Assembly: GCA_964347795.1 (NCBI GenBank) | Contig: CAYFZX010000001.1 | Location: 2,202 to 66,201, forward strand | DNA: 64,000 bases | From: an uncultured Methanomassiliicoccales archaeon | Lineage (GTDB): Archaea; Thermoplasmatota; Thermoplasmata; RBG-16-68-12; JAJISG01 | Direction: 5' to 3' | Shown here: in pieces, positions 1 through 64,000 of the stretch | Position numbering within the stretch: position 1 is the stretch's first letter | Layout of the letters: each line of letters opens with the position of its first letter | Position numbers and translations under genes: made by a program | Notes under the pieces: generated by a model | Databases searched by the model: none | What the model was told of the DNA's origin: nothing | The model's input: only the letters and a program-made list of their open reading frames with translations

Positions 1-34
1 GGCGTTAGTCAAGGGGCCGGTGGCCACGCCGCGA

Positions 35-1130
35 CTACGCCTTCTCCAGTACTGCGACATACATGCCCTTGGAGTCCGCGGAGTCGATGTATCGGAAGGG
101 GTACCATCCCGTCCCTTGCAGGATGTCCTCGAGCTCCTCCTTCGAAACCATGAGGTAGTCAAACCAGGGTGTGGCATACGTCTTGAACCGAACGCGGATT
201 CGCACCTGTCCGGGCATTCGGCCCCGCCGCCTGTTGAACTCGTGATACGCAAGGTGCTCCCGCTTATCCGTCTGAGCAGGGTCGCGGGTGTCAGCGAGAA
301 TCCTGCCGTCGGAGGACGTCATGTTCTTGAAGCGCCTCAGCATCCACCGGGCGCGCCGCGGATTGCCCACCAGCCCGAAGTTGTTGCCCATCATCAGGAT
401 GGTGTCGAATTGGCCCAATCGGGAACTCAACTGCGTCGCTGACAAGGGCCTCGTGTGTCTCAACCCTCTCTCGTGGCAGACCTCGAGGGCAAGAGGCGAG
501 TTATCGATGCCCCACACTTCATGGCCCCGACTCTGGAGATGGAGGGCGACACGTCCGGCTCCCACGCCTACGTCAAGTACCTTTCCCCGGACGTACTTCA
601 TCGCCTTCGTGTTGTGATCTGGCCATTCCTCATGGGGCGCGAAATAGGCCTTGGCCCCTCCGGCCACGTCCACGAAACCATCGTCTCTCTCTACGATCTC
701 CGTACCTTCACCCGTACGGAGATAGTGACGTAGCAGGTGCCCATAGGCATCCTGTTGGTCCTTCAGCAGGTCATCTTCCCCCCCTCTTCCGGTACACGGC
801 AATCCAGGGGCTCCCAAACACCTGTCTCTCCTCCTTGGTTGCCCTCCGCCGATCAGCGAACTTGCCCTCGCTCCAATGAACCAGAGGACGAAGCAGCGAG
901 CCCGGCTTCTGCGAGTAGATGTCGATTCTGTTAGAGAGATATGTCTTGACCGTGTACCTCCTCTTCTCCCCAAAGTCGCCATACCTCCGGATGAGCCTCT
1001 CCCAATCCTCGGGATAGATGGCTTTGAAGACCTCCACAAAGTCCAGGATTGTGAAGGATTCCTTGGAGATAGCCCTGACAGTCTCCACGATCTTCGTCTC
1101 TTCCAGCAGTGTTCTCGTCATCTCCCTCAA
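35..1130 (-). CDS. Class I SAM-dependent methyltransferase with an N-terminal domain; the reading frame breaks at a G7 homopolymer (~778-784). This is a possible pseudogene or an assembly error.
   Basis: ORF 771..1130 (MREMTRTLLEETKIV...) reads without a gap into the 35..1039 frame (...DLLKDQQDAYGHLL...KVLDVGVGAGRVALHL...) if one G is removed from the G7 run. A GxGxG SAM-binding motif is present. Only 6 aa precede that motif after the nearest internal Met, so the N-terminal part must come from the other frame. Confidence 0.5.
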
Positions 1131-1136
1131 CCAATC

Positions 1137-1898
1137 TCACGGAAGTTCCAGAGTCTTCCGAGCAAAGGTCGTGTACCCGGTGTGGCCGAGCATGTCAAAG
1201 GCGGGCCTCGTTCCACGCTTCACCTCCATTCGCCTCTCGAGCACTTCGACTGTCCAGATGTCGGCAAACCCCTCCCTCCTCAGGGCGAGCACCGTCTCGC
1301 GCACCTGCTCAACCGTCGGCGAGTAGGAGGCCAGATGGCCTCCTGGCCTCAGGGCCTCTGCAGCGGTTTTGAGCGCCCTCCATGGCTCCGGGAGATCCAG
1401 GACCACGGCCTTGACCTCCCTTTCCTCAATGCCGTCGATTATGTCCCGCTCCTTGAACTCCACCACACTCTGGAGGCCAGTCTTCTCAACGTTCGCCCTG
1501 GCCACTTCCACGAAGTCCGGTCTCACCTCATAGCTGACGACCTTCCCGTCCGGGTAGATAGAATGTGCCAGGGCGATGGTCAGGGCACCGGAGCCGGAGC
1601 CTCCCTCAACGACGAGGTCCCCGGCCTGAAGGCTGCAGTTGAAGGCAATAGTAGCCGCGTCCTTCGGCACGACGATCTGGGCTTTCCTCTGGATGGTCTC
1701 CATAAGGTCCCTGACGGAGGGCCTCAGCACCAGCAATTCCCGCCCCTCGACGGCCAGTTTCCTGCCGATCAATCGGTCGAGGCCGTCGGTCTTCACCTTG
1801 CCGAGGCCCTTGACTTCAATGAGTCCTACGCCCGCAGGGACCAGCCACTTCCGGTCCCGCGCGTCCACGAGGACCACCTTCGCCATCCTCCACGCCAT
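1137..1898 (-). CDS. trmI: tRNA (adenine-N1)-methyltransferase TrmI (Gcd14 family)
   Basis: The translation matches TrmI throughout: KVVLVDARDRKWLV..., GGSGSGALTIALAH, VLDLPEPW. The start is at the Met 36/40 codons into the ORF (alternative start 1886). Confidence 0.8.
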   Translation of the reverse strand: MAWRMAKVVLVDARDRKWLVPAGVGLIEVKGLGKVKTDGLDRLIGRKLAVEGRELLVLRPSVRDLMETIQRKAQIVVPKDAATIAFNCSLQAGDLVVEGGSGSGALTIALAHSIYPDGKVVSYEVRPDFVEVARANVEKTGLQSVVEFKERDIIDGIEEREVKAVVLDLPEPWRALKTAAEALRPGGHLASYSPTVEQVRETVLALRREGFADIWTVEVLERRMEVKRGTRPAFDMLGHTGYTTFARKTLELP

Positions 1899-1980
1899 CG
1901 CCACCGGCGTAGAAAACGTTTCCCGAAGACCTGGACTCGACGCAGCCTCGGCAGTTGTCGAAATGGCGTTCGACAAAACC

Positions 1981-1986
1981 TTTAAT
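1981..1986 (+). promoter_or_regulatory. TTTAAT TATA-like box about 32 bp upstream of the hmgA ATG
   Basis: AT-rich hexamer in the divergent trmI/hmgA intergenic region. The spacing fits an archaeal leaderless or short-leader promoter. Confidence 0.3.
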
Positions 1987-2017
1987 GCCCGCCACAGATG
2001 CACGTGCCGGTGGCCGG

Positions 2018-3286
2018 ATGAGTACCTCGCAGGTATCGGGCTTCTACAAGAAGTCCATGGAGGCGCGACTCGACATCGTTAGGAAGGCCGGGAAGCTGAC
2101 GAAAGAAGAGGCTCAAGTCATGGCGAACACAGGCTCCCTCGAACCGGCCGTGGCGGACCGGATGATCGAGAACGTCGTCGGGAGCATGCCCCTGCCCCTA
2201 GGTATTGCCGTCAACTTCCAAATCAACGGCAGGGATTACCTGATTCCCATGGCCATTGAGGAGCCCTCCGTTGTTGCCGCGGCCAGCAACGCCGCGAAGA
2301 TGGCCCGCGTCGGGGGCGGCTTCCAGGCGCAGACGACCGACCCCGTGATGATCGGACAGATCCAAGTCGTCGACGTTCCCGACCCCGACGCTGCCAAGGT
2401 CCGGGTCCTAGAGGCCCGGGAGAAGATTCTGGAGGTCTGCAACGAAAGGGACCCGGTTCTCGTGAAGTTTGGAGGCGGGGCACGAGACGTGGAAGCCCGA
2501 GTCATCCAGACGCCTCGGGAGCCCATGCTCGTCGTCCACATCCTCGTGGACTGCCGGGACGCGATGGGGGCCAACGCCGTCAACACCATGGCCGAGGCCG
2601 TAGCTCCCCTCATCGAGGAACTCTCCGGCGGACGGGTGTACTTGAGGATAATCTCCAATCTCGCCGTGAAGAGGCTCGCCCGCGCCACGGCCACCTTCGC
2701 CCAGGACGCCATCGGCGGGGAAGAAGTGGTGGAGGGGATCCTTCGCGCCTATGCCTTTGCGGCAGCGGATCCGTACCGGTGTGCTACCCACAACAAGGGG
2801 ATTATGAACGGGATTGACGCCGTGGTCATCGCCACGGGCAACGATTGGCGGGCCATCGAGGCAGGGGCCCACTCTTATGCCGCGTTGGGCGGCCGCTACA
2901 AGCCCCTCACTGTCTGGGAGAAGGACTCGAAGGGAGACCTCGTGGGGTCGATCGAGGTGCCGATGGCCGTCGGCCTCGTCGGCGGGGCCACCGCAACCCA
3001 CCCGACGGCGAAGGCCAACGTGAAGCTCTTGGGGGTCAAGACTGCCTCCGAGTTGGCTCAAGTCGTCGCCGCCGTCGGACTTGCCCAGAACTTCGCAGCC
3101 TTGAGGGCTCTCGCCACGGAGGGCATCCAGAGAGGTCACATGTCTCTCCATGCCAGGAACATCGCGGTGATGGCCGGGGCAGAAGTCGACGAGGTGGATG
3201 ACGTGGTCAAGCGACTCCTGGCTGAGAAAGTCATCCGGGTCGATCGAGCTCAGGAAATACTCCAGGAAATGCGGGGCGAGAAGTGA
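2018..3286 (+). CDS. hmgA: HMG-CoA reductase (class I, archaeal)
   Basis: [21 protein letters not shown]...[41 protein letters not shown]... shows the conserved HMGR N-terminus and catalytic core. The start is the internal ATG at 2018. Confidence 0.9.
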
Positions 3287-3296
3287 CGCCCCGGAC

Positions 3297-4427
3297 TTAT
3301 CGGCTGGCCACTTCCTCGACCTTCTCCTCCGCGATGAAGCCCCCCAGAACGTCACCAGTCCCGTGGAGGACGTCAACCACACCGCTCCAATCCTCCAGTT
3401 GAGCTCTGTTGTCATCCTCGAAGCGTCGGAGTCTCCGCATCATCAGCTCGCGAATCAAGCCAACGCGCTTGGAGGTGGTCACAACGGTCAAGTAGCAGTG
3501 ATGTCCCCGCTGGATGATGACCGATATCTCACCGAAGCTGGCCGTCTTGAGGGTCTGACCCTGAAAGAAGGGCAGGGCATGAGTGAAGAAGTTCTGGAAG
3601 GCGTCGAGGGTGCCCACAAAGATATCATCGTCCACGCTCGTATCTTCTGAGAGGGCGGCCCCGAGCAGGTCGCCTGTCTTATAGGTCAGGTAGACCGCCA
3701 GGGTCTCTCCCTTAAGCGCTTCCCTCAGGTTGAACAGCTGGAGGACGCCGACTCCTCTGCCCCGTCGCAGGGCCAGGAGCAGGGCGATTCCAGGGACCAC
3801 GAGCGTGGCAGAGTACAGAGGGGTGACGCTCTCGTGAAGGAGCGGGTAGTAGGGGTTGGTCAGGAGGGCGAAGGCAATGGCCAACGAGGCGGCTCCCATG
3901 ATGCCCACGATTGCGAAGGACTCCCTCCCCATGGCGTCGAGGGTCAGCAGGGCACCCTGGTGGAGGAGGTAGATCCCAGCCACGATCAGGGCGAGGGTAT
4001 AGAGGAGATAGTGGGTCAGGGCTCCCTCGGCCCAAAGGGGCAGAAACCGGGTCGTCTCCCAGGCAGCCGCCCCACCCGGGACGTTCAGAACCACAAAGTG
4101 AACGGCCACGAAAACGGCAGGGATGGCGAAGACAGCGTCCACCCACGTCTTCCCGTGCACCAGCCATTTGGCGAAGTAGAAGAAGGTGAGGGAAGCCCAC
4201 ACCAGAAAGAAGTGGGCAGGCGGCACCGCGGCGGTGACGTTCCCGAAGGCGCCGAAGGCGAGGGATAACCAGTCCCAGAGGGCGAACGCGGCCATGAGAA
4301 AGGCCGTAGCGGTGAAGGCGATGCCTGTGGATACCCGCAGGGAGCCCCCTCTAGCCTGTAGCATACCGATGGCAGACCACACGACGGCGGAGGCCAGCGG
4401 CGCGTGACTGACGAGGGAGACATCCAT
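3297..4427 (-). CDS. Polytopic membrane protein (about 7-8 TM) with a C-terminal cytoplasmic Roadblock/LC7 (MglB-like) domain
   Basis: The N-terminal ~240 aa are hydrophobic helices. The C-terminal ~110 aa (DIFVGTLDAFQNFF...GEISVIIQRGHHCYLTVVTTSKRVGLIRELMMRRL) have a Roadblock-like pattern. Confidence 0.5.
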   Translation of the reverse strand: MDVSLVSHAPLASAVVWSAIGMLQARGGSLRVSTGIAFTATAFLMAAFALWDWLSLAFGAFGNVTAAVPPAHFFLVWASLTFFYFAKWLVHGKTWVDAVFAIPAVFVAVHFVVLNVPGGAAAWETTRFLPLWAEGALTHYLLYTLALIVAGIYLLHQGALLTLDAMGRESFAIVGIMGAASLAIAFALLTNPYYPLLHESVTPLYSATLVVPGIALLLALRRGRGVGVLQLFNLREALKGETLAVYLTYKTGDLLGAALSEDTSVDDDIFVGTLDAFQNFFTHALPFFQGQTLKTASFGEISVIIQRGHHCYLTVVTTSKRVGLIRELMMRRLRRFEDDNRAQLEDWSGVVDVLHGTGDVLGGFIAEEKVEEVASR

Positions 4428-4573
4428 ATCGTTTCCCGCCGAGGGATCCAGAGTGTCGGATCGCGTGTTGGGTCAGCCTAAGCGTATTTATTTCATCCGG
4501 CGTGATTATTGGATATCAGAAGTGACCCGGGCGAGTCCGGATACCGCGCTGCATTCCAATGGAGTGGCGCCCC

Positions 4574-5947
4574 CTAGGCTACCACGATGACCTGGATGTC
4601 CATCACGTTGGTCCCCGTGGGGCCCGTAACGACGGTGTCCCCCATTTCTCGGAAGAAGGCATGGGAATCGTTTCTTGCCAGGTAGTGGAGGGGGTCGAGG
4701 TTCAGGAGCGAACTCCTCCCCGAGGATTCCCCATCGGCGATCGCGCCAGCAGCGTCCGTGAGTCCATCCCTCCCATCGGTGCCGGCGGACAGGAGCACGA
4801 TTCTACGGCCCCGCAATTCCGGAACGGCGGCGAGGACAAGTTCCTGGTTACGCCCTCCGGTGCCCCTTCCCCGGACGCTGACCGTCGTCTCCCCACCTGA
4901 GATCAGGACGCTGGGCGACTTGGCCAGGGACCGCCGACCCTCCAGAGACCGCGCAAGGGCCATGAGGACCTTGGCGACTTCTCTTGCCTCGCCCTGGAGT
5001 TGGCTCGTGAGGATCACGGCGTGATAGCCTCGTTTCTCTCCCTCCGTGGCCGCCGCTTCGCACGCCAGACGGTTCTTCGCCACGAGGACGTTGTGGACCC
5101 TCTGGAAGGCTGGGTCCTTGGCTCCCGGCGTCTCTGGAAGCTCGCCCTTCGATCCAAGCTCCAGCCTGCTCCTTGCAGAGTCGGGGAGTCGGTGCCAGAG
5201 CCTGTAGGTCTCAAGGATTTCCTTCGCCTCCTGGTAGGTGCTCTCATCCGGCACCGTGGGGCCAGAGGCGATGAACGAAAGAGGGTCGCCCACCACGTCA
5301 CTGACGATGAGACCCACCACGGTCGCACCTCGCGAAGCAGCGGCCTGGGCGAGCTGGCCACCCTTGAGGTTGGAGAGGTGCTTCCTGACGGTGTTTTGCC
5401 TCACGATGTCCATGCCACTGAGAAACATCAGATCGGAGACCGCTCGAAGTTCCTCAAGGGGAATGGGCGTATCCTCCAGAAGACTGGACCCGCCACCTGA
5501 CACCAGCACGAGCAGGAGGTCGGATGCGCCACATCTGTTGGCAATCTCCAGGGCGGCTCTCCCCGCCTCAAGGCTGCCCTCATCCGGATGCGGGTGGCCA
5601 CCCCGGAGTATCCGGAACCCGGTCCTCTTCCATCGACTCTTCTCGTGCGTGACCACGAGTCCCTCATCAATGTCCACGACTCCCAGGAGGGCCTCTGCCA
5701 TGGGGAGACTCGCCTTGCCAAACGCAATCATCCGCCGGGAATCGAGAGTCTCCAGGTCGATTTCCAGGCCATCGACGATGAGTGTCTCCCCCCGCCTTCG
5801 CACTCGACTCTTCACGGCCTCCCCTGCATTCGCTGCGGCGAGGGCGGCCTCGAACATCCTAAGGCAGTCCCTCCTCATCCTCTGCAGCTCCGGGGAGGAC
5901 GGGCGGCTGACGAGCCCCTCGAAGTCCTGTATCAACATCGCTTCCAT
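4574..5947 (-). CDS. Glycerate 2-kinase (MOFRL/GckA family)
   Basis: Matches the MOFRL family: ...LLLVLVSGGGSSLLE...VGDPLSFIASGPT...ISGGETTVSVRGRGTGGRNQELVLAA...AGTDGRDG. Confidence 0.85.
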   Translation of the reverse strand: MEAMLIQDFEGLVSRPSSPELQRMRRDCLRMFEAALAAANAGEAVKSRVRRRGETLIVDGLEIDLETLDSRRMIAFGKASLPMAEALLGVVDIDEGLVVTHEKSRWKRTGFRILRGGHPHPDEGSLEAGRAALEIANRCGASDLLLVLVSGGGSSLLEDTPIPLEELRAVSDLMFLSGMDIVRQNTVRKHLSNLKGGQLAQAAASRGATVVGLIVSDVVGDPLSFIASGPTVPDESTYQEAKEILETYRLWHRLPDSARSRLELGSKGELPETPGAKDPAFQRVHNVLVAKNRLACEAAATEGEKRGYHAVILTSQLQGEAREVAKVLMALARSLEGRRSLAKSPSVLISGGETTVSVRGRGTGGRNQELVLAAVPELRGRRIVLLSAGTDGRDGLTDAAGAIADGESSGRSSLLNLDPLHYLARNDSHAFFREMGDTVVTGPTGTNVMDIQVIVVA

Positions 5948-5992
5948 GGCAGGAGACCCCAAAAACTGTTCCGTGGTCTCGCCCGGGTCATG

Positions 5993-6000
5993 CTATATAG
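5993..6000. promoter_or_regulatory. CTATATAG palindromic TATA box between the divergent glycerate-kinase and KDG-aldolase genes
   Basis: The TATATA core lies 30 bp upstream of the kdgA ATG (6029) and about 35-47 bp from the start of the minus-strand glycerate kinase. It is palindromic and could serve both directions. Confidence 0.45.
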
Positions 6001-6028
6001 GAAGAACAGTATCTTCCCGAGGAATTCC

Positions 6029-6907
6029 ATGAGGATCTTCGAGGGGGTCTACGCTCCTCTCATTACCTTCTTCGACGAGGACGGACAAGTGGACCTCCAG
6101 GCTCAACAGCGCCATGTCTCCAACCTGCTCAACGCCGGCGTGCACGGACTCGTCCCCATGGCCAGCATGGGGGAGTTCACCGCGATGGAACGAGAGGAGC
6201 GACGGGCGGTGGCCGAGGCAGTGATCGCAGAGGCCTCTGGAAAGGGGAAGGTCGTCGTAGGCACGGGGGCACCCTCCACACGCCAGGCGGTGGAGTTCTC
6301 CAAAGATGCTGAGGCGGAGGGTGCGGACGGCGTCATGGTCGTGACCCCCTTCTACATCAAGCCGAGCATCGACGGCCTCCGGAGGCACTACGAGGCGATC
6401 CATCAGGCCGTGGAGATTCCTGTTATGGCCTACTGTCTCCCCTCCTTTACCGGCGTGGACCTACCTTCCGGCCTGGTTCTGGAGATGGCAGAAGCCGGGA
6501 CGATTCAGGCTCTGAAGGACAGCTCTCAGGACCTTGTGAAAGGCCTGAGAATCATTGATGGGATGCCTGAGAGCTTCTCCTTCCTGACCGGCACAGACCC
6601 CTTGTTCTCTTCGGTCGTAATCCACGGAGGTCAGGGGGGCATTATCGGCTCCAGCAACGTCTTCCCAGAGGTGGGCGTCAGACTCTTCGACCTGCTCCAG
6701 CGAGAGAGGCTCAAGGAGGCCCTTGAGTTGCAGCGGAAACTGACCCTCTTCACCCAAGCCACGGAGTTGGGAACCTACCCCGCAGCGGCCAAGTATCTGG
6801 TGGAGAAGGTGTGGGGCCTGAAATCGCGCTGTAGGCCCCCAGCCATCGACCTCACGGCGGATCAGAAACAGCGGGTAGACGAGATCCTAGAACCTCTGCT
6901 ATCGTAG
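6029..6907 (+). CDS. kdgA: 2-keto-3-deoxy-(6-phospho)gluconate aldolase, DapA/DHDPS family
   Basis: The DapA-family fold runs throughout, with a Schiff-base lysine in ...TIQALKDSS. The start is the internal ATG at 6029 (MRIFEGVYAPLITFFDEDG). Confidence 0.8.
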   Translation: MRIFEGVYAPLITFFDEDGQVDLQAQQRHVSNLLNAGVHGLVPMASMGEFTAMEREERRAVAEAVIAEASGKGKVVVGTGAPSTRQAVEFSKDAEAEGADGVMVVTPFYIKPSIDGLRRHYEAIHQAVEIPVMAYCLPSFTGVDLPSGLVLEMAEAGTIQALKDSSQDLVKGLRIIDGMPESFSFLTGTDPLFSSVVIHGGQGGIIGSSNVFPEVGVRLFDLLQRERLKEALELQRKLTLFTQATELGTYPAAAKYLVEKVWGLKSRCRPPAIDLTADQKQRVDEILEPLLS

Positions 6908-7008
6908 CCTCGGTCAACCGCCCCCGTTTCCTGAAAGGGCCAGGCGCACGTCGGACCACCAAAACCTAGATAACGAGCCCTCGTGTGAAGGGTCGGGGTC
7001 GCGAGATT

Positions 7009-8724
7009 ATGCCTCTCCACAGTCAAGAAATGAGGAGGATTGCCCCCGAGGCGGACCCTCTGCGCCTCGCATGTGGGTGGACGCGCGAAGACCTAGAGAA
7101 GCAGTGGATATTGGTGGAAACGACAGGCGGCGAGAGCATGCCCTGCAGCTACCATCTCCCGGACTTGGCCGAGGAATGGGTTGTACGAGGAGTAAGGGAG
7201 GCCGGTGGGGCCACCGCGCGCTATGACTGCACGGACATCTGTGATGGCATTGACCAGGGCACTCCCGGGATGCGTTTCTCCCTGGCGAGCAGAGAGGTGA
7301 TTGCCTTCGCCGTCGAGATGCATGTGCGCGGGGGTCACTTCGATGGCATGTGCATTCTCTCCGGTTCTGACAAGGGCACCCCTGGAGTCCTCCTTGCGGC
7401 GGCCCGGACGAACGTCCCCTCGATTTTCATCCCGGGAGGTGTCATGGAGGTCGGGCCACAGGGGGTGACCTTGGAGCAGGTGGGATCGCTCTACGCCCGA
7501 CTCCGCCGCGGTGAGATCGATCAACACGAGTACGAGAGCCTCGCCCTGAACTCGTGTCCCACGACGGGGACCTGCGCCTTTCTGGGTACCGCGAACACCA
7601 ACGTCGTGATTGCGGAGGCCCTGGGGATGGCCCTGCCAGCGAGTGCCCTCATCCCGGCCTCCAGCTTCGAACTCGGCAGGATGGCAAAGAGGGCGGGGGC
7701 CCGGATCGTTGGTATGGTGGCGGAGGACCTGACGCCATCGAGAATCCTGACCCGAGAGGCCTTCGAGAACGCCATCATGGTGCACGCTGCCATCGGAGGC
7801 AGCACCAACACGGTCATGCACCTCCTCGCCTTGGCCTACGAGGCCCACGTAGACCTCCCCCTCCGTCTCTTCGACGAGCTCAACAGAGAGATCCCCTTCC
7901 TGGTGAACTGCCGACCCTCGGGAATCCATCCGGTGAACTACCTATGGTACGCCGGGGGGACTCAGTGGATCGTCCGCGAGCTCAGCGAGTACCTCCACAT
8001 GGATGCCCTCACCGTAACCGGCTCTACCGTCGCGGAGAATCTGAAGGAGGTGGAACGGTCTGGCTTCTTTGAAAGGAACAGGCTCTACTTCTCCAACTTC
8101 AGCGTCGAGCCTGAGGATGTGGTGAAACCAAGGACAAATCCGCTGGGCCTCGGCTCTCTTGCCGTCCTGTACGGCTCCTTGGCTCCCTCAGGGGCGGTCG
8201 TCAAGGTGGGGGCTCTGCCGGAGAGGTTCCGAGAATTCGCGGGAGAGGCCGTTGTCTTTGAGTCCTCCGGCGATGCGATTGAGGCGATCTTCGACGAGAG
8301 GGTCCGGCCAGGACAGGCTGTGGTGATCAGGTACGAGGGTCCGGCGGCCAACGGGATGCCGGAGCAGTTCTACATCACGGAAGCCATCGCCACACGGAAG
8401 GAGCTGGCGGAGGGAGTGGTCTTGATCACCGATGGGAGATTTTCTGGGGCCACTCGAGGTCCGGCCATTGGCCACGTGAGCCCCGAGGCCATGGCTGGCG
8501 GGCCGCTGGCCGCTGTGAAGGATGGTGACCGAATCCACGTGGACATCCCCCACCGAAAGCTTGACCTCCAGGTAGATGAGGGGGAAGTGAGCAGGAGGCT
8601 GGCCTCGTGGAGGAGGCCTGAGAGGAGCTTCGATCGGGGCCTCCTGGCCATCTACAGTCGGCTTGCCCTCTCGGCGGACCACGGAGCGAGGATGGACTAC
8701 GAGGGCCTTCACACCTCAGGGTGA
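7009..8724 (+). CDS. IlvD/EDD-family dehydratase (dihydroxy-acid or sugar-acid, e.g. gluconate, dehydratase)
   Basis: Carries the family Cys ligand motifs (CTDICDG, CILSGSDKGTPG, CPTTGTC) and ends GRFSGATRGPAIGHVSPEA. An alternative GTG start lies at 6985. It sits inside the ED cluster. Confidence 0.8.
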   Translation: MPLHSQEMRRIAPEADPLRLACGWTREDLEKQWILVETTGGESMPCSYHLPDLAEEWVVRGVREAGGATARYDCTDICDGIDQGTPGMRFSLASREVIAFAVEMHVRGGHFDGMCILSGSDKGTPGVLLAAARTNVPSIFIPGGVMEVGPQGVTLEQVGSLYARLRRGEIDQHEYESLALNSCPTTGTCAFLGTANTNVVIAEALGMALPASALIPASSFELGRMAKRAGARIVGMVAEDLTPSRILTREAFENAIMVHAAIGGSTNTVMHLLALAYEAHVDLPLRLFDELNREIPFLVNCRPSGIHPVNYLWYAGGTQWIVRELSEYLHMDALTVTGSTVAENLKEVERSGFFERNRLYFSNFSVEPEDVVKPRTNPLGLGSLAVLYGSLAPSGAVVKVGALPERFREFAGEAVVFESSGDAIEAIFDERVRPGQAVVIRYEGPAANGMPEQFYITEAIATRKELAEGVVLITDGRFSGATRGPAIGHVSPEAMAGGPLAAVKDGDRIHVDIPHRKLDLQVDEGEVSRRLASWRRPERSFDRGLLAIYSRLALSADHGARMDYEGLHTSG

Positions 8725-8726
8725 GT

Positions 8727-10202
8727 TTAGCTATACGGGAAGATGTGAGGCGCCTCCGGTTCCTCGCTGTAGTCCAGGTAGACGGTCTTGATGTGGAAGT
8801 AGTGGTCGAAGCCATAGATGGATCCGTCCCCTCCGAGGCCTGACTTCCGGAAACCAGCGTGGTATCCGTGGACCGTCTCTGGTCCCACCTGGTTTATGTA
8901 GGTCTCCCCGAACCGCAGCTTATGAGCCGCCTTCATGGCCGCCCCGACATCCTGGGTGAAGATGTAGCTAGCCAGGCCGTACTCCGAGTCGTTGGAGTAG
9001 CTGACGACTTCGTCAAAGTCGGAGAAGCTTTTCAGCGGTGTCACAGGACCGAAGATCTCCTTCTGGACGATGTCCATGTCCTGTTCCACGTCCTCGATTA
9101 CCGTTGGGGCGAACCAGTAGCCCCTCTCAAATCCTGTCCCGCGGAGCCTCGAGCCCCCCGTCAGAAGCTTCGCCCCCTCATCTAGGGCCCTCTGCACGGA
9201 GCTCTCCACAGTGTCCAGCTGGTCAGCGGCGACAAGGGGGCCCATGTCGACCCCCGGTTTCATCGGGTCCCCGATGCGAAGGCTCTCCACCCCTTCCACG
9301 TATTTCTTCTTGAAGCGGTCGTAGAGATCCTCGTGGACGTAGGTCCTCTCGTTGCAGATGCAGGTCTGCCCCGCATTCCAGTACCGGGCCCACAGGGCGT
9401 TCTTCACCGCCCATCCAAGGTCCGCGTCCTTCCACACGATGAAAGGGGCCTTCCCGCCAAGCTCGAGGACTAGGTGGGTAAGGTTTCCGCTGGCGGCCTC
9501 CATAATCCTCGTTCCCGTCTCCACGGAGCCCGTCATAGTCACCATCTCGGTGAGTGGATTGCGAACGAGTTCGTCGCCTACGGTGCTCCCTGGGCCTGTG
9601 AGGAGATTGACCAGGCCCCTCGGGATGTCCAGCTTCTCGGTGAGCCTCACGATCTCCACCGCAGACAGAGGCGTGTAGGAGGAGGGTTTCAGGACGATGC
9701 CGTCCCCAGCGACGATGGCCGGGGCCATCTTCCTCGTGACCATGGCCGCGGGGAAATTCCACGGTGTGATGCCCGCGACCACCCCCACGGGGACCTTAAG
9801 GATCATTATCGTCCGCTCGGGAGCTTCCCCGGGTAGTACGCTGCCCTCGATCTGCCTCGCCAGGCTGGCGTAATACCGGCAGTATTCCGCAGCGCCCTGG
9901 ACGTCCTCCCTCGCCTCCTTCAGCGGCTTCCCCTCCTCAGCGGTCACAACCTTCGCCAGCCTCTCCTTCTCGTCCTCTATGAGATCCGCCAGCTTCCAGA
10001 CCACCTTGGCGCGCTGGGATGCGGGAACGCTCTCCCATTCTCGTTGAGCCTGGCTGGCCGCTTCGAGGGCTCGCCTTGCGTCCTCCCGAGTTCCCTGGGG
10101 GACACGGTCCACCGTCGCCTCGGTGGCCGGGTTCAAAACGTCGAGGTAATCGCCTGACGAACTCTCTATCCATTCGCCTTCGATGAAGAGCTTTTGAGTC
10201 AT
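8727..10202 (-). CDS. NAD(P)+ aldehyde dehydrogenase, probably glyceraldehyde dehydrogenase of the non-phosphorylative ED route
   Basis: ALDH-superfamily motifs GITPWNFP, ELGGKAP and the catalytic Cys in GQTCICNER. It is 491 aa. Confidence 0.85.
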   Translation of the reverse strand: MTQKLFIEGEWIESSSGDYLDVLNPATEATVDRVPQGTREDARRALEAASQAQREWESVPASQRAKVVWKLADLIEDEKERLAKVVTAEEGKPLKEAREDVQGAAEYCRYYASLARQIEGSVLPGEAPERTIMILKVPVGVVAGITPWNFPAAMVTRKMAPAIVAGDGIVLKPSSYTPLSAVEIVRLTEKLDIPRGLVNLLTGPGSTVGDELVRNPLTEMVTMTGSVETGTRIMEAASGNLTHLVLELGGKAPFIVWKDADLGWAVKNALWARYWNAGQTCICNERTYVHEDLYDRFKKKYVEGVESLRIGDPMKPGVDMGPLVAADQLDTVESSVQRALDEGAKLLTGGSRLRGTGFERGYWFAPTVIEDVEQDMDIVQKEIFGPVTPLKSFSDFDEVVSYSNDSEYGLASYIFTQDVGAAMKAAHKLRFGETYINQVGPETVHGYHAGFRKSGLGGDGSIYGFDHYFHIKTVYLDYSEEPEAPHIFPYS

Positions 10203-10276
10203 CGGCGAAGCTAGAGTCGAGTGCTTTATCTATCCTTGCATTCCGCCTGGCGACTCAGGGGAAAGGTTAAACCGCA

Positions 10277-11392
10277 ATGCGAAAGTGGTACACAAACGTG
10301 AAGAGCATCGCCGTGGAGCCGCCCAATCCGGGGGTGAAGCTTGTGGACTTCCCGGAGCCACGGCCAGGCTCTGACGAGGTCCTCGTGGGGACCATCGAAG
10401 TCGGAATCGATGGAACCGACCTGGAGATAGTCCGAGCTGAGTATGGGACCCCGCCGACGGGAGAGAAGTACCTCACCATTGGCCACGAGGCAATCGGTCG
10501 GGTGCTGAGGGCGCCCGAGGGGAGTCGCCTCGAGCCTGGAGACCTGGTGAACCCGACCGTGCGCCGTGGGTGTGGAATCTGCATGCCCTGCAAGACGGGT
10601 CAAAGTGACTTCTGCTTCACTGGTTTGTTCAAGGAGCGAGGCATCAAGGGCCTCCACGGATACATGTCTCCCACCTTCGCAGAGACGGAAGAGTATATGG
10701 TAAGGGTCCCCCCGGACCTCCGGAACGTGGCGGTCCTCACGGAGCCCACAAGCATCGCGGTTAAGGCGGTCAACCAGGTGCTCAAGATCCAGGAGAGGAT
10801 GCCTTGGCGGGAGGCGGAGAACTTGGAGGAGAAGCAGGCCCTGGTGGCAGGTTCCGGCTCCCTTGGGCTGCTGGCGACCATCCTTCTCCGATCACTCGGA
10901 GCCCAGGTCATCACGATGGATCGTTCGCCTGATGACGTACCCAAGGCGAAGCTCATCGAGCGAGTGGGAGCCCACCACCTCAACTCGAAGACAGTAGACC
11001 CCCTGGTCCTCGCCGAGGACTTCGACGGCTTCGACATCATCCTCGAGGCAACCGGAGCGGCACGAGTCCCCTTTCACCTGACACCCGCGCTTGCCACAAA
11101 CGGCATCATGGTCCTGCTGGGGGTGCCAGGGAAGAAGGTCACCGTCGAGGTGGAGGCTGCAGACATAATCAGGGACATGGTCCTTGAGAATCAGGTGGTC
11201 TTCGGCTGCGTGAACTCAAATGTTTCCCACTTCAAAGAGGCCCACACCTATCTGAGGGGGTTCATTGAAAGGTTCCCCGAGGAGATGCAGGCGTTCATCA
11301 GCCACCGCCATCCCTGGGAGGAATATGAGGAGGCCTTCGGAGAGGATCGGAAGAACGTCATCAAGCACGTCCTTGTCTGGGAGGAGGGCTGA
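10277..11392 (+). CDS. Glucose 1-dehydrogenase, archaeal MDR/zinc-ADH family
   Basis: Zn-ADH fold (GHEAIGRV, CGICMPC structural-Zn cysteines) with a length and pattern like the Sulfolobus/Thermoplasma glucose dehydrogenases. Confidence 0.8.
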   Translation: MRKWYTNVKSIAVEPPNPGVKLVDFPEPRPGSDEVLVGTIEVGIDGTDLEIVRAEYGTPPTGEKYLTIGHEAIGRVLRAPEGSRLEPGDLVNPTVRRGCGICMPCKTGQSDFCFTGLFKERGIKGLHGYMSPTFAETEEYMVRVPPDLRNVAVLTEPTSIAVKAVNQVLKIQERMPWREAENLEEKQALVAGSGSLGLLATILLRSLGAQVITMDRSPDDVPKAKLIERVGAHHLNSKTVDPLVLAEDFDGFDIILEATGAARVPFHLTPALATNGIMVLLGVPGKKVTVEVEAADIIRDMVLENQVVFGCVNSNVSHFKEAHTYLRGFIERFPEEMQAFISHRHPWEEYEEAFGEDRKNVIKHVLVWEEG

Positions 11393-11394
11393 GG

Positions 11395-13242
11395 GTGATA
11401 TCGCTCCTGGCGGGCAACTCGAGGATTCTCCTGGCCATCGACGAGATGGGTGACTGGCTCTACATCTACTACCCCTATGCGGGGCAGTTCCAGCACCTTG
11501 TGAAGAGCCGCCGCGGGATCTACGACGCGGGACGGGAGGAGTTCTCCTGGGTCGGGGACGACGGCTGGGAGGTCGAACAGGGTTATGAGGAGGGGACCAA
11601 CGTGGGTTGGTCCATCGCTCGCGGACACGGCGTGGAGGTGCAGACGAGGGACGTGGTACACCCGGACCGTGACCTCATCCTCCGGGGCTACGCCGTGAAG
11701 GACTTGGAGTCCCGGCGAAAGGACCTGAGGCTGTTCCAGTACCAGAACATGAGCATCGCCGAGTCGATGTACCAAGACACATGCTACTGGGACAAGTCCC
11801 AGAACGCCGTCGTCCACTACAAGAGGGACTACTACCTCCAGCTATGGGGGGAGCCTCGGTTCGACGGATTCACCTGCGGGGAGCACACCCTGAAAGGCCT
11901 CCAGGGGAGCTATGTGGACGCTGAGGACGGGGTCCTCGATGGCAGCGTCATCTCGCATGGAGCCACCGACTCCGTGCTGCAGTGGAACCTGGACCTCCGC
12001 CCCAATGCCGCGGCGACTGTTTGGCTCCTGGCCTTGCTGGGCGGATCCCGCAGGAGTGTCAACGATGGCTACCGAAGGATTTCGGACGAGGCCGTTGACT
12101 ACCGAGTCAGGGAAGCCGTCGATTTCTGGAGGTCTTGGTATGAGGGCAAAAGGATGTCTCTCCCGGAGGATGTTAGCGACCGGGCGAGAGACCTTTACTA
12201 CCGCTCCCTGGCGGTTTTACGGAGTTGCTGGAATTCAAATGGCAGCATCATCGCGTCGCCCGACGTCAGCAGCCTGATGCCGACGGGAGATACCTACAAC
12301 TACAACTGGTGGCGGGACAGCGCATATATATCGATGGCCATGGACCGAGCCGGCCTCTACGAAAGCGCGCACAGGTTTTTGACATTCGCCAGCCGGGCTC
12401 AAGAGGAGGAGGGCTACTTCTTCCACAGGCACTTCCCGGACGGAACCCCGGGCGCAACATGGCACACCCCTCCCTTTCTCCAGATAGACCAGACCGGATC
12501 GGTCGTGGCCGCCGCTTGGGAGCACTTCAACATCCACAAGGACATGGAGTTCCTGTTGGAGATATGGCCGATGGTGAGGAAGGCCGCCGACTTCCTCACG
12601 TCCTTCCGTGACAAGGAGAACGGATTGCCGTTGCCCTCCTTCGACCTGTGGGAAGAGGTGAAGTCCGTCAACTGCTACTCGGCGGTTGCGGTATCCCAGG
12701 GGCTGCGGAGCGCGGAGGCAATATCCGAGCAGCTGGGAAAGAGCACGGGGGTGTGGGGCGAGACCGCCGAGGCCATGAGGAAGGCCATCCTGGAGCGCTA
12801 TTGGGACGAGGAGCGGGGGATGTTCCTCAAGAGCATCCGGCCGGAGGACGGAGCTGCCGACTCCAGCACCTTGCTGGCCGTTCGATGCGGCATCCTCCCG
12901 CTGGATGACCCCAGGACGTCGCGGCTGGTGGAGAACCTCCGCAGGGCCCTGTGGTCGCCTGAAATCGGTGGCATGGCGAGATATGAGGGGGACCGTTACA
13001 AGGGCTACCAGAACCCGTGGATCATTTGCACCCTTTGGCTCGCCGATGTCTACCTGCGGATGGGGAAGCGGCAGGAAGCCATGGAACTCGTGGAGTGGTG
13101 CGCCAAGATGGCGACGCCCACCTTCTTGCTTCCGGAGCAGATGAAAGCCGAATCGGGGGAGCCCGCCTCCGTCCTACCACTGGTGTGGAGCCACTCGACC
13201 TATGTCGACGTCATGGCTACCCTGTCCCGGGAAGGTTCATAG
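11395..13242 (+). CDS. GH15 glycoside hydrolase (glucoamylase/trehalase family); its position favours an archaeal GH15 trehalase
   Basis: 615 aa with the GH15 (alpha/alpha)6 catalytic region (NYNWWRDSAY, WEE..., LPEQM). GTG start. It is adjacent to treT/otsB. Confidence 0.75.
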   Translation: MISLLAGNSRILLAIDEMGDWLYIYYPYAGQFQHLVKSRRGIYDAGREEFSWVGDDGWEVEQGYEEGTNVGWSIARGHGVEVQTRDVVHPDRDLILRGYAVKDLESRRKDLRLFQYQNMSIAESMYQDTCYWDKSQNAVVHYKRDYYLQLWGEPRFDGFTCGEHTLKGLQGSYVDAEDGVLDGSVISHGATDSVLQWNLDLRPNAAATVWLLALLGGSRRSVNDGYRRISDEAVDYRVREAVDFWRSWYEGKRMSLPEDVSDRARDLYYRSLAVLRSCWNSNGSIIASPDVSSLMPTGDTYNYNWWRDSAYISMAMDRAGLYESAHRFLTFASRAQEEEGYFFHRHFPDGTPGATWHTPPFLQIDQTGSVVAAAWEHFNIHKDMEFLLEIWPMVRKAADFLTSFRDKENGLPLPSFDLWEEVKSVNCYSAVAVSQGLRSAEAISEQLGKSTGVWGETAEAMRKAILERYWDEERGMFLKSIRPEDGAADSSTLLAVRCGILPLDDPRTSRLVENLRRALWSPEIGGMARYEGDRYKGYQNPWIICTLWLADVYLRMGKRQEAMELVEWCAKMATPTFLLPEQMKAESGEPASVLPLVWSHSTYVDVMATLSREGS

Positions 13243-13461
13243 TCCGCTGACGGGGCGGGCCTCCTTCAACAGGATCCTCTCGGGCTCGACCGTCTCGATG
13301 AGCGTGCTGTCGATATTCAGGAGCCCCTCCGCCGTCTCGACAAGGAGCTGCTTCACACGCGCGAAGCTGTACACAGAAACGTCCAGGACGGGGCCAAGCC
13401 TCCTTCCGTCGGGGGTAAAGACGTCCTTGCCGATACACTCCTCCGGGTGCGTTAATCTCAC
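13237..13461 (-). CDS. PRC-barrel domain protein
   Basis: 74 aa with the PRC-barrel signature CIGKDVFTPDGRRLGPVLDV. Confidence 0.5.
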   Translation of the reverse strand: MRLTHPEECIGKDVFTPDGRRLGPVLDVSVYSFARVKQLLVETAEGLLNIDSTLIETVEPERILLKEARPVSGL

Positions 13462-13491
13462 GCGGTTGGCAAGGGCCTTGGGTCTAATAAA

Positions 13492-14130
13492 CTACATCCC
13501 TGGCCAGTCCTCCACCAGGACTGCCCGGGCGGGAGCACCGTCCCCTCCAACGACCCTCAGGGGCAAACAGAGGAACCAGAACCGACCAGACACGGCCTCG
13601 GACAGGTCCAGTCCCTCGATTATTCCGATGCCCCGTCCGAGAAGGAGCTCGTGGACGGGGGATCCCTTGACGCCGTGGCCCTCGATGGAGAGGTAGTCGA
13701 TGCCGACCGCCTTGACCTCCATCCTCACTAGGTGGTTCGCCCCGTTCTCCGCCAAGTAGACGTGGTCTTCCCTGAACGGAGGCGTGAGATGGCGGGAGTT
13801 CCTGGTCTTCAGGAGCGCTACGTCTCCGCCTCTGATCTCCCAGGGTTCAAGGTCCTCGCGATGGATCGGTCCTTCAACATCCGTCAGCTCGAGGACTACA
13901 GCGGGTCCTGAAAACGCGTCAGGGGGTAACTGATCCGTTGACTTGCCGTCGCGTATGAAGTGGGATGGAGCGTCGACGTGGGTCCCCGTGTGAGCTCCCA
14001 TCTTGAGTTCAGACAGGTTCAGCTTGTCTCCCGCCTCCATCAGGCGAATCGCTTCTCTGGAGAAGGGAGTGTCTCCAGGATAGGCTAGGGTCTCGGAGCT
14101 AAGGGCCATGCTGACGTCAATGAACCTCAT
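13492..14130 (-). CDS. Putative cyclase / kynurenine-formamidase-like metal hydrolase
   Basis: The HTGTHVDAPSHF motif and a ~210-aa length are typical of the cyclase family. Confidence 0.7.
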   Translation of the reverse strand: MRFIDVSMALSSETLAYPGDTPFSREAIRLMEAGDKLNLSELKMGAHTGTHVDAPSHFIRDGKSTDQLPPDAFSGPAVVLELTDVEGPIHREDLEPWEIRGGDVALLKTRNSRHLTPPFREDHVYLAENGANHLVRMEVKAVGIDYLSIEGHGVKGSPVHELLLGRGIGIIEGLDLSEAVSGRFWFLCLPLRVVGGDGAPARAVLVEDWPGM

Positions 14131-14183
14131 AGAGACAACTCCAGCGTAGACGGTCGAAGGCGCTGGTCGCTAATTACGTTAAC

Positions 14184-15428
14184 TCACTTGTTGGAGCCGC
14201 CATGGGACAGCTGCAAGAAAAGGTCGAGATAGTCCTTCAAGTGTCTCGTTATGAGGAAGTTCTTCCTCACGTGGGCCCTGCCCGCCTCTCCCATCCTCCG
14301 TCTGAGACCTTCATCTTCAAAAAGCCGAATCGTCCGATCGATCAATGTTGCGACTTCCTCTGCGAGGTAACCAGTCTTGCCGTCAATTACCTGGAGCGGG
14401 ATTCCGCCCGACTTCCAGGCGACGACGGGGGCCCGCTTCCACAGGGCCTCGGCCACGACTAGTCCAAAGCCCTCCCGTAACGATTTGAGCATCGACACCT
14501 CGCTGCAACGTTGAAAGGCATTGACGTGGACGCTGTCAATCCCGTGCTCATCGGTGAGGAATTTGATGTTCGGGTCCCCGTCCGCCTTCTCCATGGTCTT
14601 CTCATAGTACTCCCACCCCTCTGGATCATCAAGAGCCATGGCGGTTATGAAGAGCAGCTGAAGACCTTCAACGCGCTTCCTAATCTCCCGGTACACATCG
14701 ATGGTCCCCAGGGGGTCTTTCCAGGGGTCAAAGCGGGCAACGCAGCAAATCGATGGCCTATCGGGATCAACGCCATACTGCTCCGCGATGGACCGTATCT
14801 CCTCAGGAGCTACAGGACGGTTCTTCGGGGAGAGAGGGTCAATGCTGGGGTGGATGACCACGGGATTCTTCAGGTTCAGGGTGGACGGGAAGTACTCCTC
14901 AAGGCTGTAGATGGAGGCGTCGTACTCTGGCAGGAAGCGACCGAGGAAGTCCATGCACTTCGAATTGGCGTTCGTAAGCTGGATGTGGGAACGCCAGATC
15001 CACTTACCCTCAATCTCTAGCTCCTTGATCAGGGAAGCGGGTTGCGGGTCGTGGACCACGATGTAGTCCCAGCCATCCTCCACGTCTGCCGCGTTTCTGT
15101 GGTTGACCTCCAGGTAGTGCTCCCGCATCGCCTTCGAGATGACGATTTCGGCGCCCTGGAGACAATTGTGAAGGCTTTTCGTGGTCTTGAAGAAGTCATC
15201 GTCTCCGTCCAAAACCATCCAGTGAGCGTCCAGACCCAGGTCCCTCATCAGTGGGACCAGGGTGGAGAGCATCTCGGCCACGCCGCCCCCGAGTGGCGTC
15301 GCATTGATGTGGAGCACTCGACTTCCAGAGAGAGAGTCTGCGGTGGACTTCAAGTCGTGAAGAGACTCTTCGCTTACGATACCCCTGTAATCGTCGATGA
15401 ATCTGTTGTCGACGCGCACACGCTGCAT
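14184..15428 (-). CDS. treT: Trehalose glycosyltransferring synthase TreT (GT4)
   Basis: Blocks are very similar to Thermococcus TreT: LHINATPLGGGVAEML, VVHDPQPASLI, NAFQRCSEVSMLKSLREGFGLVVAEALWK, RKNFLITRHLKDYLDLF. The start is the internal ATG at 15428. Confidence 0.85.
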   Translation of the reverse strand: MQRVRVDNRFIDDYRGIVSEESLHDLKSTADSLSGSRVLHINATPLGGGVAEMLSTLVPLMRDLGLDAHWMVLDGDDDFFKTTKSLHNCLQGAEIVISKAMREHYLEVNHRNAADVEDGWDYIVVHDPQPASLIKELEIEGKWIWRSHIQLTNANSKCMDFLGRFLPEYDASIYSLEEYFPSTLNLKNPVVIHPSIDPLSPKNRPVAPEEIRSIAEQYGVDPDRPSICCVARFDPWKDPLGTIDVYREIRKRVEGLQLLFITAMALDDPEGWEYYEKTMEKADGDPNIKFLTDEHGIDSVHVNAFQRCSEVSMLKSLREGFGLVVAEALWKRAPVVAWKSGGIPLQVIDGKTGYLAEEVATLIDRTIRLFEDEGLRRRMGEAGRAHVRKNFLITRHLKDYLDLFLQLSHGGSNK

Positions 15429-15532
15429 GGGTTGCCTCCACGCTGAATGTCGACACCCAAGCAAGGAAGGATTATGAGGGTTTTCCTGGGCGCAGCAAAG
15501 GTTATTGTACTGGGAAGATAGGGGGCCTGTAC

Positions 15533-16339
15533 ATGGCAGTGAATCCACCTGACGCGTTGGACAACCTAGAGAGTCTTCGCTACCTCAAGGAGAGACCCGC
15601 CAGGACCGGTATCTTCCTTGACCTTGATGGGACCCTGAGCCCGATCGTCGACGATCCGGACGAGGTCCAACTGCCGTCCGCAACTCGACAGTATCTCCAG
15701 GGGCTGTCAGCCCGCTACCGCGCGGTTGTGATCATCTCTGGTAGGGCTGCCTCCGCCTTGGTGAACCTTGTAAACCTGCCCTCCATAATGTACGTGGGAA
15801 ACCACGGGTTGGAGATAGTCAATGAAGCGGAGAGGAGGGTCCTCCTCCCCCCCGCGGTTGCCGATAGAATGAGGGCGATGGGCGAGGAGCTGAAGGCGCG
15901 GGTCCATTGCGAGGGCGCCCTGCTGGAGCTAAAGGAGTTGAGTCACGCCATTCATTATCGCCGGGCGACGGATCTCGAGAAGGCGAGGGATTGCATAATG
16001 GAATCGTTGGCCAAGATGGACCTCAGCGGAGCCCGAATCACCGAAGGAAAGATGCTGGTCCAGCTTCGACCCGACTATCCTCTCGACAAGGGGCGAGCCC
16101 TCGAGGCAATAGTCGCCCAGGAGGAGATCCGTCAGGTCCTCTACGCGGGAGACGATACGACGGACTTGGACGCCTTCCGCTCGATAGAAACCGCTCGACG
16201 GAAGGGAGTGATTGCGGGTCACACCATCTGCGTCCGCCACCTCGACACACCGGACGAATTGCTGAGCACTGCGGATCTCACCGTGGAGGGTCCGGAGGGA
16301 ATGCAGCACCTCCTCGGGTGGCTATTGTCCAATCGCTAA
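15533..16339 (+). CDS. otsB: Trehalose-6-phosphate phosphatase (HAD superfamily)
   Basis: HAD motif I FLDLDGTL, a TPP-like core and the GDDTTD motif. Confidence 0.8.
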   Translation: MAVNPPDALDNLESLRYLKERPARTGIFLDLDGTLSPIVDDPDEVQLPSATRQYLQGLSARYRAVVIISGRAASALVNLVNLPSIMYVGNHGLEIVNEAERRVLLPPAVADRMRAMGEELKARVHCEGALLELKELSHAIHYRRATDLEKARDCIMESLAKMDLSGARITEGKMLVQLRPDYPLDKGRALEAIVAQEEIRQVLYAGDDTTDLDAFRSIETARRKGVIAGHTICVRHLDTPDELLSTADLTVEGPEGMQHLLGWLLSNR

Positions 16340-16510
16340 GCACCCGAAGAGGTCTGTATCATCTTACTATTGGATAATAATCCAATAATCGTGACAACAT
16401 TGAATCATTAATCGATACGGTAAACTGACCGTTGTAGGCGGTCAGGCGGGAGGCGTAGACAACTATTAAAGACACGGAAGACCCATAAGGCGCCGGGATG
16501 GGGTGCCCCC

Positions 16511-17389
16511 GTGAAGGCTGCATTGTACGCTCGCGTTTCCACAGAGGATCAAGCCAAAGAGGGCTTCTCTCTGGACGCCCAGCTTGACCGGCTCCGATCC
16601 TACTGTGACGCCAGGGGCTGGGAAGCTGTCGATGAGTACGTTGACGACGGCTACTCAGGAAGAGACGAGGCGAGGCCGGCATATACGAAAATGCTGGAGG
16701 AGAGGGAACGCTGGGACACGATCCTTGTCCTCAAGATGGATCGCATCCACCGGAACAGTCGAAACTTCATGGAAATGATGGATAGGCTGCGCTCTTGGGA
16801 GAAGGAGTTCACCAGCATGCAGGAGTCCTTGGACACGGGCACCGCGATGGGACGATTCGTCATGGACATCATACAGAGGATCGCTCAACTCGAGAGCGAA
16901 CAGATCGCTGAGAGAGTGTACATCGGCATGTATCAGAAGGCGAAGTCAGGGCAAGGACACCTGGGTTCGCCCGCCCCTTTGGGGTATCGATACGAGGGAG
17001 GCAGGCTGGTGGTAGACGAGGAGAAGGCCCCCTTTGTGCAGGAAGTCTTCCGCAGGTATCTTCAGAGAAACCAACCCCTGCAATGGATCAGTGTCGACCT
17101 CACCCGCAAACTCCGCGGAAGGAGCTGGTCCATATGGTCTGTCCGTTATCTTCTGCAAAATCCCATCTACGCGGGATTTCTCTACTGGGATGGGATTCTG
17201 ACGAAAGGCGACCATGAGCCCCTAGTGAGTCCTCACGAGTACGAGCAGGTATTGCTGTCCTTCATCGAACGGACCCACGCGGATTCGAGCAGGGAGAAGC
17301 TGGAGAGACTGCTCGCCGGCGTTCGGGAGGCGACGGAAGAAGAGAACGGATACCAACAGACTCACGAGGCGGTGGCAGATGAAGTGTGA
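16511..17389 (+). CDS. Large serine recombinase (resolvase catalytic domain + recombinase domain)
   Basis: N-terminus ALYARVSTEDQ with the catalytic Ser, ...LVLKMDRIHRN, then a recombinase domain (YLLQNPIYAGFLYW). GTG start. Confidence 0.8.
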   Translation: MKAALYARVSTEDQAKEGFSLDAQLDRLRSYCDARGWEAVDEYVDDGYSGRDEARPAYTKMLEERERWDTILVLKMDRIHRNSRNFMEMMDRLRSWEKEFTSMQESLDTGTAMGRFVMDIIQRIAQLESEQIAERVYIGMYQKAKSGQGHLGSPAPLGYRYEGGRLVVDEEKAPFVQEVFRRYLQRNQPLQWISVDLTRKLRGRSWSIWSVRYLLQNPIYAGFLYWDGILTKGDHEPLVSPHEYEQVLLSFIERTHADSSREKLERLLAGVREATEEENGYQQTHEAVADEV

Positions 17390-18068
17390 GCGGTGCTGGT
17401 CCGAGGACGAAGTGGATGCACACTGTGCTCCTACTGGACCTCACGACTCAATCGCCTTGTGTCGTGCTTGTCGAGCAGTGGCCCCGAAAGATCCCGTCCT
17501 CTTCGAGAAGATGTTCCTCCAGTTCGCCACGCGGAAGGAGCTGATGCGTCACTTCGATGCGGAGGAAGAGGCGGAGGCCTTGCGCAAGTGGTGCACTGAC
17601 GTGGGCATGGAAATTGGGAAGCTTGGAGCAACCCTTGCCCAAGAGAGCACAGACATGGGTCTGCTTTCGTCACCCAGCCCCTTCGCGGGAGAGACGCCGT
17701 CACAAACGCCCTATGGTTACGCATCCAAGGGAAAGGGTCTCGTGCCTTCTCCCATCGAGGCCGAGGTGATTCGTAGCGTGTTCGACCTCTACCTCCGGGG
17801 CAAGAGCCTCCAAGAGATCCGACAGCTATTGAACAATGCTCAAGTCCCTTCACCGAGGGGGGGCGGTTGGCACCGTTCCACTATCCGATACATCTTGCGC
17901 AACCCGCTCTACGCAGGATCCCGTAGATGGAGAGGCGTTCTCAGAGAGGACTCGCATCGTGCGATAATCGATCCCGACCACTTCAATCAGGTACAGATGA
18001 TGCTGTCGCAGCGCTGCCGAAGGCCCGAACAGAGGGGAGTAGGGGCCGCTCAGTTACGAGTGGTTTGA
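17379..18068 (+). CDS. Zinc-ribbon plus recombinase-domain protein (second, resolvase-less copy of the serine-recombinase accessory domains)
   Basis: N-terminal CxxC...C...CxxC cluster, then EAEVIRSVFDLYLRGKSLQEIRQLL...YILRNPLYAG, which parallels the recombinase domain of the upstream gene. It overlaps that gene by 11 nt. Confidence 0.6.
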   Translation: MKCERCWSEDEVDAHCAPTGPHDSIALCRACRAVAPKDPVLFEKMFLQFATRKELMRHFDAEEEAEALRKWCTDVGMEIGKLGATLAQESTDMGLLSSPSPFAGETPSQTPYGYASKGKGLVPSPIEAEVIRSVFDLYLRGKSLQEIRQLLNNAQVPSPRGGGWHRSTIRYILRNPLYAGSRRWRGVLREDSHRAIIDPDHFNQVQMMLSQRCRRPEQRGVGAAQLRVV

Positions 18069-18252
18069 CATTCGGTTTACCGTATATCAAAGAACCTTTG
18101 TACAAACAATAGTTCCTTAGAATCCTGGGGAACCAACAATACACTTGGTCACCACTGCTCTACCGATATCAACAGAGTTATGGTAGATGTGGTCATCAAT
18201 GCTAACAATAGTATTATAGGTTCCGATGTTGTGCCGTCCCTCAGAGGGTTCC

Positions 18253-18435
18253 ATGGCAGCGAAGAGACTGACGAGCATACAGGTCACGATGAAGACGAGG
18301 GATAGGCTCTATTGGCTCAAGTTTCGAAAGACGTACGACGAGTTCATTAACGAACTCATGGACATCTACGAGGAAGCCAAAGGAGGCGAACTAGGATTCA
18401 AACCTGGAGAAGGGGACAGCCTTCCCACTCCGTAG
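18253..18435 (+). CDS. Small hypothetical protein (possible RHH-like DNA-binding protein) at the AT-rich edge of the element
   Basis: MAAKRLTSIQVTMKTRDRLYWLKFRKTYDEFINELMDIYEE... in an AT-rich context. Its 3' end overlaps the 3' end of rfcL. Confidence 0.3.
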   Translation: MAAKRLTSIQVTMKTRDRLYWLKFRKTYDEFINELMDIYEEAKGGELGFKPGEGDSLPTP

Positions 18436-19731
18436 GCTTTCAACCCCAATAAAGACCCGCCGAACCGATTTGCTGTCCTCCTTCTCTCCAAGTAGCAGGG
18501 CAACTTCCTTGGGGGTGAGATCCAGAGAAAGTGTCTGGGCCATGCGGAAGTCCTCGTCATGTTTGAACAAGGTTACAAACATTGGCAGGAGGTATTCACG
18601 AGCTTGCCTCCTGGAGGTGTGACATGACCGTCCAAGCTTCAGTAGTATGGAGGCCACCGTGGCACGTCTCATCCGACTTCGAGACATCTTGGATAGCCAA
18701 AGTGGGAATCGATATCTTGCCCCTGCATAATCTCCGTGACGAGCAACGACGAGGCCTCCCGTCATCAAGTCGCTGGCGTACTTCCACAGGCCGTATCGCT
18801 GTTTGCGTCGCACCATCCCGAGGTATTCGTCCGCCCTCGCGAGGGCCCTCAACCCCCTCTCCAAGTCCTGAGGCTCCCGATACTCGAAAGGCAAGTTCTC
18901 ATCGATCCAGAGGATGAGCCTTTCGGGGTCCTCGTTGAGAGAGCGGACGCTCTCCCGGGCCCGATCCAGGCTCCCGGATCGAAATATGTCCCCCAGGACC
19001 TGGAAGACTTCCGACCGCTCGTCTCGATACCCCAGGGCCAAGAGGTCGTCCTCGGTGACTTCCTTTCTCCCCTGGGCGAGGGCCTGCAGATCGTTGATGG
19101 CTGACCGGAAGTCCCCTCGAGACCTCTCTGCGATGTATTGGAGGACCTCCTCGCGGGTCTCCACTCCTTCTTCCTTGGCGATGTCCCGGAGAACCTTCGC
19201 CACGGTTTCCTGCCGAGGGGTGCGGAACTTGATGGTATCGCAGAGCCCCTTGACGGCGGAGGAACGCCGAGTCAGCTCGTAGTAGTCATTGACGATGAGC
19301 GCGATAGGCTGCTGTGTCCTCCTGATCGTATCTACGATGGCGCCGATGCCGCCATAGTCCTCTCGCCCGAAGAGGTTGTCCGCCTCGTCCAGTATGATGA
19401 GCTTTCGCCCCCCCTCTTGATGCCGAATGAAGTCGCCGTCATCGGTGAACGTTTCATACAGGGCACCGCGCGTGGCTATCTCCTTCACTGCCGCCGCGTT
19501 CCGCTTGTCGGAAGCGTTCATCTCGATCACGCCCCAGCCGAAGTCGCCCGCGAGAGCGTGTGCCGCGCTCGTCTTGCCGATGCCGGGATTCCCCACCAAG
19601 ATGATCGCCCTCTTCTTGGGGGTCCCGCGCTCCCAGGACTCGGCCCATGCCTCCAGCTGACCGGTGGCCGTAGGGTTCCCCGCGACATCCTTCAGGGACC
19701 TGGGCCTGTGTTTCTCGGCCCAGTCTAGCAT
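18391..19731 (-). CDS. rfcL: Replication factor C large subunit
   Basis: MLDWAEKHRPRSLKDVAGN..., Walker A VGNPGIGKTS, LILDEADN and an RFC box pattern. Confidence 0.85.
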   Translation of the reverse strand: MLDWAEKHRPRSLKDVAGNPTATGQLEAWAESWERGTPKKRAIILVGNPGIGKTSAAHALAGDFGWGVIEMNASDKRNAAAVKEIATRGALYETFTDDGDFIRHQEGGRKLIILDEADNLFGREDYGGIGAIVDTIRRTQQPIALIVNDYYELTRRSSAVKGLCDTIKFRTPRQETVAKVLRDIAKEEGVETREEVLQYIAERSRGDFRSAINDLQALAQGRKEVTEDDLLALGYRDERSEVFQVLGDIFRSGSLDRARESVRSLNEDPERLILWIDENLPFEYREPQDLERGLRALARADEYLGMVRRKQRYGLWKYASDLMTGGLVVARHGDYAGARYRFPLWLSKMSRSRMRRATVASILLKLGRSCHTSRRQAREYLLPMFVTLFKHDEDFRMAQTLSLDLTPKEVALLLGEKEDSKSVRRVFIGVESLRSGKAVPFSRFES

Positions 19732-19916
19732 CGACTTGGGGAAAGGTGGCCGAGGATAAGGACCTGTCGCGCCCAATGTGGGACGGGTCGCTGTTCCGAC
19801 TCTTGCTACTATATTATCATCAGAAACGATAATGTCCGTATTCTTCGCGGTCCGGCAACAACCGAGAGATCGACAGCGATGGTCATGAGAAGGGATTTAT
19901 CGGGGATTGACCATCG

Positions 19917-20885
19917 ATGCAGGTGATGCTGGACTCCCCCACGGAGGAGGTTCTTAGGCGTCAGGGCTACAAGCTCGTCGGCTCCCACAGCGGCGTCAAG
20001 CTGTGCCATTGGACGAAGAAGTCCCTGACACAGAACAGGGGCTGCTACAAGCAGCGATTCTATGGCATCGAGAGCCACCGCTGCATGCAGATGACACCGA
20101 CGATCAACAACTGCAACCTCGGCTGCCTCTTCTGCTGGCGGGATCAGGCCTACTGGGGCGAGGGTCTCGGCCACGTCGACAACCCCGATTTCCTGCTGGC
20201 GGAATCGTTGGCCGCCCAGAAGGCTCTGCTCTCCGGCTACAAGGGCAACCCCAAGGTGGCGTTGGAGACGTGGTTGGAAGCCAACGACGTGAGACACGTG
20301 GCCATCTCCCTGACCGGGGAACCCACCATGTACCCCCGACTCGGGGAGTTTCTCGAAGATTGCCATGCTCGGGGACTGACTACCTTCCTCGTCACCAACG
20401 GGACCGCGCCAACCGTCTTGGAGAGGCTCGACCCGCTCCCTACGCAGCTCTACGTCACCGTGGCGGCCCCAAACGAAAGGATCTACACGGAGCTGTGCCT
20501 CCCTCAGTCCAGGCAGGAATGGTGGAACCTCATGAGGACTCTCCAGCTCCTGCCCTCTCTGGACACTAGGCGGGTCATCCGCCACACCCTCGTCGATGGG
20601 TGGAACCTGGGGTGGGAGGAGGAATACGCCCAACTGGATGGGATTGGGGCGGCCGACTTCGTGGAGTGCAAGGGCTACGTCTGGGTGGGGCAGTCTCGGG
20701 AACGGCTGAGCATGGACAACATGCCCTCTCACGCCAAGATCAGGGCCTTCGCCTTCCGACTCGGTGGGGCCCTGGGTTATGAGGTAAGGGATGAGGTGGA
20801 GCTGAGTCGGGTGGTTCTTCTAACGAGACCTGGTGTCGATGCCCGTCTCCAGCCGGAGACTGCTAGGTCTGATAATCATCAATGA
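19917..20885 (+). CDS. taw1: tRNA 4-demethylwyosine synthase Tyw1/Taw1 (radical SAM)
   Basis: CHWTKKSL...CMQMTPTINNCNLGCLFCWR radical-SAM cysteine cluster and an overall Tyw1-like sequence. Confidence 0.8.
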   Translation: MQVMLDSPTEEVLRRQGYKLVGSHSGVKLCHWTKKSLTQNRGCYKQRFYGIESHRCMQMTPTINNCNLGCLFCWRDQAYWGEGLGHVDNPDFLLAESLAAQKALLSGYKGNPKVALETWLEANDVRHVAISLTGEPTMYPRLGEFLEDCHARGLTTFLVTNGTAPTVLERLDPLPTQLYVTVAAPNERIYTELCLPQSRQEWWNLMRTLQLLPSLDTRRVIRHTLVDGWNLGWEEEYAQLDGIGAADFVECKGYVWVGQSRERLSMDNMPSHAKIRAFAFRLGGALGYEVRDEVELSRVVLLTRPGVDARLQPETARSDNHQ

Positions 20886-21046
20886 TGAGGGGGTGAGCGG
20901 GTTTGAAATATACCCTCTTTGCGCCCCCGCGAGAATGGGCCTAGAGCTAGTCTCGAGAATCCCCGTTTCCTGGTTTGATTATCAGCAATGATGGGCGTCT
21001 GAAGGGATTGATATAGGCCCGTTTCCACCTTAATCTCGGTTATCGC

Positions 21047-21556
21047 GTGGAGTTCATCGTTCAGCTCCTAGACACCTTGACGGAACCCTACCTGTTCCTC
21101 CCACTGCTGTTCGTCTACAGCATCCTGGTAGCCGTAGTACTCCCCACCCCGGTGGAGGTCGCCCTTGTACCGCTGCTGACACAGCCAGCCCTCTACGGCG
21201 TCGCCGCCGTCACCATTGGACTAGGCAAGGCCGCGGGAAGCTGGATGATCTTCCTAGTGGGCCTTCGAGCCGACAAGCTCATCAAGAAGACCTCCGCCAA
21301 GAACTCCCACGCCAAAAGATTCGTCGACTGGTGCATCAGGTTCGTCTCGAAAACCAAGTACGTCGGGCTCTTCGCCCTTCTAGCCTTGCCCTTCATGTCC
21401 GATACGGTTCCCCTCTACGTGTACTCCCTGTTCAACCACGAGGGAGCGGCCCTCAGCGCACACTACTTCATCGTCACCAACTTCCTCGCGGGAGTCAACA
21501 GGGCCCTCATAGTCCTCATCGCCATCTTAGCCCTCGGAGTCAACTTTCTGCTCTAG
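21047..21556 (+). CDS. Small DedA/VTT-domain-like membrane protein
   Basis: Four or five hydrophobic helices with a VTT-like central segment. GTG start. Confidence 0.45.
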   Translation: MEFIVQLLDTLTEPYLFLPLLFVYSILVAVVLPTPVEVALVPLLTQPALYGVAAVTIGLGKAAGSWMIFLVGLRADKLIKKTSAKNSHAKRFVDWCIRFVSKTKYVGLFALLALPFMSDTVPLYVYSLFNHEGAALSAHYFIVTNFLAGVNRALIVLIAILALGVNFLL

Positions 21557-21649
21557 AATCCGCAGCCCAGGAGATCGTTGGGCTTGGTATCCGACCGAAC
21601 GGGAATCGTCGCACTGAGCTACGAGCCTCGGGCTCGGAGCAGGGGTCCA

Positions 21650-21799
21650 CTAGCCCCAAAGGTAGCGAGAGTAGTGCTTGGGGAAGTAGCCCATCTCCGG
21701 GGCGATGCAGACCTCGCCGTCGAAGCAAGCGCAGCTGTGACAGCAGCCATCCTCCGGCGGGTGGACCACGAGCCCCATGCAACTCTTGTCACAGGGCAT
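21650..21799 (-). CDS. 49-aa cysteine-rich small protein (8 Cys; putative metal-binding), absent from the ORF track because it is under 60 aa
   Basis: ATG..TAG ORF MPCDKSCMGLVVHPPEDGCCHSCACFDGEVCIAPEMGYFPKHYSRYLWG. It has a strong G/C third-position bias like the genuine genes and sits in an otherwise unassigned gap. Confidence 0.35.
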   Translation of the reverse strand: MPCDKSCMGLVVHPPEDGCCHSCACFDGEVCIAPEMGYFPKHYSRYLWG

Positions 21800-21856
21800 T
21801 GGAGGGGGTATTGGGTGGACCGCGCTATTGTCCCTTTCGTAACTATTCTATAGTCT

Positions 21857-21910
21857 GATAGGGTGTTGGCCCGGCACCTTCGATAGGGTTATTGGACCGC
21901 GGACCCTATC
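21857..21910. promoter_or_regulatory. Three GATAGGGT boxes (two direct, one inverted) just upstream of the NOG1-like GTPase start
   Basis: GATAGGGTGTTGG at 21857, GATAGGGTTATTGG at 21882, ACCCTATC (reverse complement) at 21903. The spacing is 25 bp and 21 bp. Confidence 0.35.
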
Positions 21911-21916
21911 ACGGGC

Positions 21917-22903
21917 GTGTTTCAAGTCCCCACGGTTCCCAGGGCACAAGAACTCCTCGACAAGGCCTTCCGGCGGACGAAGAAGGCGAGGGGTAAGGGA
22001 CACAACCGATTGGAGAGGCTGAAATCCATTTCGCAATCGCGAGTGGATGCCCTCTGCGAGACGATCAGATCTACCCTCAAGAGGGTCTACAGTTCGTTCC
22101 CGAGCTTCGACCAGTTGCCTCCTTTCTACTGGGAGTTGGTGGACATCGTAGCAGGGATCGATGAGACGAGAAAGGCCCTAGGAACTCTCCGATGGACCTA
22201 TGAGAAGGTCGCCGAGGTGGGCCGAGTGGCCCGGAAGGCCATCCGTCGTGGCCAGAATGTGCCAGAAATCGAGAGGGCTCGGAAGGAGTGCTACGGGAGG
22301 GTGTCTTCCCTGGTGGAGGCCCTGGAGGAGCCGCTCGCGTTTCTTGGAGCGATTCGGGACGACCTCAAGGGGCTCCCCATCGTGGACCCCTCGCACCCAA
22401 CCATGGTGGTAGCGGGTGCCCCGAATGTGGGCAAGAGTCAGCTCGTGCGGGCCACGAGCAGCGGCCGACCAAAGGTCGCCTCCTACCCCTTCACGACCTT
22501 GGACCTGTTCCTGGGACACTTCGACCTCAATGGCACTCGGTGGCAGATAATGGACACGCCCGGGTTGCTGGACAGGCCGATCCACGAGAGAAATGAATTG
22601 GAGAGGAAGGCCCTCGTCGCCCTTCGTCATCTTGCCACGGCAATCGTGTTCTTGCTGGATCCGACCGAGACGTGCGGCTACCCCATGGAAGAGCAGGAGG
22701 CCCTTCTCGCTGAGCTCCGAGACTTGTACCCGGAAACGCCGATCCTGGATGTGGAGAACAAGGCCGACCTGGGCCCGTCGAAGAGCAGCAGACCGCGAAT
22801 CTCCGCACTCACCGGACAGGGAATCGATGAACTGCTTCAGGAGGTCTTGCGAAGGACTACCAGCCCCGCTCCTGGAGACGAGCCTCCGCGGGCAGCTCGG
22901 TGA
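21917..22903 (+). CDS. NOG1-like GTPase (NOG1 N-terminal domain + MMR_HSR1 GTPase)
   Basis: [11 protein letters not shown] (G1), DTPG (G3), NKAD (G4). GTG start. Confidence 0.8.
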
Positions 22904-23876
22904 TGTCCAGCCCCTTCATGGGCTCCCCAAGGTCCTTGGAGACCTCGGCGATGATACTCGGGTCGTCGTAGTGGGTCACGGCCTCGACGATAGCTCGGCC
23001 GCGCGATGATGGGTTCTCAGATTTGAAGATGCCGGAGCCGACAAACACGCCGTCGCAACCCATCATCATCATGAGGGCGGCGTCGGCCGGAGTGGCGAGG
23101 CCTCCCGCGGCGAAGTTCACGACGGGGAGCCTCTGCATGTCCCTGATCTCCAACAGGACCTCGAACAGCCCCTCCTGGCAGTCCTTCAGCATGACGTTAG
23201 CGAAGATGGTATCGTCGTCGGAGACTGGCTCAAAACTCCCTTGGGACTTCCGGACAGCCTCCAGAAGCTTGAGATAGCTCTTTCCATAGTTGCTGGCGAC
23301 GCGGCGGAGCCCGTCGTGCTCCATGTCCTTGAGCTCTGCAATGGCCCGGTTCAGGAGGTGCATGTGCCTCACGGCCTCGATGACATTGCCCGTCCCTGCC
23401 TCCCCCTTGGTCCTCATCATGGCCGCCCCCTCAAAGACCCGACGCGTTGCCTCCGCCAAGGAGCGGCATCCGCAGACGAAGGGGACCGTGAAGTCCTTCT
23501 TGTAGATGTGGAAGTAGGGATCCGCGGGAGTGAGGACCTCCGATTCATCGATCATGTCCACCCCCATGGACTCCAGGGCTCGGGCCTCCATGACGTGTCC
23601 TATTCTCGCCTTCGCCATGACGGGAATCGTCACCGCGCTGATGATCTCCTCCACCTTCTTGGGATCGGCCATTCGGGCGACTCCACCGGCCTCCCGGATG
23701 TCTGCTGGGACCCTCTCCAGGGCCATGACAGCCACCGCTCCCGCCTCTTCGGCGACTACGGCCTGCTCGGCGTTCGTGACGTCCATGATCACGCCACCCT
23801 TCTGCATCTTCGCAAAGCCCCGCTTAAGCAGGTCCGTCCCGAATCTCAACTCCTCCAGCTTCAGGTCAATGGGCAT
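22857..23876 (-). CDS. pdxS: Pyridoxal 5'-phosphate synthase subunit PdxS
   Basis: Near-canonical PdxS/SNZ sequence ([32 protein letters not shown]). Confidence 0.9.
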
Positions 23877-23911
23877 GGAGCCGCCTCCCTCCAGCTAAAG
23901 ACTAGCCGCGT

Positions 23912-23918
23912 TTTATAT
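23912..23918 (-). promoter_or_regulatory. TTTATAT TATA box about 36 bp upstream of the pdxS start
   Basis: A strong AT-rich TATA in an otherwise GC-rich intergenic region. Confidence 0.4.
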
Positions 23919-23998
23919 CTAGTTTTCTGTGGGCTGCGACCCATCTGGCCTCCCTAGCACCAAAACGATTATCTACGGCCCTAAGGTAGGAATCGGGA

Positions 23999-24544
23999 AT
24001 GCCCACTCGGAAGGCCCTCTGCCTTACCGGCATGCCAGGTTGCGGGAAGGAGGAGTTTCTTGCCGTGGCCTCCAAGGCCGGCTTCACGGTGATCCGAATG
24101 GGCGATGTCGTGAGGGAGGGAGCAGCAAGGAGAGGGATTCGGCCTTCCGATGAGGGCGTTGGTGGCCTTGCCGATGACGAGCGGAGGATTTACGGTCCCG
24201 ACGTATGGGCGAGGAGGACGCTTGAGCGTGTGGCGGCCGACCAGACGATAATTGACGGTGTCCGAAGCATGGATGAAGTAGCCCACTTCCAGGAAAGCTT
24301 TGGGCGCCACCTCGCCGTCGTTGCCGTGCACGCCTCCCCTCAGACGCGTCACAAGAGGATAGCGAAACGGGGTCGAGAGGACGACGTGTTGAGTGAGGAG
24401 GACTTCCACCAGCGAGATCGCAGAGAGCTGAGATGGGGGCTGGGCCAGGTGATCGCCCTGGCGGACTACGTGATTGTCAACGAGGGTTCCCTTGAGAAGT
24501 TCCACAAGGAGGCTCAGCGGGTCCTCCGAAATGTCTTCGGGTAG
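23999..24544 (+). CDS. P-loop nucleotide kinase (UPF0200-like, adenylate/dephospho-CoA kinase fold)
   Basis: Walker A LTGMPGCGKEEF. About 180 aa. It has the conserved archaeal pairing with the UPF0201 gene downstream. Confidence 0.6.
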   Translation: MPTRKALCLTGMPGCGKEEFLAVASKAGFTVIRMGDVVREGAARRGIRPSDEGVGGLADDERRIYGPDVWARRTLERVAADQTIIDGVRSMDEVAHFQESFGRHLAVVAVHASPQTRHKRIAKRGREDDVLSEEDFHQRDRRELRWGLGQVIALADYVIVNEGSLEKFHKEAQRVLRNVFG

Positions 24545-24548
24545 TGCG

Positions 24549-24989
24549 ATGTTTCGTCGCATCGAGTTCAGGGTTCACTGCCACGCAACGGAGAAGGAAG
24601 AGAGAGTGTTGCGGGCCTTCACGCAGGTCAGTGGCGTTGACAACCCTGACGTACGGACGACGGAAGGGCATTACGGGAACCGAATCGCAGTCTTTACTGC
24701 AGTCGTCAAGGACTCCGAGGCCATCGACGAGTTCTGGCAGAGAGTGCGGGAAGCGAAGGAACTCGAGGAGGTCCTCAGGACCCTCGATCGCAGGGTCGAT
24801 GCTGACTGCCGCCTGTACCTCCGATTCGACAAGCAGGAAGCATACCTCGGCAGGGTCAGACTAGCCGATCACGACGACGTCATCGCAGCGAAGGCGAAGG
24901 TAGCCGCATATCCAGCCAAGCGGGAGAGAGCGCTGGAGATCGTCCGCGAGTACTTCGAGGGAGGACGAGCACATGGATCTCACTCGTGA
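24549..24989 (+). CDS. UPF0201/COG1325 predicted RNA-binding (exosome-associated) protein
   Basis: MFRRIEFRVHCHATEKEERVLRAF... has the family's typical N-terminus. The start is the internal ATG at 24549. Confidence 0.55.
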   Translation: MFRRIEFRVHCHATEKEERVLRAFTQVSGVDNPDVRTTEGHYGNRIAVFTAVVKDSEAIDEFWQRVREAKELEEVLRTLDRRVDADCRLYLRFDKQEAYLGRVRLADHDDVIAAKAKVAAYPAKRERALEIVREYFEGGRAHGSHS

Positions 24990-26136
24990 TCAGGAGCGCC
25001 TGCTCACCCACGGCACCGCCGCTGAGCGGAAGTCCATGGAACTCCTCGTCGCCCTGGGCGAGGTCTACGGCGCAAGCCGACTGATCCCCGTCACATCCGT
25101 TCATGTCTCCGGTGCGAGCTACAAAATCGTGGGAGAGGCTGGACTCGAGTTCCTGGAGGAGTTCTCCCAGACGGCCCGGGTGAAGGTTCGTACCACCGTC
25201 AATCCGCTAGGGATGGACCTTCAAGCGTGGAGCAGCATGAGGATCCCAGAGGATTTCGCCTCTCGACAGCTGCGAATCGTTGAAGCGTACCGCAGAATGG
25301 GTGCGGAGGAAACGTGGAGCTGCATACCCTACCAGATTGGAAACAGACCAGCCATGGGAGAGCATGTCGCGTGGGCTGAGTCTTCGGCGGCCATCTTCGC
25401 CAACTCCGTTCTGGGGGCAAGAACCAACAGGGAGGGAGGCCCCTCTGCCCTGGCCTCTGGAATCACCGGCTTGACCCCCAACTACGGCCTCCACCTTGAC
25501 AAGAACCGAACAGCCACCATCAGGGTAAGGGTGATCGCTTCCTTGAGCGGCTACGAGTTCTCCCTCCTGGGCCACCATCTGGGGAAGCTCCTCGGAAGTG
25601 GCGTCCCTCTCATCGAGGATATCAAGGGTCAGGAAGATGAACTCAAGGCCATGGGAGCGGGCATGGCCACGAGCAGCGACATTACCCTGTACCATGTCAA
25701 GGGCCTCACCCCGGAGTGGGAAACGGCGGAAGTCTCCGGCATAGAGACGGTGGAAGTCACCGAATCAGATCTGGAAGAGGCGAAAGCTCAGCTTCTTTCG
25801 GCAGAACACTATGAGCTCATTGCCTTCGGCTGTCCCCAGCTCTCGAGGCGGGAGCTGGAAGAGGTGGCCGACCTGATGGAGCGGGAGGAACCGAGAGTCC
25901 CTGTATGGGTCTTCACCTCGCGATTGATGGCCAAAGGTGCGGAGCGTGCGATCCAACGCATCCGAGCCATGGGAGGCACGGTGGTCTTTGACACCTGCCC
26001 AGAGGTAACCCCGCTTGACTTGATCGCTCACGAGGTGGGAAGCCCCTCAGCCAAGGCAGCAGTCTACCTCCCGGCGCTCTCGGGACAGCGCGTCCACATC
26101 GCGGATAGCAAGGAGTTGATGAGGAAAGAGAGATGA
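24973..26136 (+). CDS. Aconitase X catalytic (large) subunit, DUF521; likely phosphomevalonate dehydratase large subunit
   Basis: 387 aa DUF521/AcnX pattern, followed by a DUF126 (AcnX swivel) gene that overlaps it by 4 nt. Confidence 0.7.
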   Translation: MDLTRDQERLLTHGTAAERKSMELLVALGEVYGASRLIPVTSVHVSGASYKIVGEAGLEFLEEFSQTARVKVRTTVNPLGMDLQAWSSMRIPEDFASRQLRIVEAYRRMGAEETWSCIPYQIGNRPAMGEHVAWAESSAAIFANSVLGARTNREGGPSALASGITGLTPNYGLHLDKNRTATIRVRVIASLSGYEFSLLGHHLGKLLGSGVPLIEDIKGQEDELKAMGAGMATSSDITLYHVKGLTPEWETAEVSGIETVEVTESDLEEAKAQLLSAEHYELIAFGCPQLSRRELEEVADLMEREEPRVPVWVFTSRLMAKGAERAIQRIRAMGGTVVFDTCPEVTPLDLIAHEVGSPSAKAAVYLPALSGQRVHIADSKELMRKER

Positions 26137-26948
26137 GATTTGAGGCCAGGAAGATCTACGGTGGCCGAGTCAGCGGTGCAGCCCTCGTCTTGGAGAAACC
26201 TCTTTCGTTTCTTGGCGGCGTGGATCGAGAGACTGGTGAGCTCCTTGCGGAGAACAGCGATCTTAAGGGCACACCCGTCACCGGGAGGATTCTGGTCTTT
26301 CCCAGGGGCAAGGGAAGCACGGCAGGATCCTACGTTCTCTACTCTCTGAGTGTGAGGGGCAAAGCGCCAGCCGCCTTGGTGTGTCAGACGGCCGAAGCGG
26401 TCGTGGCCACGGGAGCCATCATCGGGGAGACGACGATGGTTGACGGCGTCCCGACTGATCTTTTCAGAACCGGCGACAAAATCCTCGTCGACGCAGACCG
26501 GGGGTATGTAGAGATTGAGGGGGTGCGACTCGCACCCGTCGTCACCGCCTTCCTCTACGAGGCCGGTGAGGTCCTTGTACTCAAGAGGAGCGAGGAAGTG
26601 GGCAGCTTCCCGGGCCGGTGGGCGGGAGTCTCAGGGTATATCGAAGGAGATGAAGGGGCGTTGGAGAGAGCGACAATTGAGATCAGAGAGGAGACAGGAA
26701 TCGATGATGCACGCCTCCTGAGCAAAGGGGAGACCGTCCTCGCGAGAGGCGGCAAAGATGACGTCATCTGGGAGGTGAACCCGTTCCTATTCGAAGTCAC
26801 ACGTCGCGATGTCACGATGGACTGGGAACACGTGGAGAACCGCTGGATCAAGCCTGAGGAGTTGAGGGGCTACCAGACCGTCCCGAAGTTGATGGAAGCC
26901 TTGGAGAGCGCCCTCGCTGGCCTCAGGAAGCCTTCGCCAAGCCGATAA
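26133..26948 (+). CDS. Aconitase X small (swivel) subunit, DUF126, fused to a C-terminal Nudix hydrolase domain
   Basis: N-terminal ~130 aa are DUF126 (LSFLGGVDRETGEL...GKGSTAGSYVLY...APAALVC). The C-terminus carries the Nudix box GVSGYIEGDEGALERATIEIREETGI. Confidence 0.7.
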   Translation: MRFEARKIYGGRVSGAALVLEKPLSFLGGVDRETGELLAENSDLKGTPVTGRILVFPRGKGSTAGSYVLYSLSVRGKAPAALVCQTAEAVVATGAIIGETTMVDGVPTDLFRTGDKILVDADRGYVEIEGVRLAPVVTAFLYEAGEVLVLKRSEEVGSFPGRWAGVSGYIEGDEGALERATIEIREETGIDDARLLSKGETVLARGGKDDVIWEVNPFLFEVTRRDVTMDWEHVENRWIKPEELRGYQTVPKLMEALESALAGLRKPSPSR

Positions 26949-29900
26949 TGATCCTCTCCTCCTCAACGTTCCAGCCCTTCACCAGGGAGCCCTTGGGTTT
27001 GCGCTGCACCAGGGAAAGATCCCTCGTCCTGGTCTCCGTGCAAATGTAGTCTCCCCACTCGTCGAAGTATGTCCTGAGGCGACTACTGGACTGGACTTCC
27101 GTCTCCACGTAGTCCTCGACGGAGAGGTCCAGGTCTTTCCTCATCTGCTGCACACGCCGGACCAGTTCGCGGGCGTATCCCTCGGACTCAATCTCCGGCG
27201 TGCGGCGGAAATCCATATAGACTACGCCCTTCGAAGTACCACCCTCCGAGAAGCCTTCGGGAAGGCGGTGCTCGAAGCCCACCATGTCCAAGGTGATCTG
27301 AATCGGCTTGCCCTTGATCTCAACCTCGTACGACCCTCTCTCCACCGCCTCTCTCACTACTCCGGGATCAGCTTTGGAGAGCGTGTCGAGAATCGCGGGG
27401 AGAAGGGACTTGTACCTCTTCCCGATGATCGGTTGAACCGGGGTCATGCCAAGGTCCAGCTCCGACCAGACCTCCTCTGGGCGGAGGATTTCCACCACCT
27501 TAGAGTTCATCTGGTCGAGCAGGATGTCCTTCATATCCTCCAGGGCCTTTTTCGTCGGCGTGTCGGTCGGCAGGAGGACGACACGGGCCACCGGCCATCG
27601 TAGCCTATAGCTCTTGGTCTGCCTGAGCCGACTGGCTTCCTCGACGAATGCCCTGGCGGTGGCCATCATCTCTTCTAGGGCCTCGTCTCTGAGTCCGGGA
27701 TCTGAGGAGGGCCAGTCCTCCATGTGCACCGTTGGGTGGGGGCCACCCAAGTCCTGGTAGATGGCCTCGGCCATGAACGGGGCGATAGGAGCAAGTAGCT
27801 TGGAGACCCCCATGAGGACATCATAGAGGACCCGGTAGGCACACAGCTTCTCGGAGCTCTCGCCCTCTATCCACGTCCTGTCACGGATAAGGCGGACGTA
27901 CCAGCGGGAGAGGTCCCTGACAATTAGGTCTTCCAGGCTTCTGGCCGCCCTGTGGAGGTTGTATGACGACAGCGCCTGCCCGACCTCACCCACGACCGCC
28001 TGCAACCTGCTCAACATCCACCTGTCCTCCGGCGCCATCTTCTCTCGGAGCCCCTCGAGAGGGTGTTTCGACGGATCAAAGGCGTCTAAGGACATGTAGA
28101 GGGTCGAGAAGCGGTGCACGTTCCAGAGGATGTTCAGGGTCCTATGGGCGTTCCTGACTTCATCCCAGAGGAAGGCGAAGTCATCCCAGGGGGGAGCCGC
28201 CTTCAGCTCGTAGAAACGGAGAGCGTCTCTACCATATTCTCTGGCCACGTCTTGGGGGGTTAGGGAGTCGCCCCTGCTCTTGGAGAAGGCCTCCTCTCCC
28301 TCGGGGGGCCAGACCCACCCATGCATGAGGACGCTATCATATGGACAACGGTCGAAGGCGACAACGCCCGCGCCCAATTGAGAGTAGAACCACCCCCTTG
28401 TCTGGTCGTGAGCTTCCGTGATCCAGGGAGATGGCCACCAGTGTCCGAACTCCTCTAGTCGTTTTGGATAGCCCAGGCTTGCCCACGAGCAGACGGCGGA
28501 ATCGAACCAGACGTCCAAGACGTCCTTCACGCGGGACATACGGCCTCCACACTCCTCGCAAGTGAGTTGGATGGTGTCGACCCAGGGCCTGTGGAGGTCC
28601 ATTCCTTCATCGTAGCCCAAGCCATCTCTGAGCTCCTCCGCGCCACCGACCACCCTGAGGTGGCCCTGCGGGCACTCCCATACAGGCAACGGAACGCCCC
28701 AGTAGCGCTGCCGGGATATGGTCCAATCCTTGGCGTTCAAAACCCAATCGTATTGACGGGCGCTCCCGGCCCAGTCGGGGGTCCACTGAATTCGCTGGAC
28801 CTCGGACAGCATCTTGTCCTTGAGCTTCGTCACCCGAACGAACCACTGGTTGGTGGCACGGTAGATAATAGGGGTTGAACATCGCCAGCAGTGGCCATAT
28901 CTGTGCACGAGGTCCTCCCTGTGGAAGAGGAGGCCTTTGGCTCGGAGGTCCTCGATGATCAAGTCGTTGGCATCCTTGGTCGTGATGCCTTCGTACTTCC
29001 CCCCCTCAGCGGTGAAGCGGCCTCCGTCGTCGATGGGGCTAAAGGGCTCCAACTGGTGTGCTCGTCCGATCTCGAAGTCTTCGGGTCCATGGCCGGGGGC
29101 TGTGTGAACGAGGCCTGTGAACTCCGTGGTGACCGTCTCCGAAGGGAGGACCCGGTGGAGCCATTCTCCGCCGAACGTGCCCTGGATGCTGACCTCTTCG
29201 AGGAGGGGATGCTGGTACTCAAGTCCCACCAGGTCAGTGCCCCGTGTCCTCCGCAATACCTCGTACTCCTCGATCCCTGCAGCCCCCATCACGGCCTCCA
29301 CGTTCTGGTCCACTATCCAGGCTGCCTCCTCCTTCTCATCGGCCCGAAAGCGAACCCATGCATAGGAGAATTCGGGGTTGACCGCGACGGCGAGATTCGC
29401 CGGAAGGGTCCAGGGGGTCGTGGTCCAGATGAGGAGGCTACCGGTCCCGTCCGTGAGCGGGAATCGCACGTAGATCGAGGGGTCTGTTTCATCCCAGAAC
29501 TCGATTTCATACCCAGCCACGGGGGTCTCGCAGCGGGGGCACCACTCAAGAGATCTCTGGGCCTGGGCAAGGAGCCCCCGCTCATGAGCCCTCTTAATGG
29601 TCCACCACGCGGACTCGATGTAGTCGTTGGTGATGGTCATGTACGGCTTGTCCCAATCCATCCAGACACCCAGGTCGGAGAACTGCTCCGACATCTTCTG
29701 GAGGCGCTCCAGAGCATAGCTTCGGCACTTCTCGATGAAATTGGCGACGCCGACTTCCTCTTCGATCTGTCTCTTGTCCGTGATGCCCAGTGTTCTCTCC
29801 ACGAGAACCTCGATGGGGAGACCGTGCATGTCGTAACCAGGCTGATCCCTGACGTTGAACCCTTTCATGCGGAGCCAGCGCAGGACCGTGTCCTTGATGA

Positions 29901-30087
29901 TCTTGTTTCGAGCGGTCCCGACGTGGACGCTTCCTGTCGTGTAGGGAGGCCCGTCGACGAAGGCGAACCGTTCGCCCTTCTCCCGATGCTTCTTCGTCTT
30001 CTCGTAGGCCTTGTTCTCGGCCCAGAGAGACGCCACTCGCTCCTCAAGCTCGGCTGCCCGATAACTCTCCTCGGCTTGCTTTATCAT
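26923..30087 (-). CDS. ileS: Isoleucyl-tRNA synthetase
   Basis: 1054 aa class I aaRS with an archaeal IleRS pattern (PPYTTGSVHVGTARNK, editing domain, KMS-like region, Zn-ribbon cysteines). Confidence 0.9.
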   Translation of the reverse strand: MIKQAEESYRAAELEERVASLWAENKAYEKTKKHREKGERFAFVDGPPYTTGSVHVGTARNKIIKDTVLRWLRMKGFNVRDQPGYDMHGLPIEVLVERTLGITDKRQIEEEVGVANFIEKCRSYALERLQKMSEQFSDLGVWMDWDKPYMTITNDYIESAWWTIKRAHERGLLAQAQRSLEWCPRCETPVAGYEIEFWDETDPSIYVRFPLTDGTGSLLIWTTTPWTLPANLAVAVNPEFSYAWVRFRADEKEEAAWIVDQNVEAVMGAAGIEEYEVLRRTRGTDLVGLEYQHPLLEEVSIQGTFGGEWLHRVLPSETVTTEFTGLVHTAPGHGPEDFEIGRAHQLEPFSPIDDGGRFTAEGGKYEGITTKDANDLIIEDLRAKGLLFHREDLVHRYGHCWRCSTPIIYRATNQWFVRVTKLKDKMLSEVQRIQWTPDWAGSARQYDWVLNAKDWTISRQRYWGVPLPVWECPQGHLRVVGGAEELRDGLGYDEGMDLHRPWVDTIQLTCEECGGRMSRVKDVLDVWFDSAVCSWASLGYPKRLEEFGHWWPSPWITEAHDQTRGWFYSQLGAGVVAFDRCPYDSVLMHGWVWPPEGEEAFSKSRGDSLTPQDVAREYGRDALRFYELKAAPPWDDFAFLWDEVRNAHRTLNILWNVHRFSTLYMSLDAFDPSKHPLEGLREKMAPEDRWMLSRLQAVVGEVGQALSSYNLHRAARSLEDLIVRDLSRWYVRLIRDRTWIEGESSEKLCAYRVLYDVLMGVSKLLAPIAPFMAEAIYQDLGGPHPTVHMEDWPSSDPGLRDEALEEMMATARAFVEEASRLRQTKSYRLRWPVARVVLLPTDTPTKKALEDMKDILLDQMNSKVVEILRPEEVWSELDLGMTPVQPIIGKRYKSLLPAILDTLSKADPGVVREAVERGSYEVEIKGKPIQITLDMVGFEHRLPEGFSEGGTSKGVVYMDFRRTPEIESEGYARELVRRVQQMRKDLDLSVEDYVETEVQSSSRLRTYFDEWGDYICTETRTRDLSLVQRKPKGSLVKGWNVEEERIIIGLAKAS

Positions 30088-30367
30088 TGCACCGCCTCAC
30101 GTCGCCCGGGATTTGTCTTCTCTCAGGCTACTCAACAACAGGGGGAGTTCCACAGAAAAGCTTTTCCGTCACGTTTGCCGGGAAGGGGGCGTCCAAATCA
30201 CTCCACAACAAAAGGGGAGGGCCGGGACCGAGACTTTCCGGCCCCGAGCGGATCAGGGCCTATTGAACCCGGGTCAGGGGATCCACAGTCCCCCAGGATA
30301 ACCACTACCCCATCCCGGCCACTGTTTGATACAATCAGACTGACGATAAAGGCCTTTGGGCGGCGTG

Positions 30368-30562
30368 TCATCGCACGAGGAAATAGCCGAAAACCACCAA
30401 GCCGGTGCCGAAGACGAGGGGAATGAGGAGATACTGCCACAGTTCCGGCGGGACGAGGATGATAGAGAGGCCAGAGCCGAACATGAGAAGCAGCCCCAAG
30501 ATCCCCAGATACTTGCCGCGTCGCTTTCTCCGTTCCTGTGCGGGGTCCTCTTCAGCGAACAC
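30368..30562 (-). CDS. Small 2-TM membrane protein (hypothetical)
   Basis: 64 aa with two hydrophobic helices and a basic N-terminus. Confidence 0.3.
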   Translation of the reverse strand: MFAEEDPAQERRKRRGKYLGILGLLLMFGSGLSIILVPPELWQYLLIPLVFGTGLVVFGYFLVR

Positions 30563-30646
30563 CGCGGACGCTCATGGGCTGTGGCTACTTAACCCTGGTG
30601 ACAGCTCCGAGCGTCATGGTTCCCAAGGTTTAAGCCAAGAGGTCCG

Positions 30647-31588
30647 TTGGCTGGGCTCGTGGTGGCCAGAAACCTGATCTCCGTCATGGACGTTGCCTCG
30701 GACCTTAGCACCATCCTTGACGAGACCCGGAGCCTGAAGAATCGGCTGCGTTCCGGAGAGGTCTACCAGCCTTTGAAGTCGAAGACGCTGGGCATGATCT
30801 TCGAGAAGCCTAGCACCAGGACACGCTTGTCTTTCGAGGTCGGCATGAATCAACTGGGCGGGACGGCGATCTATTTGAACCCGCAAGACTTGCAGCTCGG
30901 CCGCGGCGAGACCCTGGAAGATACGGCCCGCGTCATCAGCAGATACGTGGACGGAATCGTCTATCGCGCCATGCGGCACGAGGACATGGTTCGTCTGGCC
31001 CAAGAGGCCACCGTGCCTGTCGTCAACGCCCTCGACGATCTAGAGCATCCCTGCCAGATTGTCGCGGACCTCTACACCATCCTGGAAGCCGTCGGCTCCC
31101 TCGAGGGCCTAAAGCTCGCATATGTGGGGGATGGTAACAATGTGTGCAACTCCCTCCTCCTGGGTTGCGCCCTTTCCGAAGTCAATATGAGCGCGGGATG
31201 TCCTCCCGGCTACATGCCCAACGGCGAGATCGTAAAGCGAGCTACCGGAATCGCTGCTCAGGTCGGCTCCACTTTGGAACTCACCGCTGACCCGAGACGG
31301 GCTGTGACGGGGGCAGACATCGTCTACACCGATGTGTGGGTCTCCATGGGGATGGAGGAGGAGACGGAGCAGAGGGAACGCGTCTTCGCGCCTTATCAGG
31401 TGAACGAGGAACTGCTGGAGGCGAGCGGGGAGGATCCCCTCGTCATGCACTGTCTGCCAGCCCATCGCGGAATGGAAATAACGGACGGCGTCATCGATGG
31501 CGAGCGCTCCTTGGTCTGGGACCAGGCGGAGAACAGGCTCCACGCCCAGAAGGCCATACTTACGCATTTGATGAGTGGCTCTTCCTAG
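30647..31588 (+). CDS. argF: Ornithine carbamoyltransferase
   Basis: STRTR, HPCQ and HCLP motifs. The N-terminus aligns with archaeal OTC from the TTG start. Confidence 0.85.
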   Translation: MAGLVVARNLISVMDVASDLSTILDETRSLKNRLRSGEVYQPLKSKTLGMIFEKPSTRTRLSFEVGMNQLGGTAIYLNPQDLQLGRGETLEDTARVISRYVDGIVYRAMRHEDMVRLAQEATVPVVNALDDLEHPCQIVADLYTILEAVGSLEGLKLAYVGDGNNVCNSLLLGCALSEVNMSAGCPPGYMPNGEIVKRATGIAAQVGSTLELTADPRRAVTGADIVYTDVWVSMGMEEETEQRERVFAPYQVNEELLEASGEDPLVMHCLPAHRGMEITDGVIDGERSLVWDQAENRLHAQKAILTHLMSGSS

Positions 31589-31616
31589 GCTTCCGGCAAG
31601 CTGATGATAGCCCTCG

Positions 31617-33206
31617 CTAGGAGGAACCGAAGAACTGTCTCAGAAGGGGATGCATCTCCATCATCTGCTCCCTCCCAACCGCCTCGTAGAACTGGATCAA
31701 GATGCCTACGGCTAGCAGGACCCCCGTGCCACTAGCGTTTCCCACCGTCCCAAACAGATCCGCCCCGGCGGCCAGAGTGCCGACAGCCGCTCCGCTAATG
31801 ATGGTCACCACCGGGATGTACCGCTCCAAGATTCGACGCAACACTCGTGGGTCCCTTCGGAAGCCCGGTATCTGCAGGCCACTGGATCGAATCTGCCTTG
31901 CCACGCCCTCTGGTCCCATGCCCGTAGTCTCGATCCAGAACCTGGCGAAGATGATGGAACCCACGATGAAGAGCGTCACGTAGATGATCACGTGTAGCAG
32001 GACCTGCAGGGATGATTTGCCGAAGGCAACGAGGACAGCTCCATACCTGTCCGGCGCCACCAACGGGAGGAGCCAGTCCCGCAGCCCGTTGACTGTAGAC
32101 ACGTAGAAGGCGACGCCTCCAATGGGCGTGGTCGGTTGAAGCACTCCTTGTCGGACGAGTTCACTAGCTGGATCCGGGTATGCTCCCAGCCAGTATTGTC
32201 TCCCAACCAACGGCCAATCCGGGTTCTGCCAGAAGAGGAGGGTGAACATGCTGATGTTGGCCAGGACCGCCGTTACGAGTATAACGGGCAGAACGGAGGC
32301 GTAGATGAGCTTGAACGGATATCGGCCTCGAGCTCCCCGAGCCATGCCATGGGCCAAGGGCAGCTCAACCCGGCTGGATTCTGTGTAAGCCACCAAGAGG
32401 AATATGACGATGGTGGCCACTAGGGCAATGAGCGAATTTGGCTCTCCCAACAGGACCACCTCGTACCCGCCCCCAACGAGTTCCTGTGAGGGCGTGGTCT
32501 GGAGGTAGTAGATCGTCTTAGGTATGGTGCCGGCCGGCGTTGGGTCGCCAGGATTGGCTGGCATCCAGTTGAAGGCACCAGTGAAGACGGCCTGGGACAC
32601 GCCCGCGGCGATGAAGAGAGAGATGCCACTCCCTATGCCCCACTTGGAGACAACCTCGTCCATGAGGAAGATGACGTAGCTTCCGATGAAGAGTTGGATG
32701 ACGATGACAGCCTTCGCTAGAAAATCCCCGTACCCTGCAACGGCGCCTTCTATGCCATCGACGAAGGCTGGCGAAGGTTTCAGGAAGCCAAAGACCTGAG
32801 GCACTGCCTCGACGACGATCATGACGAGGACCAGGAACTTCTGGGTCCCCTGATAGACGGCCTTGTCGTCGTCTTTGGTCAGGTCCAATCGGATGATCTT
32901 CGCTCCGGCGAACAACTGCAGTATGATGGAAGCGGTGACGATGGGACCGATGCCCAGGTGGAGCACCGAACCCTGGGCCCCTGCAAGGATGGCTCGAAGG
33001 CTAGCGAAGAAGTCTACAACTTGGGTGCGGTCCAGGCCGTAGATGTACACGTTCGTGAGGGCGAAATAGATGACCAGGATCAGCAAGACCCAGAGCATCT
33101 TCGTCCGGAAGTGGACGTGGCCCTCAGGCCTCGTGACCGCAGGGAGCCTGTCGGTGATGGGTTTTAGCTTGTACAGGAGGCTCTTTCCTCGGGGGGTCGG
33201 CATCAA
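31617..33206 (-). CDS. secY: Preprotein translocase SecY
   Basis: 529 aa 10-TM SecY pattern at the end of the r-protein operon. Confidence 0.9.
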   Translation of the reverse strand: MMPTPRGKSLLYKLKPITDRLPAVTRPEGHVHFRTKMLWVLLILVIYFALTNVYIYGLDRTQVVDFFASLRAILAGAQGSVLHLGIGPIVTASIILQLFAGAKIIRLDLTKDDDKAVYQGTQKFLVLVMIVVEAVPQVFGFLKPSPAFVDGIEGAVAGYGDFLAKAVIVIQLFIGSYVIFLMDEVVSKWGIGSGISLFIAAGVSQAVFTGAFNWMPANPGDPTPAGTIPKTIYYLQTTPSQELVGGGYEVVLLGEPNSLIALVATIVIFLLVAYTESSRVELPLAHGMARGARGRYPFKLIYASVLPVILVTAVLANISMFTLLFWQNPDWPLVGRQYWLGAYPDPASELVRQGVLQPTTPIGGVAFYVSTVNGLRDWLLPLVAPDRYGAVLVAFGKSSLQVLLHVIIYVTLFIVGSIIFARFWIETTGMGPEGVARQIRSSGLQIPGFRRDPRVLRRILERYIPVVTIISGAAVGTLAAGADLFGTVGNASGTGVLLAVGILIQFYEAVGREQMMEMHPLLRQFFGSS

Positions 33207-33209
33207 GGA

Positions 33210-33647
33210 CTATCCCTCTTGGGCCTGCAGAACCACCTCTCCCCCGGCCTCCTTGATCTTCGCCACCGCCTTCGCCGTCGCCACAGAGACGATTACCCGG
33301 TGAGGCGCTTTAACGTTTCCTGCTCCCAGGAGTTTCTGGACACCGGCGGCAACGAGATCGACCTCAAAACCTCCTTCCTTTCTCTCCTTGGCGAAGCCAG
33401 CTTCCACCAACCCCTCAAGGTCATCCTCCATCCCGCCTAGGTTCATGACGGAAATCCGGCCCTGGAGGGCCTTGGGCCGCTGGAATCCCCTCTGGCCGAA
33501 GTGGTCAGGGTCGTACTTCACCATCCACTTGTACTTGTGCTTCAAGAGACCCGCCTGGCCGTGGCCTCCTCTCTTCCCTTTGCCTCGACCGGCCTTCTTC
33601 CCACGTCCGTGGGTCCTCTGTCCCCGAAGCCTCTTCGTCCTTCCCAT
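33210..33647 (-). CDS. rpl15: Ribosomal protein uL15
   Basis: MGRTKRLRGQRTHGRGKKAGRGKGKRGG... Confidence 0.9.
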   Translation of the reverse strand: MGRTKRLRGQRTHGRGKKAGRGKGKRGGHGQAGLLKHKYKWMVKYDPDHFGQRGFQRPKALQGRISVMNLGGMEDDLEGLVEAGFAKERKEGGFEVDLVAAGVQKLLGAGNVKAPHRVIVSVATAKAVAKIKEAGGEVVLQAQEG

Positions 33648-33649
33648 CT

Positions 33650-34117
33650 CTAGTCCAACATCCTAAGGATCAGGTCGTTTATGGACTCTCCCCTGTAGCC
33701 CAAGGCCCCCCCGTTGGAGAAGGGGCGCTTAATGCCCTCATAGCCCCGTTTTGGTGGATGGAGGCGGAACACGGGTTTCACGTCCTGCAGCTTCGTCATC
33801 TCCACGTCCCCCTCGGTGAGGGCCTTACCCAGGGACTTGACTGAGGGGAATCCCAGAGACTCCTTCACGAACTTGTCAGTAAGGGGCTTGTCGCCAGCCA
33901 CCCGAGCCTTGGATGTCAGGAGTTTCGACAGGACCTCCAGATTCAGCTCGCCCCAGGTGATGTAGTCCTTGGTCTTTTGCAGCATGCCCAGGTAGTCCTC
34001 CCGTGGGGGGACGATGACACAGTGGTTCGGACGGTGAAGGTGAAGCATCTGGAGGGTGTCCTGGATGTCCCTCCTGACGTTGGCTGTTCCCCTGACCCTG
34101 ACGACGCCGAGGCTCAT
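33650..34117 (-). CDS. rpl30: Ribosomal protein uL30
   Basis: Archaeal L30 pattern, 155 aa. Confidence 0.85.
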
Positions 34118-35001
34118 TTCTTCGCGCCCTCACTTTCCTCTTCGGGTTTCTTACCAGTGGCTTCAGTGGGTTTCGCGGCTTCGTCCTCGGCCGTGGCCTC
34201 GGCTTCCCCTTCGGGCTCTCCCCGCGCTTCGGGCTGGGCCTTCTCTTCCGGGGCCTCAGCTGGGGCTTCCCCCTCAGCGGGGAGGGGGGGCTCCTCGCCG
34301 GCCTCGACTGCCTCCTCTTCCGGCTCCACAGCCGTCAGGTCAACTTCGTAGGGGACAGCCGGCCCGGAAAGAATGTGTAGCGAGCCCATCTGTCCTCCAG
34401 AGACCTTGAACTCCATGGTCTTCCTGAGGGCCTCAAAGGCTGCATGGGCGTAGTTGACCGTGGTTTTCGTGTGGCCCCTGGAGAAACCCCACACGTCCTC
34501 AACGCCGGAGAGTCTCACCACGCTCTTCACGATGTCTGCCACGGCCATGCCCACGCCCCGGGGGGCCGGCTTCAAGGTAACCTTCACCGAGCCGCTCTTA
34601 CCCGTGACCTTGAAGGGAAGGGTGTGCGGCCGGAGGCATCCGCACTCCCACGATCCACACCCCCGCTTGACCTCGATGATGTTGAGCTTGGCATTGTCAA
34701 TGGCCTTACGAATGGCCGGGCCCACTTCCTTGCCCTTGACCCTTCCCACGCCCACATACCCGTCACCATTGCCCACGACGACGGTGATGACGAAGTTGAT
34801 CCTTCGGCCGGAGTCCGTCATCCTTTGGACCATGTTGACATCGAGAACCTCATCGTCCATCTCCGGCAAGAGAACGTCCACGATTTCCGGCTCCCGCAAC
34901 GGGAGGCCTGTCCGGAGGGCTTCGCCCATGGAGGTGACCTCTCCCCGAACGACCATCTTGCCAAGGGCCGTCTTCGGAATCCACTCCTCAAGCCTTCTCA
35001 T
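34114..35001 (-). CDS. rps5: Ribosomal protein uS5 with an ~80-aa E/A/P-rich acidic C-terminal extension
   Basis: S5 core ([22 protein letters not shown]...) followed by ...[43 protein letters not shown]... Confidence 0.9.
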
Positions 35002-35503
35002 GGGCGGCCTCCAACCGCTTCTTCACCTTCTCGAACTTGGCGGGTGCATCCTTGGAGATGTGCTCGCCTCGGACCCTCTCGTCTGCGGGGAGCACCCCCT
35101 CCCCGTGGGGAATCGCGACTCCGGCATCCAAGATGCCTTTCAACGCTGCGAACACCCGTCCGCCTCGGGATGGGGGATGAAGGCCTATGTCGAGAACAGC
35201 CTCCCGGACGCCCCCAGACACTGCCCTGATGCCGGCTAGGTAGCCCGTCAGGTAGGCAGCGGGCACGTTGCCCGTCGGACCCTCCCAACCGAAACGCCCC
35301 AACTCCCGGGCGAAGGCAGAGACGACGATTCTGTCTCCTGTGGCTGGTCCGTCAACGAGTTGGACGATGGTATTGCTCAGGGTCTTCCTCACCACCGCCC
35401 TTGGTTTGCTAGACCTCAAGAGTGACAGACGGCGCCGATAATCCGTCCGACCCTCCCGGCGTCTCCGGAAGGGCACTTTGTAGCGGGGACCCTCGGACAT
35501 CAC
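34988..35503 (-). CDS. rpl18: Ribosomal protein uL18
   Basis: L18 pattern. Confidence 0.85.
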
Positions 35504-35955
35504 GTTCCCCCCTTGAGATAACCCTCGGACTCTAGATGTTGCAGGAGATGGGCCCTGCTGCGATACATGCCTCCCTTGGCCCTGAGGTACAGTTTCCGAT
35601 AACTCGCCTGATCAATCTTCCCCTGGTCCCGCAGCTCACGGAGGACCTCCCTCAAGGCCCTGATCGTGCGCATCCAGTGCTCCTTCTTGGGACCTCTGGC
35701 GCCCTTGGCCCCCTTGCGGCTTCCAGGGCCGCGACGTCTCCCCTTCTTCCTCTGCTGAGCCCTGTACCGGATGCGGCTCTGGGACTTCCCCTGGATTGGG
35801 AGCTTCCGGATGAGTCCTGCGTCGATGACGGCCCTCACATCGTCCCGCGTAATGGCGTCCGCTACGTCATCCAGGCGGTTGGGGTCGATCCAGACCCGGT
35901 TTTCCCCACACTTCAGGATTGCCGCGGCCATCCTGCGCTGATTGCTGAGGTTCAC
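35500..35955 (-). CDS. rpl19e: Ribosomal protein eL19
   Basis: L19e pattern (NQRRMAAAILKCGENRVWIDP). Confidence 0.9.
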   Translation of the reverse strand: MNLSNQRRMAAAILKCGENRVWIDPNRLDDVADAITRDDVRAVIDAGLIRKLPIQGKSQSRIRYRAQQRKKGRRRGPGSRKGAKGARGPKKEHWMRTIRALREVLRELRDQGKIDQASYRKLYLRAKGGMYRSRAHLLQHLESEGYLKGGT

Positions 35956-36572
35956 TCCACCACCCTGTTAAGGACCCTTATCCCCGCCTCATCGGCCTCT
36001 TCCTGAATCACGATACGCTTCCGGGTGCCGACACTGTGCGCAATCCGCACGGCCTGCGTCTTTGCGTCCAGTCCCTCAAGCTCCCCCGGACGGTGTACCA
36101 AGATCTCCTCAAAGCCTGTGGGATGCAGGCCCCGAACCTCCCGAGGACCTCGGTGTCCCGACGAGGGCAAGGACCCTCGGTATCCCAGGCGCCGTCGCAA
36201 CTTCGAGTGTTTGCCCCTTGGTCTCCGCCACTTGTCACCCAGTCGGCCGTAGCGAAACCACTCCTGTCGACGGAAGCGCGGGCGACGGTCCCGAAGTTGA
36301 CGTCGCAGTGCGAGCAGCTTGACAGTCGCCGAGTCGAGGGAGGCCTTCTCCTTCACTGCGTAGACTTCCTCGAGGATCTCCTCCTCGGCGACCTCCTCTT
36401 CTTCGAGCTCAACCTCTTCCTCCATCGCCTCCAGGTGGCCAAGGAGCCTCTCGCGGAGCTCAGCAACGGTCCCGGCATCATCTAGCTCAGCGCTCCGGCA
36501 CCAATCCTGCAGTTCAGCCTTTCGAGCCTTGCGGATCTCGGTCCTCGTGGGGAATTTGTCCTTCCCCGCCAA
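35952..36572 (-). CDS. rpl32e: Ribosomal protein eL32 with an N-terminal SAP-like domain and acidic linker
   Basis: C-terminal L32e core. N-terminus IRKARKAELQDWCRSAELDDAGTVAELRERLLGHLE followed by an acidic stretch. Confidence 0.85.
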   Translation of the reverse strand: MAGKDKFPTRTEIRKARKAELQDWCRSAELDDAGTVAELRERLLGHLEAMEEEVELEEEEVAEEEILEEVYAVKEKASLDSATVKLLALRRQLRDRRPRFRRQEWFRYGRLGDKWRRPRGKHSKLRRRLGYRGSLPSSGHRGPREVRGLHPTGFEEILVHRPGELEGLDAKTQAVRIAHSVGTRKRIVIQEEADEAGIRVLNRVVE

Positions 36573-37115
36573 TTAACCCTCCCCCTTGCTGACCAAGTAG
36601 ATGCCGTCCTGAAACACCCGCGGATCCTTCTTCTTGATCCGGGTCGCCTGTTCGATGTTGGCAGCGGTCTGGCTGACGTCCTCGACGCTGGGGCCGGTGA
36701 GGGTCAGGGTATCTCCCTTGACGTCGACCAAGGTGTCACCTCGGATCTTGGCCCTCCTGGGGTACCGCTCTCCCAGGAAGTTGTCGATGACCACGTCACC
36801 TCCTTGGACGGTGACCTTGACGGGGAAGTGGGCGTACACGATCCTCATGGTGTAGACGAAGGGCTCCATGACGCCACGGATCATGTTGTTGATATGAGAC
36901 GCCAACGTTCCCACCACGGCCTTCTCCCGCCTCCTGGGCATAACGCACGTGACGCGAATGGTGGAACCCTCCAGGCGTATGTCTACCCGTGGGTGGGCGA
37001 GGTTCCTAGATAACGCAACGTCGTCTTTGCGGACAGTGAGAATGTCGTCCTCCAGTTGGACCTCCACCCCCTCAGGAATCTCCACCGCTTGCTCCGCAAC
37101 ACCTGCTACCGTCAC
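36573..37115 (-). CDS. rpl6: Ribosomal protein uL6
   Basis: L6 pattern. Confidence 0.9.
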   Translation of the reverse strand: MTVAGVAEQAVEIPEGVEVQLEDDILTVRKDDVALSRNLAHPRVDIRLEGSTIRVTCVMPRRREKAVVGTLASHINNMIRGVMEPFVYTMRIVYAHFPVKVTVQGGDVVIDNFLGERYPRRAKIRGDTLVDVKGDTLTLTGPSVEDVSQTAANIEQATRIKKKDPRVFQDGIYLVSKGEG

Positions 37116-37124
37116 AACTTCACC

Positions 37125-37514
37125 TCAGTACACGTATGCCAGGAGCCGACCGCCGACACCCTCGTCTTTCGCCTGAGAATGCGTAAGGACTCCCTTCGTT
37201 GTCGTCAGTATGAGGAGGCCGAAATCTTGAGCAGGGAGGTATCTAGACTCATACCGGTCCAGCTCACCGACCTTGACGGCAAAGCGTGGCCTGATCACGC
37301 CGCAGTCGTTCACGTTCCCCTTGAGGTCGACCACGAAGTACCCTCCCCTCCCGTCCTCCCTCAACTCGAAGGCCTGAATGTAGTCCGACTCCTGCATAAC
37401 CCTCAGAACCCGACCGATGAGCCTGGAGGCTGGCTTGATGTTGCACGACGTGTGACCGCTGTCCTCCGCGTTTTTCAGGGACACCAGGGCGTCGTTGAGG
37501 GGATCATGTCTCAT
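37125..37514 (-). CDS. rps8: Ribosomal protein uS8
   Basis: MRHDPLNDALVSLKNAEDSGH... The start is the internal ATG. Confidence 0.85.
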   Translation of the reverse strand: MRHDPLNDALVSLKNAEDSGHTSCNIKPASRLIGRVLRVMQESDYIQAFELREDGRGGYFVVDLKGNVNDCGVIRPRFAVKVGELDRYESRYLPAQDFGLLILTTTKGVLTHSQAKDEGVGGRLLAYVY

Positions 37515-37522
37515 CAAATCAC

Positions 37523-37672
37523 CTAGGAATACTTCCTGAAGCCGAGCTCGAAGGCCATCTCTCGAAAGCATTGACGACATAGGTGGAGGCCATATCGCCT
37601 GACGATGCCCCTCTTCCGGCCGCACCGTAGACATCCCACCTTTCGGCCGAACTGCTTCCGAGTCCTGACCAT
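37523..37672 (-). CDS. rps14: Ribosomal protein uS14 (type Z, zinc-binding; 49 aa)
   Basis: Translated by hand: [49 protein letters not shown]. It was not in the ORF track because it is short. Confidence 0.85.
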
Positions 37673-37677
37673 CGTTA

Positions 37678-38184
37678 TTACCTCACCTCCGCGCCGAGCC
37701 TCTCCTTGGCGAAAGTCATGGCCTCCTCTCGGCCAACACGGTGCCGGTGAGGCAACGTTCGCCGGCCGATTCGCCTCCTGGCCACCCGATAACCGGGCCG
37801 CTGGAGGGAGACGTTGACGTCCATGCCGAAGAGGCCGACCTCAGGGTCGTACTTCATGCCCTCGAAATCCGTGTAGTCAACGATGCCGAAGGAGAAGTTG
37901 CCTTCGGGATCGAAGTTGTATCTGTTGAGGAGCTTGTCCCTGGCCACGAGGGCTTCCCTGAGAAATTTCTCGGCCCTTTCCCCTCGGAGGGTGACTTTCG
38001 CGCCGATGGGCATCCCTCGCCGGATACCCCAGTCCCGAATGGTCTTCTTCGAGATAGTCTGGATAGCCCGCTGTCCTGTGAGGGTCTCGAGGACCTTCTG
38101 GGCCTTCAGGAGCTTGTCTCCTGCTTCACCTACCCCGATGTGTACGACCACCTTTTCTATCCGGATGTCACGCATCGCGTTCAT
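37678..38184 (-). CDS. rpl5: Ribosomal protein uL5
   Basis: L5 pattern. Confidence 0.9.
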
Positions 38185-38192
38185 GGGATTCC

Positions 38193-38894
38193 TCAGGCCG
38201 AGCTCTCGGGGAAGGCGATGACAGGTTTCTGCTTCCCCACCACGAAGGCATAGTCCTGAATCGTGGAGAAGCCCTCCGCGAAGAGGACGACGTTGGGACG
38301 GGAGCTCCGCTCCACAATGACCTCGGCGATGTGGCCAAGCTGACCAACGTGCTTCCCCCCGATCAGCAAGGCAACGCTCCCCTCTTGGAAGGGATAGGCG
38401 TCCATGATCTCCTGTCCTGGCAGGGCTATCTTGAGGGTGTCGCGGGTGGAGTGCCCGTCCTTCGACAGGATGTTACGGCCGTCAGAGAGGTTGAGCTGGA
38501 TGCGGCCGCCTCGGAGGACAGTCTTGTTCTCGATCCTGGCGAGCTTCCACTCGGCCTCGCGATCCTTGATGGGAACGAGCTGGAACCGGCCTCGGGTGTC
38601 GACGAGGATCCGGTAGTGCTCTCCGACGTCTGGCAGCGACATCGTGTCCATAAGGCCCAGGGGGAACCCTGGGTCTCGAACGAGGCGACCATCCACCACC
38701 ACCCTTCGGGAGCGAACAACCGACTTCGCCTCTCGGGCGTTGTCGCAGTAGTGGAGCATGTCTCGTAGGACCAGGAGTAGAGGGATGCAGCGGTTCACCG
38801 GGTGGGGGCCGGGGGACGGGTTGATCACCCACTTGTATCGCTTCCGGGGGATGCTCCATGCCTTGGGAGCCATCAGCCTCTTCCGCCTCGTCAT
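38193..38894 (-). CDS. rps4e: Ribosomal protein eS4
   Basis: S4e pattern, 233 aa. Confidence 0.9.
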   Translation of the reverse strand: MTRRKRLMAPKAWSIPRKRYKWVINPSPGPHPVNRCIPLLLVLRDMLHYCDNAREAKSVVRSRRVVVDGRLVRDPGFPLGLMDTMSLPDVGEHYRILVDTRGRFQLVPIKDREAEWKLARIENKTVLRGGRIQLNLSDGRNILSKDGHSTRDTLKIALPGQEIMDAYPFQEGSVALLIGGKHVGQLGHIAEVIVERSSRPNVVLFAEGFSTIQDYAFVVGKQKPVIAFPESSA

Positions 38895-39268
38895 CTTCCT
38901 CCCCTAGCCCGCTCAATGAGCTTCCTTCTCCACGGGTCTGACATGTCCAGCTTGGTGATCGTTACGTTCGAGGGGTGGATAGGTCGTCCTACCTCTGTGC
39001 CGTCCGCCTTGGTCACCGTTGCGCCGTCGACAAAAATCCTCAAGGCCCGACGGTCCACGCCAGTAACCTTCCCCTCATGGCCCCGGTCATCGCCTCGCAT
39101 GATGAGGACGGTGTCGCCCTCACGCACCGGCAGGGACCTGGGGTAGGCGACCTTGGTGTCCTCCAGGAACTTGGTGCTCATGTGAGCGGACATCAGCTTC
39201 TCTCGCTCATGTTGGTGGCTCTGGTGTACCCGCTTCCTCTGTTTCCCCGGTTTCGTGGTCTTCGCCAT
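38891..39268 (-). CDS. rpl24: Ribosomal protein uL24
   Basis: MAKTTKPGKQRKRVHQ...VREGDTVLIMRGDDRGHEGKV. Confidence 0.85.
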   Translation of the reverse strand: MAKTTKPGKQRKRVHQSHQHEREKLMSAHMSTKFLEDTKVAYPRSLPVREGDTVLIMRGDDRGHEGKVTGVDRRALRIFVDGATVTKADGTEVGRPIHPSNVTITKLDMSDPWRRKLIERARGGR

Positions 39269-39276
39269 ATGGTCAC

Positions 39277-39675
39277 CTACATGATCATGGACGCAGTGGC
39301 GGCGATTCTGGGCCACCGCTCTGCAGCCTCCCGGGCCACGGGTCCCTTGATGTCGGAACCCCTGGTCTCACCCGTCTCCGTGGTTATTACGCAGGCATTG
39401 TCCTCGAACTGGACCATCAGACCATCCGGTCGTCGGAAGGGTCTCCTCTGTCTGACGACGACGGCGTTCACAATCTGCTTCCTCATGTCCGGGCTTCCCT
39501 TCTTTACCGTCCCGACGACGATGTCTCCCAAAGCCGCCGCGGGGTACCTGCGGCGGACTCCTTTGTAGCCGAGGACCGCGATGATCTCGACCAGCTTCGC
39601 GCCCGTGTTGTCGATGCACTCAAGCCTCGCCCCGCGGGGGAGACCTCGCGTCTGTTTCCCTGGAAGACCCTTCAG
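39277..39675 (-). CDS. rpl14: Ribosomal protein uL14; the conserved N-terminus has no in-frame ATG/GTG/TTG
   Basis: ...KGLPGKQTRGLPRGARLECIDNTGAKLVEIIAVLGYKGV... lies in frame upstream of the only canonical start (an internal TTG). The nearest start is a TTG directly after the S17 stop, but it is offset by 1 nt. Confidence 0.75.
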   Translation of the reverse strand: MKGLPGKQTRGLPRGARLECIDNTGAKLVEIIAVLGYKGVRRRYPAAALGDIVVGTVKKGSPDMRKQIVNAVVVRQRRPFRRPDGLMVQFEDNACVITTETGETRGSDIKGPVAREAAERWPRIAATASMIM

Positions 39676-39679
39676 GCAA

Positions 39680-40021
39680 CTACCCCCGCTTTGCGACCAC
39701 GACGAAGGAAACCGTCTTTCCTAGCGGCCTGCACTCCCCTATCAGGACCCTGTCGCCCAGTTCTATCTCCAAACAGGGGGGCGTGTGAGCCTTGTACTTG
39801 GACTGTCGCTTTTCCAGCCTCTCGAATTTCGGGACGAGTCTCTGGTAGTCCCGCCGCACGGTCACGGTCCTCCGCATCTTCTCCGAAATGACGGTACCCT
39901 CAAGCAGTGCTCCCCGGACCTTTAGGTGGCCATGGAAGGGGCACTTTGGATCACGGCACTCCTTCTCTGGCTGGGGAACATCCAGTCCCGCCCCGCGCGT
40001 CTTTGCGACCATTCTCGTCAC
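39680..40021 (-). CDS. rps17: Ribosomal protein uS17
   Basis: S17 pattern. Confidence 0.9.
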   Translation of the reverse strand: MTRMVAKTRGAGLDVPQPEKECRDPKCPFHGHLKVRGALLEGTVISEKMRRTVTVRRDYQRLVPKFERLEKRQSKYKAHTPPCLEIELGDRVLIGECRPLGKTVSFVVVAKRG

Positions 40022-40302
40022 CTTGCCTTCTTGATCCTGTCCTCAGGCCTGTGGAGAAGCCTATCTCCCGAAATCAGCACCTCCTCGCCTAACTGGAAGG
40101 CGAAGATCGAACCCCTCTTGGGGATCGTGAGCTCCCGGCCTTCAACCTCAATGTGGAGGGTATGCTGGGTCTCGTCCACCACCCGGCCCTCCAGGCCTTG
40201 GTGACCAGGGTCGGCAGCTTCCACCACCCGGGCACCCAAACCGATGAGCTCATGCTTCACTAGGAACTTCTTGCGGCTCCTCCCTACATCATCTAACCTC
40301 AA
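40018..40302 (-). CDS. rnp1: RNase P protein component 1 (Rpp29/Pop4)
   Basis: 94 aa with an Rpp29-like Sm-fold pattern, in its canonical position between L29 and S17. Confidence 0.7.
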   Translation of the reverse strand: MRLDDVGRSRKKFLVKHELIGLGARVVEAADPGHQGLEGRVVDETQHTLHIEVEGRELTIPKRGSIFAFQLGEEVLISGDRLLHRPEDRIKKAR

Positions 40303-40585
40303 CGTTATAGCCCAACTCCAACAGCGTCTGTTCGACTTTCTTGCGGTGTTCTCCCTGTAGTTCGATCCTGCCTTTCTTGACGGTACCGCCGGCGGCTACT
40401 TTCGTCTTCAGGGTCCGAGCGAGCTCGTCCAGGTCCACATCGCCCGCATCGAGCCCTTCCACGATGGTTACCACCTTTCCATACCGACGCCTGTCGCTGG
40501 TTATTCGTATTCGCTGGGTCTCCTTGGCGATCTCCTCGCAGATGCAGAGCTCCTCTGGAAGCCCACAGGTCGCGCAGATCGCCAT
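40289..40585 (-). CDS. Translation initiation factor SUI1/aSUI1
   Basis: MAICATCGLPEELCICEEIAKE... SUI1 fold, 98 aa. Confidence 0.85.
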   Translation of the reverse strand: MAICATCGLPEELCICEEIAKETQRIRITSDRRRYGKVVTIVEGLDAGDVDLDELARTLKTKVAAGGTVKKGRIELQGEHRKKVEQTLLELGYNVEVR

Positions 40586-40834
40586 CTAGCCCCTATCCTC
40601 CTGAATCTCTTCCTTCACGGTTTCCTTCACTCCCTCGAGTTCTTCTTCAGACAGTACAGTGAGTATGCGGGAGATGTTCTTCCTGAGGGCACGAATCTTG
40701 CCAGGACTCGGGGGGGCACCGCCCATTGCGGCCACGCCCCGCTCGTACATCAGCTCGTCCTGGAGTTCCTTCAGTCTGGACACCCTCTGGGCAACGGACA
40801 TCTCCTTGATTTCTTGGACCCGCAGCAGCGCCAT
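40586..40834 (-). CDS. rpl29: Ribosomal protein uL29
   Basis: L29 pattern. Confidence 0.85.
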   Translation of the reverse strand: MALLRVQEIKEMSVAQRVSRLKELQDELMYERGVAAMGGAPPSPGKIRALRKNISRILTVLSEEELEGVKETVKEEIQEDRG

Positions 40835-41827
40835 CTACGCCTCCTTCTTCTCGTCCTCATCCTTGGTGGGACCTTGCTTCTTGGCGCCTTCTTCACTCTT
40901 CTTGGCGGCCTTCGAGGGCTCCGAGGGGGTCTTGGCCCCCTTGGCCGCTGCCTTCTCCTTCCCTTCCCCAACCTTCTCAGCCTCGGCTTCCTCTGGCTCC
41001 TCGACCTCCTGTCCCTCCGGTTCGGGAAGCTCTGTCTCTTCCACGGGCTTGACATCCGCTTCCACGCCGACGTCTTCCGCAGTCTTCTTGTTCCGCTCTA
41101 GCTGCTTTTCCACTCGCCCGCCAGCCACGGCCTCCTTCTCCTCTCGGGCCTTCGTCAGAATCTTGGCGGCCTCCTCGGCCACCTCCTCTTCGGCCTCGAC
41201 CTCTGGCACCGGGGCGACCTCCTCAACCGCAACCCGTGCTCGCACCTCAATCTCGTCCGGGAAGTTCGCATCGGGGTCCGTGATCCACACGGTGACGCCG
41301 ATGACCCCTTTCTTTACCTTGGCGGTGGCGAAGCCAACGCGGACAAAGTCATTCTTCGGCTCACCGCAGTATTTGATGTGGCCCGCCTTGAACTTCTGAG
41401 TCCTGTGCCTCTGACTCGTCAGCTTGCCTGATATCTTTATGAGGGAACCCTTGGCCCCCGCCTCCATAATCCGTCGCAAGGTGGAGTGGCCCGCTCGGCG
41501 GAAGTGCCACCCCCGCTCCAGAGCGCTGGCCAACTTCTCCGCCATGATCTGGGCGTTGAGGGCCGGGAGACCCACCTCCTCCACCTCTATTTGCGGATTG
41601 TCCAGGTCGAAACTACGGTCGATGGAACTCGTCAACTCCTTTATGGAAGCCCCACGGCGTCCTATGACGATGCCTGGCCTCTCGGCGAAGAGAGTAATGC
41701 GGGTGCCCATGGGTGTCCTCTGAATGTCTAGGCCCCCGAAGCCCGCCCTCTGAGTCTCCTTCATCACGTACTCCTTCAGGAGAACCCGCTTGAGATTGTC
41801 CTCCACGATCTTCCTCTCGCCCGCCAC
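40835..41827 (-). CDS. rps3: Ribosomal protein uS3 with a ~110-aa K/E/A-rich C-terminal tail
   Basis: S3 KH and C-terminal domains through residue ~215, then a low-complexity charged tail (…EEVAPVPEVEAEEEVAEEAAKILTKAREEKE…KKEA). Confidence 0.9.
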   Translation of the reverse strand: MAGERKIVEDNLKRVLLKEYVMKETQRAGFGGLDIQRTPMGTRITLFAERPGIVIGRRGASIKELTSSIDRSFDLDNPQIEVEEVGLPALNAQIMAEKLASALERGWHFRRAGHSTLRRIMEAGAKGSLIKISGKLTSQRHRTQKFKAGHIKYCGEPKNDFVRVGFATAKVKKGVIGVTVWITDPDANFPDEIEVRARVAVEEVAPVPEVEAEEEVAEEAAKILTKAREEKEAVAGGRVEKQLERNKKTAEDVGVEADVKPVEETELPEPEGQEVEEPEEAEAEKVGEGKEKAAAKGAKTPSEPSKAAKKSEEGAKKQGPTKDEDEKKEA

Positions 41828-42270
41828 TACGCCACCTCCTTGAGGACGACTTCGACGTTTGTCGTCTCTTTGAGCCAGGGGCTGCTCCTGCCATACGCCC
41901 TGGGCCTGTAGGACTTGGTGGGTTGGCCGCGATAAGCGGAGATGTGGAAGACCACCATGTTGTCGGTGTCCAGCCCCTTATACTCCGCGTTCTGCTCCGC
42001 GCTCTCCAGGAGCGCGAGGAGGTGCTTGGCCACCTTGGCGGGGTAACCGCCGGCGCCTTGGCGAGGACGGTGGGCAACCTGCTTCTTGTACCTTCTGTAG
42101 GTGATCGCTTGCCGCTTCTCGATGACATCCTCCAGCATCGCTTTCGCGGCGTCCAGCGGCTTCCTCCGAAGCGCCCGGCAGACTTCGCGGGCCTTCTTCG
42201 GCGAAATGGGGAGCTCCCGTCCGTGGGCCTTTGCCGTCGTCTCCTCGTCCACTACCAGAGAGTACCCCAT
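41827..42270 (-). CDS. rpl22: Ribosomal protein uL22
   Basis: L22 pattern. Confidence 0.9.
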   Translation of the reverse strand: MGYSLVVDEETTAKAHGRELPISPKKAREVCRALRRKPLDAAKAMLEDVIEKRQAITYRRYKKQVAHRPRQGAGGYPAKVAKHLLALLESAEQNAEYKGLDTDNMVVFHISAYRGQPTKSYRPRAYGRSSPWLKETTNVEVVLKEVA

Positions 42271-42279
42271 TTCTCACCC

Positions 42280-42741
42280 CTATTTCAGCGGTAGGAACTT
42301 CGAGGAGCGCGTGGCACCCACCCCAGGTCCCGAGTGTTTCACGGGCTTCCTGGTGAGGGCGAACTCCCCCAAGTAGTGGCCAATCATCTCTGGCCTGATC
42401 TCGAATCTGACGAAGTCCTTTCCATTGTGGACGGCGACTTCCTTCCCGACGAAATGAGGCAGGATGGGAATGTCGCGGCGGTGTGTCCTGATCAGTTCCT
42501 CCTTCGGGGCCCGCAGCTTTTCCACGACGATTCGGTGCTCCTCGGACAGTCCTCGAGAATAGGTCCGCCGGATGCGGGCAGGCATGAGCTGAAGGACCCG
42601 GTCCACGCTCATCTCCTGGAGCTCATCCACGCTGTAGCCCTGGTAGGTGAACTCCCTCTTCCTGCGGGCCTCTGCCGCCCCGGCCTTCTTCCTAGCCCGT
42701 CGTCGTGCGGCCCTCGCCGACCCGGTTCCTCGCTTAGGCAT
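42280..42741 (-). CDS. rps19: Ribosomal protein uS19
   Basis: S19 pattern (HNGKDFVRFEIRPEMIGHYLGEF). Confidence 0.9.
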   Translation of the reverse strand: MPKRGTGSARAARRRARKKAGAAEARRKREFTYQGYSVDELQEMSVDRVLQLMPARIRRTYSRGLSEEHRIVVEKLRAPKEELIRTHRRDIPILPHFVGKEVAVHNGKDFVRFEIRPEMIGHYLGEFALTRKPVKHSGPGVGATRSSKFLPLK

Positions 42742-43446
42742 CTACTTCTTCCCCCTCTTCTTCTTCTTCTTTGGCGACAGCCTGCCCACCTTTCTCCCGG
42801 GAGGCGCGTGCCGGGAAACCGTGCTTGGCCGCCCCACGTGCTGGTGGGCCCCGCCACCGTGAGGATGGCTTACCGCGTTCATGGCGACGCCCCGGACCTT
42901 GAAGGGTTCCTTCCCGGTGCTCCGGAAGGCCCCAATCTTCTTCCCCGCTCGGGCGAAGGGCTTCTCCTTGTGTCCAGAGCCAGCCACCACACCGATCTGA
43001 GCCTTGCACTGGGGGTCCAGGCGCTTATACTTCCCCGAGGTCAATTGGAGCGTCGTCTTCGCCCCTTGCCCAAAGATCAGTGCCGAGGATCCGGCGGCCC
43101 GACAGAGCCTCCCGCCATCGCCTGGCTTCGTCTCGATGTTGTACACCAGGGTCCCCTCGGGGAGCTTGCCAATCTCCATGACGTTGCCCCGCTCGACGGG
43201 TCCGAGGCCGATGGTGACCTCCTGGCCCTCGAAGATCCCGTCGGAGGCAATCATGAGGTAGTCCTCATCGTTGAACTTGACCCGAACGAGCGGGGCGGAT
43301 CTTCCTGGGGCGTGGAGTAGCTCCTGCACAACTCCTTTGGCCTTCTTCAGCGGGGGAAAGGACACGGCACCGGCGTGCCTATGGCTGGGGGACCTGAAGG
43401 TCGAAGAGCCCCGTCCTCGGCGTTGAGCTATGATGTTCTTCCCCAT
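42742..43446 (-). CDS. rpl2: Ribosomal protein uL2
   Basis: MGKNIIAQRRGRGSS... L2 pattern. Confidence 0.9.
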   Translation of the reverse strand: MGKNIIAQRRGRGSSTFRSPSHRHAGAVSFPPLKKAKGVVQELLHAPGRSAPLVRVKFNDEDYLMIASDGIFEGQEVTIGLGPVERGNVMEIGKLPEGTLVYNIETKPGDGGRLCRAAGSSALIFGQGAKTTLQLTSGKYKRLDPQCKAQIGVVAGSGHKEKPFARAGKKIGAFRSTGKEPFKVRGVAMNAVSHPHGGGAHQHVGRPSTVSRHAPPGRKVGRLSPKKKKKRGKK

Positions 43447-43455
43447 GGCATCCCC

Positions 43456-43726
43456 TAGAACACGCCAATTCTCGTGCCGATCTCCTCTGCGGAGTAGCCC
43501 TCTTTGAGCTTGATGATGGCGTGCTTTCCGTCCTTCTTCATATGAGTGTTGACCTTTTCTACTTTGGCTTCGAAGAGTTCCTCGAAGGCCTTCCTGATCT
43601 CAACCTTCGTAGCATCCCGCTTGACAACGAATTCCAGCTTGTTGCCATCCCGGAAATCCTGGGCCGCGGTGCCGGAGAGCAGATTGAGAGACTTCTCCGT
43701 AACAATGGGGTAGAGAATAATCTCAT
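43456..43726 (-). CDS. rpl23: Ribosomal protein uL23; the start is shifted relative to the body
   Basis: Hand-translated body ...IILYPIVTEKSLNLLSGTAAQDFRDGNKLEFVVKRDATKVEIRKAFEELFEAKVEKVNTHMKKDGKHAIIKLKEGYSAEEIGTRIGVF. The only nearby ATG (43726) is out of frame by 2 nt. Confidence 0.75.
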
Positions 43727-43735
43727 GGGGGCTCG

Positions 43736-44737
43736 CTACGCCTTCCAGGTTCCCACCTCCTCGAAGGCTTCTTGGCTGAACAAGGTCAGTCGCCCGGGTA
43801 CCCCACCCGGAGCCAGGAGTTCGGCATTCAGTCCCTGCGGATTGGCTATCTCAACGCCTGGAAGATTCCTGAACGCCTTGCCCCCAGGGCAACCCGGAGA
43901 GAGGACAACCAAGGGACCCTTCTTCCTCCGGTACCGCCGGCCCCTCATCTTCCCCCTGCCCGCCCTCACATTCTTCACGGAGGCCCTCTCAATGTCCTCG
44001 TGGAGTCCAAGACGATCGAGGAGCTCTGCCGCGTCCTTCGTCCTCTCTAGCTTCTCCACCTTGCCCTCCACGACCACCGGAAGGGACACTTGGTCGTTGA
44101 AGCGGTGACCGCGGCCGGCCACGAGCTGAGGGTCCGCGGTGGCGGCGAGGGCGGAGAAGCGGGCAAACCTCCTCTCCTTCTTATTGAGTTTCTTCTCCCA
44201 GATCCGCTCTGGCCGCGGTGGGTGGGCCCTCCGACCGCCAACAGTACCCGGTGCCTGAGCCGCTCGCCGACTGTCCTTCAGTCTCGGAACTCGGGATACC
44301 CCCCGCCCCTTACCCCACCAGGAGACCGAATGCTGCAATCCTGAGAGGGAACTGGGGCCGTAGGGCTGCCGCCTGTTGGCCCTGAAGGCGTCCACAGCGC
44401 GCTTGATCAGGTCCACGCGCACCTCCCCCTGGAAGACCGGTGGCAGGTCGATGACCTTCTTGACCTTGCCGTCCAACGAATAGACGTATACCTGGCCCGC
44501 CTTTCGTTTAGGGAGCTTCGGCTTCTTGACCTCCTCTTCCACTTCCTCAATGACGAGGTACTCCTCCGACTCCAGATGAGCGATGAGGCGCTTCCTGAGC
44601 TCATCCACCTTGCCCTCGGAGTCCAGGTCAAAGGCTTGGCACCACTCCTGCAGCTGAGCCTTCCTGGCCTTCCGCACGTCCTTGGGTTCGATCTGCGGAA
44701 GCTCTTCCTCCTTGGGTTTCTTCGCCATCCTAGGCAC
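43736..44737 (-). CDS. rpl4: Ribosomal protein uL4 with an N-terminal SAP-like domain and acidic linker
   Basis: L4 core from about residue 75. N-terminus VRKARKAQLQEWCQAFDLDSEGKVDELRKRLIAHLE followed by an acidic linker. Confidence 0.85.
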   Translation of the reverse strand: MPRMAKKPKEEELPQIEPKDVRKARKAQLQEWCQAFDLDSEGKVDELRKRLIAHLESEEYLVIEEVEEEVKKPKLPKRKAGQVYVYSLDGKVKKVIDLPPVFQGEVRVDLIKRAVDAFRANRRQPYGPSSLSGLQHSVSWWGKGRGVSRVPRLKDSRRAAQAPGTVGGRRAHPPRPERIWEKKLNKKERRFARFSALAATADPQLVAGRGHRFNDQVSLPVVVEGKVEKLERTKDAAELLDRLGLHEDIERASVKNVRAGRGKMRGRRYRRKKGPLVVLSPGCPGGKAFRNLPGVEIANPQGLNAELLAPGGVPGRLTLFSQEAFEEVGTWKA

Positions 44738-45731
44738 CTTGCTTCGATGTCAGGGAGACGTAGGTCAGCTCAGGCTCCTCCACCAGCCTCACCTTGGCGG
44801 CCCGCATTGGGTCCCTGAACCGCACGAGGCGCTTGCAGGGCCCTGGAATGGAGCCTTTGACCAGCAGGTAGGTGTTCTTCACTTCGCCGTAGCGCAGGAA
44901 GCCTCCCTGAGGGTTGATCTCCGCCCCGTCGTCTCCAATCTTCACGATCAATTTGTTGTATTCCGTCCTCTGGTGATAGCCCATTTGGCCCGCCTGAGGG
45001 ACCGTCGGCCGCGTGTAGCCGGGCTTGAAGGTCCCCAGGGTTCCAACGCGCCTCCTTATCTTGCTGTCCTTGTGGCTGAGTATCTTGATGCCCCAACGCT
45101 TGACGGCACCTTGGAAGCCCTTGCCTTTCGTGACGGCTGCGACATCGACAAGCTGGCCCTCCTCCGCGAAGTCCTGAAGGGCCACCTCGTTGCCCAGGAT
45201 GCCTCTAGCATACTCCAACCTCTCCTCGACGGTGCCGCCGCCGACGCGAGTCTCCATGAGATCGGGCACTTTCTTCGCGAGTCCCATGATGCGCCCGGGC
45301 TGAGTATGTGTGAAGACCCTGACCTCATCCACCTTGGCGGGGTCGAGCTTGGCCCAGGCCGCCTCGGGTGCGTTCCCTTTGGGGAGAGGCAGCCTTTGCG
45401 CCAAACCGCTGTCAAGGTTCTTCGACCAGATCTCGCCTGTTGCTTTCAACCCTGCATTGCCCTCCCGATAGAGCCTCACTCCCGCGATGCGCATCGGTGG
45501 GGCCTCGACGACGGTCACGGGGATCTGGATCTCCTGCCCGGCCGTCGTGCTGTGGGGATTGAAGTCTACCATGAGGACGTGGGTCATCCCCGCCTTATAC
45601 CCCGCGAAGGACTGCAATCTAGGGCCGTCGCTAGCCTCGGGCCAGGAGTTGAATAGGGGCACCTCCTTCCCGGCCCGCTTCCGTGGCGAATATGCCATGG
45701 AGCCGTGCCTGGGCCTTCTAGCACTAGGCAT
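44730..45731 (-). CDS. rpl3: Ribosomal protein uL3
   Basis: L3 pattern (RKRAGKEV..., FAGYKAGMTHV...). Confidence 0.9.
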   Translation of the reverse strand: MPSARRPRHGSMAYSPRKRAGKEVPLFNSWPEASDGPRLQSFAGYKAGMTHVLMVDFNPHSTTAGQEIQIPVTVVEAPPMRIAGVRLYREGNAGLKATGEIWSKNLDSGLAQRLPLPKGNAPEAAWAKLDPAKVDEVRVFTHTQPGRIMGLAKKVPDLMETRVGGGTVEERLEYARGILGNEVALQDFAEEGQLVDVAAVTKGKGFQGAVKRWGIKILSHKDSKIRRRVGTLGTFKPGYTRPTVPQAGQMGYHQRTEYNKLIVKIGDDGAEINPQGGFLRYGEVKNTYLLVKGSIPGPCKRLVRFRDPMRAAKVRLVEEPELTYVSLTSKQGA

Positions 45732-46010
45732 TCGCTATCTCCGCCTGCGGGGAGCGCAGGCGCTCCTCGGCAAGGTCGTGGCGCTTGTTCCGGCGCAGAA
45801 GCATAGCGCCGCAACGCTGGGACTATCGCCCATGGGCGTCTGACCTTGCAGCAGGTTTTGAGGATTCGCCCATATATAATCGTTTGCTAGACCGAATCGC
45901 GACGGCACCCCTCGCTCACCCAAGTTCAAGGGTGGACCATTTTCTTCCCACGATCAGGGACGACGCCCCGTGGACTGGCCGCCGCTATCGCGCCTGATAA
46001 CATCGGCCCA

Positions 46011-46017
46011 ACGTTTA
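46011..46017 (+). promoter_or_regulatory. TTTATAT TATA box about 33 bp upstream of the first small-GTPase ATG
   Basis: AT-rich heptamer. A second strong ATATATAAT lies at 45869-45877 in the same 300-bp intergenic region. Confidence 0.4.
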
Positions 46018-46049
46018 TATGCAGACTCACAAGGTTGCTTCTGAGGGCT

Positions 46050-46613
46050 ATGGGAGCCAAGCGGATCAAGATGAAGGTCTGTCTCGTGGGGGAGGCCGCG
46101 GTCGGCAAGACGAGCCTCATCCGCCGCTTCGTCCACGACAACTTCGACGACAAGTACATCCAGACTCTCGGGACCAAGGTGTCCAAGAAAGAGATTGGCT
46201 TGGACACGCCGGGGGACGATGGTGTCCAGGTGGACATGACCATCTGGGACATCATGGGACAGAAAGGCTTCCGAGAGCTCCTCAAGGAGGCTTACTTCTA
46301 CGGCGCCAAAGGGATCATCGCCGTCTGCGACGTGAGCAGGAAGAACACGCTGGACGACCTGGACGATTGGATTGAGGGCGTTTACAGCGTGACGGGCCGC
46401 ATCCCCATTGAGATCTTCGCCAACAAGGTCGACCTGGAGGACAAGACAGAAGTCGGCAAGGGCGAGGTGGAGCAGTTCTCCAAGGCCTATGACTCTCCCT
46501 TCCATTTCACGAGCGCAAAGACAGGAGAGAACGTGGAGGACGCCTTCAAGGGCTTGGCCCGCCGAATAGCGGAGGAACGGCTGGCCCAGAGCGTCATCCA
46601 AGGCGCGAAGTAG
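46050..46613 (+). CDS. Rab/Ras-like small GTPase, paralog 1 (canonical Gln in G3)
   Basis: G1 LVGEAAVGKTSL, switch-I YIQTLGTKV, G3 WDIMGQ, G4 NKVD, G5 TSAKTGENV. No C-terminal Cys. Confidence 0.85.
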   Translation: MGAKRIKMKVCLVGEAAVGKTSLIRRFVHDNFDDKYIQTLGTKVSKKEIGLDTPGDDGVQVDMTIWDIMGQKGFRELLKEAYFYGAKGIIAVCDVSRKNTLDDLDDWIEGVYSVTGRIPIEIFANKVDLEDKTEVGKGEVEQFSKAYDSPFHFTSAKTGENVEDAFKGLARRIAEERLAQSVIQGAK

Positions 46614-46671
46614 AATCAGCGTTGATACGCTGGTGGGAAGGGTTATCTTCTGCGGGCTCAGAGCAGTCTCG

Positions 46672-47220
46672 ATGGCCATCCTCGAGGCGCCGAAGACGAA
46701 AGTCATCAAGGCCAAGGTCTGTCTGGTGGGGGAGTTCGCCGTCGGCAAGACGAGTCTGGCAAAGCGTTATGTACACAACATCTTCGAGGATCGCTACTTC
46801 GCCACAATCGGCGCGAAGATCACCAAAGCGGAAATCGAACGGGTCGGTGACGATTCTGCTCAGGTCGTCATGACCATCTGGGACATCATGGGAGAGAAGG
46901 GCTTCCGGGAGCTGCTGAAGGAAGCCTACTTCGAAGGGGCCAACGGCACCCTCGCCGTGTGCGACCTCACCAGGGCGGACACGCTGGAGGACCTTCGCGG
47001 TTGGATTGACGCCGTGAAGAGGATCGCCGGGGATGTCCCGATGATCCTCGTGGGGAACAAGGCCGACCTCGAGGAGCAGATGCAGATCCATGAGAAGGAC
47101 GTGGCTAGTTTCGCCAAAGGAGTCGGATACAATCACGTCATGACTAGCGCCAAGACGGGGGAGAATGTTCAGACGGCCTTCAAAGCAATCGCCCGGGAAA
47201 TCGTTCGAATCAGGGATTGA
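46672..47220 (+). CDS. Rab/Ras-like small GTPase, paralog 2 (Glu replaces the catalytic Gln in G3)
   Basis: G1 LVGEFAVGKTSL, G3 WDIMGE, G4 NKAD, G5 TSAKTGENV. Confidence 0.85.
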   Translation: MAILEAPKTKVIKAKVCLVGEFAVGKTSLAKRYVHNIFEDRYFATIGAKITKAEIERVGDDSAQVVMTIWDIMGEKGFRELLKEAYFEGANGTLAVCDLTRADTLEDLRGWIDAVKRIAGDVPMILVGNKADLEEQMQIHEKDVASFAKGVGYNHVMTSAKTGENVQTAFKAIAREIVRIRD

Positions 47221-47346
47221 GGGCTCCTCCTCATCCGGATGGAGCCAGTCATGCCTCAAAGAGGCGGATATCGGCCGTGATAACGGTGTCTATAGCATTT
47301 TATAATCGGAGTCGGAGTAGTCAGACTGCTTCCAAAGGGTGACCAT

Positions 47347-47886
47347 ATGGCTGCGACGGAGAAGATGAAAGTCAAGGTCTGCCTCGTTGGTGAGGGGGCC
47401 GTAGGCAAGACTTGCCTCATCAGGCGGTTCATCCACGACGAGTTCGATGATCGTTACATCTCCACCCTCGGAGCCAAGGTGTCCAAGAAGGAGATTGTCG
47501 TGGACCACGGCTCCGGCGTTGAGGTCGACATGACCATCTGGGACATCATGGGAGAGAAGGGCTTCCGGGAGCTGCTGAAGGAAGCCTATTTCCATGGCGC
47601 CCAGGGAATCCTGGCCGTCTGCGATGTCACCAGGAAGGATACTCTCTACGACCTCCATGACTGGGTGAAGGCCGTGAACAAGGTGACGGGCGACATACCG
47701 ATTCACTTCCTCGCAAACAAGGTCGACTTGGAAGAGCAGGTCAGCTTCGATGAGAAGGATCTCGAGAAAGCGGCCAAGAAGTATACGGCGCCCTACATCT
47801 ACACTAGCGCAAAGACCGGTGAGAATGTCCAGGTTGCCTTCGAGAAGTTGGCGGACATGATCGCCAAACGCATGGTCGCCCCTTAG
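47347..47886 (+). CDS. Rab/Ras-like small GTPase, paralog 3 (Glu in G3)
   Basis: G1 LVGEGAVGKTCL, G3 WDIMGE, G4 NKVD, G5 TSAKTGENV. It has its own TATA (TTTATAAT at 47298-47305). Confidence 0.85.
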   Translation: MAATEKMKVKVCLVGEGAVGKTCLIRRFIHDEFDDRYISTLGAKVSKKEIVVDHGSGVEVDMTIWDIMGEKGFRELLKEAYFHGAQGILAVCDVTRKDTLYDLHDWVKAVNKVTGDIPIHFLANKVDLEEQVSFDEKDLEKAAKKYTAPYIYTSAKTGENVQVAFEKLADMIAKRMVAP

Positions 47887-48061
47887 GATAACCTCCTCCC
47901 ACGACCCCCTGACTTCCCTGGTTCATGGACGTCCAGGGGGCCTCTCTCTTACGGGGTCTACCTTCTGGCAGAGTCCGGTTCGATGCCCCAACCGATTCTT
48001 GTAGAATAAGTTTAATAGGATGGAGGTCCTATTCAAATTAGTTGTAGAGGGATGGCGCCAG

Positions 48062-50038
48062 ATGGCTGGGAAGGGTTCTGCAGACACCGCTGACCAACGC
48101 CTACCATCTCTTGAGAAGTGGGCCAAGGGCCAGACCATCGAGTCCACCGCGGAGATCGACATTCCTGAGCAGCTGGTGGACCAAGTCATCGGTCAGGAGG
48201 AAGCCGTTGAGGTCTCCAAGAAGGCGGCGGACCAGAAGCGGCACGTCATGCTTATCGGCGACCCAGGCACGGGCAAGTCCATGCTCGCTCGGGCCATGTC
48301 GGAATTGCTTCCCCGAGAAGAGCTTCAGGACATCATAGTCTACCACAATCCTGAGGACTCCAACGAGCCGAAGATCCGTATCGTCCCCGCCGGGAAGGGC
48401 AAGGAGATTGTCCACGCCCACAAGGCTGACGCCTTGCGTCGGAAGGAGCAAAGGGCCTCGATGCTGACAACCATCATCGTGGTCATCATCATCATGTCAG
48501 CGGCACTGGCCTTCTTGATCCAACCTCCGAACCCCATGGTCTTGCTCTTCGGCATCCTGGTGGCGGCCATCCTCTTCATGGCCACCCGTTACGCCGGTAA
48601 CAAGCAGGATATGCTTGTCGTACCGAAGCTCTTGGTGGGTCACGACCCGGACGATATGCCCCCGTTCATTGACGCCACGGGGTCTCACGCAGGTGCGTTG
48701 CTGGGTGATGTGAGACACGACCCGTTCCAGTCGGGTGGATTGGAAACCCCGGCCCACGAGAGGGTCGAGGCCGGCTCCATTCACAAGTCCCACAAGGGAG
48801 TCCTCTTCATCGATGAAATCAACGTCCTCCGCCTGGAGAGCCAGCAGAGTCTCTTGACGGCCCTCCAGGAGAAGAAGTTCAGTATCGTTGGCCAGAGCGA
48901 GAGGAGCGCTGGCGCCATGGTCAAAACGGAGGCTGTGCCGTGTGATTTCATCCTGGTGGCTGCGGGCAACCTCGACGCTTTGGCGGGCATGCATCCCGCC
49001 CTTCGGTCAAGGATTCGCGGGTACGGTTATGAGGTCTTTGTCAAGAGCACGATGCCCGACAACCTGGACAACCGTCGAAGGATGATTCGTTTCACGGCCC
49101 AGGAGGTCTTCAAGGACGGAAAGATCCCGCACTTCGACATGGCGGGGGTCGTGGAGATCGTCCGAGAGGCTCAGAGGAGGGCAGGGCGAAGGGGACAGCT
49201 CACCCTGAGGCTCCGGGAGCTTGGCGGCCTGATTCGAGTGGCAGGGGATATAGCCCGGGAGCAAGGTGCACCCTTGGCCTCGGCAGAGCACGTACTCGCA
49301 GCCAAGAGGATGGCAAGAAGCCTGGAGCAACAGGTCGCCGACAGGTTCATCGAACGCAGGCGGGACTACAAGACGTTTGTCACAGAGGGCGCGCTAGTCG
49401 GGATTGTCAATGGGCTGGCCGTCTTGAACGCGGACCCAAGCATGGCCGAATTCTCTGGCATTGTCCTGCCCATCGTGGCGGAGGTGACTCCTGCCCAGAG
49501 CAAGAACGACGGTAAGATCATCGCCACTGGCCGACTGGGTGAGATTGCCAAGGAGGCGGTGCAGAACGTCTCCGCCCTGATCAAGAAGTACACGGGCGAG
49601 GACATCAGCAACTACGACATCCACGTGCAGTTCGTAGGAACCCACGAGGGTGTGGAAGGGGACAGCGCGTCCATATCCGTTGCGACCGCGGTCATCTCGG
49701 CTCTGGAGGAGGTAGACGTCGACCAGACTGTGGCCATGACAGGATCCCTAAGCATCAGAGGGCAGGTCCTCCCCGTGGGTGGCATCACCGCGAAGATAGA
49801 GGCCGCCGCAGACATGGGCTTCAGGAAGGTCCTGATCCCCAAGGCCAACGCCAACGACGTCCTCATCGAAAGCAAGTACGTCGGACGAGTCGAGATCGAG
49901 CCCGTGGAAACGCTGAAGGACGTCCTTGACCACGCCCTGGTGGGCCCAAGGAAGAGCGGGCTCATCAGCAAGCTGACCTCCATGGTTTCACCCAGACCCA
50001 AACCAGTCGTCGGGCACGACAGAGCGGTCCCCCAATAG
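48062..50038 (+). CDS. lon: Archaeal membrane-bound Lon protease LonB
   Basis: AAA+ Walker [10 protein letters not shown] with an inserted TM hairpin ([17 protein letters not shown]...[12 protein letters not shown]). C-terminal Lon protease domain with catalytic Ser in [15 protein letters not shown] and Lys in KIEAA. Confidence 0.9.
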
Positions 50039-50129
50039 CGCGGACAGGGCCCTTCCTTCTCTTGGACATTCCAGTATGCTCGGAGGCCTCGAACCCTTAC
50101 CGGGCTCCGCGTAAAACCACTTAAGAGAC

Positions 50130-50681
50130 GTGACCATCAAGGTGACAGTACGGGTGAGAAACCTGGCCTATGGTCGTGCCCTGTTCATTGGACGTTTTCA
50201 GCCGTTCCACCTGGGGCATCTCTACCTCCTCAGAGTCATGCTGAAGGATTTCCGCCGTCTTGTCATTGGGGTCGGTTCCTCCCAGTTTAGCAACGAGTCA
50301 CGCAATCCCTTCAGCTTCTCCGAGCGACGTGAGATGATCGGGCAGGCCCTCAAGGCGGAAGGCTTCGAGAGATGGCGGGTCATCGCCATCCCTGACATCA
50401 GGGAAGACTCCCTTTGGGTCGGTCACGTGCAGTCCCTGGTCCCCCCCTTCGACGTCGTCTACTCTCACGATCCGCTAACGTGTCGGCTGTTTCAGGAGGC
50501 TGGCCTGGTGGTTGAGAGCCCCCCGCTTTTCGACAAGGGAATGTACTCAGGCACCGAAGTGCGCAGGAGGATGGTCGAAGGCGAGAACTGGGAAGAACTC
50601 GTCCCCGCTCCCGTGGCAACCTACCTCAGAACGATTGACGCGGTTGAACGGGTGAAAACCATCGAGTCAGTGGAGGGCTAG
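50130..50681 (+). CDS. nadM: Nicotinamide-nucleotide adenylyltransferase (archaeal NadM type)
   Basis: GRFQPFHLGH (H/TxGH) motif and SGTEVRRRM. The likely GTG start is at 50154. Confidence 0.85.
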   Translation: MTIKVTVRVRNLAYGRALFIGRFQPFHLGHLYLLRVMLKDFRRLVIGVGSSQFSNESRNPFSFSERREMIGQALKAEGFERWRVIAIPDIREDSLWVGHVQSLVPPFDVVYSHDPLTCRLFQEAGLVVESPPLFDKGMYSGTEVRRRMVEGENWEELVPAPVATYLRTIDAVERVKTIESVEG

Positions 50682-51131
50682 AAGGGCGAGGAGGAGTACC
50701 AGGGAGAGGAAAGAAACCCAACCATCGATGCGCCGCATTCTTGTCCTTCGCCCCCAGAGTGAGAACTGGCCCCAGGTTCCTTCTCGCGGGAAGGAAAAGA
50801 TGCCCGGCTCGACGAGGGAATCCAACAGGAGGTGTGTTCCGAGGCCGAGGACGGCCCCGAGTCCCAGTGGAAACAGGAGAGGCCGTTCTATGACGCCAAA
50901 GGCCAAGGCAAGGGTGAGACCTGAGACCAGCAGCAGCACGTAGAGGGCCCCGTATCCAAGGGAGTGGCCGTAGGGCGATCTCCCCTCGCCATCGTCCAGG
51001 TCTAGGTCTGGGAGGAGGGCAAAGAAGGCTGAGAAGGCGGCATACTCGGTGATTGGTACGCCGCCAAGTGTGTACCAGAGTGCGCTGTAGGCAGCGCCGG
51101 CGAAGAGAGCGTGCGCCAGGAGGTTGGGCAC
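50667..51131 (-). CDS. Membrane-bound metal-dependent hydrolase-like protein (YdjM/DUF457 family)
   Basis: 154 aa, hydrophobic helices and a His-rich N-terminus (HALFAGAAY). Confidence 0.45.
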   Translation of the reverse strand: MPNLLAHALFAGAAYSALWYTLGGVPITEYAAFSAFFALLPDLDLDDGEGRSPYGHSLGYGALYVLLLVSGLTLALAFGVIERPLLFPLGLGAVLGLGTHLLLDSLVEPGIFSFPREGTWGQFSLWGRRTRMRRIDGWVSFLSLVLLLALLALH

Positions 51132-51224
51132 GTGTCCATCATGCGGGCGGGGTGGAACCTCCTTTCCAGTGCTTGTAGACTGCCTGACGAAAGTGGTATA
51201 CGGTTCTCCCCCTAATCCATCATA

Positions 51225-52133
51225 ATGTCCGAGAGGAGGGCCTATCTCGCCATCCTAGTCGCCGTGGTTGGGGTCTCCTTCGCCTCCATCTTCATCAGGT
51301 GGAGCGAATCGACGGCTCTGGTCAAGGCCACATACCGGATGGGGCTCGCCTCCCTCTTCCTTCTTCCCCTCGCCCTTGGTCCCGCTTGGAAGGAGATGAG
51401 GACCCTGACTCTACGTGAGGTCCTCATTATGCTGGCCATTGGCGTCGCCCTGGCGGTGCACTTCGCGACTTGGATCTCCTCCCTCGACTTCACGTCCGTA
51501 GCTAGCTCCGTCATCCTGGTGAATAGCCACCCTCTCATCGTGGCCATATTGTCTCACTACCTCGTTCGGGAGTACGTCTCCAAGGGTGCGAGCCTCGGGG
51601 TGGTCCTGGGCTTCGCAGGAGTGTTGGTGATAGCCTACGCGGACGCGGGAGAGCCTTCGAGGCTTCTGGGCGACATCTTGGCCTTCATTGGGGGACTGAT
51701 GACGGCAGTCTATCTGGTGTCTGGCCGCCGCGTCAGGCAACGCGTTCCCCTTGTTCCCTACGTATTCCTGGTCTACTCATCAAGCGCTGTCGTCCTGCTG
51801 GCCGTGACCGTCGTCACCGAGGGGAGCCTGATGCCACGGGGTGACCTCGGACGTGAACTCCTTCTCTTCTTGGGAATGGCGTTGGTGTCGACCATCCTCG
51901 GACACACTCTCTACAACTGGACCCTCAGATATCTGAGGGCACCTGTGGTCTCCACGAGCCTCCTAGGGGAGCCCGTCGGCGCAACTCTCTTGGCAATCGT
52001 CCTCCTGCAAGAGACGCCGAGCATCATTGTCGTCGCGGGAGGAGCTCTGGCCCTACTGGGTATCTACCTGACAGCCCGTAGCATTGGAGCCGTCGTAGGA
52101 CCACAGGAGGAGATCATTCCTCAAGAGCCCTGA
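51225..52133 (+). CDS. EamA/DMT-family transporter
   Basis: 10-TM duplicated EamA pattern. Confidence 0.7.
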   Translation: MSERRAYLAILVAVVGVSFASIFIRWSESTALVKATYRMGLASLFLLPLALGPAWKEMRTLTLREVLIMLAIGVALAVHFATWISSLDFTSVASSVILVNSHPLIVAILSHYLVREYVSKGASLGVVLGFAGVLVIAYADAGEPSRLLGDILAFIGGLMTAVYLVSGRRVRQRVPLVPYVFLVYSSSAVVLLAVTVVTEGSLMPRGDLGRELLLFLGMALVSTILGHTLYNWTLRYLRAPVVSTSLLGEPVGATLLAIVLLQETPSIIVVAGGALALLGIYLTARSIGAVVGPQEEIIPQEP

Positions 52134-52836
52134 TCAAAGCCAGGAGGGCGAGATGCGATGAAACGGGGCCTTCCACGGTGTACAAGTCAAACCTCTCCTC
52201 AAGGCAGCGGATCGCTCGGTCATACCGCCCGCTCCTAAACCGTTCCTGAAATGCCCCTTCGTCCAGAGGCTCCTGGTATTGAGTGGCCCGGTCGTTGAAC
52301 AGATCCACCTTCATTCCGTAGCTCTCCAGCAAGGGTGCCATGAGAACTGTCATCGGGCCGTTCTGGCAATCCACCAGGATGCTCAGATCCCGCAGAAAGT
52401 CCACGCGCTTATGCATGTGACTCACGAAGTCGTCAATGGCGTTGGGGTATAGGGCAATGGCTCCAAGGTCTGAAAGGGGGGCTCTGTTGAACTGACGGGA
52501 GTCCATCAAGTGATGGATCTGTTCCACCTTCTCCTCCGCTCCCTCGCCATCAAGTCTGACGCGAATCTGCGAGGGCCGATAGTCTACATACAGCGCCGAA
52601 TTCCCCTGTCGAGTCAGGCTGTCCTCCAGGACCAACTTCGGGGTCAGCCGCAGGTCCAGCACCGAGGCCCCAGTGTAGGCGATACCCAATATGAGCCCCC
52701 TTTTGGTCATTCGGGAGATGTGCAATCCGTCTCGGCCCGTGAGCAGCAAAGAGGAGGGGCCATAGGCGGTCCCCACAGCCTGCCCCAGATCCACGATCCC
52801 ATATACATCCAAGTCATCCGCTACATACAGCTCCAT
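52114..52836 (-). pseudogene. Truncated or degenerate phosphohexomutase (PGM/PMM/GlmM-like) lacking the catalytic Ser loop and domains III-IV
   Basis: Domain I/II-like segments (GIVDLGQAVGTAYG...LLLTGRD; ILVDCQNGPMTVLMAPLLESYGMKVDLFN). No TASHNP-type active-site motif. Only 240 aa where about 450 are expected. It ends inside the EamA gene on the opposite strand. Confidence 0.45.
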
Positions 52837-52844
52837 TCCATCCC

Positions 52845-53915
52845 TCAGTCAGGATTCATTACGGTATTCTCCCCCAGGCGAGAACCAGGCCACAGTCTCG
52901 TGTTGTAGCCCAGCACGCTCTTTCTCCTGATGTAGCAGGCATCTCCCACCACGGATCCCGTCCGGATCGAGACGCCCTCCTCCAGTACGCACCGTTCGCC
53001 CACCATCGATTCCTGGACTTTGCACTTCGCACCCACGACGCATCGGGAGAAGATCACGGACGAGTTTAGGATCGCTCCCTCTTGGACCTCCACCTCATCA
53101 CCCAGGATGGCGAAGTTGCCGACGTGGACACCCCGCTCGATGGTACAATCCCTCCCGGTCATCAGGAAGCCACCGTTTTGGGCGGGAGAGACAGGAGGGG
53201 TAGCCTCTGTCGCATACTTCCCCCGGAGGCTGTCCTCTGTGGCGACGAGGTAGTTCTCTGGCCGGCCAACATCGTTCCAGTACTCCACGAAAGGGTACCC
53301 GTAGAGCTTCCTGCCTTCTTCCAGCATCTGCGGGAATAGCTGCTGAGAGATGTCCGCGGGGCGCTTCACCGGGAGGACTTCGAAGGCTTCGGGTTCGAAC
53401 ACGTATATGCCCGCGTTCACCAGATTGCTGAAGGCCTCGCCAGGATCTGGCTTCTCAAGGAACCGAACGACCTGGCCATTTTCGTCAAGGACCGCTATGC
53501 CGTACTGGCTGGGGTCGTCGGCCTCGGACAGCGCCATGGTGGCCTCCGCCTCCTTCTCGGCGTGGTACCCCAGCAGCCTCTGCAGGTCGACGTGGGTGAG
53601 GACATCCCCGCTCAGGACAAGGAACGTGTCGTCCACGTGCTCGGCTACCGCGCTGATGGCCCCGGCTGTTCCCAAAGGCTCGTTCCTCTCGGTGAAGATC
53701 ACATCGTATCCGTCCCAGTCCATGTAGCGGGAGACTATGACATGGCCTAGGTAGTCCACGAGGACGTAGATGTGGCTGGGGTTGATCTTCCTCAGTCCAG
53801 AGACAACATAGTCCATGAGGGGCTTGTTCAGAAAAGGTACCATTGGCTTGGGGCGCGTCGCGGTGATGGGCAACAGCCTCGTGCCGCGACCTGCAGCCAG
53901 GATGACAACATCCAT
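52845..53915 (-). CDS. Sugar-1-phosphate nucleotidyltransferase with a C-terminal left-handed beta-helix (GlmU-like)
   Basis: MDVVILAAGRGTRLLPITATRPKPMV... NTP-transferase signature. The C-terminus has hexapeptide repeats. The start is the internal ATG at 53915. Confidence 0.8.
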   Translation of the reverse strand: MDVVILAAGRGTRLLPITATRPKPMVPFLNKPLMDYVVSGLRKINPSHIYVLVDYLGHVIVSRYMDWDGYDVIFTERNEPLGTAGAISAVAEHVDDTFLVLSGDVLTHVDLQRLLGYHAEKEAEATMALSEADDPSQYGIAVLDENGQVVRFLEKPDPGEAFSNLVNAGIYVFEPEAFEVLPVKRPADISQQLFPQMLEEGRKLYGYPFVEYWNDVGRPENYLVATEDSLRGKYATEATPPVSPAQNGGFLMTGRDCTIERGVHVGNFAILGDEVEVQEGAILNSSVIFSRCVVGAKCKVQESMVGERCVLEEGVSIRTGSVVGDACYIRRKSVLGYNTRLWPGSRLGENTVMNPD

Positions 53916-53998
53916 GTCCGGGAGCTTGAGGACCGGGGGCTTCTTAACGGTTTTGAAATGTGGGAGCCTTTTATCCATACAACCCCTTTCAGGACCAG

Positions 53999-54736
53999 AT
54001 GTGCACCCTCCTCCTGTTGCGGCAACTTGTGGAGGGTTACCCACTCATCCTCCTCATGAATAGAGACGAACTCTATGAGAGGCCCTCCCAGGCCCCCATT
54101 CTGTCGAAGAATGGGAGGTCCGTCGTGGCCCCGGAGGATCGTCAGGCAGGAGGCACGTGGGTGGGCGTCAACGACATGGGGGTCATCGTCGCCATCTCCA
54201 ATAGACACGAGGGTGAGTTTGACTCCTCCCGCCGCTCCCGAGGACTTCTCTGCCGCGAAGCGCTGGCTCGTGCCTCGGCGCTCGAGGTCAAGGACTTCGT
54301 TGAGGAGGAGCTGGGACAGGTCGGTTACAACCCCTTCAACCTCGTCTACGCGGATCGTGGCCGCAGCTTCGTTACGCATCATGGTGGGGAGACGAAGACC
54401 CTTGAGCTCGACGAGACAGTCCACCTCCTCGCCAACATGGACGTCGACGACGAAGAGCAGCCCCGCCTGAGGAGGGCTAAGCAGCTCGTGGCGGAATTGA
54501 GCCTCGTCAACCTGGGAGAAGTCGTCAACGGTCTGAAGGCACTCGCGGCCGACCACGAAGAGACGGAGGGACAGTCAATATGCCTCCATCGAGAGAAGGC
54601 CGGGACGGTATCGAGCACCATCGTTGCGGTCTCGGAGGAGTTCCCGGTTCGAAGCCTGTTCCTATACAGTCCTGGGAGCCCTTGCCGGGCTGACTACGAG
54701 GACTACTCGAACCTGCTGGACGATTTGATGACGTGA
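53999..54736 (+). CDS. NRDE-family (DUF833/TANGO2-like) protein
   Basis: MCTLLLL...LILLMNRDE N-terminal signature. Confidence 0.7.
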   Translation: MCTLLLLRQLVEGYPLILLMNRDELYERPSQAPILSKNGRSVVAPEDRQAGGTWVGVNDMGVIVAISNRHEGEFDSSRRSRGLLCREALARASALEVKDFVEEELGQVGYNPFNLVYADRGRSFVTHHGGETKTLELDETVHLLANMDVDDEEQPRLRRAKQLVAELSLVNLGEVVNGLKALAADHEETEGQSICLHREKAGTVSSTIVAVSEEFPVRSLFLYSPGSPCRADYEDYSNLLDDLMT

Positions 54737-54754
54737 GGTTGTCGGCCCTCTGCC

Positions 54755-55759
54755 TCACTTCGCAAGCACTCTCGTGATCTCATCCCGCTCCGACGGTTTG
54801 AGGTCGTAGGCTCCCCCCTCACCGACCATGGTGAGCCCCTCCCCAGGACCCCCGACCCTGCCTATCACCCGGGCGTCCACGCCTACTCGTCGGTACTCGT
54901 CAAGAAGCTCCTGGCTCCGGCCTTCCGGAATGGCCACCAGCAGCGAGCCCGACCCTATCAGGCCCAGAGGATTCAACCCGTAGAACTCGCAAAGGGCCTT
55001 CGTCTCCTCTCCGACAGGAATCGCTCCGGGCGCCACCTCGAGCACTCGTCCACACGCCTTCGAGACCTCAAAGAGACCCATGGCCACTCCGCCCTCGGTC
55101 GGGTCGTGGAGGGAGGTTGCCCCCAGCCTCGCGGCAATCAAGGCCTCGCGCACCACGGAAATTCCCGGAGACTTCAGATACCCTGCCGCCTGGGTGACGA
55201 AGGACAGGCCCAAGTGTTCCTCCAGCTCCTTCGCCTTCTCGCGGGCGAGTATCGCCGTGCCTTCGATGCCAGCAGACTTCGTCATTATCACGACGTCGTG
55301 CTCCTTAGCCCCTGAGGTGAGCACGAGGTTGTCCTTCGAAACGAGACCCTGTAAATCGCCCACGAGGATTATCCGCCTCACGGCGGATGTGACCTCAATG
55401 TGCCCTCCGGTAATAGCGATGTCGAGTTCATTGCAGGCATCGTTGACTTGCTGGAAGACGCTGTAGGCCAAGGCCTCCGTCGAGCCCTCCGGTAGGAGTA
55501 TTGTCGTCTGGAACCAACGAGGCTCGGCCCCTGTCGTGGCGACATCGTTGGCATTGATGTGAACAGCATACCACCCGATCTCCTCTTCCGCGAACGTCAC
55601 GGGGTCGGTTTTTAGGATGAGATATTTATCACCGAAGTCGACGACAGCTGCATCCTCGCCGACTGCTGGACCAACGTGCACGCGGGGGTCGGGCGCCCCG
55701 TTGAGCTCCAGAAGCTCCTCCAGCAGGTCCAATGGAAGCTTGCCAGGATTCAGGGCCAT
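54755..55759 (-). CDS. AIR-synthase-related (PurM-like) protein, ThiL/HypE/SelD superfamily
   Basis: PurM N- and C-domain pattern (VGEDAAVV..., GIEGTAIL...). Confidence 0.6.
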   Translation of the reverse strand: MALNPGKLPLDLLEELLELNGAPDPRVHVGPAVGEDAAVVDFGDKYLILKTDPVTFAEEEIGWYAVHINANDVATTGAEPRWFQTTILLPEGSTEALAYSVFQQVNDACNELDIAITGGHIEVTSAVRRIILVGDLQGLVSKDNLVLTSGAKEHDVVIMTKSAGIEGTAILAREKAKELEEHLGLSFVTQAAGYLKSPGISVVREALIAARLGATSLHDPTEGGVAMGLFEVSKACGRVLEVAPGAIPVGEETKALCEFYGLNPLGLIGSGSLLVAIPEGRSQELLDEYRRVGVDARVIGRVGGPGEGLTMVGEGGAYDLKPSERDEITRVLAK

Positions 55760-55793
55760 GAGGTCGAATGGGCTGGCCCTCTAATAGCGCCTT

Positions 55794-57446
55794 CTACCCG
55801 AGGACCAAGATGAGAGGCAGGAGAAGGGACCCCATCAGGTGGACTCGCCGAACGCCGACCAAGGGGGGAAGAAGTCCCACGAGGGTCGCAGTGAGAGCGA
55901 TGAGGAGGCCTGCTAGTCCGGAGAAGATAACGATGATCCCCACCAAGAGAAGCAAGATGGTCAACACCATCTTGTTGTAGGGGACCCGGTTGGCAACTCG
56001 GGCGAAGAGACCGCCGAAGAAGGGCGTTATGCAGAAGGAGACTCCTGCCGCTACGGCGGCGGCCACCAACAGGAGAATGAGAGCGAGGGGCATCGCGCTT
56101 GAAGGTTCCCACGCGGTCATCCGAGGGTCCAGGATACTCTGCACCGCGACCATCCCGCCGCTTCGAGCTCTCAGCAAGACGAAAAGGGCGACTATTGTGA
56201 AGAAGGCCGTGGCGGTGTTGACGCACGACAGGGATAGGATGAACTCCTCATCACCCTTCTCCTCTTCATCGTGTCCGCCTGATAGGAGCTTCGACATCAC
56301 TGTGGCCGTGGCCGCCGTGATACCCGGTATCCAGGCGACGAAAGCGCCGGCGAGGGACCCGCTGAGAATGGCCCTCGTCTTCGCGAGGGGCGAGAGGCTG
56401 GTGGCATCGGGCTTGAGGTGCTGCTTAGGTATCCTGGGCGTATGGCGAAGGCTGATGGCGAGGGTGGGTAGGCCGAAAAGCCCCGTGAAGAGCGGAAGGA
56501 ACATGATGGTCCGTGGATCTCCCCGGAGTCCCTCGACTAGGAAGAAGTTCCACGCGAAGAGGGACGTCGACAAGACCGCGTATCCCAGGCAGCCCGCGAG
56601 CAGGAAGACGAGGAGGGCCCAGCCCCTCTGCACGATTGCGTTAGACCTTCGGATTCTAGACTCGGGGGCCACGAAGAGCCCGACTTCCCCATCAAGGGGG
56701 TGCTCGCTGGTCCCCAGCAACAATACCTTCACGCTGCCGTCCTCGTCTTCAATCCTGACGTAGCCCTCGGCCCGTTCCGCTACATGTCCTCGCAGCAAGA
56801 AGGCGCTCCCCTGAAATCCGGCCGCCTGAGAAGGGGACACCTGCCGGACACCGGGGGGATCCTCGTCCTTCCCCAGAATTCCCTCCGGCAGCACGCAGGC
56901 GAGTTCTGGCCGCACCGCCGCGGACCTCGCGGGTTCTGCGACCAACAGGATCGCAACAACCAGCAGAAGGAGGAGGGGGAGGAAGGGACGCAGATCCTCG
57001 TAGGCATTGATGGGAGGCCCCATAACCAACGTGAGGGGTAGGATCAGAAGGACAGACAGCAGGGCAGCCGCCCCACTGCCTAGGGCGGAGATCCTGACCG
57101 CTGCCAGGCCCCTCCCCTGCAACAACATCCGGTGGCCTGGAAGAACGGAGAGGGCGGTCTCGGCTTCCGGGGCGCCGAGGAAAATGGATGGGACGTAGTC
57201 CAAGAAGGTGTGGGCGATGACGTTGCCGATGATGAGAGCGGCGACCATGGTGGCGAGATCCGTGACGGTCGGCGCTGCCCACGAGAAGAGGCTGGCGGCG
57301 AAGGCAAGTAGAGAAGCCTGCAAGGCAAGGACCAGGGCAGCGACGGTGTTGACGTGGAGTCCTGGAAGCAGACCTGTCGCGACACCCGCAGCCGTCCCTA
57401 GGAGGGCAAAGGCCACGACACTCAGGAGGAGGAGGGACAAGTCCAC
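55794..57446 (-). CDS. Polytopic membrane protein (TctA/DUF112-like); function uncertain
   Basis: 550 aa, many TM helices, with a central hydrophilic insert. Confidence 0.4.
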   Translation of the reverse strand: MDLSLLLLSVVAFALLGTAAGVATGLLPGLHVNTVAALVLALQASLLAFAASLFSWAAPTVTDLATMVAALIIGNVIAHTFLDYVPSIFLGAPEAETALSVLPGHRMLLQGRGLAAVRISALGSGAAALLSVLLILPLTLVMGPPINAYEDLRPFLPLLLLLVVAILLVAEPARSAAVRPELACVLPEGILGKDEDPPGVRQVSPSQAAGFQGSAFLLRGHVAERAEGYVRIEDEDGSVKVLLLGTSEHPLDGEVGLFVAPESRIRRSNAIVQRGWALLVFLLAGCLGYAVLSTSLFAWNFFLVEGLRGDPRTIMFLPLFTGLFGLPTLAISLRHTPRIPKQHLKPDATSLSPLAKTRAILSGSLAGAFVAWIPGITAATATVMSKLLSGGHDEEEKGDEEFILSLSCVNTATAFFTIVALFVLLRARSGGMVAVQSILDPRMTAWEPSSAMPLALILLLVAAAVAAGVSFCITPFFGGLFARVANRVPYNKMVLTILLLLVGIIVIFSGLAGLLIALTATLVGLLPPLVGVRRVHLMGSLLLPLILVLG

Positions 57447-57500
57447 GAAGCGGGAGCGTCGCCCGCACCAAAACCTATCCAGTCTACATGTAGTGTGCGA

Positions 57501-59069
57501 TCAGCCCTCATCCGCCGCAGCCCACCCTCCCCCTCCAGGAGTCTCGACAATAACAGTGTCTCCTTTCCGGATGCCCATGGTAACCTTGGAGGGCAGAGGA
57601 ACCGTCTCCTCACCACGGAGGAGGGTGTTGCGCCCCGTCTCACCATCCTGACCGCCGCGGATCCCCCGGGGTGGAAAGATCCTCCGGTCAGAGATGATAG
57701 ACAAAGTGCCGGCCTCACCAAGGAACCTCACCGCCCGTCTTACACCATTTCCACCCCGAAACCTCCCAGAACCACCGGAGTCCTTCCTCAGCCTGTACTC
57801 CTCGACGCGAAGCGGGTAGGCCATCTCCAGAGCTTCGACGGGAGTGTTCATGGTGTTTGTCATGTGGGTCTGAATACCGCTCATCCCATCGCGGAACGGC
57901 AACGCACCTTCTCCACCGGCTATGGTCTCGTAGTAGGCAAACTCTCCGCCCCCGAACTTGCCACCTATCAGGAGGTTGTTCATCGTCCCCTGTGACTGAG
58001 CTGGGACGACTTCGGGAAGCGCTTCCGACATAGCCTTGAACAACACGTCTACGATCCTCTGTGAGGTCTCTACGTTGCCGGCGGCGACGGCCGCTGGCTT
58101 CGTCGGATTGAGCAGACACCCATCGGGCACGTGCACCTCCACCGACCTGAAGCAGCCATCGTTTGGAGGGGCTTCGGGGTCGGAGAGACACCGCACGACG
58201 TAGTAGACGCTCGAAAGCGTTACGGCGTAAGGAGCGTTCAGGTTTCCTTCAGACATGCCCTGAGTGCCCTCGAAGTCAACCCTCAGGCGGTCCTCCCTAG
58301 CAGAGACCTCGGCCTTGATGCTGAGTGGTTCGTCGAAAACGCCATCGTCGTCCAGCCAATCCTCGGCCTCGTAGGTACCCTCCTGCACCCTGGCCAGGGC
58401 GGCGCGCACCCTGCGGTCGCTGTACGCCATCACTTCTTCGCAGAACTCGTGGAATGTTTCCAGGCTATATTTCTCGAGGTTCGAGATGAAACGGCGCGTC
58501 CCTGTGAAGTTGGCAGCGGCCTGGGACCGGAGGTCGCCGAGACGCTCGCGAGGGTCCCTCATGCCCTTCCTGATCCTTCCTTCAATGACCGGACTCAACC
58601 GACCATTGGCATAGAGCTTCTGGGGCGAGATGAGGACGCCCTCCTCGAAGATAACGCGGCTCCCGCTCGGCATGGATCCCGGAGCCGTGCCACCCACGTC
58701 TGCGTGGTGGGCCTTGTTGGCCACGTACCCCACGAGCTCTCCTCGCCAAAACACGGGGGCGATCACGGTGATGTCGTTAAGGTGGGAACCGCCCTGGTAC
58801 GGGTCATTGAGTATGATCTGGTCCCCCGCCTCCAGAGGCTCCCTGAACGATGCCATGACCGTGCGGATCGCGAGGGGCATTGAGCCCAAGTGAACGGGGA
58901 TGTGCTCCGCCTGGGCAACCATCCGCCCCTTCGCGTCGAATATCGCGCAGCTGGCGTCCATCCTCTCCTTGATGTTGGGGCTGTAGGAGGTCCGACGAAG
59001 GACCTGGCCCATTTCCTCGGGGATGAAGGTGAAGGCGTTCTTCAACACCTCGAGAGAGACCGGGTCCAT
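57501..59069 (-). CDS. Hydantoinase B / oxoprolinase family (HyuB)
   Basis: MDPVSLEVLKNAF...DPYQGGSHLNDITVIAPVF... HyuB pattern. The start is the internal ATG. Confidence 0.85.
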   Translation of the reverse strand: MDPVSLEVLKNAFTFIPEEMGQVLRRTSYSPNIKERMDASCAIFDAKGRMVAQAEHIPVHLGSMPLAIRTVMASFREPLEAGDQIILNDPYQGGSHLNDITVIAPVFWRGELVGYVANKAHHADVGGTAPGSMPSGSRVIFEEGVLISPQKLYANGRLSPVIEGRIRKGMRDPRERLGDLRSQAAANFTGTRRFISNLEKYSLETFHEFCEEVMAYSDRRVRAALARVQEGTYEAEDWLDDDGVFDEPLSIKAEVSAREDRLRVDFEGTQGMSEGNLNAPYAVTLSSVYYVVRCLSDPEAPPNDGCFRSVEVHVPDGCLLNPTKPAAVAAGNVETSQRIVDVLFKAMSEALPEVVPAQSQGTMNNLLIGGKFGGGEFAYYETIAGGEGALPFRDGMSGIQTHMTNTMNTPVEALEMAYPLRVEEYRLRKDSGGSGRFRGGNGVRRAVRFLGEAGTLSIISDRRIFPPRGIRGGQDGETGRNTLLRGEETVPLPSKVTMGIRKGDTVIVETPGGGGWAAADEG

Positions 59070-61003
59070 CAGCCCACCTCGATCCTGAGACAGCCGGTTT
59101 CGTCCACGGTCAGAGAGGAATCCTGATCCAGTGCCGTTGTGGCCGTGTCCTCCTCCACGATGAGGGGTCCTTCGGCCTGGAAACCGGGTGGAAGATGTTT
59201 TCGTTGAGAGACGTGGACCGTCGCCCAACCGTCACGTGTCAACACCTCTCTCCTGGATGGCTCCCGGTGTGGCTGATAGGGGGGCGGATGGATGGGCTTC
59301 GGCCGCTCCACCAAAGCCGTCAGCCGTACGTTGACCACCTCCACAGGTTCGCCCTCCATAGAATACCCGAAACGGGCCTCGTGGAGACGATGAAATTCTG
59401 TACTCATCTCCTCTGCTAACGGAACGTTGATCTCGTAGCTCTGGCCCTTGTATCGAAGGTCTAAGGACCGGAGGATGACAGCCTCGTCCCTGCTGAAGGA
59501 CTGTACTTCCAGCTCCTTTTCGGCCTCTTCCTCCATCACCCTCCAGGCGGCCTCTAGCCCCTCTGCCGGACCCTCCAGAGGGCGTGGCATACTCCTTCCG
59601 TAATCCAGTCGAACGTCGGACAGGAGGATACCGTAGGCGGAGAAGGCTCCCGGAATGGGAGGGATCACGACCTCTGTCATGTTCAACTCTCGGGCGACCT
59701 CGACCGCGTGCATGGGTCCCGCCCCCCCGAAGGCCACCAGGGCAAATTCCCTAGGGTCCAGACCGCGCTTCGCGAATGACAAAGAGGCCGATCGCACCAT
59801 ATTGGAAACCACGACCCGCCTCACGCCGGACAGCAGCTCATCAAGACCCAGGCCGAGATACTGACTCAACCTCTGGGCGCCCCGGAAGGACGGAGTCCGT
59901 TTCAAGGGCATCTTGCCCCCCAGTAAGGTCTCGCCTAGGACACCACTCACGAGGTCTACGTCCGTTAGGGTGAGATCTCTGCCACCGAGATCATAACACA
60001 TGGGCCCGGGCTCCGCCCCCGCGCTCCTGGGCCCCACCCGCAACGCCCCACCCTCATCCACCCAAGAGATGGACCCACCTCCCGCGCCGATGGTGGAGAT
60101 GTCGAGCACTGGGAGAGCTAGCGGGTGCCCCCCGATCTGCGCCTCCGTAGTCCACACCGGTTGCCCACCGGTCATCAAGGAGATGTCCGTGCTCGTACCC
60201 CCCATGTCCAGTGCCATCAGGTTGTCGAGGTCCAAGGTTTCAGCCAGAGATTTGGCCCCGGCAACCCCGCCGGCAGGACCCGAAAGAACCATTTCCACGG
60301 GGCGCCGTCGTAGACTTTCTGCTTCACGCAGTCCTCCGTTCGATCTCATGATGTAAAGACGGGCCCCGAGCTGCTCGCGCAGGCGGGAGAGGTAGCCTCT
60401 GACCAGTGGACCGACGAGGGCATCCAAAACTGTGGTCGAGGTCCGCTCGTACTCTCGAAACTCGGGAAGCACCTCCGAGGAGAGCGAGACATTATAGCGG
60501 GAGCCCACAGCGTCTGCTACGAGCCGCTCGTGCTCCGGATTCTGAAAGGAGAAGAGGAAGCTTACGGCCACGGATTCCACGTTGCAGGCCTCGAGTTCCT
60601 TCAGAAGTGTGGTCAATTCGCCCTTCGACAGAGCCAGGATCACCTCCCCCTTAGGACCGATTCTCTCCCTCAGGCCGATTGTCCTCTCGGGGGAGACGAG
60701 GGGCTCTGGACGCGTTGCCGTGAAGTCGTAGAGCTTGGGCCTGTTCTGTCGGCCGATGACCAACAGGTCCTCGAACCCCGCCGTGGTCACGAGGGCGGTG
60801 GCCGCACCTCTCCCCTCGAGAACCGCGTTGGTTGCCAACGTCGTGCCGTGGCCTACGGCGTCGAGCTGCCACCCCTCCAGCCCTCTCAGGAGGACCTCCT
60901 CTGGGTGTCGGGGCGTGGAGGGAAGCTTGAATGCTTCGATGGTCTCCCCCCGCAGACCCACGAAGTCTGTGAATGTACCGCCAACGTCAACGCCCGCGTG
61001 CAA
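59069..61003 (-). CDS. Hydantoinase A / oxoprolinase family (HyuA)
   Basis: MHAGVDVGGTFTDFV... HyuA N-terminus and the full-length pattern. Its stop overlaps the hyuB start. Confidence 0.85.
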   Translation of the reverse strand: MHAGVDVGGTFTDFVGLRGETIEAFKLPSTPRHPEEVLLRGLEGWQLDAVGHGTTLATNAVLEGRGAATALVTTAGFEDLLVIGRQNRPKLYDFTATRPEPLVSPERTIGLRERIGPKGEVILALSKGELTTLLKELEACNVESVAVSFLFSFQNPEHERLVADAVGSRYNVSLSSEVLPEFREYERTSTTVLDALVGPLVRGYLSRLREQLGARLYIMRSNGGLREAESLRRRPVEMVLSGPAGGVAGAKSLAETLDLDNLMALDMGGTSTDISLMTGGQPVWTTEAQIGGHPLALPVLDISTIGAGGGSISWVDEGGALRVGPRSAGAEPGPMCYDLGGRDLTLTDVDLVSGVLGETLLGGKMPLKRTPSFRGAQRLSQYLGLGLDELLSGVRRVVVSNMVRSASLSFAKRGLDPREFALVAFGGAGPMHAVEVARELNMTEVVIPPIPGAFSAYGILLSDVRLDYGRSMPRPLEGPAEGLEAAWRVMEEEAEKELEVQSFSRDEAVILRSLDLRYKGQSYEINVPLAEEMSTEFHRLHEARFGYSMEGEPVEVVNVRLTALVERPKPIHPPPYQPHREPSRREVLTRDGWATVHVSQRKHLPPGFQAEGPLIVEEDTATTALDQDSSLTVDETGCLRIEVG

Positions 61004-61114
61004 CTGGGAGTGGATGGTGGCGCCGCATAAAGGGTTGTTTGCACGGGGAATAACCAGGCGGGAAGACTTAATTCTGAGACGTTCGATGGGTCACCTGGTG
61101 AGACCATCGGCGAC

Positions 61115-61834
61115 TTGATAGAGGTCAGGAAGTTCAAGGAATTCGACCTCCGCGGCGGGACCGTCATCGAGGCCATTCCTACCGTGGGCCTATCCAGTAG
61201 CATCGCCTCCAGCTACCTGATTAGTAGCCTTGGGCTCGACCAGATCTCCGCCCTTGAGTCCGAGGCCTTCCCTCCAGTCTCTATGATCTATTCTAAGAAA
61301 CCGAAATTTCCGGCCAGAATCTACGCCCGCGAGGACCTGAAGCTTGCGGTGTTCATCAGCGAAGTTCCCATGTCACCCAACCTGCATCGACCGTTGGCCC
61401 AGACCCTCCTGGACTGGACCCGGGACCAGGCATGCCAGGAAATCATATGCATGGAGGGACTCCCAGTGGCCGAACACACAAACGACCTGGGACTCTGGGG
61501 CGTGGGAAGCACGGAAGAGGCCAGGAAGAAGCTAGACGAATCAGGCGTTGAGCAGCTGGAGATCGGGATGATCCCGGGAGTCTCAGGCGTTCTCCTCAAC
61601 GAAGGGCGTTGGGTCAAGTTCGATGTCATCAGCCTTGTGGCGGAGACCCGCGGGGTCGTTCCTGACTCCTTGGCGGCCGCGAAACTCGTGGAGGCTGTTG
61701 ACAAGCTCCTGCCGCAGGTGACGATCCCTATTGAACCCCTCGTCGAGCAGGCCAAGAGGATCCAGGAACACTTGGCGGCACTCCAAGAGCAGGCCAAACC
61801 CGCCATGGAAACCCGAATGCCGATGTACGGCTAG
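61115..61834 (+). CDS. PAC2-family proteasome assembly chaperone (PbaA/PbaB-like) ending in a C-terminal M-Y-G tripeptide that fits the HbYX pattern
   Basis: PAC2 pattern (IEAIPTVGLSSSIASSYLISSLGLDQISALESEAFPPV). The protein ends ...RMPMYG. Confidence 0.6.
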   Translation: MIEVRKFKEFDLRGGTVIEAIPTVGLSSSIASSYLISSLGLDQISALESEAFPPVSMIYSKKPKFPARIYAREDLKLAVFISEVPMSPNLHRPLAQTLLDWTRDQACQEIICMEGLPVAEHTNDLGLWGVGSTEEARKKLDESGVEQLEIGMIPGVSGVLLNEGRWVKFDVISLVAETRGVVPDSLAAAKLVEAVDKLLPQVTIPIEPLVEQAKRIQEHLAALQEQAKPAMETRMPMYG

Positions 61835-61904
61835 CCCTCTTGTTGCATCAGAGATCCCCTCGCGGCTTGCCGCAACCGAATGGCCAAAGCGGGTAGAATC
61901 CAGC

Positions 61905-62315
61905 CTAGACAAGTCCCAATCGTTGTAGCTCGATCTTCATGCACCTGTCTTGGACTACCTTCAGCCCCGCATCTCGCGCCTTCTGCGCGGCCTCGTCGTT
62001 CCTGATTCCAAGCTGCATCCAGATGACCTTGGCGTCCGTCTCAAGGGCATCGTCCACCACGGGTCCGACCTGCTCAGAAGGCCGGAAGATCTCCACGATT
62101 TGTACGGGGGAAGGGACGTCCTTCACGTTGGGGTAGGTTTTCTCCCCCAGGATCTCGTCGCTGAAAGGATTCACGGGCACAATCCGGTAACCGTGATCCT
62201 GTAAGAATCGGGGAATGTTGTGGGCGTCCTTCGCGGGGTTGCTGGAACACCCGACAACCGCCACGGTCCTGTACGTCGTCAGAATCTCCCGAATCACATC
62301 GTCGTCCGTCACCAT
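61905..62315 (-). CDS. CoA-binding domain protein
   Basis: TVAVVGCSSNPAKDAHNIPRFLQDHGYRIVPVNP CoA_binding pattern. Confidence 0.7.
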   Translation of the reverse strand: MVTDDDVIREILTTYRTVAVVGCSSNPAKDAHNIPRFLQDHGYRIVPVNPFSDEILGEKTYPNVKDVPSPVQIVEIFRPSEQVGPVVDDALETDAKVIWMQLGIRNDEAAQKARDAGLKVVQDRCMKIELQRLGLV

Positions 62316-62347
62316 CCCCCTAGGTAGAGGCTCCTCCTTGAAAGCCC

Positions 62348-63022
62348 TTACAGTTGGAGGGCGGTTGGAAGCTCCTGCAGGCTCCTCAGCCTCGGAACCT
62401 CACGTTGACTGGTGCCCTCTCTATCGAGAAGGAAGGCCTCGAGGCCGGCGTTGGTGGCTCCGAGATAGTCGATGTAGTAGCTGTCTCCCACGTGGACCGT
62501 CTCTGCCGCATCAACCTCGAGAGACGAGAGTGCAACGAGGAATATCTCTTCCTGAGGCTTATCGAACCCCAACAGGTCGGATACCGTGATGGCGTCAAAA
62601 TACGGGGCAACCCCGAGGCGAAAGAGGAGAGGAATGAGTTCTTTGGAACCGTTGGAGACCACGGCCAGCTTCAACCCAGCGTTCTTGATCGCCCGGATTG
62701 CGGGAAGGGCGTCCTCATACAGACTTCGGAATTGAGGCGATTGTAGAAGGCGCATGTACTCCTGGAACACGTCCTCCAAGTGCCTGCCTAGGCCCGTCTC
62801 TTGCCTCAGCGCGTCCATGTACAAAATCCGGAACCGGGGGTAGTTCGCCAGCAGCAAGTCTTGCCTCTCCTCTAGCAGGGACTCCACCGCATTGAAGGCC
62901 TTCTCCACACTTCGCCTCGACACCTCCAACTCCTTCTCGCGACATGCCTCGAAGAACACGGCGGGCTTTGAGACGTCCAAGCGGGTTATCACCCCACCGG
63001 AGTCCAGAAAGACGGCCTTCAT
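62348..63022 (-). CDS. HAD-superfamily hydrolase (subfamily IA)
   Basis: Motif I VFLDSGGV, motif II VVSNGS, motif III GDSYYID. Confidence 0.7.
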   Translation of the reverse strand: MKAVFLDSGGVITRLDVSKPAVFFEACREKELEVSRRSVEKAFNAVESLLEERQDLLLANYPRFRILYMDALRQETGLGRHLEDVFQEYMRLLQSPQFRSLYEDALPAIRAIKNAGLKLAVVSNGSKELIPLLFRLGVAPYFDAITVSDLLGFDKPQEEIFLVALSSLEVDAAETVHVGDSYYIDYLGATNAGLEAFLLDREGTSQREVPRLRSLQELPTALQL

Positions 63023-63172
63023 CGTGTCGGCCAAGGAGAGGGGCCTGATAATCGTTTAGTCTGAGACACGGTGGCCGCTTCCCTCGGGGTTCAATCACGT
63101 TCAGTCTCGGTCTGTATTGTATTTACGCAGCCCTAAAGGCTGCACTCCCCTCTCCCCTAGTAGGTCAGAATC

Positions 63173-63787
63173 ATGGCTGAGAAACTGGACCTTCGGAAGG
63201 AGTTGAAGCACCTCTACTCAAGTCCCAAGAAGCCGAACATGATCGATGTCCCACCCGGCAAGTTCCTCGCCTATCAGGGACGAGGCGAGCCCGGTGGCCA
63301 AGATTACGTGGCTTCAATTGGGGCCCTCTACCCTGTCGCCTATACCCTCAAGTTCAAGCTGAAAGCCCAGGGGAGGGACTTCACCGTGCTGCCCTTAGAG
63401 GGACTATGGTGGTCTGAGGATCCAGAGGAGTCCTTCTACAACCTTCCGAAGGAGAAATGGAGCTGGAAATCGATGATCCGCCAGCCCGACTTCGTCACCT
63501 CGGATCTAGTGGAGGCGGCCAAACAGGAAGCCAAGGCGAAGAAGGGATTGGCCGAAATCGACAGGGTGGGGTTGGAGGAGTTTCATGAAGGACTCTCCGT
63601 CCAGATCATGCACATCGGGCCCTATGCTGAGGAGGAACCGACCATTGAGAGACTCCACGAGTTCATTCGCGGAGAGGGCTACCGAGCGCGTGGCCACCAT
63701 CACGAGATTTACCTCAGCGACCCCAATAGGACGGCCCCAGAGCGGCTAAAGACGATAATCAGGCAACCGGTTGAGAAGGCCGTATGA
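63173..63787 (+). CDS. GyrI-like small-molecule-binding domain protein
   Basis: ~200 aa GyrI-like/effector-binding pattern. Confidence 0.5.
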   Translation: MAEKLDLRKELKHLYSSPKKPNMIDVPPGKFLAYQGRGEPGGQDYVASIGALYPVAYTLKFKLKAQGRDFTVLPLEGLWWSEDPEESFYNLPKEKWSWKSMIRQPDFVTSDLVEAAKQEAKAKKGLAEIDRVGLEEFHEGLSVQIMHIGPYAEEEPTIERLHEFIRGEGYRARGHHHEIYLSDPNRTAPERLKTIIRQPVEKAV

Positions 63788-63793
63788 CGTGGA

Positions 63794-64000
63794 ATGAGGC
63801 ACACATCTCGTGGTGTCCAAAAATCTGCTCGATCTACCCCAACCAACCCTTATCTAGGGCCCTGGGCTTCACAAACCGTGCTTCGCCTGGTCAAAGAGGG
63901 GGCAGACCTAATCAGGCGAGCCTCTCACGTAGATATATACAGCCACATCGACCCCGATGGCATAACCTCAGGCACCATCGCGTCCGTCGTTCTGGAAAGG
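63794..64000 (+). CDS. DHH-family phosphoesterase (RecJ/GAN-like), 5' fragment that continues past the window
   Basis: ...VDIYSHIDPDGITSGTIAS is DHH motif I-II. The start is uncertain (ATG 63794 or GTG 63878). Confidence 0.5.
   Translation, partial: MRHTSRGVQKSARSTPTNPYLGPWASQTVLRLVKEGADLIRRASHVDIYSHIDPDGITSGTIASVVLER

Follow-up and report, generated by a model that had tools for sequence, protein, structure and literature searches.

Results

A Nudix domain on the small subunit of phosphomevalonate dehydratase

The small subunit of phosphomevalonate dehydratase (PMDh), an enzyme of lipid-precursor synthesis in archaea, occurs throughout the archaeal class Thermoplasmata fused to a Nudix hydrolase domain, and our comparisons suggest that this domain probably rides on the dehydratase as an autonomous passenger, being neither a step of the mevalonate pathway nor a valve dedicated to it. 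The window, as we call the whole 64,000-nucleotide stretch of DNA that was analysed, carries on its forward strand a gene for the large, catalytic AcnX subunit of 387 aa at 24973-26136 (PF04412, E = 2.6e-132), with a GGAGG 8 nt 5' of its start, followed at 26133-26948 by a second ORF whose 271 aa match both PF01989 and PF00293. By the ORF coordinates the two genes share an ATGA at 26133-26136, in which the start of one overlaps the stop of the other, and the pair thus stands as an earlier note on this DNA had described it, a DUF521 and a DUF126 gene overlapping by 4 nt, with the AcnX and swivel assignments borne out by Pfam models that score well beyond their cut-offs. The predicted product is a [4Fe-4S] enzyme of the archaeal mevalonate pathway, where it would convert mevalonate 5-phosphate into trans-anhydromevalonate 5-phosphate.

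The gene pair belongs to AcnX type IIb

The best PDB match of the large subunit is that of Thermococcus kodakarensis PMDh (TkPMDh; 7cnr_A, E = 5e-88, 299 bits), the cis-3-hydroxyproline dehydratases scoring about 175 bits, and a 52%-identical homologue carries the name PMDh large subunit in UniRef. Likewise, the small subunit matches TK1248 (7cnr_B) over aa 3-128 with E = 7e-39, scoring 137 bits with TkPMDh versus 58 bits with cis-3-hydroxyproline dehydratase. The large subunit holds three Cys only, and each aligns with one of the TkPMDh cluster ligands C110, C283 and C342 (PMC8184944, PMC10040528), at sites A, 1 and B respectively: Cys117 (25321-25323, forward strand), a Cys in 58 of 60 Thermoplasmata homologues; Cys287 (25831-25833, forward), the "site 1" Cys typical of PMDh; and Cys342 (25996-25998, forward). 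The "site C" Cys of the type-I C-x-C motif is missing, since position 344, two residues past Cys342, is Glu.

The residue roles described for TkPMDh, among them the catalytic Ser62(S) and the carboxylate contact Thr63(S) (PMC8184944), can be followed into the window proteins by alignment. The substrate loop G59-K-G-S62-T63-A-G-S-Y67 (26307-26333, forward) aligns with 7cnr_B so that S62 falls on Ser62(S) and T63 on the carboxylate contact, and G61, S62, T63, G65, S66 and Y67 are invariant across 33 fusion proteins. Contacts to mevalonate 5-phosphate are kept at S62, T63 and L27 of the small subunit and at G47, S49, N77, E136, S137, S138, K361 and Y365 of the large one, where N77, E136, S137, K361 and Y365 correspond to Asn79(L), Glu129(L), Ser130(L), Lys361(L) and Tyr365(L) of TkPMDh. 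The side-chain contact of Asn53(L) to the 5-phosphate is absent, this residue being Ile52 in the window, and the main-chain phosphate contacts G47, A48 and S49 are retained; the same position is Thr in most Thermoplasmata (48 of 60 homologues, with Ile in 7) and Asn in all six Thermococcus and Odinarchaeota homologues. Because the pair is closest to TkPMDh, has the Fe-S ligands as its only three Cys and keeps nearly all mevalonate-5-phosphate contacts, we assign it on sequence grounds to type IIb PMDh, with enzymatic activity as a prediction, in agreement with the earlier proposal of a two-subunit AcnX of the archaeal kind and against a hydroxyproline dehydratase.

Adjacent genes for a large catalytic and a small swivel subunit are also the arrangement of T. 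kodakarensis PMDh (TK1249/TK1248, PDB 7CNR/7CNS) and of Aeropyrum pernix PMDh, and the former shares with the window pair about 50% identity, the three Cys ligands and most substrate contacts. These characterised enzymes are without a Nudix domain, whereas the window small subunit carries one of about 140 aa at its C-terminus. In the same superfamily, the cis-3-hydroxyproline dehydratases of type I offer an example of a swivel domain that tolerates covalent fusion at its C-terminus, although in them it is the cognate large subunit that the swivel is joined to, a C-x-C motif goes with a [2Fe-2S] cluster, and a different substrate is used; the window protein scores much lower against them and lacks the site-C Cys.

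Genomic context

Four tightly packed genes make up the locus in the window. The first is a UPF0200 or AdkA-like, P-loop kinase-like gene (23999-24544, forward; AAA_17; 3h0k SSO1041 and 3lw7, E of about 2e-32), and the next a PF01877 gene (UPF0201, "RNA_binding"; 24546-24989, forward; E = 1.7e-33), whose start at 24546 is backed by an orthologue in a related locus, whose end overlaps the start of the large-subunit gene by 17 nt, and whose product has the hypothetical proteins 2ogk and 2wny as PDB matches; the large subunit and the swivel-Nudix gene follow. On the reverse strand, the gene for isoleucyl-tRNA synthetase (IleRS; 26923-30087) converges on the Nudix-bearing gene with a 3' overlap of 26 nt, and it adjoins that gene in 50 of 81 loci, as a conserved positional anchor. 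Mining the neighbours conserved across the 81 loci returned only the AcnX large subunit, IleRS, FEN1 and housekeeping genes, and no isoprenoid gene was found beside the Nudix-bearing gene in the window or in about 75 related loci. The HMG-CoA reductase that had been noted in the same window is indeed there, as an ORF at 1955-3286 (forward; PF00368, E = 3.4e-117) in which the previously given start, 2018, is an internal ATG; it lies 22 kb from the dehydratase genes, and no further gene of the mevalonate pathway was found in the window, MVK, IPK, UbiX and UbiD being absent among the 36 ORFs scanned. Exact database look-ups of the window proteins returned no record.

The fusion is the standard small subunit of the class

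Within the second ORF, the swivel domain, or PMDh small subunit proper, takes up aa 1-129 (26133-26519, forward; PF01989 at aa 24-103, E = 8e-29) and the Nudix hydrolase domain aa 130-263 (26520-26921, forward; PF00293 at aa 134-248, E = 6.9e-9, 36.3 bits against a cut-off of 21.1). The linker is of about 3 residues, with no in-frame stop between the domains, and in the full-length model (pLDDT 94, pTM 0.87) a strand at 125-128 is followed by one at 132-143, so that the Nudix domain is predicted to pack rigidly against the swivel domain. All of the 120 protein clusters listed carry the fusion (45-100% identity), so that 120 is a lower bound, and about 73 species-representative genomes, drawn from many independent assemblies, carry it as well; these include Methanomassiliicoccales, Methanomethylophilaceae, Methanoplasma, Saliniplasma and unnamed Thermoplasmata, whereas the small subunits of Thermococcus and Odinarchaeota are unfused. 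The fusion read from the window is thus real and conserved, and it is the standard PMDh small subunit throughout the class Thermoplasmata. Our literature search found no paper that describes a swivel-Nudix fusion.

Single ORFs joining large subunit, small subunit and Nudix domain appeared in six loci; five are ORF-calling artefacts in high-GC DNA, and the one that is in frame (L035) could be an assembly error. Some of the fused proteins end in Arg/Gly-rich C-terminal tails.

The Nudix domain is predicted to be catalytically intact

The Nudix box runs from G168 to I190 (26634-26702, forward), and the string by which the earlier note had called it intact, GVSGYIEGDEGALERATIEIREETGI, is found at aa 165-190. 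The box is in canonical register (G168-x5-E174-x7-[I182]-E183-I-R-E186-E187-T-G-I) with all four Glu present; across the family E183, E186 and E187 do not vary and E174 is kept in at least 90% of members, G168 and G189 are likewise present and conserved, and a helix spans 176-188 in the model. The Arg of the canonical "RE" pair is Ile182 in the window, at a position that is variable in the family; a conserved Arg stands at 179. As the catalytic Glu are invariant over a very deep family that includes partnerless forms, selection appears to act on catalysis, and the conserved box indicates a catalytically intact domain. The invariant Glu232 of the motif D-W-E-[HN] (26826-26828, forward) is a candidate general base, with a putative catalytic role.

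The AF2 model of the domain (pLDDT 95.4) has the alpha/beta/alpha Nudix fold and gave 554 Nudix matches in the PDB at E ≤ 1e-3 with Foldseek, headed by NudI, the Methanosarcina mazei MutT-like protein 3grn and BdRppH (E of about 1e-10, TM 0.7-0.8); profile searches of the PDB also placed 3grn (2.6e-14) and NudI (3.3e-14) close to it. NudI of E. coli, Salmonella and Klebsiella (YfaO; PDB 3oga, 3n77, 6dt3) is the best characterised match in both sequence and structure, with NudB more distant, both of them small single-domain enzymes, and NudI shares with the window domain the pre-box motif (V/S)FPGxWAxxSG. Identity is only about 26-30%, however, the archaeal subfamily has motifs of its own (HPFxF, DWE[HN] and TVPxL) and the score against the NCBIfam equivalog of NudI, a nucleoside triphosphatase (NF012016), is 29.1 bits for a cut-off of 95, which makes NudI the best characterised relative and no orthologue. 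E. coli NudI and NudB are reported to dephosphorylate DMAPP to DMAP in vitro (PMC12359138).

Other class assignments were considered as well. The domain has no conserved Cys, with Asn in the window protein in place of the sole frequent His (216), and it scores 17.3 bits against a cut-off of 127 for isopentenyl-diphosphate isomerase type 1 (NF002995); with the Cys/His set missing and the Glu box intact, we rejected an IDI-1-like isomerase role. By the markers of Dunn et al. 1999, ADP-ribose pyrophosphatases, ApnA hydrolases and NADH pyrophosphatases are reportedly recognised by a Pro about 15 aa past the box, a Tyr 16-18 aa past it or SQPWPFPxS, respectively. Positions 205-208 of the window protein read R-G-G-K, and none of these markers occurs in the family consensus.

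One Nudix subfamily with several partners

With the Nudix domain alone as query, 1822 relatives were retrieved, and the best 150 of these comprise 30 fusions to an IF-2B domain and about 50 standalone proteins, together with fusions to CinA, HAD, alpha/beta-hydrolase and DUF6390 domains. R152, S153, W163, S167, G168, the box Glu, HPFxF, D-W-E232, W238 and TVPxL are common to all groups, and the subfamily motifs LxxRS, GxWxx(V/I)SG, ExxEE, HPFxF, DWE[HN], W238 and TVPxL are present in the window protein save for H216 (Asn). By these shared residues, the swivel-fused, IF-2B-fused and standalone forms make up one sharply defined, NudI-like archaeal Nudix subfamily, in which a neighbour-joining tree puts the window domain in a swivel-associated clade A. 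Arg205 (26745-26747, forward) is specific to Nudix domains with a swivel domain or a swivel remnant: it is Arg in 100% of the swivel-fused and degenerate-swivel groups, variable in the IF-2B-fused and standalone groups, and no longer kept in those proteins of the clade that truly stand alone. Since it follows the presence of the swivel domain, R205 is probably an inter-domain contact, and we dropped the idea of a new substrate determinant at this position.

The sister clade is that of the Nudix plus IF-2B (ribose-1,5-bisphosphate-isomerase-like) proteins of Nitrososphaerales and other archaea, which are 40-54% identical to the window Nudix domain, share its set of conserved residues and likewise pair it with an enzyme for a small phosphorylated metabolite. 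They differ in having the Nudix domain N-terminal and an isomerase as partner, and in the 205-210 loop, which is longer, lacks R205 and has a conserved Asp206. Conversion of PRPP to ribose 1,5-bisphosphate (R15P) has been proposed for the Nudix domain in the IF-2B context (PMC7300363; bioRxiv 10.1101/2019.12.22.886556), a reaction with no obvious tie to PMDh.

A large protein family of Thermoplasmata, nested within the fused clade, has a degenerate swivel domain (hhalign probability 98%, E = 6.5e-14) that is without the GKGSTxGSY loop, next to an intact Nudix domain. In five genomic contexts of this form the large subunit is not adjacent. A neighbouring HTH_10 gene had hinted at a haloarchaeal family, an origin that we discarded as all named members are Thermoplasmata. 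Finally, a standalone Nudix protein (P0129) fills the same IleRS/FEN1 slot without AcnX.

What the Nudix domain may do

We favour, with slightly more confidence than an even call, a Nudix domain that rides on PMDh as an autonomous passenger, because the same residues recur in standalone and IF-2B-fused forms, the domain persists where the dehydratase part has decayed or is absent, and isoprenoid genes do not adjoin it. The same observations speak against the built-in step, phosphatase or valve that the earlier note had suggested. The domain would then do the same job as its relatives that stand alone or are fused to ribose-1,5-bisphosphate-isomerase-like proteins, presumably to cleave, in an Mg-dependent reaction, a phosphoanhydride bond of some small soluble compound; the leading candidates are NudI-like nucleotides or dinucleotides, or PRPP going to ribose 1,5-bisphosphate. 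The fusion may go back to two genes that lay next to each other beside IleRS, and a domain interface that co-evolved and includes R205 may have locked it in. Some observations run against a passenger: common residues are no proof of a common substrate, the 205-210 loop differs between the clades, a fusion maintained throughout the class and rigid at its interface goes beyond what a neutral accident would require, and one genome with the degenerate form has IPK-like and IDI2-like genes 9 kb off.

A Nudix domain linked to the pathway, a sharper form of what the earlier note had suggested, is unlikely. It would turn IPP and/or DMAPP into IP and DMAP, opposing IPK as a flux valve or supplying DMAP as prenyl donor to UbiX, which makes the prenylated FMN of the UbiD-like anhydromevalonate phosphate decarboxylase, the next enzyme of the pathway. 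The class-wide fusion to a pathway enzyme through a rigid junction argues for such a role, and so do the DMAPP hydrolysis reported for NudI and, more distantly, NudB, the closest characterised relatives, with the UbiX substrate as product (PMC12359138, citing Wang 2018), and the systematic Thr or Ile at the Asn53(L) position in the fused lineages, which hints at co-adaptation. Plants provide a precedent, in that their Nudix enzymes (AtNUDX1/3 type) convert IPP and DMAPP into IP and DMAP and IPK reverses this, a valve that sets IP/IPP ratios (PMC8248349); the likeness is conceptual, and the plant proteins are separate, cytosolic and unfused to a pathway enzyme. Against a pathway role, the conserved residue set is identical in the R15P-isomerase-like-fused and standalone relatives, the sole clade-specific residue (R205) behaves as an interface contact, and the domain is kept with a dead swivel and no adjacent large subunit, and also alone in the same slot. 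Isoprenoid neighbours are absent in the window and in about 75 related loci, other archaea run the same pathway without the fusion, and our literature search found nothing linking PMDh or anhydromevalonate with Nudix enzymes, or DMAP and UbiX with the archaeal pathway. A fuller version of this reading, in which the domain is a dedicated isoprenoid-diphosphate phosphohydrolase that provides the long-sought DMAP donor for prenyl-FMN or, paired with IPK, makes an archaeal counterpart of the plant valve, and the degenerate-swivel proteins are the surviving half where Thermoplasmata replaced the dehydratase route, is a little more doubtful still.

A Nudix enzyme directed at RNA or nucleotide ends, RppH-like or decapping and tied to the UPF0200 and PF01877 genes instead of AcnX, is improbable. 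BdRppH ranks near the top in both the structural and the sequence comparisons (TM 0.76-0.82), although Nudix folds are too alike for this to be specific; the four genes of the window form one tight string, but the UPF0200/PF01877 adjacency recurs in only about 14 of 75 loci and both upstream proteins belong to families without assigned function. The Arg/Gly-rich tails would fit, as would a PF01877-Nudix fusion (P0137) that in its N-terminal part shares 37% identity with the PF01877 protein of the window (E = 3e-10); this fusion is real but the only one among the best 150 representatives, and it sits in the other Nudix clade, so we gave up an origin of the swivel fusion via the upstream PF01877 gene. 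Slightly less probable again is a mainly structural or regulatory domain, for PMDh dimerisation or ligand sensing, with hydrolysis secondary: the rigid junction in a confident two-domain model, the co-variation of R205 with the swivel domain and the swivel remnant kept together with the Nudix domain would suit it, but the invariance of the catalytic Glu, down to the partnerless forms, points to selection on catalysis. An artefactual fusion or a pair of the hydroxyproline-dehydratase type is scarcely credible, the former being ruled out by the 120 of 120 clusters and about 73 genomes and the latter by PDB ranking, Cys pattern and substrate residues, all of which are those of PMDh.

Implications

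The archaeal mevalonate pathway has PMDh as its signature enzyme, and studies of it have dealt with unfused versions only (Aeropyrum, Thermococcus, Methanosarcina). The class with the fused small subunit takes in the Methanomassiliicoccales and Methanomethylophilaceae, methanogens of the human and animal gut. Were the Nudix domain to act on IPP or DMAPP, archaeal isoprenoid synthesis would have in it a first device for control or cofactor supply that is attached to the pathway, of use to those who engineer the archaeal route for its saving of ATP. A passenger, the reading to which the comparisons point, would offer a clean case of a neighbour-gene fusion that became structurally locked in, and the decayed swivel would be a molecular fossil, possibly a marker of lineages that gave up the dehydratase route. 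Either way, the comparisons define a coherent archaeal Nudix subfamily that is wholly uncharacterised, and because its members are repeatedly found fused to R15P-isomerase-like proteins, its substrate can be tested for directly.

Phosphomevalonate dehydratase with a Nudix domain joined to its small subunit

The 2 open reading frames (ORFs) of the AcnX pair lie on the plus strand exactly where the earlier note had placed them, and share the four bases ATGA. The large subunit (24973-26136, 387 aa) matches Pfam PF04412 (AcnX) with an E-value of 2.6e-132, and the small subunit (26133-26948, 271 aa) combines a PF01989 swivel domain at residues 24-103 (E 8e-29) with a PF00293 NUDIX domain at residues 134-248 (E 6.9e-9), the latter scoring above the Pfam gathering score. 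The Nudix string and the HMG-CoA reductase gene reported in that note were also recovered, the former in the small-subunit protein and the latter at 1955/2018-3286.

The large subunit aligns with Thermococcus kodakarensis (Tk) phosphomevalonate dehydratase (PMDh; 7cnr_A) with an E-value of 5e-88 and 299 bits, compared with only ~175 bits for bacterial cis-3-hydroxy-L-proline dehydratases, and the swivel part matches TK1248 (E 7e-39). The large subunit contains exactly three cysteines, C117, C287 and C342, which align to C110, C283 and C342 of TkPMDh, the cluster ligands of that enzyme (PMC8184944, PMC10040528); the type-I "site C" cysteine is missing from the window large subunit in the same alignment. 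The residues that contact mevalonate 5-phosphate, taken from the 7CNS complex, are conserved both in the small subunit (S62, T63, L27) and in the large one (G47, S49, N77, E136, S137, S138, K361, Y365), where they are retained in ~58 of 60 Thermoplasmata homologues. In addition, a large-subunit homologue with 52% identity carries the UniRef name "Phosphomevalonate dehydratase large subunit". The TkPMDh match, the three-cysteine pattern and the substrate contacts support the proposal that the pair is of the archaeal and not the hydroxyproline type, and on these comparisons we assign it with high confidence to PMDh, AcnX type IIb.

While the window enzyme resembles TkPMDh in its three cluster cysteines and nearly all substrate contacts, it differs in the Nudix domain fused to its small subunit and in having Ile52 (25126-25128) in place of Tk Asn53 of the large subunit, whose side chain contacts the 5-phosphate. 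This position is occupied by Thr in 48, and by Thr or Ile in 55, of 60 Thermoplasmata large subunits with a fused partner, and by Asn in 6/6 unfused comparators from Thermococcus and Odinarchaeota. The change in the phosphate pocket is lineage-specific and coincides with the Nudix fusion.

The Nudix box reads, in canonical register, G168-x5-E174-x7-[I182]-E183-I-R-E186-E187-T-G-I, with all four box glutamates kept and the Arg of the "RE" pair (I182) as the sole substitution. Across 33 fusion proteins (43-69% identity), no variation occurs at E183, E186, E187, G168, S167, W163, R152, R205, E232 or W238, and conservation reaches at least 90% at E171 and E174; the catalytic glutamates are intact, as had been proposed. 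The structure model of the whole protein has a pLDDT of 94 and a pTM of 0.87 (95.4 pLDDT for the Nudix domain), and in it only three residues separate the last swivel strand (125-128) from the first Nudix strand (132-143), so that swivel and Nudix form a single rigid body in the model. The PMDh small subunit is thus covalently and, as modelled, rigidly joined to a putatively active Nudix domain with intact catalytic residues. The closest solved structures to this domain are NudI, the Methanosarcina mazei MutT-like protein 3grn, a near structural relative itself uncharacterised, and Bdellovibrio RppH (Foldseek, E ~1e-10); profile searches gave 2.6e-14 for 3grn, 3.3e-14 for NudI and 1e-5 for NudB. 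All NCBIfam scores fell far under the equivalog cut-offs, and no characterised orthologue was found by NCBIfam, Foldseek or profile search.

Distribution of the fusion

A search with the 271-aa fusion protein returned 575 relatives, and both domains are present in 120/120 of the clusters listed among them (45-100% identity, 250-312 aa), the named ones being Thermoplasmata or Methanomassiliicoccales MAGs. When one genome per prokaryotic species was scanned, the full-length fusion was found in ~73 genomes, from Methanomassiliicoccus, Methanomethylophilaceae, Methanoplasma, Methanoprimaticola, Saliniplasma and many other Thermoplasmata; in Thermococcus and Odinarchaeota the match is limited to residues 1-129, indicating that the small subunit is unfused there. 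The AcnX large subunit lies immediately 5' of the fusion gene in every locus with enough flank. Given the listed clusters and species genomes that carry both domains, the fusion is real and not an artefact, and the Nudix-fused PMDh small subunit is a class-wide trait of Thermoplasmata. The architecture is already visible in automatic annotation (e.g., JGI "predicted aconitase with swiveling domain/...NUDIX family"), and full-text literature searches found no paper joining PMDh or anhydromevalonate to Nudix; Nudix-fused PMDh is a variant of a known enzyme, new in the literature searched.

Two contigs on which the archaeal fusion gene occurs together with an isoleucyl-tRNA synthetase (IleRS) gene are filed under bacterial bins (L067 and L068; Acutalibacteraceae, Prevotella hominis), and are probably stray Methanomethylophilaceae contigs contaminating gut bins. 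In one Methanomassiliicoccaceae MAG (L035, 4774-6780), one continuous ORF of 668 aa spans large subunit, swivel and Nudix in frame, which may reflect either a genuine triple fusion or an indel error of the long-read assembly. One subclade of fusion proteins (P0038, P0043, P0064, P0075) has an additional C-terminal tail of ~45 aa that is rich in Arg and Gly, as is typical of tails that bind nucleic acids.

The Nudix subfamily beyond AcnX

The Nudix domain alone matched 1822 of 1.84 billion cluster representatives, and we sorted the architectures among the best 150 of these (39-55% identity). Besides swivel + Nudix, these comprise 30 representatives of ~440 aa in which Nudix is joined to an IF-2B family protein, ~50 standalone Nudix proteins, and rare fusions to CinA/PncC, HAD, alpha/beta-hydrolase, DUF6390 or PF01877. 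In the IF-2B fusions (P0124, P0134, P0136, P0143 and others) the Nudix domain is N-terminal and the partner's best match is the ribose-1,5-bisphosphate (R15P) isomerase TIGR00511; they are named only "NUDIX domain-containing protein", the named ones coming from Nitrososphaerales MAGs. Such a protein would suit the PRPP -> R15P -> RuBP route that has been proposed, and the fusion seems undescribed.

A neighbour-joining tree separates the Nudix domains into 2 clades, A with the swivel-associated domains and B with the IF-2B-fused and most standalone ones. Nearly every conserved position is common to all architecture groups. The exception, R205, is invariant in clade A proteins with a swivel and is E, T or D in true standalone clade A members; that it tracks the swivel points to a probable inter-domain contact and speaks against a substrate determinant.

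Twenty of the 150 best representatives carry an N-terminal region of ~100 aa before an intact Nudix. This region is a degenerate swivel (hhalign probability 98%, E 6.5e-14) that lacks the SFLGGVD...GKGSTxGSY catalytic loop. One such protein has 916 relatives (E<1e-10), every named member belonging to Thermoplasmata, and in the tree these forms are nested within the fused clade. In 5/5 genomic contexts (L084, 7881-8624; L085, 7989-8738; L086, 1243-2004; L089, 10001-10717; L090, 1832-2548) the gene has a luciferase-like (PF00296) oxidoreductase gene as its divergent neighbour, and in none of the five is an AcnX large subunit or IleRS beside it; one such gene lies on a 1.8-Mb contig that carries thermopsin too. 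Thermoplasmatales are reported to make mevalonate-derived precursors by another route that lacks PMDh (PMC10040528). The degenerate-swivel family may be a molecular relic left by the loss of PMDh. Moreover, a standalone clade A Nudix (P0129) is found at the position that the fusion gene takes in Methanomassiliicoccales: IleRS is convergent with it, FEN1 and ribulose-phosphate epimerase follow, upstream lie genes for ribosomal proteins, and AcnX is absent from this locus. Like its degenerate-swivel derivatives and its fusions to R15P-isomerase-like proteins, the Nudix subfamily is uncharacterised.

Gene neighbourhood

Upstream of the pair lie a UPF0200 gene (23999-24544; SSO1041/AdkA-like P-loop) and a PF01877 (UPF0201) gene (24546-24989), both from families with solved structures, the four genes being tightly packed with a 1-nt gap followed by 17-nt and 4-nt overlaps. 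IleRS is convergent with the fusion gene, overlapping it by 26 nt. The UPF0200/PF01877 pair is near PMDh in only ~14/75 related loci, and IleRS in 50/81. A PF01877 + Nudix fusion protein (P0137) occurs elsewhere. Pfam scans of 36 window ORFs revealed no MVK, IPK, UbiX or UbiD.

Candidate functions of the Nudix domain

We lean towards the Nudix being an autonomous hydrolase, carried by the dehydratase and with a function common to its subfamily, because the same conserved residues recur in unrelated fusion contexts, because the domain outlasts decay or loss of its dehydratase partner, because IleRS and not AcnX is its positional anchor, and because isoprenoid genes do not cluster with it. The strongest association of the subfamily is with R15P-isomerase-like proteins, a context for which a Nudix step from PRPP to R15P has been proposed (PMC7300363; bioRxiv 10.1101/2019.12.22.886556), and the leading candidate activities would be this step or NudI-like nucleotide hydrolysis.

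The shared residues, the persistence without dehydratase and the lack of isoprenoid neighbours make it unlikely that the fused Nudix acts on IPP or DMAPP, the pathway role put forward in the earlier note, even though its closest characterised relatives, NudI and NudB, are reported to dephosphorylate DMAPP to DMAP, the substrate of UbiX (PMC12359138), plants offer a precedent in which a Nudix is paired with IPK (PMC8248349), and the presence of the fusion throughout the class, with an interface that has co-evolved, suggests some benefit. That the domain would act on RNA ends, or serve a structural or regulatory role, seems in either case highly improbable.

Other features of the window

Two neighbouring ORFs at 16511-18068, the first matching Resolvase and Recombinase and the second Recombinase, together look like a large serine recombinase in two pieces and may be the remnant of an integrated element; they lie within a lower-GC stretch at 14-20 kb (GC 0.57 vs ~0.61) and adjoin the genes for trehalose synthase TreT (14184-15548, minus strand) and trehalose phosphatase (15533-16339). 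A cluster at 4574-13242 with glycerate kinase (MOFRL), ILVD/EDD-family dehydratase, aldehyde dehydrogenase, glucose dehydrogenase and GH15 glycosidase would fit a module for sugar oxidation of the non- or semi-phosphorylative Entner-Doudoroff type. Finally, the ORF at 47347-47886 encodes a Ras/Roc-family small GTPase (PF00071, E 2.5e-38).

Follow-up and report, generated by a model that had tools for sequence, protein, structure and literature searches.

The window analysed here, a 64-kb stretch of archaeal DNA with a G+C content of 60%, has on its minus strand a ribosomal protein operon of the standard archaeal kind, and within this operon the genes for eL32 and uL4 encode N-terminal extensions that share a module of the SAP type. 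The genes and the parts of their extensions are located as follows, in positions of the window:

35952 to 36572, minus strand: eL32 gene, 206 aa, with a TTG start abutting the uL6 stop codon
36429 to 36548, minus strand: SAP-type module of eL32, residues 9-48, TRTEIRKARKAELQDWCRSAELDDAGTVAELRERLLGHLE
36357 to 36428, minus strand: acidic linker of eL32, residues 49-72, net charge -13
43736 to 44728, minus strand: uL4 gene, 330 aa from ATG 44728 (GTG 44737 adds 3 residues)
44570 to 44689, minus strand: SAP-type module of uL4, residues 14-53, EPKDVRKARKAQLQEWCQAFDLDSEGKVDELRKRLIAHLE
44495 to 44569, minus strand: linker of uL4, residues 54-78, acidic SEEYLVIEEVEEEV followed by basic KKPKLPKRKAG

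Both genes encode genuine ribosomal proteins, as judged from their family models and their positions in the operon. The core of eL32 (residues 98-202) matches the Pfam family Ribosomal_L32e (PF01655) at 127.4 bits against a cut-off of 25, that of uL4 (residues 94-325) matches Ribosomal_L4 (PF00573) at 127 bits against a cut-off of 25.8, and solved archaeal eL32 chains match the eL32 of the window with E-values down to 4e-34. The eL32 gene lies between those for uL6 and eL19, an order also found at three other loci (L005, L006 and L007), while uL4 lies between uL3 and uL23, a synteny that is kept in the compared loci, including the same three. The TTG start of eL32 directly follows the TAA of uL6 and is preceded by GGAGG 5 nt upstream. 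For uL4 the open reading frame is listed from GTG 44737, and the length of 333 aa given in the original prediction is correct for that start; the likelier start, however, is ATG 44728, because AAGGTG lies upstream of it and because the resulting product of 330 aa is 100% identical to a uL4 of the same length called by NCBI in GCA_012974945.1 (P0121). In each of the two proteins 75-90 N-terminal residues fall outside the Pfam core. Long acidic tails are also seen on uS3 and uS5 of the window, in these cases at the C-terminus.

Pfam core limits and open reading frames bear out that both proteins possess extra N-terminal residues, about 75 in each, which are made up of a helical module of about 40 residues and a charged linker. 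The segments in which a common motif had been placed, 36437-36548 in eL32 (residues 9-45) and 44572-44686 in uL4 (residues 15-52), coincide with the module. When the two N-termini are compared by BLASTP, 22 of 38 aligned residues are identical (58%) and 32 are positive, with no gaps and an E-value of 1e-15, so that a shared homologous module is upheld but its description as near-identical is not. Six-frame HMM scans of the 64 kb found no third copy of the module, the next match having E > 0.1. The poly-acidic stretch said to follow the module is present in both proteins, with a net charge by charge count of -13 over the eL32 linker and -5 over uL4 residues 54-70. In AlphaFold2 models the eL32 linker has pLDDT values of 51-63 and uL4 residues 56-66 fall below 50. 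Among orthologues of eL32 the linker varies in length and composition and the module is conserved; in the alignment of uL4, the linker motif ‘EEYL’ is conserved within the window-type clade.

That the extensions are artefacts of annotation, or that the shared module is the product of a recent duplication or gene conversion between eL32 and uL4, is a reading that we consider extremely improbable and that comparative sequence data already refute. It could draw on the TTG start of eL32, on a single eL32 homologue (P0043, 154 aa) that has been called from an internal Met, and on the similar DNA strings that the original prediction had pointed out in the two copies. However, P0043 is the lone exception among the 120 nearest eL32 homologues, the other 119 of which have the module in the equivalent place; homologues do not conserve the internal Met of eL32, and eL32 orthologues start at the equivalent position and cover 97-100% of the query. 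For uL4 the module was found in 27 of the 120 nearest homologues, all of them with at least 56% identity. In codon-level comparison with L001, a MAG labelled as Methanomassiliicoccales, the eL32 extension has 31 identical codons, 20 synonymous and 22 replacement changes, and the uL4 extension 32, 29 and 17, respectively. As synonymous changes are thus about as frequent as replacements or more so, these counts indicate purifying selection on the extensions as proteins. Together with a Shine-Dalgarno-like motif ahead of both starts, codon-level selection and conservation of sequence and position in more than 100 homologues rule out mis-called upstream starts. Nor is the eL32 fusion peculiar to this genome: a large clade of uncultured Thermoplasmata has it as a rule, and the uL4 fusion is confined to a sub-clade.

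With regard to the age of the two copies, the eL32 and uL4 modules share 65% DNA identity, which breaks down into 71%, 79% and 45% at the first, second and third codon positions, and the same codon is used at 12 of the 22 identical residues. The overall figure and that at third positions imply that the copies are old paralogues, and they rule out recent duplication or gene conversion. Since synonymous sites are saturated, the resemblance of the DNA adds no information to that of the protein. The earlier conclusion that nucleotide similarity points to duplication between the genes therefore holds for the homology of the copies, but the likeness at DNA level is only what protein conservation imposes and the duplication is ancient. 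Among nine doubly fused genomes, concerted evolution of the paired modules was also not significant (identity of 0.605 within versus 0.585 between genomes, permutation p = 0.12), which likewise speaks against gene conversion. Each uL4 module of the window type has its nearest relatives among the others of that type (73-98%), and the eL32 module nearest to the uL4 copy of the window belongs to a more distant lineage (P0115, 71%), that of its own genome having 58%. An exception is the divergent lineage represented by L006, in which uL4 and eL32 have the signature ‘HEIRTAHK..LV.WCE’ in common, so that one or more transfers from eL32 to uL4 may have taken place; the module alignment spans 41 columns and has little power for tree resolution. 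The eL32 fusion is the older and the more widespread of the two.

We are highly confident that these are genuine eL32 and uL4 proteins with a conserved N-terminal SAP-type domain that folds independently and sits on a flexible linker. Assignment of the module to the SAP family is based on profile, motif, predicted fold and transitive homology, although the window copies lie just below the Pfam cut-off, the gathering score for SAP (PF02037) being 23.9 bits: the full proteins score 19.1 (eL32) and 15.1 bits (uL4), and the extensions scanned alone 21.8 (E 1.5e-4) and 19.0 bits, with E-values of up to 1.8e-2 in these scans. Pfam SAP and SAP_new25 match both window copies with E-values from 1e-4 to about 1e-2, and some eL32 and uL4 orthologues come pre-annotated with PF02037. 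The Rho_N and HeH/LEM families were rejected as candidates, having no match to the window copies in the Pfam scan. A single-sequence search of the extension against the PDB returned nothing relevant, and it was the profile search alone that was informative: the best five PDB matches of a profile built from 62 module sequences are all SAP-containing chains, including Hcc-1 (E 0.006), DEK and 3'hExo, with E1B-AP5 lower. In the alignment of these 62 sequences K10, L13, G26, V28, L31 and R34 are invariant and A8, L22, R32 (Arg in 58 of 62) and L35 are at least 90% conserved, and the SAP pattern is present, with its spaced hydrophobics, its R-L at the C-terminal end and, in the loop between the helices, its invariant Gly. 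Searched against 1.84 billion representative proteins, the profile gave 484 matches at E <= 1e-3. Of the 120 retrieved proteins that were scanned, 70 match Pfam SAP at E <= 1e-3, with the single-copy protein P0292 scoring 37.5 bits and P0241 reaching 75 bits over five copies.

The predicted structures agree with this assignment, and the SAP-type motif of the original prediction is thus supported by profile, AlphaFold2 and Foldseek. AlphaFold2 predicts the same unit in both proteins, namely three helices, the first of them short and the last long, with a loop of 8 residues between the second and the third (eL32: residues 10-15, 18-27 and 36 onward, pLDDT 86-89; uL4: residues 15-20, 23-32 and 41-56, pLDDT 81-89). 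For the uL4 N-terminus the 12 best Foldseek matches in the PDB are chains with SAP domains (DEK, 3'hExo, Hcc-1 and E1B-AP5), most at 0.7-1.6 Å rmsd over 36-45 columns with probabilities of 0.97-1.0, and MKL1, Tho1, PIAS1 and Ku70 appear further down the list; the E-values for the module, 0.1-1.2, are as expected of so small a domain. The full eL32 model retrieved eL32 cores only. Eukaryotic SAP domains (PF02037: Hcc-1/SARNP, DEK, 3'hExo/ERI1, E1B-AP5, Tho1, PIAS1 and Ku70) are accordingly the best profile and fold matches of the module, sharing with it the Leu/Gly/Arg spacing (L13, L22, G26, L31, R34 and L35) and the fold of helix, extended loop and helix. Unlike them, the archaeal module adds a basic helix, an acidic loop and fusion to a ribosomal protein, and its Pfam score stays below the cut-off. 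The additional helix is short (E-I/V-R-x-A-R/K-K) and precedes helix 1, and the loop, in which the Pfam SAP consensus has basic residues, has Asp at module position 23 in 47 of the 62 sequences. By charge count the net charge of the module is about zero, the N-terminal helix contributing +3 and the rest of the module -3 to -4. A DNA binder would not typically have so acidic a loop and so little net charge, and binding is not to be assumed.

SAP domains are abundant outside eukaryotes, and the term ‘eukaryote-like’ that the original prediction applied to the motif is misleading, since the same subfamily occurs in non-ribosomal proteins, one of which is encoded in a Thermoplasmata genome that has the ribosomal fusions. 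Among the 120 profile matches scanned 8 are eL32, and no other ribosomal protein family is represented apart from one chimeric, frameshifted uS8 read-through. The subfamily is common in non-ribosomal architectures, which comprise Zn-ribbon-SAP-Zn-ribbon proteins (P0292 being one), Roadblock-like proteins and large proteins with 2-6 copies. P0241 (1020 aa) has its five copies in the C-terminal third and an N-terminus that resembles a signal peptide; two of the large multi-copy SAP proteins have hydrophobic, signal-peptide-like N-termini; P0251 (2202 aa) combines DUF11 repeats with a Roadblock/LC7 domain and SAP. The two-copy protein P0243 is found in GCA_046759185.1, the same MAG that contains an operon with both uL4-SAP and eL32-SAP.

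From its presence in Zn-ribbon and multi-copy proteins, the module could be a protein-protein or localisation unit. Under such a reading the modules would act as adaptors, by which ribosomes, large multi-SAP proteins (possibly membrane-anchored) and Zn-ribbon proteins are joined via a common partner or through SAP-SAP contacts. The many non-ribosomal architectures, several of them with 2-6 copies (P0241, P0251 and P0292 among the proteins concerned), the co-occurrence of P0243 with a doubly fused operon, and the acidic loop and near-zero charge all favor it. On the other hand, the solved SAP domains that resemble the module include nucleic-acid-bound ones (DEK, Ku70 and 3'hExo), basic positions are strongly kept (Lys10 and Arg34 being invariant, and Arg32 nearly so), and adaptors would leave unexplained why an (HhH)2 module occupies the same eL32 position in sister lineages, as described below. 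On balance we judge an adaptor role to be unlikely.

To survey what else is carried at the eL32 N-terminus, the best 120 relatives of the eL32 from L002, a Thermoplasmata MAG whose eL32 and uL4 both lack the SAP module, were classed by their extensions. An (HhH)2 module with a charged linker is present in 77 of these 120, SAP in 18, low-complexity sequence only in 12, and no extension in 13, the latter including the cultured Aciduliprofundum boonei (137 aa); Pfam HHH_5 matches 32 of the 120 proteins at E <= 1e-3. All linkers meet the eL32 core at the same ‘EE.GY.VK.KP.L’ junction. Aciduliprofundum boonei, with its unextended eL32, is the only cultured relative that we encountered, and no SAP fusion was identified in a cultured organism, the homologues found being labelled as MAGs (e.g. 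‘Thermoplasmata archaeon’). The (HhH)2-eL32 proteins of other uncultured Thermoplasmata (for example P0404-P0411, P0501 and P0488) share with those of the window type the phylum, the operon, the insertion point and the core junction, but differ in that their module has a fold unrelated to SAP and that the uL4 of their genomes, at 259-274 aa, is without a module. More generally, uL4 has no module wherever eL32 has (HhH)2 or nothing, and in one SAP-eL32 lineage, that of L007, uL4 has none either and possesses instead a basic tail rich in K, A and P. The uL4 module is an old paralogous copy that is confined to lineages with SAP on eL32, a pattern that speaks for its derivation within the SAP lineage.

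The arrangement is paralleled in Haloarcula marismortui L32e (1JJ2 chain X, 1S72 chain Y and 4V9F chain Y), which matches HHH_5 at 57.4 bits and has an acidic linker at the same position, its sequence having been confirmed against the PDB chains. In both cases a small helical module of a duplex-DNA-binding type is followed by an acidic linker and the eL32 core. The N-terminal part of the Haloarcula protein projects from the subunit and is not modelled in the 50S structures, in which about 142 of 240 residues are built. Unlike that of the window, its module is an (HhH)2/HHH_5 domain resembling the N-terminal domain of RadA/Rad51, and not SAP. Because the window extensions have no Pfam match to an HhH family at E <= 1, the eL32 of the window is an analogue of the Haloarcula-type (HhH)2-extended eL32 and not a member of that group. 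To our knowledge no uL4 fusion is known in Haloarcula and the N-terminal domain of its L32e has no explained function.

The (HhH)2 domain is a classic binder of the duplex backbone. Sister lineages and Halobacteria have it where the eL32 of the window has SAP, and from this and from the known ligands of SAP domains, low-specificity duplex binding may be inferred for the module of the window as well. Entry titles in the PDB describe DEK and Ku70 SAP chains on nucleosomes and a complex of 3'hExo with an RNA stem-loop. The yeast proteins uL4, eL18 and eL32 share a binding site in a single sub-region of domain II of the 25S rRNA, on the solvent side; uL4 and eL32 also bridge to domain I, and the pre-60S particle requires both in its earliest steps (PMC4671574). 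A further source counts eL32 among the early nucleolar assemblers (PMC9932298). Extrapolated from yeast, the anchor points of eL32 and uL4 would lie side by side on the solvent face of the large subunit, and on the strength of this adjacency each 50S or nascent pre-50S particle could display two SAP modules, on leashes of 20-30 residues, from a single surface patch. The paired modules would bind duplex nucleic acid with low specificity and by virtue of avidity, their target being chromosomal DNA or else structured RNA, and ribosomes, pre-ribosomes or free early-binding proteins would be held near such DNA or RNA. Two leashed, duplex-binding SAP modules projecting from one patch of the ribosome constitute our best explanation overall, to which we give an even chance of being correct. 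Its functional part, namely that the leashed modules bind duplex nucleic acid near the ribosome or pre-ribosome, is put forward tentatively, as somewhat doubtful when taken by itself. The tethering of ribosomes or pre-ribosomes to nucleic acid, which had been suggested in the original prediction, is plausible, and the fact that SAP and (HhH)2 alternate at one eL32 site lends it some indirect support.

Among archaea, the most reduced sets of ribosomal proteins are known from Thermoplasmata and Halobacteria. It is conceivable in this context that the module docks in cis on its own rRNA as a structural element, for instance by offsetting lost ribosomal proteins or stabilizing a lineage-specific rRNA feature. 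SAP domains can bind structured RNA, 3'hExo on the histone mRNA stem-loop (PDB 1zbh and 4qoz) being among the best fold matches, and eL32 and uL4 are primary rRNA binders at the junction of domains I and II. Yet the long, variable and low-confidence linker resembles a leash rather than a fixed strut, the Haloarcula eL32 N-terminal domain, being absent from refined 50S models, is not stably docked there, and closely related lineages such as Aciduliprofundum, with its eL32 of 137 aa, manage without a module, so that we regard docking in cis as distinctly improbable. Less probable still is that the extension serves mainly as a built-in chaperone or solubility tag, whose acidic linker would shield the basic core prior to assembly, the SAP module being incidental. 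A linker with a net charge of -13 beside the Arg/Lys-rich core of eL32 is what such a tag might look like, the acidic tails of uS3 and uS5 can be counted in the same sense, and eukaryotic uL4 requires a dedicated chaperone, Acl4 (PMC4598080). Against this, it is the folded module that is conserved, with six positions invariant across 62 sequences, whereas the linker ranges from purely acidic to rich in K, E, A and P, and a tag of this kind has no need for a folded SAP or (HhH)2 domain. Neither docking in cis nor a chaperone tag accounts for the variable linker, the conserved fold and the unmodelled domain of Haloarcula as well as two leashed duplex-binding modules do.

SAP domains are known already, as are extensions of ribosomal proteins, including that of Haloarcula L32e, and automatic Pfam annotation flags SAP on some of the homologues; full-text literature searches found no description of archaeal ribosomal proteins bearing SAP or HhH domains. 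What is new here is the eL32 N-terminus as a swap site, at which Thermoplasmata have SAP, (HhH)2 or no module and Haloarcula has (HhH)2, and the finding that non-ribosomal proteins, including one from a doubly fused genome, share the SAP subfamily of the ribosomal fusions. Lineage-specific extensions of ribosomal proteins are usually regarded as tails that bind rRNA. In the present case an entire small domain from a nucleic-acid-binding family would extend on a flexible leash from the ribosome surface, and two unrelated modules of one functional type at the eL32 site, along with a copy on the adjacent uL4, argue for a selected function of ribosome-borne duplex binders. Such a function would also supply a rationale for the unbuilt N-terminal domain of Haloarcula L32e, and raises the question of whether some archaeal ribosomes or pre-ribosomes are attached directly to DNA or to specific RNA. 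Although speculative and, in our estimation, rather a long shot, it is possible to imagine that in Halobacteria and Thermoplasmatota alike ribosomes or nascent pre-50S particles are tethered to the chromosome by leashed duplex-DNA-binding modules on one solvent-face patch of the large subunit, with (HhH)2 or SAP on eL32 and a further SAP on uL4, and that in the Thermoplasmata this tether is part of a wider network of SAP ‘address tags’ that includes the multi-SAP and Zn-ribbon proteins. If true, nucleoid and ribosome would be joined through a protein-encoded link, which would serve ribosome assembly during transcription or the coupling of transcription and translation.

One further resemblance concerns the ribosome-binding domain of LETM1/Mdm38 (PF07766), in which SAP-like helices are likewise found in a protein associated with ribosomes, in that case those of mitochondria. 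Weak LETM1_RBD matches occur in 9 of the 120 module-bearing proteins, and Mdm38 (3skq) is among the weak Foldseek matches. In LETM1/Mdm38, however, the SAP-like part is on a membrane protein that binds the ribosome and not on the ribosome itself, and we treat this weak resemblance only as a lead.

At the locus L006, from a divergent lineage of related Thermoplasmata, both ribosomal proteins carry the SAP module:

L006:10001-11149, uL4 of the divergent lineage with SAP module
L006:18446-19198, eL32 of the divergent lineage with SAP module

The two modules have in common a lineage-specific signature, 'HEIRTAHK..LV.WCE', and are 63% similar to one another, which equals the similarity of each to its orthologues. 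This likeness may point to an independent transfer of the module from eL32 to uL4 in that lineage, or to gene conversion there. The L006 uL4 also possesses an N-terminal region of ~85 residues ahead of its SAP module, and lacks the linker motif 'EEYL' kept in uL4 of the window-type clade.

At the related locus L007, where eL32 of the lineage carries the SAP module, the uL4 N-terminus has in its place a basic, Lys/Ala/Pro-rich tail of ~55 residues:

L007:10001-10939, uL4 (312 aa in total) with basic N-terminal tail

Because a similar basic tail was found on many uL4 proteins of ~305-320 aa among our uL4 search matches, the uL4 N-terminus too is a place where extensions recur.

Profile searches placed the SAP subfamily of the window modules in non-ribosomal proteins as well. 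Among these are P0241 (1020 aa), whose N-terminus resembles a signal peptide and whose C-terminal third holds five SAP copies; P0251 (2202 aa), in which SAP is combined with DUF11 repeats and a Roadblock/LC7 domain; P0292, with a Zn-ribbon-SAP-Zn-ribbon architecture; and P0243, encoded by the same MAG (GCA_046759185.1) as a doubly fused operon:

L008:1-1082, P0243, SAP subfamily member

Long charged tails are found on several ribosomal proteins of the window organism and are not limited to the two bearing SAP, as seen in uS3 (~140 low-complexity, Glu/Lys/Ala-rich C-terminal residues past the S3_C domain) and uS5 (~85 residues of acidic Pro/Ala/Glu sequence):

34114-35001, minus strand, uS5 (295 aa) with acidic tail
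40835-41827, minus strand, uS3 (330 aa), S3_C domain and C-terminal tail

As listed, the window uS8 exceeds its orthologues, which measure 129 aa in L005-L007, by ~40 residues, and its Pfam Ribosomal_S8 match begins at residue 44:

37125-37634, minus strand, uS8 as listed (169 aa, upstream ATG)

Translation probably begins instead at an internal Met, that of 'MRHDPLNDALV'.

Three tandem GTPases (Pfam Ras, 126-132 bits each), with LonB next after them, are transcribed in divergent orientation to the uL3-uL4 operon:

46035-46613, plus strand, small GTPase, Ras/Roc/Arf type
46633-47220, plus strand, small GTPase, Ras/Roc/Arf type
47347-47886, plus strand, small GTPase, Ras/Roc/Arf type
48020-50038, plus strand, archaeal LonB protease

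Since the trio and LonB also adjoin the operon in L005, L006 and L007, this arrangement is conserved in the window's Thermoplasmata clade.

Follow-up and report, generated by a model that had tools for sequence, protein, structure and literature searches.

Introduction

Little is known about Ras/Rab-like GTPases outside Asgard archaea, and no Thermoplasmata member has been characterised. Surkont & Pereira-Leal 2016 (PMC4915359) reported Rab-like proteins from Aciduliprofundum and a Thermoplasmatales archaeon; their survey found a single divergent copy in each Thermoplasmata genome, and no array is described there. Rup2 of Thermoproteaceae occurs in up to six copies per genome, with no conserved gene neighbourhood found (Wuichet & Sogaard-Andersen 2014, PMC4316618), and MglA, whose gene lies next to mglB, has no Asp in its G3 box (PMC4316618). 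In Haloferax, vesicle formation is driven by the small GTPase ArvA, to which ArvB (DUF2073) and ArvC (DUF2072) are coupled (PMC10927574). In one published analysis, eukaryotic Rabs group with Ras and Rho, and not with any archaeal group (bioRxiv 10.1101/2024.02.28.582541). As for the catalytic Gln, its replacement by Glu in H-Ras Q61E raised intrinsic GTPase activity (PMC2987813, PMC10515638).

Here we describe three adjacent GTPase genes, G1, G2 and G3, in a 64-kb window (the whole stretch of DNA that was analysed) whose host is an uncultured Thermoplasmata archaeon. On balance, we consider it fairly probable that the locus is a lineage-specific, co-regulated trio of single-domain Rab-like GTPase switches, with a Gln-type G1 and Glu-using G2 and G3. 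As an addition to the known archaeal Rab-like GTPases, the array is only moderately surprising.

The three genes and their protein family

The genes are adjacent paralogs on the forward strand with one GTPase domain each.

46050 to 46613, forward strand: G1, Rab-like small GTPase, 187 aa, WDIMGQ (canonical Gln)
46672 to 47220, forward strand: G2, Rab-like GTPase, 182 aa from the ATG at 46672 (195 aa from the GTG at 46633), WDIMGE
47347 to 47886, forward strand: G3, Rab-like GTPase, 179 aa, WDIMGE, G1 box GEGAVGKTC

The initial annotation had read them as a tandem trio of Rab-like small GTPases in an archaeal genome, with all Ras-superfamily boxes, Gln in the first paralog and Glu in the other two, and no C-terminal Cys or prenylation signal. 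All of this was borne out. Ras was the best Pfam family (E 1.8e-36, 1.9e-38 and 2.5e-38 for G1, G2 and G3), and its profile PF00071 scored 125.6, 132.0 and 131.7 bits (cut-off 21.6), with positions 1-161 of 162 aligned. The G1 box GxxxxGK[ST], the switch-I Thr, the G3 box DxxG, the G4 box NKxD and the G5 box SAK were complete in all three proteins, and the G1-G5 boxes were intact throughout the family (220/220 members at 77 loci). The C-termini stop 5-15 residues past helix alpha5 and contain no Cys. Identity between the paralogs was only 55-63%, yet switch II was near-invariant.

When a profile of the three paralogs was compared with the PDB, the best 60 matches were all Rabs, and the Thorarchaeota Rab 7ezb was one of the two top matches (E 1.2e-32). 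G3 alone matched Rab18 at 101 bits, the first non-Rab being Ran/Gsp1 at 85 bits. The AF2 model of G3 (pLDDT 77, with low confidence in the P-loop and switch I, pLDDT 43-54) gave a Ras-type fold, which Foldseek matched to Rab27, Rab1, Rab8 and K-Ras at TM 0.75-0.81 and E about 1e-14. Judged by their sequences, the three proteins are true Ras-superfamily GTPases, nearest in similarity to Rabs. The motifs RabF1-F5, which Pereira-Leal and Seabra reportedly gave in 2000 as IGVDF, KLQIW, RFRSIT, YYRGA and LVYDIT, were only partly matched: the aligned G3 segments read LGAKV, DMTIW, GFRELL, YFHGA and AVCDVT, with roughly 1-3 matches per motif. In a neighbour-joining tree without support values, the whole Thermoplasmatota family sat apart from Rab18, Sec4 and H-Ras as its own clade.

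Other families fitted less well. Rag/Gtr proteins join the G domain to a C-terminal Roadblock domain, whereas the trio proteins (179-187 aa) consist of the G domain alone; the weak Gtr1_RagA match (32-34 bits) was confined to the G-domain part of that profile, positions 1-127 of 232. The Roc profile matched at 93-96 bits, but the COR domain is missing, as the proteins end after the G domain, which sets them apart from ROCO proteins. The Arf profile reached 40-48 bits, compared with 126-132 bits for Ras. The Rfam scan of the whole window returned zero matches, and a literature search on this GTPase family found nothing.

Comparison with described GTPases

The trio resembles the archaeal Rab-like/RasL proteins (Lokiarchaeum, Thorarchaeota 7ezb) in its single G domain, Rab similarity, canonical G1-G5 boxes and short C-terminus without a prenylatable Cys, and in having no recognisable Rab GEF/GAP genes nearby. 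It differs from them in the fixed array of 3-4 genes, the combination of one Gln with invariant Glu paralogs, the common operator described below and the hydrophobic G3 box WDIMG, where they have WDTAG. With eukaryotic Rabs (Rab8, Rab1, Sec4, Rab18, Rab21) it shares about 28-33% identity over the G domain, a TM of about 0.8 and the G5 context SAKTGxNV; unlike them, it has no hypervariable tail or Cys, matches the RabF motifs only in part and carries Glu for Gln in two paralogs.

Rup2 is likewise archaeal, lineage-restricted, highly duplicated and Ras-like in its motifs, without MglB coupling. By the published description of Rup2, the trio is set apart by its phylum and by its fixed order, neighbour and operator. 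MglA/MglB is also a prokaryotic Ras-superfamily switch, and membership of this family had been named beforehand as one alternative. The trio does not fit it, since the G3 boxes have the Asp and mglB is missing beside the array, which is flanked by LonB, an NMNAT-like gene and the L3 operon. ArvA is, like the trio proteins, a euryarchaeal single-domain Ras-superfamily GTPase with a conserved local gene arrangement. By profile, however, ArvA is Arf-like and the trio Ras/Rab-like, and the trio genes are followed by further GTPases and then LonB, without arvB or arvC, which places them outside the ArvA type.

Conservation of the array and its host

The comparisons rest on the loci of relatives, as the exact G3 sequence of the window matched no contig on record. 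An array of 3-4 copies in fixed order was found in 62 species-level genomes of uncultured Thermoplasmata, and the order Q-E-E(-x) was the same across the 62 arrays. The first-position gene carried Gln in 70/70 loci, followed by the Glu-type; Glu was present in all second-position genes (G2) of three-copy arrays and in 50/50 G3 orthologs. Four-copy arrays contained extra paralogs with D, N, G or A at this position, so the Q/E position can be relaxed. In the neighbour-joining tree (without support values), the Gln genes at the first position fell into one tight group, whether their clade had three copies or four. By these sequence comparisons the array is old, its order of Gln-type and then Glu-types predating the split of the sampled clades. 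The earlier suggestion that the Q/E split reflects subfunctionalisation gained support from a split that is both fixed and ancient.

All three genes are under strong purifying selection (dN/dS 0.04-0.26). G1 is the most conserved paralog, with 64% of positions at least 90% conserved and dN/dS of 0.06-0.14, G2 the fastest-evolving (0.09-0.26), and G3 showed 0.04-0.09.

Such genes could also be an artefact, brought in by contamination with eukaryotic or Asgard DNA, by recent horizontal transfer or as part of a defence island. The best-scoring solved structures are eukaryotic Rabs, and GC falls slightly to 0.573 at 46-48 kb; this dip is accounted for by the three AT-rich promoters. Codon GC3 of the array genes (0.78-0.84) matches that found elsewhere on the contig, and about 60 Thermoplasmata MAGs share the synteny; contamination, already judged unlikely in the initial annotation, is therefore excluded. 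The family forms its own clade in the unsupported neighbour-joining tree, and PADLOC defence profiles gave nothing significant, with a single marginal LeoA match in G2 (E 0.001, 16 bits). We give an origin of this kind next to no credence.

The homolog search returned 2,241 homologs, of which the named ones came from Thermoplasmata/Thermoplasmatota and several were titled 'Rab family GTPase'. Together with the Rab-like proteins reported in 2016 (PMC4915359), this showed that the initial description of such arrays as unusual outside Asgard archaea was overstated. The conserved array itself likewise runs against the view that only Asgard archaea have eukaryote-like small GTPases in arrays. Distant singleton members of the family sit in unrelated gene contexts.

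Gln and Glu at the catalytic position

The Glu paralogs had been proposed to be GTP-locked or to lack hydrolysis. In its strongest form, this proposal makes G2 and G3 hydrolysis-dead scaffolds or partners and G1 the sole working switch. Both proteins do lack the canonical Gln, and the extra paralogs of four-copy arrays depart from it further. In Ras, a bulky residue at the G12 position blocks GAP-stimulated hydrolysis, and G2 has Phe there (V, F, S, T or I in orthologs). However, H-Ras Q61E hydrolyses GTP faster, not slower, and neither G2 nor G3 departs from Glu in about 50 orthologs each, where lost catalysis would be expected to allow drift; on these two grounds the term 'GTP-locked' is unsupported. 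The gamma-phosphate sensors (switch-I Thr and DxxG Gly) are also intact. We regard dead G2 and G3 as possible, though rather unlikely.

The constancy of Glu in the orthologs of both G2 and G3, without drift, suggests that it may serve as a working carboxylate. Like H-Ras Q61E, G2 and G3 combine Glu at the catalytic Gln position with an otherwise canonical Ras-type active site. The H-Ras protein is an engineered mutant, whereas the Glu of G2 and G3 is natural and invariant; G2 and G3 also differ from it by Ile-Met in the DxxG box, and G2 by its bulky residue at the G12 position.

Operators and promoters

The promoter regions of the three genes contain the following elements.

45986 to 46001, no strand assigned: operator 1, palindrome TATCGCGCCTGATAAC, centre 24.5 nt 5' of the G1 TATA box
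46014 to 46020, forward strand: G1 TATA-like box TTTATAT, about 33 nt 5' of the ATG at 46050; AACGTTTATAT in relatives
46614 to 46627, no strand assigned: operator 2, degenerate palindrome AATCAGCGTTGATA, immediately 3' of the G1 stop codon
46643 to 46649, forward strand: G2 weak TATA-like element TTATCTT, centre about 26 nt 5' of the ATG at 46672
47269 to 47284, no strand assigned: operator 3, palindrome TATCGGCCGTGATAAC, exact match
47298 to 47306, forward strand: G3 TATA box TTTTATAAT; TTTTATAA in all relatives compared

Each gene has its own TATA box, as first annotated, the one at 46643 being weak; its position is kept in relatives, where the sequence is clearer. We infer a near-leaderless geometry for the G2 start, and a Shine-Dalgarno-like GGGTGA lies ahead of G3 at 47338-47343.

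Common to all three genes is a palindrome, TATC-N6-GATA(AC), 24-27 nt upstream of the TATA box. Exact TATC-N6-GATA occurred at 2 sites in the 64-kb window, compared with 0.21 expected. In three-copy arrays, the operator (at most 1 mismatch) preceded, at a fixed position, the first gene in 45/48, the second in 49/49 and the third in 50/50 cases, and in four-copy arrays it preceded the first gene in 12/12. Operator 2 is a perfect TATC-N6-GATA in two relatives (L016 and L041). The background density of operator sites was 0.12 per kb; 147 of the 160 exact copies in 842 kb lay at arrays, and the TATA centre was 24-27 nt downstream of the operator in 134/182 sites. The operator also stands ahead of distant family members in L082 and L083. 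Because each gene has its own TATA box together with the common palindrome, the trio is, judging from these sequence elements, a set of separate but co-regulated transcription units, newly described here.

A candidate regulator, a 64-aa ORF following a doubled palindrome (L067, L068), was set aside, as it occurred at five loci of one four-copy clade only; it is absent from the window and matched no Pfam family significantly. Elsewhere in the window, the VTT/DedA-like membrane-protein gene at 21047 has a degenerate operator copy, of which only ATC-N6-GA and the TATA box are kept (four genomes). With the operator so reduced, this gene is a weak candidate for the regulon.

Neighbouring genes

The trio might act as ArvA or eukaryotic Arf/Rab proteins do, in membrane remodelling or vesicle formation. 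Its sequence is closest to Rabs, a euryarchaeal GTPase, ArvA, does drive vesicle formation (PMC10927574), and the degenerate operator of the VTT/DedA-like gene is partly kept in three relatives. Against this, the proteins have neither a lipidation signal nor a C-terminal polybasic stretch, the Arf-specific N-terminal positions of Pfam beyond the G domain are unmatched, ArvB/ArvC-type (DUF2073/DUF2072) neighbours are absent with Ras as best Pfam family, and the VTT-gene operator is reduced to ATC-N6-GA. We find a vesicle role improbable.

Downstream of the array lies a protease gene.

48020 to 50038, forward strand: LonB membrane protease, Pfam Lon_C and LonB_AAA-LID, with its own AT-rich promoter region and without operator

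Judged from ortholog N-termini, the true LonB start is probably the ATG at 48062. Of the 59 arrays whose downstream sequence extends for at least 1.5 kb, 57 have LonB as the next gene on their strand, and two (L038 and L052) lack it there. The adjacency was kept where the upstream neighbour varied between clades (L3 operon, OTCase or KaiC-like), including L003, the closest relative, which has lost the L3 neighbour. Such constancy would fit a functional coupling between the array and membrane LonB, in which the GTPases would gate or target the protease or its substrates. However, LonB lacks the operator, and the NMNAT-like and YdjM-like genes beyond it are likewise syntenic, so the adjacency may be plain conserved gene order in a block that is simply stable. 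Its own promoter region, the two arrays without LonB, the position of distant family members and second-site paralogs away from LonB, and a literature search that found no GTPase-LonB link also speak against coupling, which we hold to be unlikely.

Upstream, an L3 homologue on the opposite strand lay close by in about 37/51 arrays with enough upstream sequence (34 by script; L007, L008 and L011 were added from coordinates). A role in ribosome biogenesis or translation comes into view because the array and the L3-L4 ribosomal protein operon are divergently transcribed, and four-copy arrays are also found close to the SecY end of the ribosomal cluster. However, the L3 adjacency is lost in L003 and in all four-copy arrays, with LonB retained; known ribosome-assembly GTPase families gave only marginal matches, far below their cut-offs; and the window has a proper NOG1 GTPase gene at another site (21917-22903). 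A ribosomal role is accordingly very improbable.

In the neighbourhoods inspected, no GAP, GEF or effector genes were adjacent to the array. Second-site paralogs had an A24 peptidase, an amino-acid permease-Usp fusion, a GNAT protein and large surface proteins as neighbours, with no consistent partner. KaiC-like and DUF835 genes were rejected as partners: they flank arrays in one clade, and the window has no homolog.

A proposed model

In the favoured reading of a co-regulated trio of switches, a dimeric transcription factor would bind the palindrome and switch the three genes on together. The palindrome lies upstream of BRE/TATA, about -50 from the predicted start site, which is an activator-like placement, and it is from this position only that we infer activation. 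The products would be soluble, non-lipidated GTP/GDP switches. One partner common to all may be bound through the almost invariant switch II/alpha2 segment WDIMGxKGFRELLKEAYF, and separate partners through a few paralog-specific fixed residues, namely those before the switch-I Thr (Q/A/S), at the Q/E position and after AYF (Y/E/H). G1 would be a conventional Gln-dependent switch, while G2 and G3 may use the invariant Glu as a functional carboxylate, giving different kinetics or GAP dependence and not dead proteins; G2, with its bulky residue at the Ras-G12 position, would probably be the slowest. The output could be a membrane or proteostasis process, the best lead though a weak one, because membrane-bound LonB is the constant neighbour.

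With near-identical switch II but differing catalytic residue and Ras-G12 position, the trio is a natural experiment, and these natural proteins make it testable whether a carboxylate can replace Gln61 (the Ras Q61E paradox). In complete genomes of the clade, the common operator offers a way to the regulator and the other members of the regulon, and hence to the function.

A distant membrane protein

The gene at 3297-4427 had been proposed to encode a membrane protein with a Roadblock-like domain, the kind of partner that such GTPases use. Sequence searches did not confirm the Roadblock part of this proposal: neither the whole 376-aa ORF nor its C-terminal 143 aa matched Robl_LC7 in Pfam up to E<=10. 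No sign of linkage to the array, 42 kb apart, was seen, and the gene was rejected as a carrier of the array operator, since its conserved upstream block ATAATCAGGTCG[GC]ATGAAATAAATA keeps only one half-site and the TATA spacing is different. A low-confidence model of the protein gave 7 TM helices and a domain that is longin-like by fold only. As a long shot, the trio might be the output stage of a Thermoplasmata-specific pathway, in which this 7TM-longin receptor-like protein would recruit and exchange the non-lipidated switches at the membrane, and/or the switches would act on LonB, the Glu paralogs forming a GAP-independent, Glu-based hydrolysis clock. If true, this would be a receptor-longin-small GTPase circuit outside Asgard archaea and eukaryotes, in one regulon through the TATC-N6-GATA operator.

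Three tandem Rab-like GTPases with one Gln and two Glu

The three GTPase genes are arranged in tandem on the forward strand, at the positions reported in the initial annotation:

46050-46613, + strand: ORF of G1, the first gene
46672-47220, + strand: ORF of G2, the second gene, with GTG at 46633 as alternative start
47347-47886, + strand: ORF of G3, the third gene

All three proteins matched the Pfam Ras profile (PF00071) end to end (E 1.8e-36 to 1.9e-38), with Roc (~1e-27) and Arf (1e-10 to 1e-12) below it, and NCBIfam returned the generic small_GTP domain only. Their pairwise identity is 55-63%, and every G box, the sequence motifs of the Ras superfamily, is intact in each. The G3 box reads WDIMGQ in protein G1 and WDIMGE in proteins G2 and G3; when aligned by HMMER to Rab18 and Sec4, this Glu falls on the Gln of their WDTAGQ, the known catalytic position. 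The AlphaFold2 model of protein G3 (mean pLDDT 77, P-loop and switch I low) has a Ras/Rab fold, with TM ~0.8 to Rab27, Rab1 and Rab8 and K-Ras nearly equal. Profile, motifs and fold all place the trio in the Ras superfamily, confirming what had been observed earlier and showing G1, G2 and G3 to be Rab-like GTPases predicted to be competent for nucleotide binding.

Compared with Rabs as defined by the RabF motifs, the trio matches these motifs poorly, and it has no prenylation tail (C-terminal Cys in 0/3 proteins). Because of these two differences, and because no archaeal group is sister to eukaryotic Rabs in the analysis of bioRxiv 10.1101/2024.02.28.582541, the proteins are not Rabs in the strict sense, though their best matches are Rabs. 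MglA identity was ruled out by the Asp in the G3 box and the absence of MglB, and Rag or Roc identity by the absence of a C-terminal domain. In contrast to ArvA, the trio resembles Ras more than Arf and lacks ArvB/C, which ruled out ArvA identity; membrane remodelling of the ArvA or Rab-like kind is an improbable function. The nearest described proteins are the 'Rab-like' ones that Surkont & Pereira-Leal (PMC4915359) reported from archaea, among them single sequences on long branches from Aciduliprofundum and a Thermoplasmatales archaeon, and the multi-copy Rup2 group of Thermoproteaceae (PMC4316618) is conceptually near.

The family is large and found in Thermoplasmatota

Among 5.8 billion proteins searched, 2,241 were homologs, of which the named ones came from Thermoplasmata, Thermoplasmatota or 'Methanobacteriota' MAGs, several already called 'Rab family GTPase' or 'small GTP-binding protein'. 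With one genome per species, the locus scan yielded 187 matching stretches in 77 loci, all from MAGs of the same three names (soil, aquifer and sediment bins). At the level of representatives, 357 clusters were found at E<=1e-30, with named members again from Thermoplasmatota; many share a G3 box of the same unusual, hydrophobic type, WD[IV][MLI]G, with Q/E/S/N/D/H or others next. Since the named homologs and the matching loci all belong to Thermoplasmatota-type MAGs, we read the window as a genuine Thermoplasmata contig and the family as confined, as far as sampled, to this phylum. Third-codon-position GC of the trio (0.78-0.84) resembles that of the remaining contig. That the array is an artefact or a defence system has a negligible chance of being correct.

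The array is ordered and under purifying selection

Across the fetched loci we counted 220 family members, and tandem same-strand runs of three or four copies were present at 62 loci. The first-position gene carries Gln at 70/70 loci, and genes 2 and 3 of three-copy arrays always carry Glu; four-copy arrays showed Q-E-E-E, Q-E-E-N, Q-E-E-D, Q-E-D-N, Q-E-A-E and Q-E-G-D. In clustering and an NJ tree, first-position genes of every clade formed one tight group, and G3 of the window grouped with genes that stand last in three-copy arrays and second in one four-copy clade. This grouping by position across clades indicates that the duplications are older than the split of these clades. The dN/dS values against six relatives were 0.06-0.14 for G1, 0.09-0.26 for G2 and 0.04-0.09 for G3, and are rough because dS is close to saturation. 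Constraint is strongest on G1, where 64% of positions reach at least 90% conservation (G2, 36%). The segment WDIMGxKGFRELLKEAYF (switch II and helix alpha2) is nearly invariant in all paralogs, and no more than five positions combine fixation within each paralog with a difference among paralogs; these include the residue preceding the switch-I Thr (Q/A/S), the Q/E site and the residue after AYF (Y/E/H). Thus the array is conserved, ordered and under purifying selection.

The Glu is more likely a working residue than a dead one

G2 and G3 retain Glu without exception in ~50 orthologs each; at the same position the extra paralogs of four-copy arrays have drifted to D/N/G/A, and residues vary widely across the larger family. 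Both gamma-phosphate sensors, the switch-I Thr and the DxxG Gly, are intact. In H-Ras, Q61E increases intrinsic GTPase activity, a classical result as cited in PMC2987813 and PMC10515638. The initial annotation had proposed altered or absent hydrolysis and 'GTP-locked partners' for the Glu paralogs; given the faster Q61E enzyme, the invariant Glu and the intact sensing residues, a locked state is unlikely, and we favour a working carboxylate over loss of activity. The Glu could serve as general base, in metal/water positioning, or in a salt bridge to a partner. The Ras-G12 position in G2 orthologs is never Gly (V/F/S/T/I), and G2, with a bulky residue there, is the member most likely to be slow or insensitive to GAPs.

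A shared operator precedes each gene

Alignment of upstream regions revealed a palindrome, TATC-N6-GATA(AC), kept 5' of each of the three genes and followed by a TATA-like box; in a more distant clade its form is GTTATC-N6-GATAAC. Its copies in the window are:

45986-46001: operator of G1; TATA 46014-46020
46614-46627: operator of G2, degenerate AATC...GATA, abutting the G1 stop; weak TATA 46643-46649
47269-47284: operator of G3; TATA 47298-47306

The exact pattern occurs in the 64 kb only at the G1 and G3 sites (0.21 expected). Allowing one mismatch in a fixed 100-nt search window, the operator was present at genes 1, 2 and 3 of three-copy arrays in 45/48, 49/49 and 50/50 cases and at the first gene of four-copy arrays in 12/12, and at 0/11 second-site paralogs; the background rate is 0.12 sites per kb. 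Arrays make up 20% of the 842 kb of loci and hold 147 of the 160 exact sites; off-array exact sites include two 5' of distant family GTPases (L082, L083) and one 5' of a KaiC-like gene. Over 182 sites the consensus reads wTATCa-N4-tGATAAC, and in 134 of them the centre of the TATA box lies 24-27 nt downstream. Since its arms are short and its spacer variable, the operator is best read as the putative binding site of a dimeric transcription factor. Archaeal activators usually bind upstream of BRE/TATA, at about -50, and we infer that the operator, lying there, is in an activator-like position. With its own TATA and the shared operator, each gene appears to be a separate transcription unit under common control, which supports the separate TATA boxes noted initially and extends them by a new finding, the shared operator.

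A one-mismatch copy, TATCAGCAATGATG (20980-20993), followed by TATA-like GATATAG, lies upstream of a gene for a 169-aa membrane protein (21047-21556, + strand) with a sub-threshold VTT/DedA match (PF09335, E 3.5e-4) and the JGI name 'YqaA with SNARE-associated domain'. Its regulon membership is uncertain, because three relatives keep only ATC-N6-GA and the TATA box. Operator and TATA box also precede distant family GTPases of other Thermoplasmatota and a KaiC-like ATPase of L082 (L082 14360-14373 and 7866-7879, L083 7897-7910), and in one four-copy clade (L059-L068) KaiC-like and 7TM-DUF835 genes adjoin the array divergently, upstream; the regulon may thus predate the array and reach beyond it. 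A doubled overlapping palindrome with TATATATAAT (L067 1985-2015, L068 1984-2014, one four-copy clade) precedes a conserved 64-aa ORF (MRKGSEKSQYNIRIDAKLLQRYKDF...; L062 2116-2310) ~2.7 kb upstream of the array. This ORF, at five loci only, absent from the window and with no significant Pfam family, could encode an autoregulated small DNA-binding protein, a candidate regulator.

LonB is a more stable neighbour than L3

Upstream of the array, on the opposite strand, is an L3-L4-L23-L2 ribosomal protein operon; downstream are the membrane protease gene LonB, an NMNAT-like cytidylyltransferase and a YdjM-like membrane protein. Among arrays with at least 1.5 kb of downstream sequence, LonB is the next same-strand gene in 57/59 (exceptions L038 and L052), including four-copy clades with different upstream neighbours (SecY and OTCase, or KaiC-like and 7TM-DUF835 proteins). 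An L3 homologue is close upstream in ~37/51 arrays (34 by script plus L007, L008 and L011 from coordinates); the closest relative, L003, keeps LonB and has no L3 homologue within 2.7 kb upstream. As LonB adjacency is kept where upstream neighbours change or L3 is missing, gene order points to the array-LonB link as the stabler. That the trio regulates LonB would fit this adjacency, but genes past LonB are also syntenic and LonB has no operator site, so a functional link is only a lead and such regulation is rather improbable. The window also encodes a canonical archaeal NOG1-type ribosome-biogenesis GTPase (21917-22903, + strand), so that a ribosome role of the trio is less needed, and we regard it as very improbable.

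The LonB ORF is listed from ATG 48020; ortholog N-termini (M..DLPPI.EW.KGQ) suggest a start at ATG 48062, which would place AT-rich GAATAAGTTTAATAGG (48003-48018) ~45-60 nt upstream, as promoter. At 47917-47951, 30 nt past the G3 stop, an inverted repeat (CCCTGG-N10-CCAGGG) with a C/T-rich run behind it may be a terminator between array and LonB.

A proposed co-regulated array of Gln and Glu switches

We propose, as the reading we moderately favour overall, a co-regulated Rab-like array in which one switch is canonical, with Gln, and two are Glu variants that hydrolyse GTP differently; confidence is high for the parts shown and low for the output. One regulator would switch on all three genes together, and the proteins would be soluble switches sharing one partner via switch II, the few differing switch-I and alpha2 residues giving each paralog different partners as well. 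The output is possibly membrane- or LonB-related. The sequence-level part of the initial annotation stood and the remainder was only partly right: archaeal Rab-like GTPases are already known, this phylum included, so 'unusual outside Asgard' overstates the case. The fixed co-regulated Q-E-E array and the invariant natural Glu at the catalytic position are new, and literature searches returned no paper on the array, the Q/E pattern, the operator or the LonB link. For specialists the trio is a modest surprise, and as a system it is tidy and testable.

Paralogs outside the array and other features

Second-site paralogs in the same genomes comprise a Ser type and E-E pairs (L072, L074, L076, L077, L079, about 4938-5546; L073, L075), beside A24 peptidase, amino-acid permease-Usp fusion, GNAT and large surface proteins. 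A single WDIMGS paralog, without operator, lies between the A24 (prepilin/preflagellin-type) peptidase and the permease-Usp fusion; a WDIMGE-WDIMGE pair, also without operator, lies between the GNAT protein and a 917-956-aa protein with a hydrophobic N-terminal stretch and no Pfam match. Genes adjoining family members at all loci encode no Roadblock, longin, TBC, DENN or other recognisable regulator. Distant singletons have unrelated gene contexts. At L080 (6298-8570) a distant WDVMGT member has a 4-nt overlap with the stop of the preceding gene, whose 568-aa product carries C-terminal TPR repeats; this suggests that the two are translationally coupled, with the TPR protein as a possible partner. 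In a related cluster, GTPase-TPR fusions of 242-276 aa occur (L082).

Elsewhere in the window, a large serine recombinase is seemingly split into two overlapping ORFs (16511-18068, + strand):

16511-17389, + strand: Resolvase and Recombinase
17379-18068, + strand: Recombinase

GC dips around it (14-20 kb, 0.57 vs 0.60-0.63), an AT-rich gap follows (18068-18391), and the region may be a decayed integrated element.
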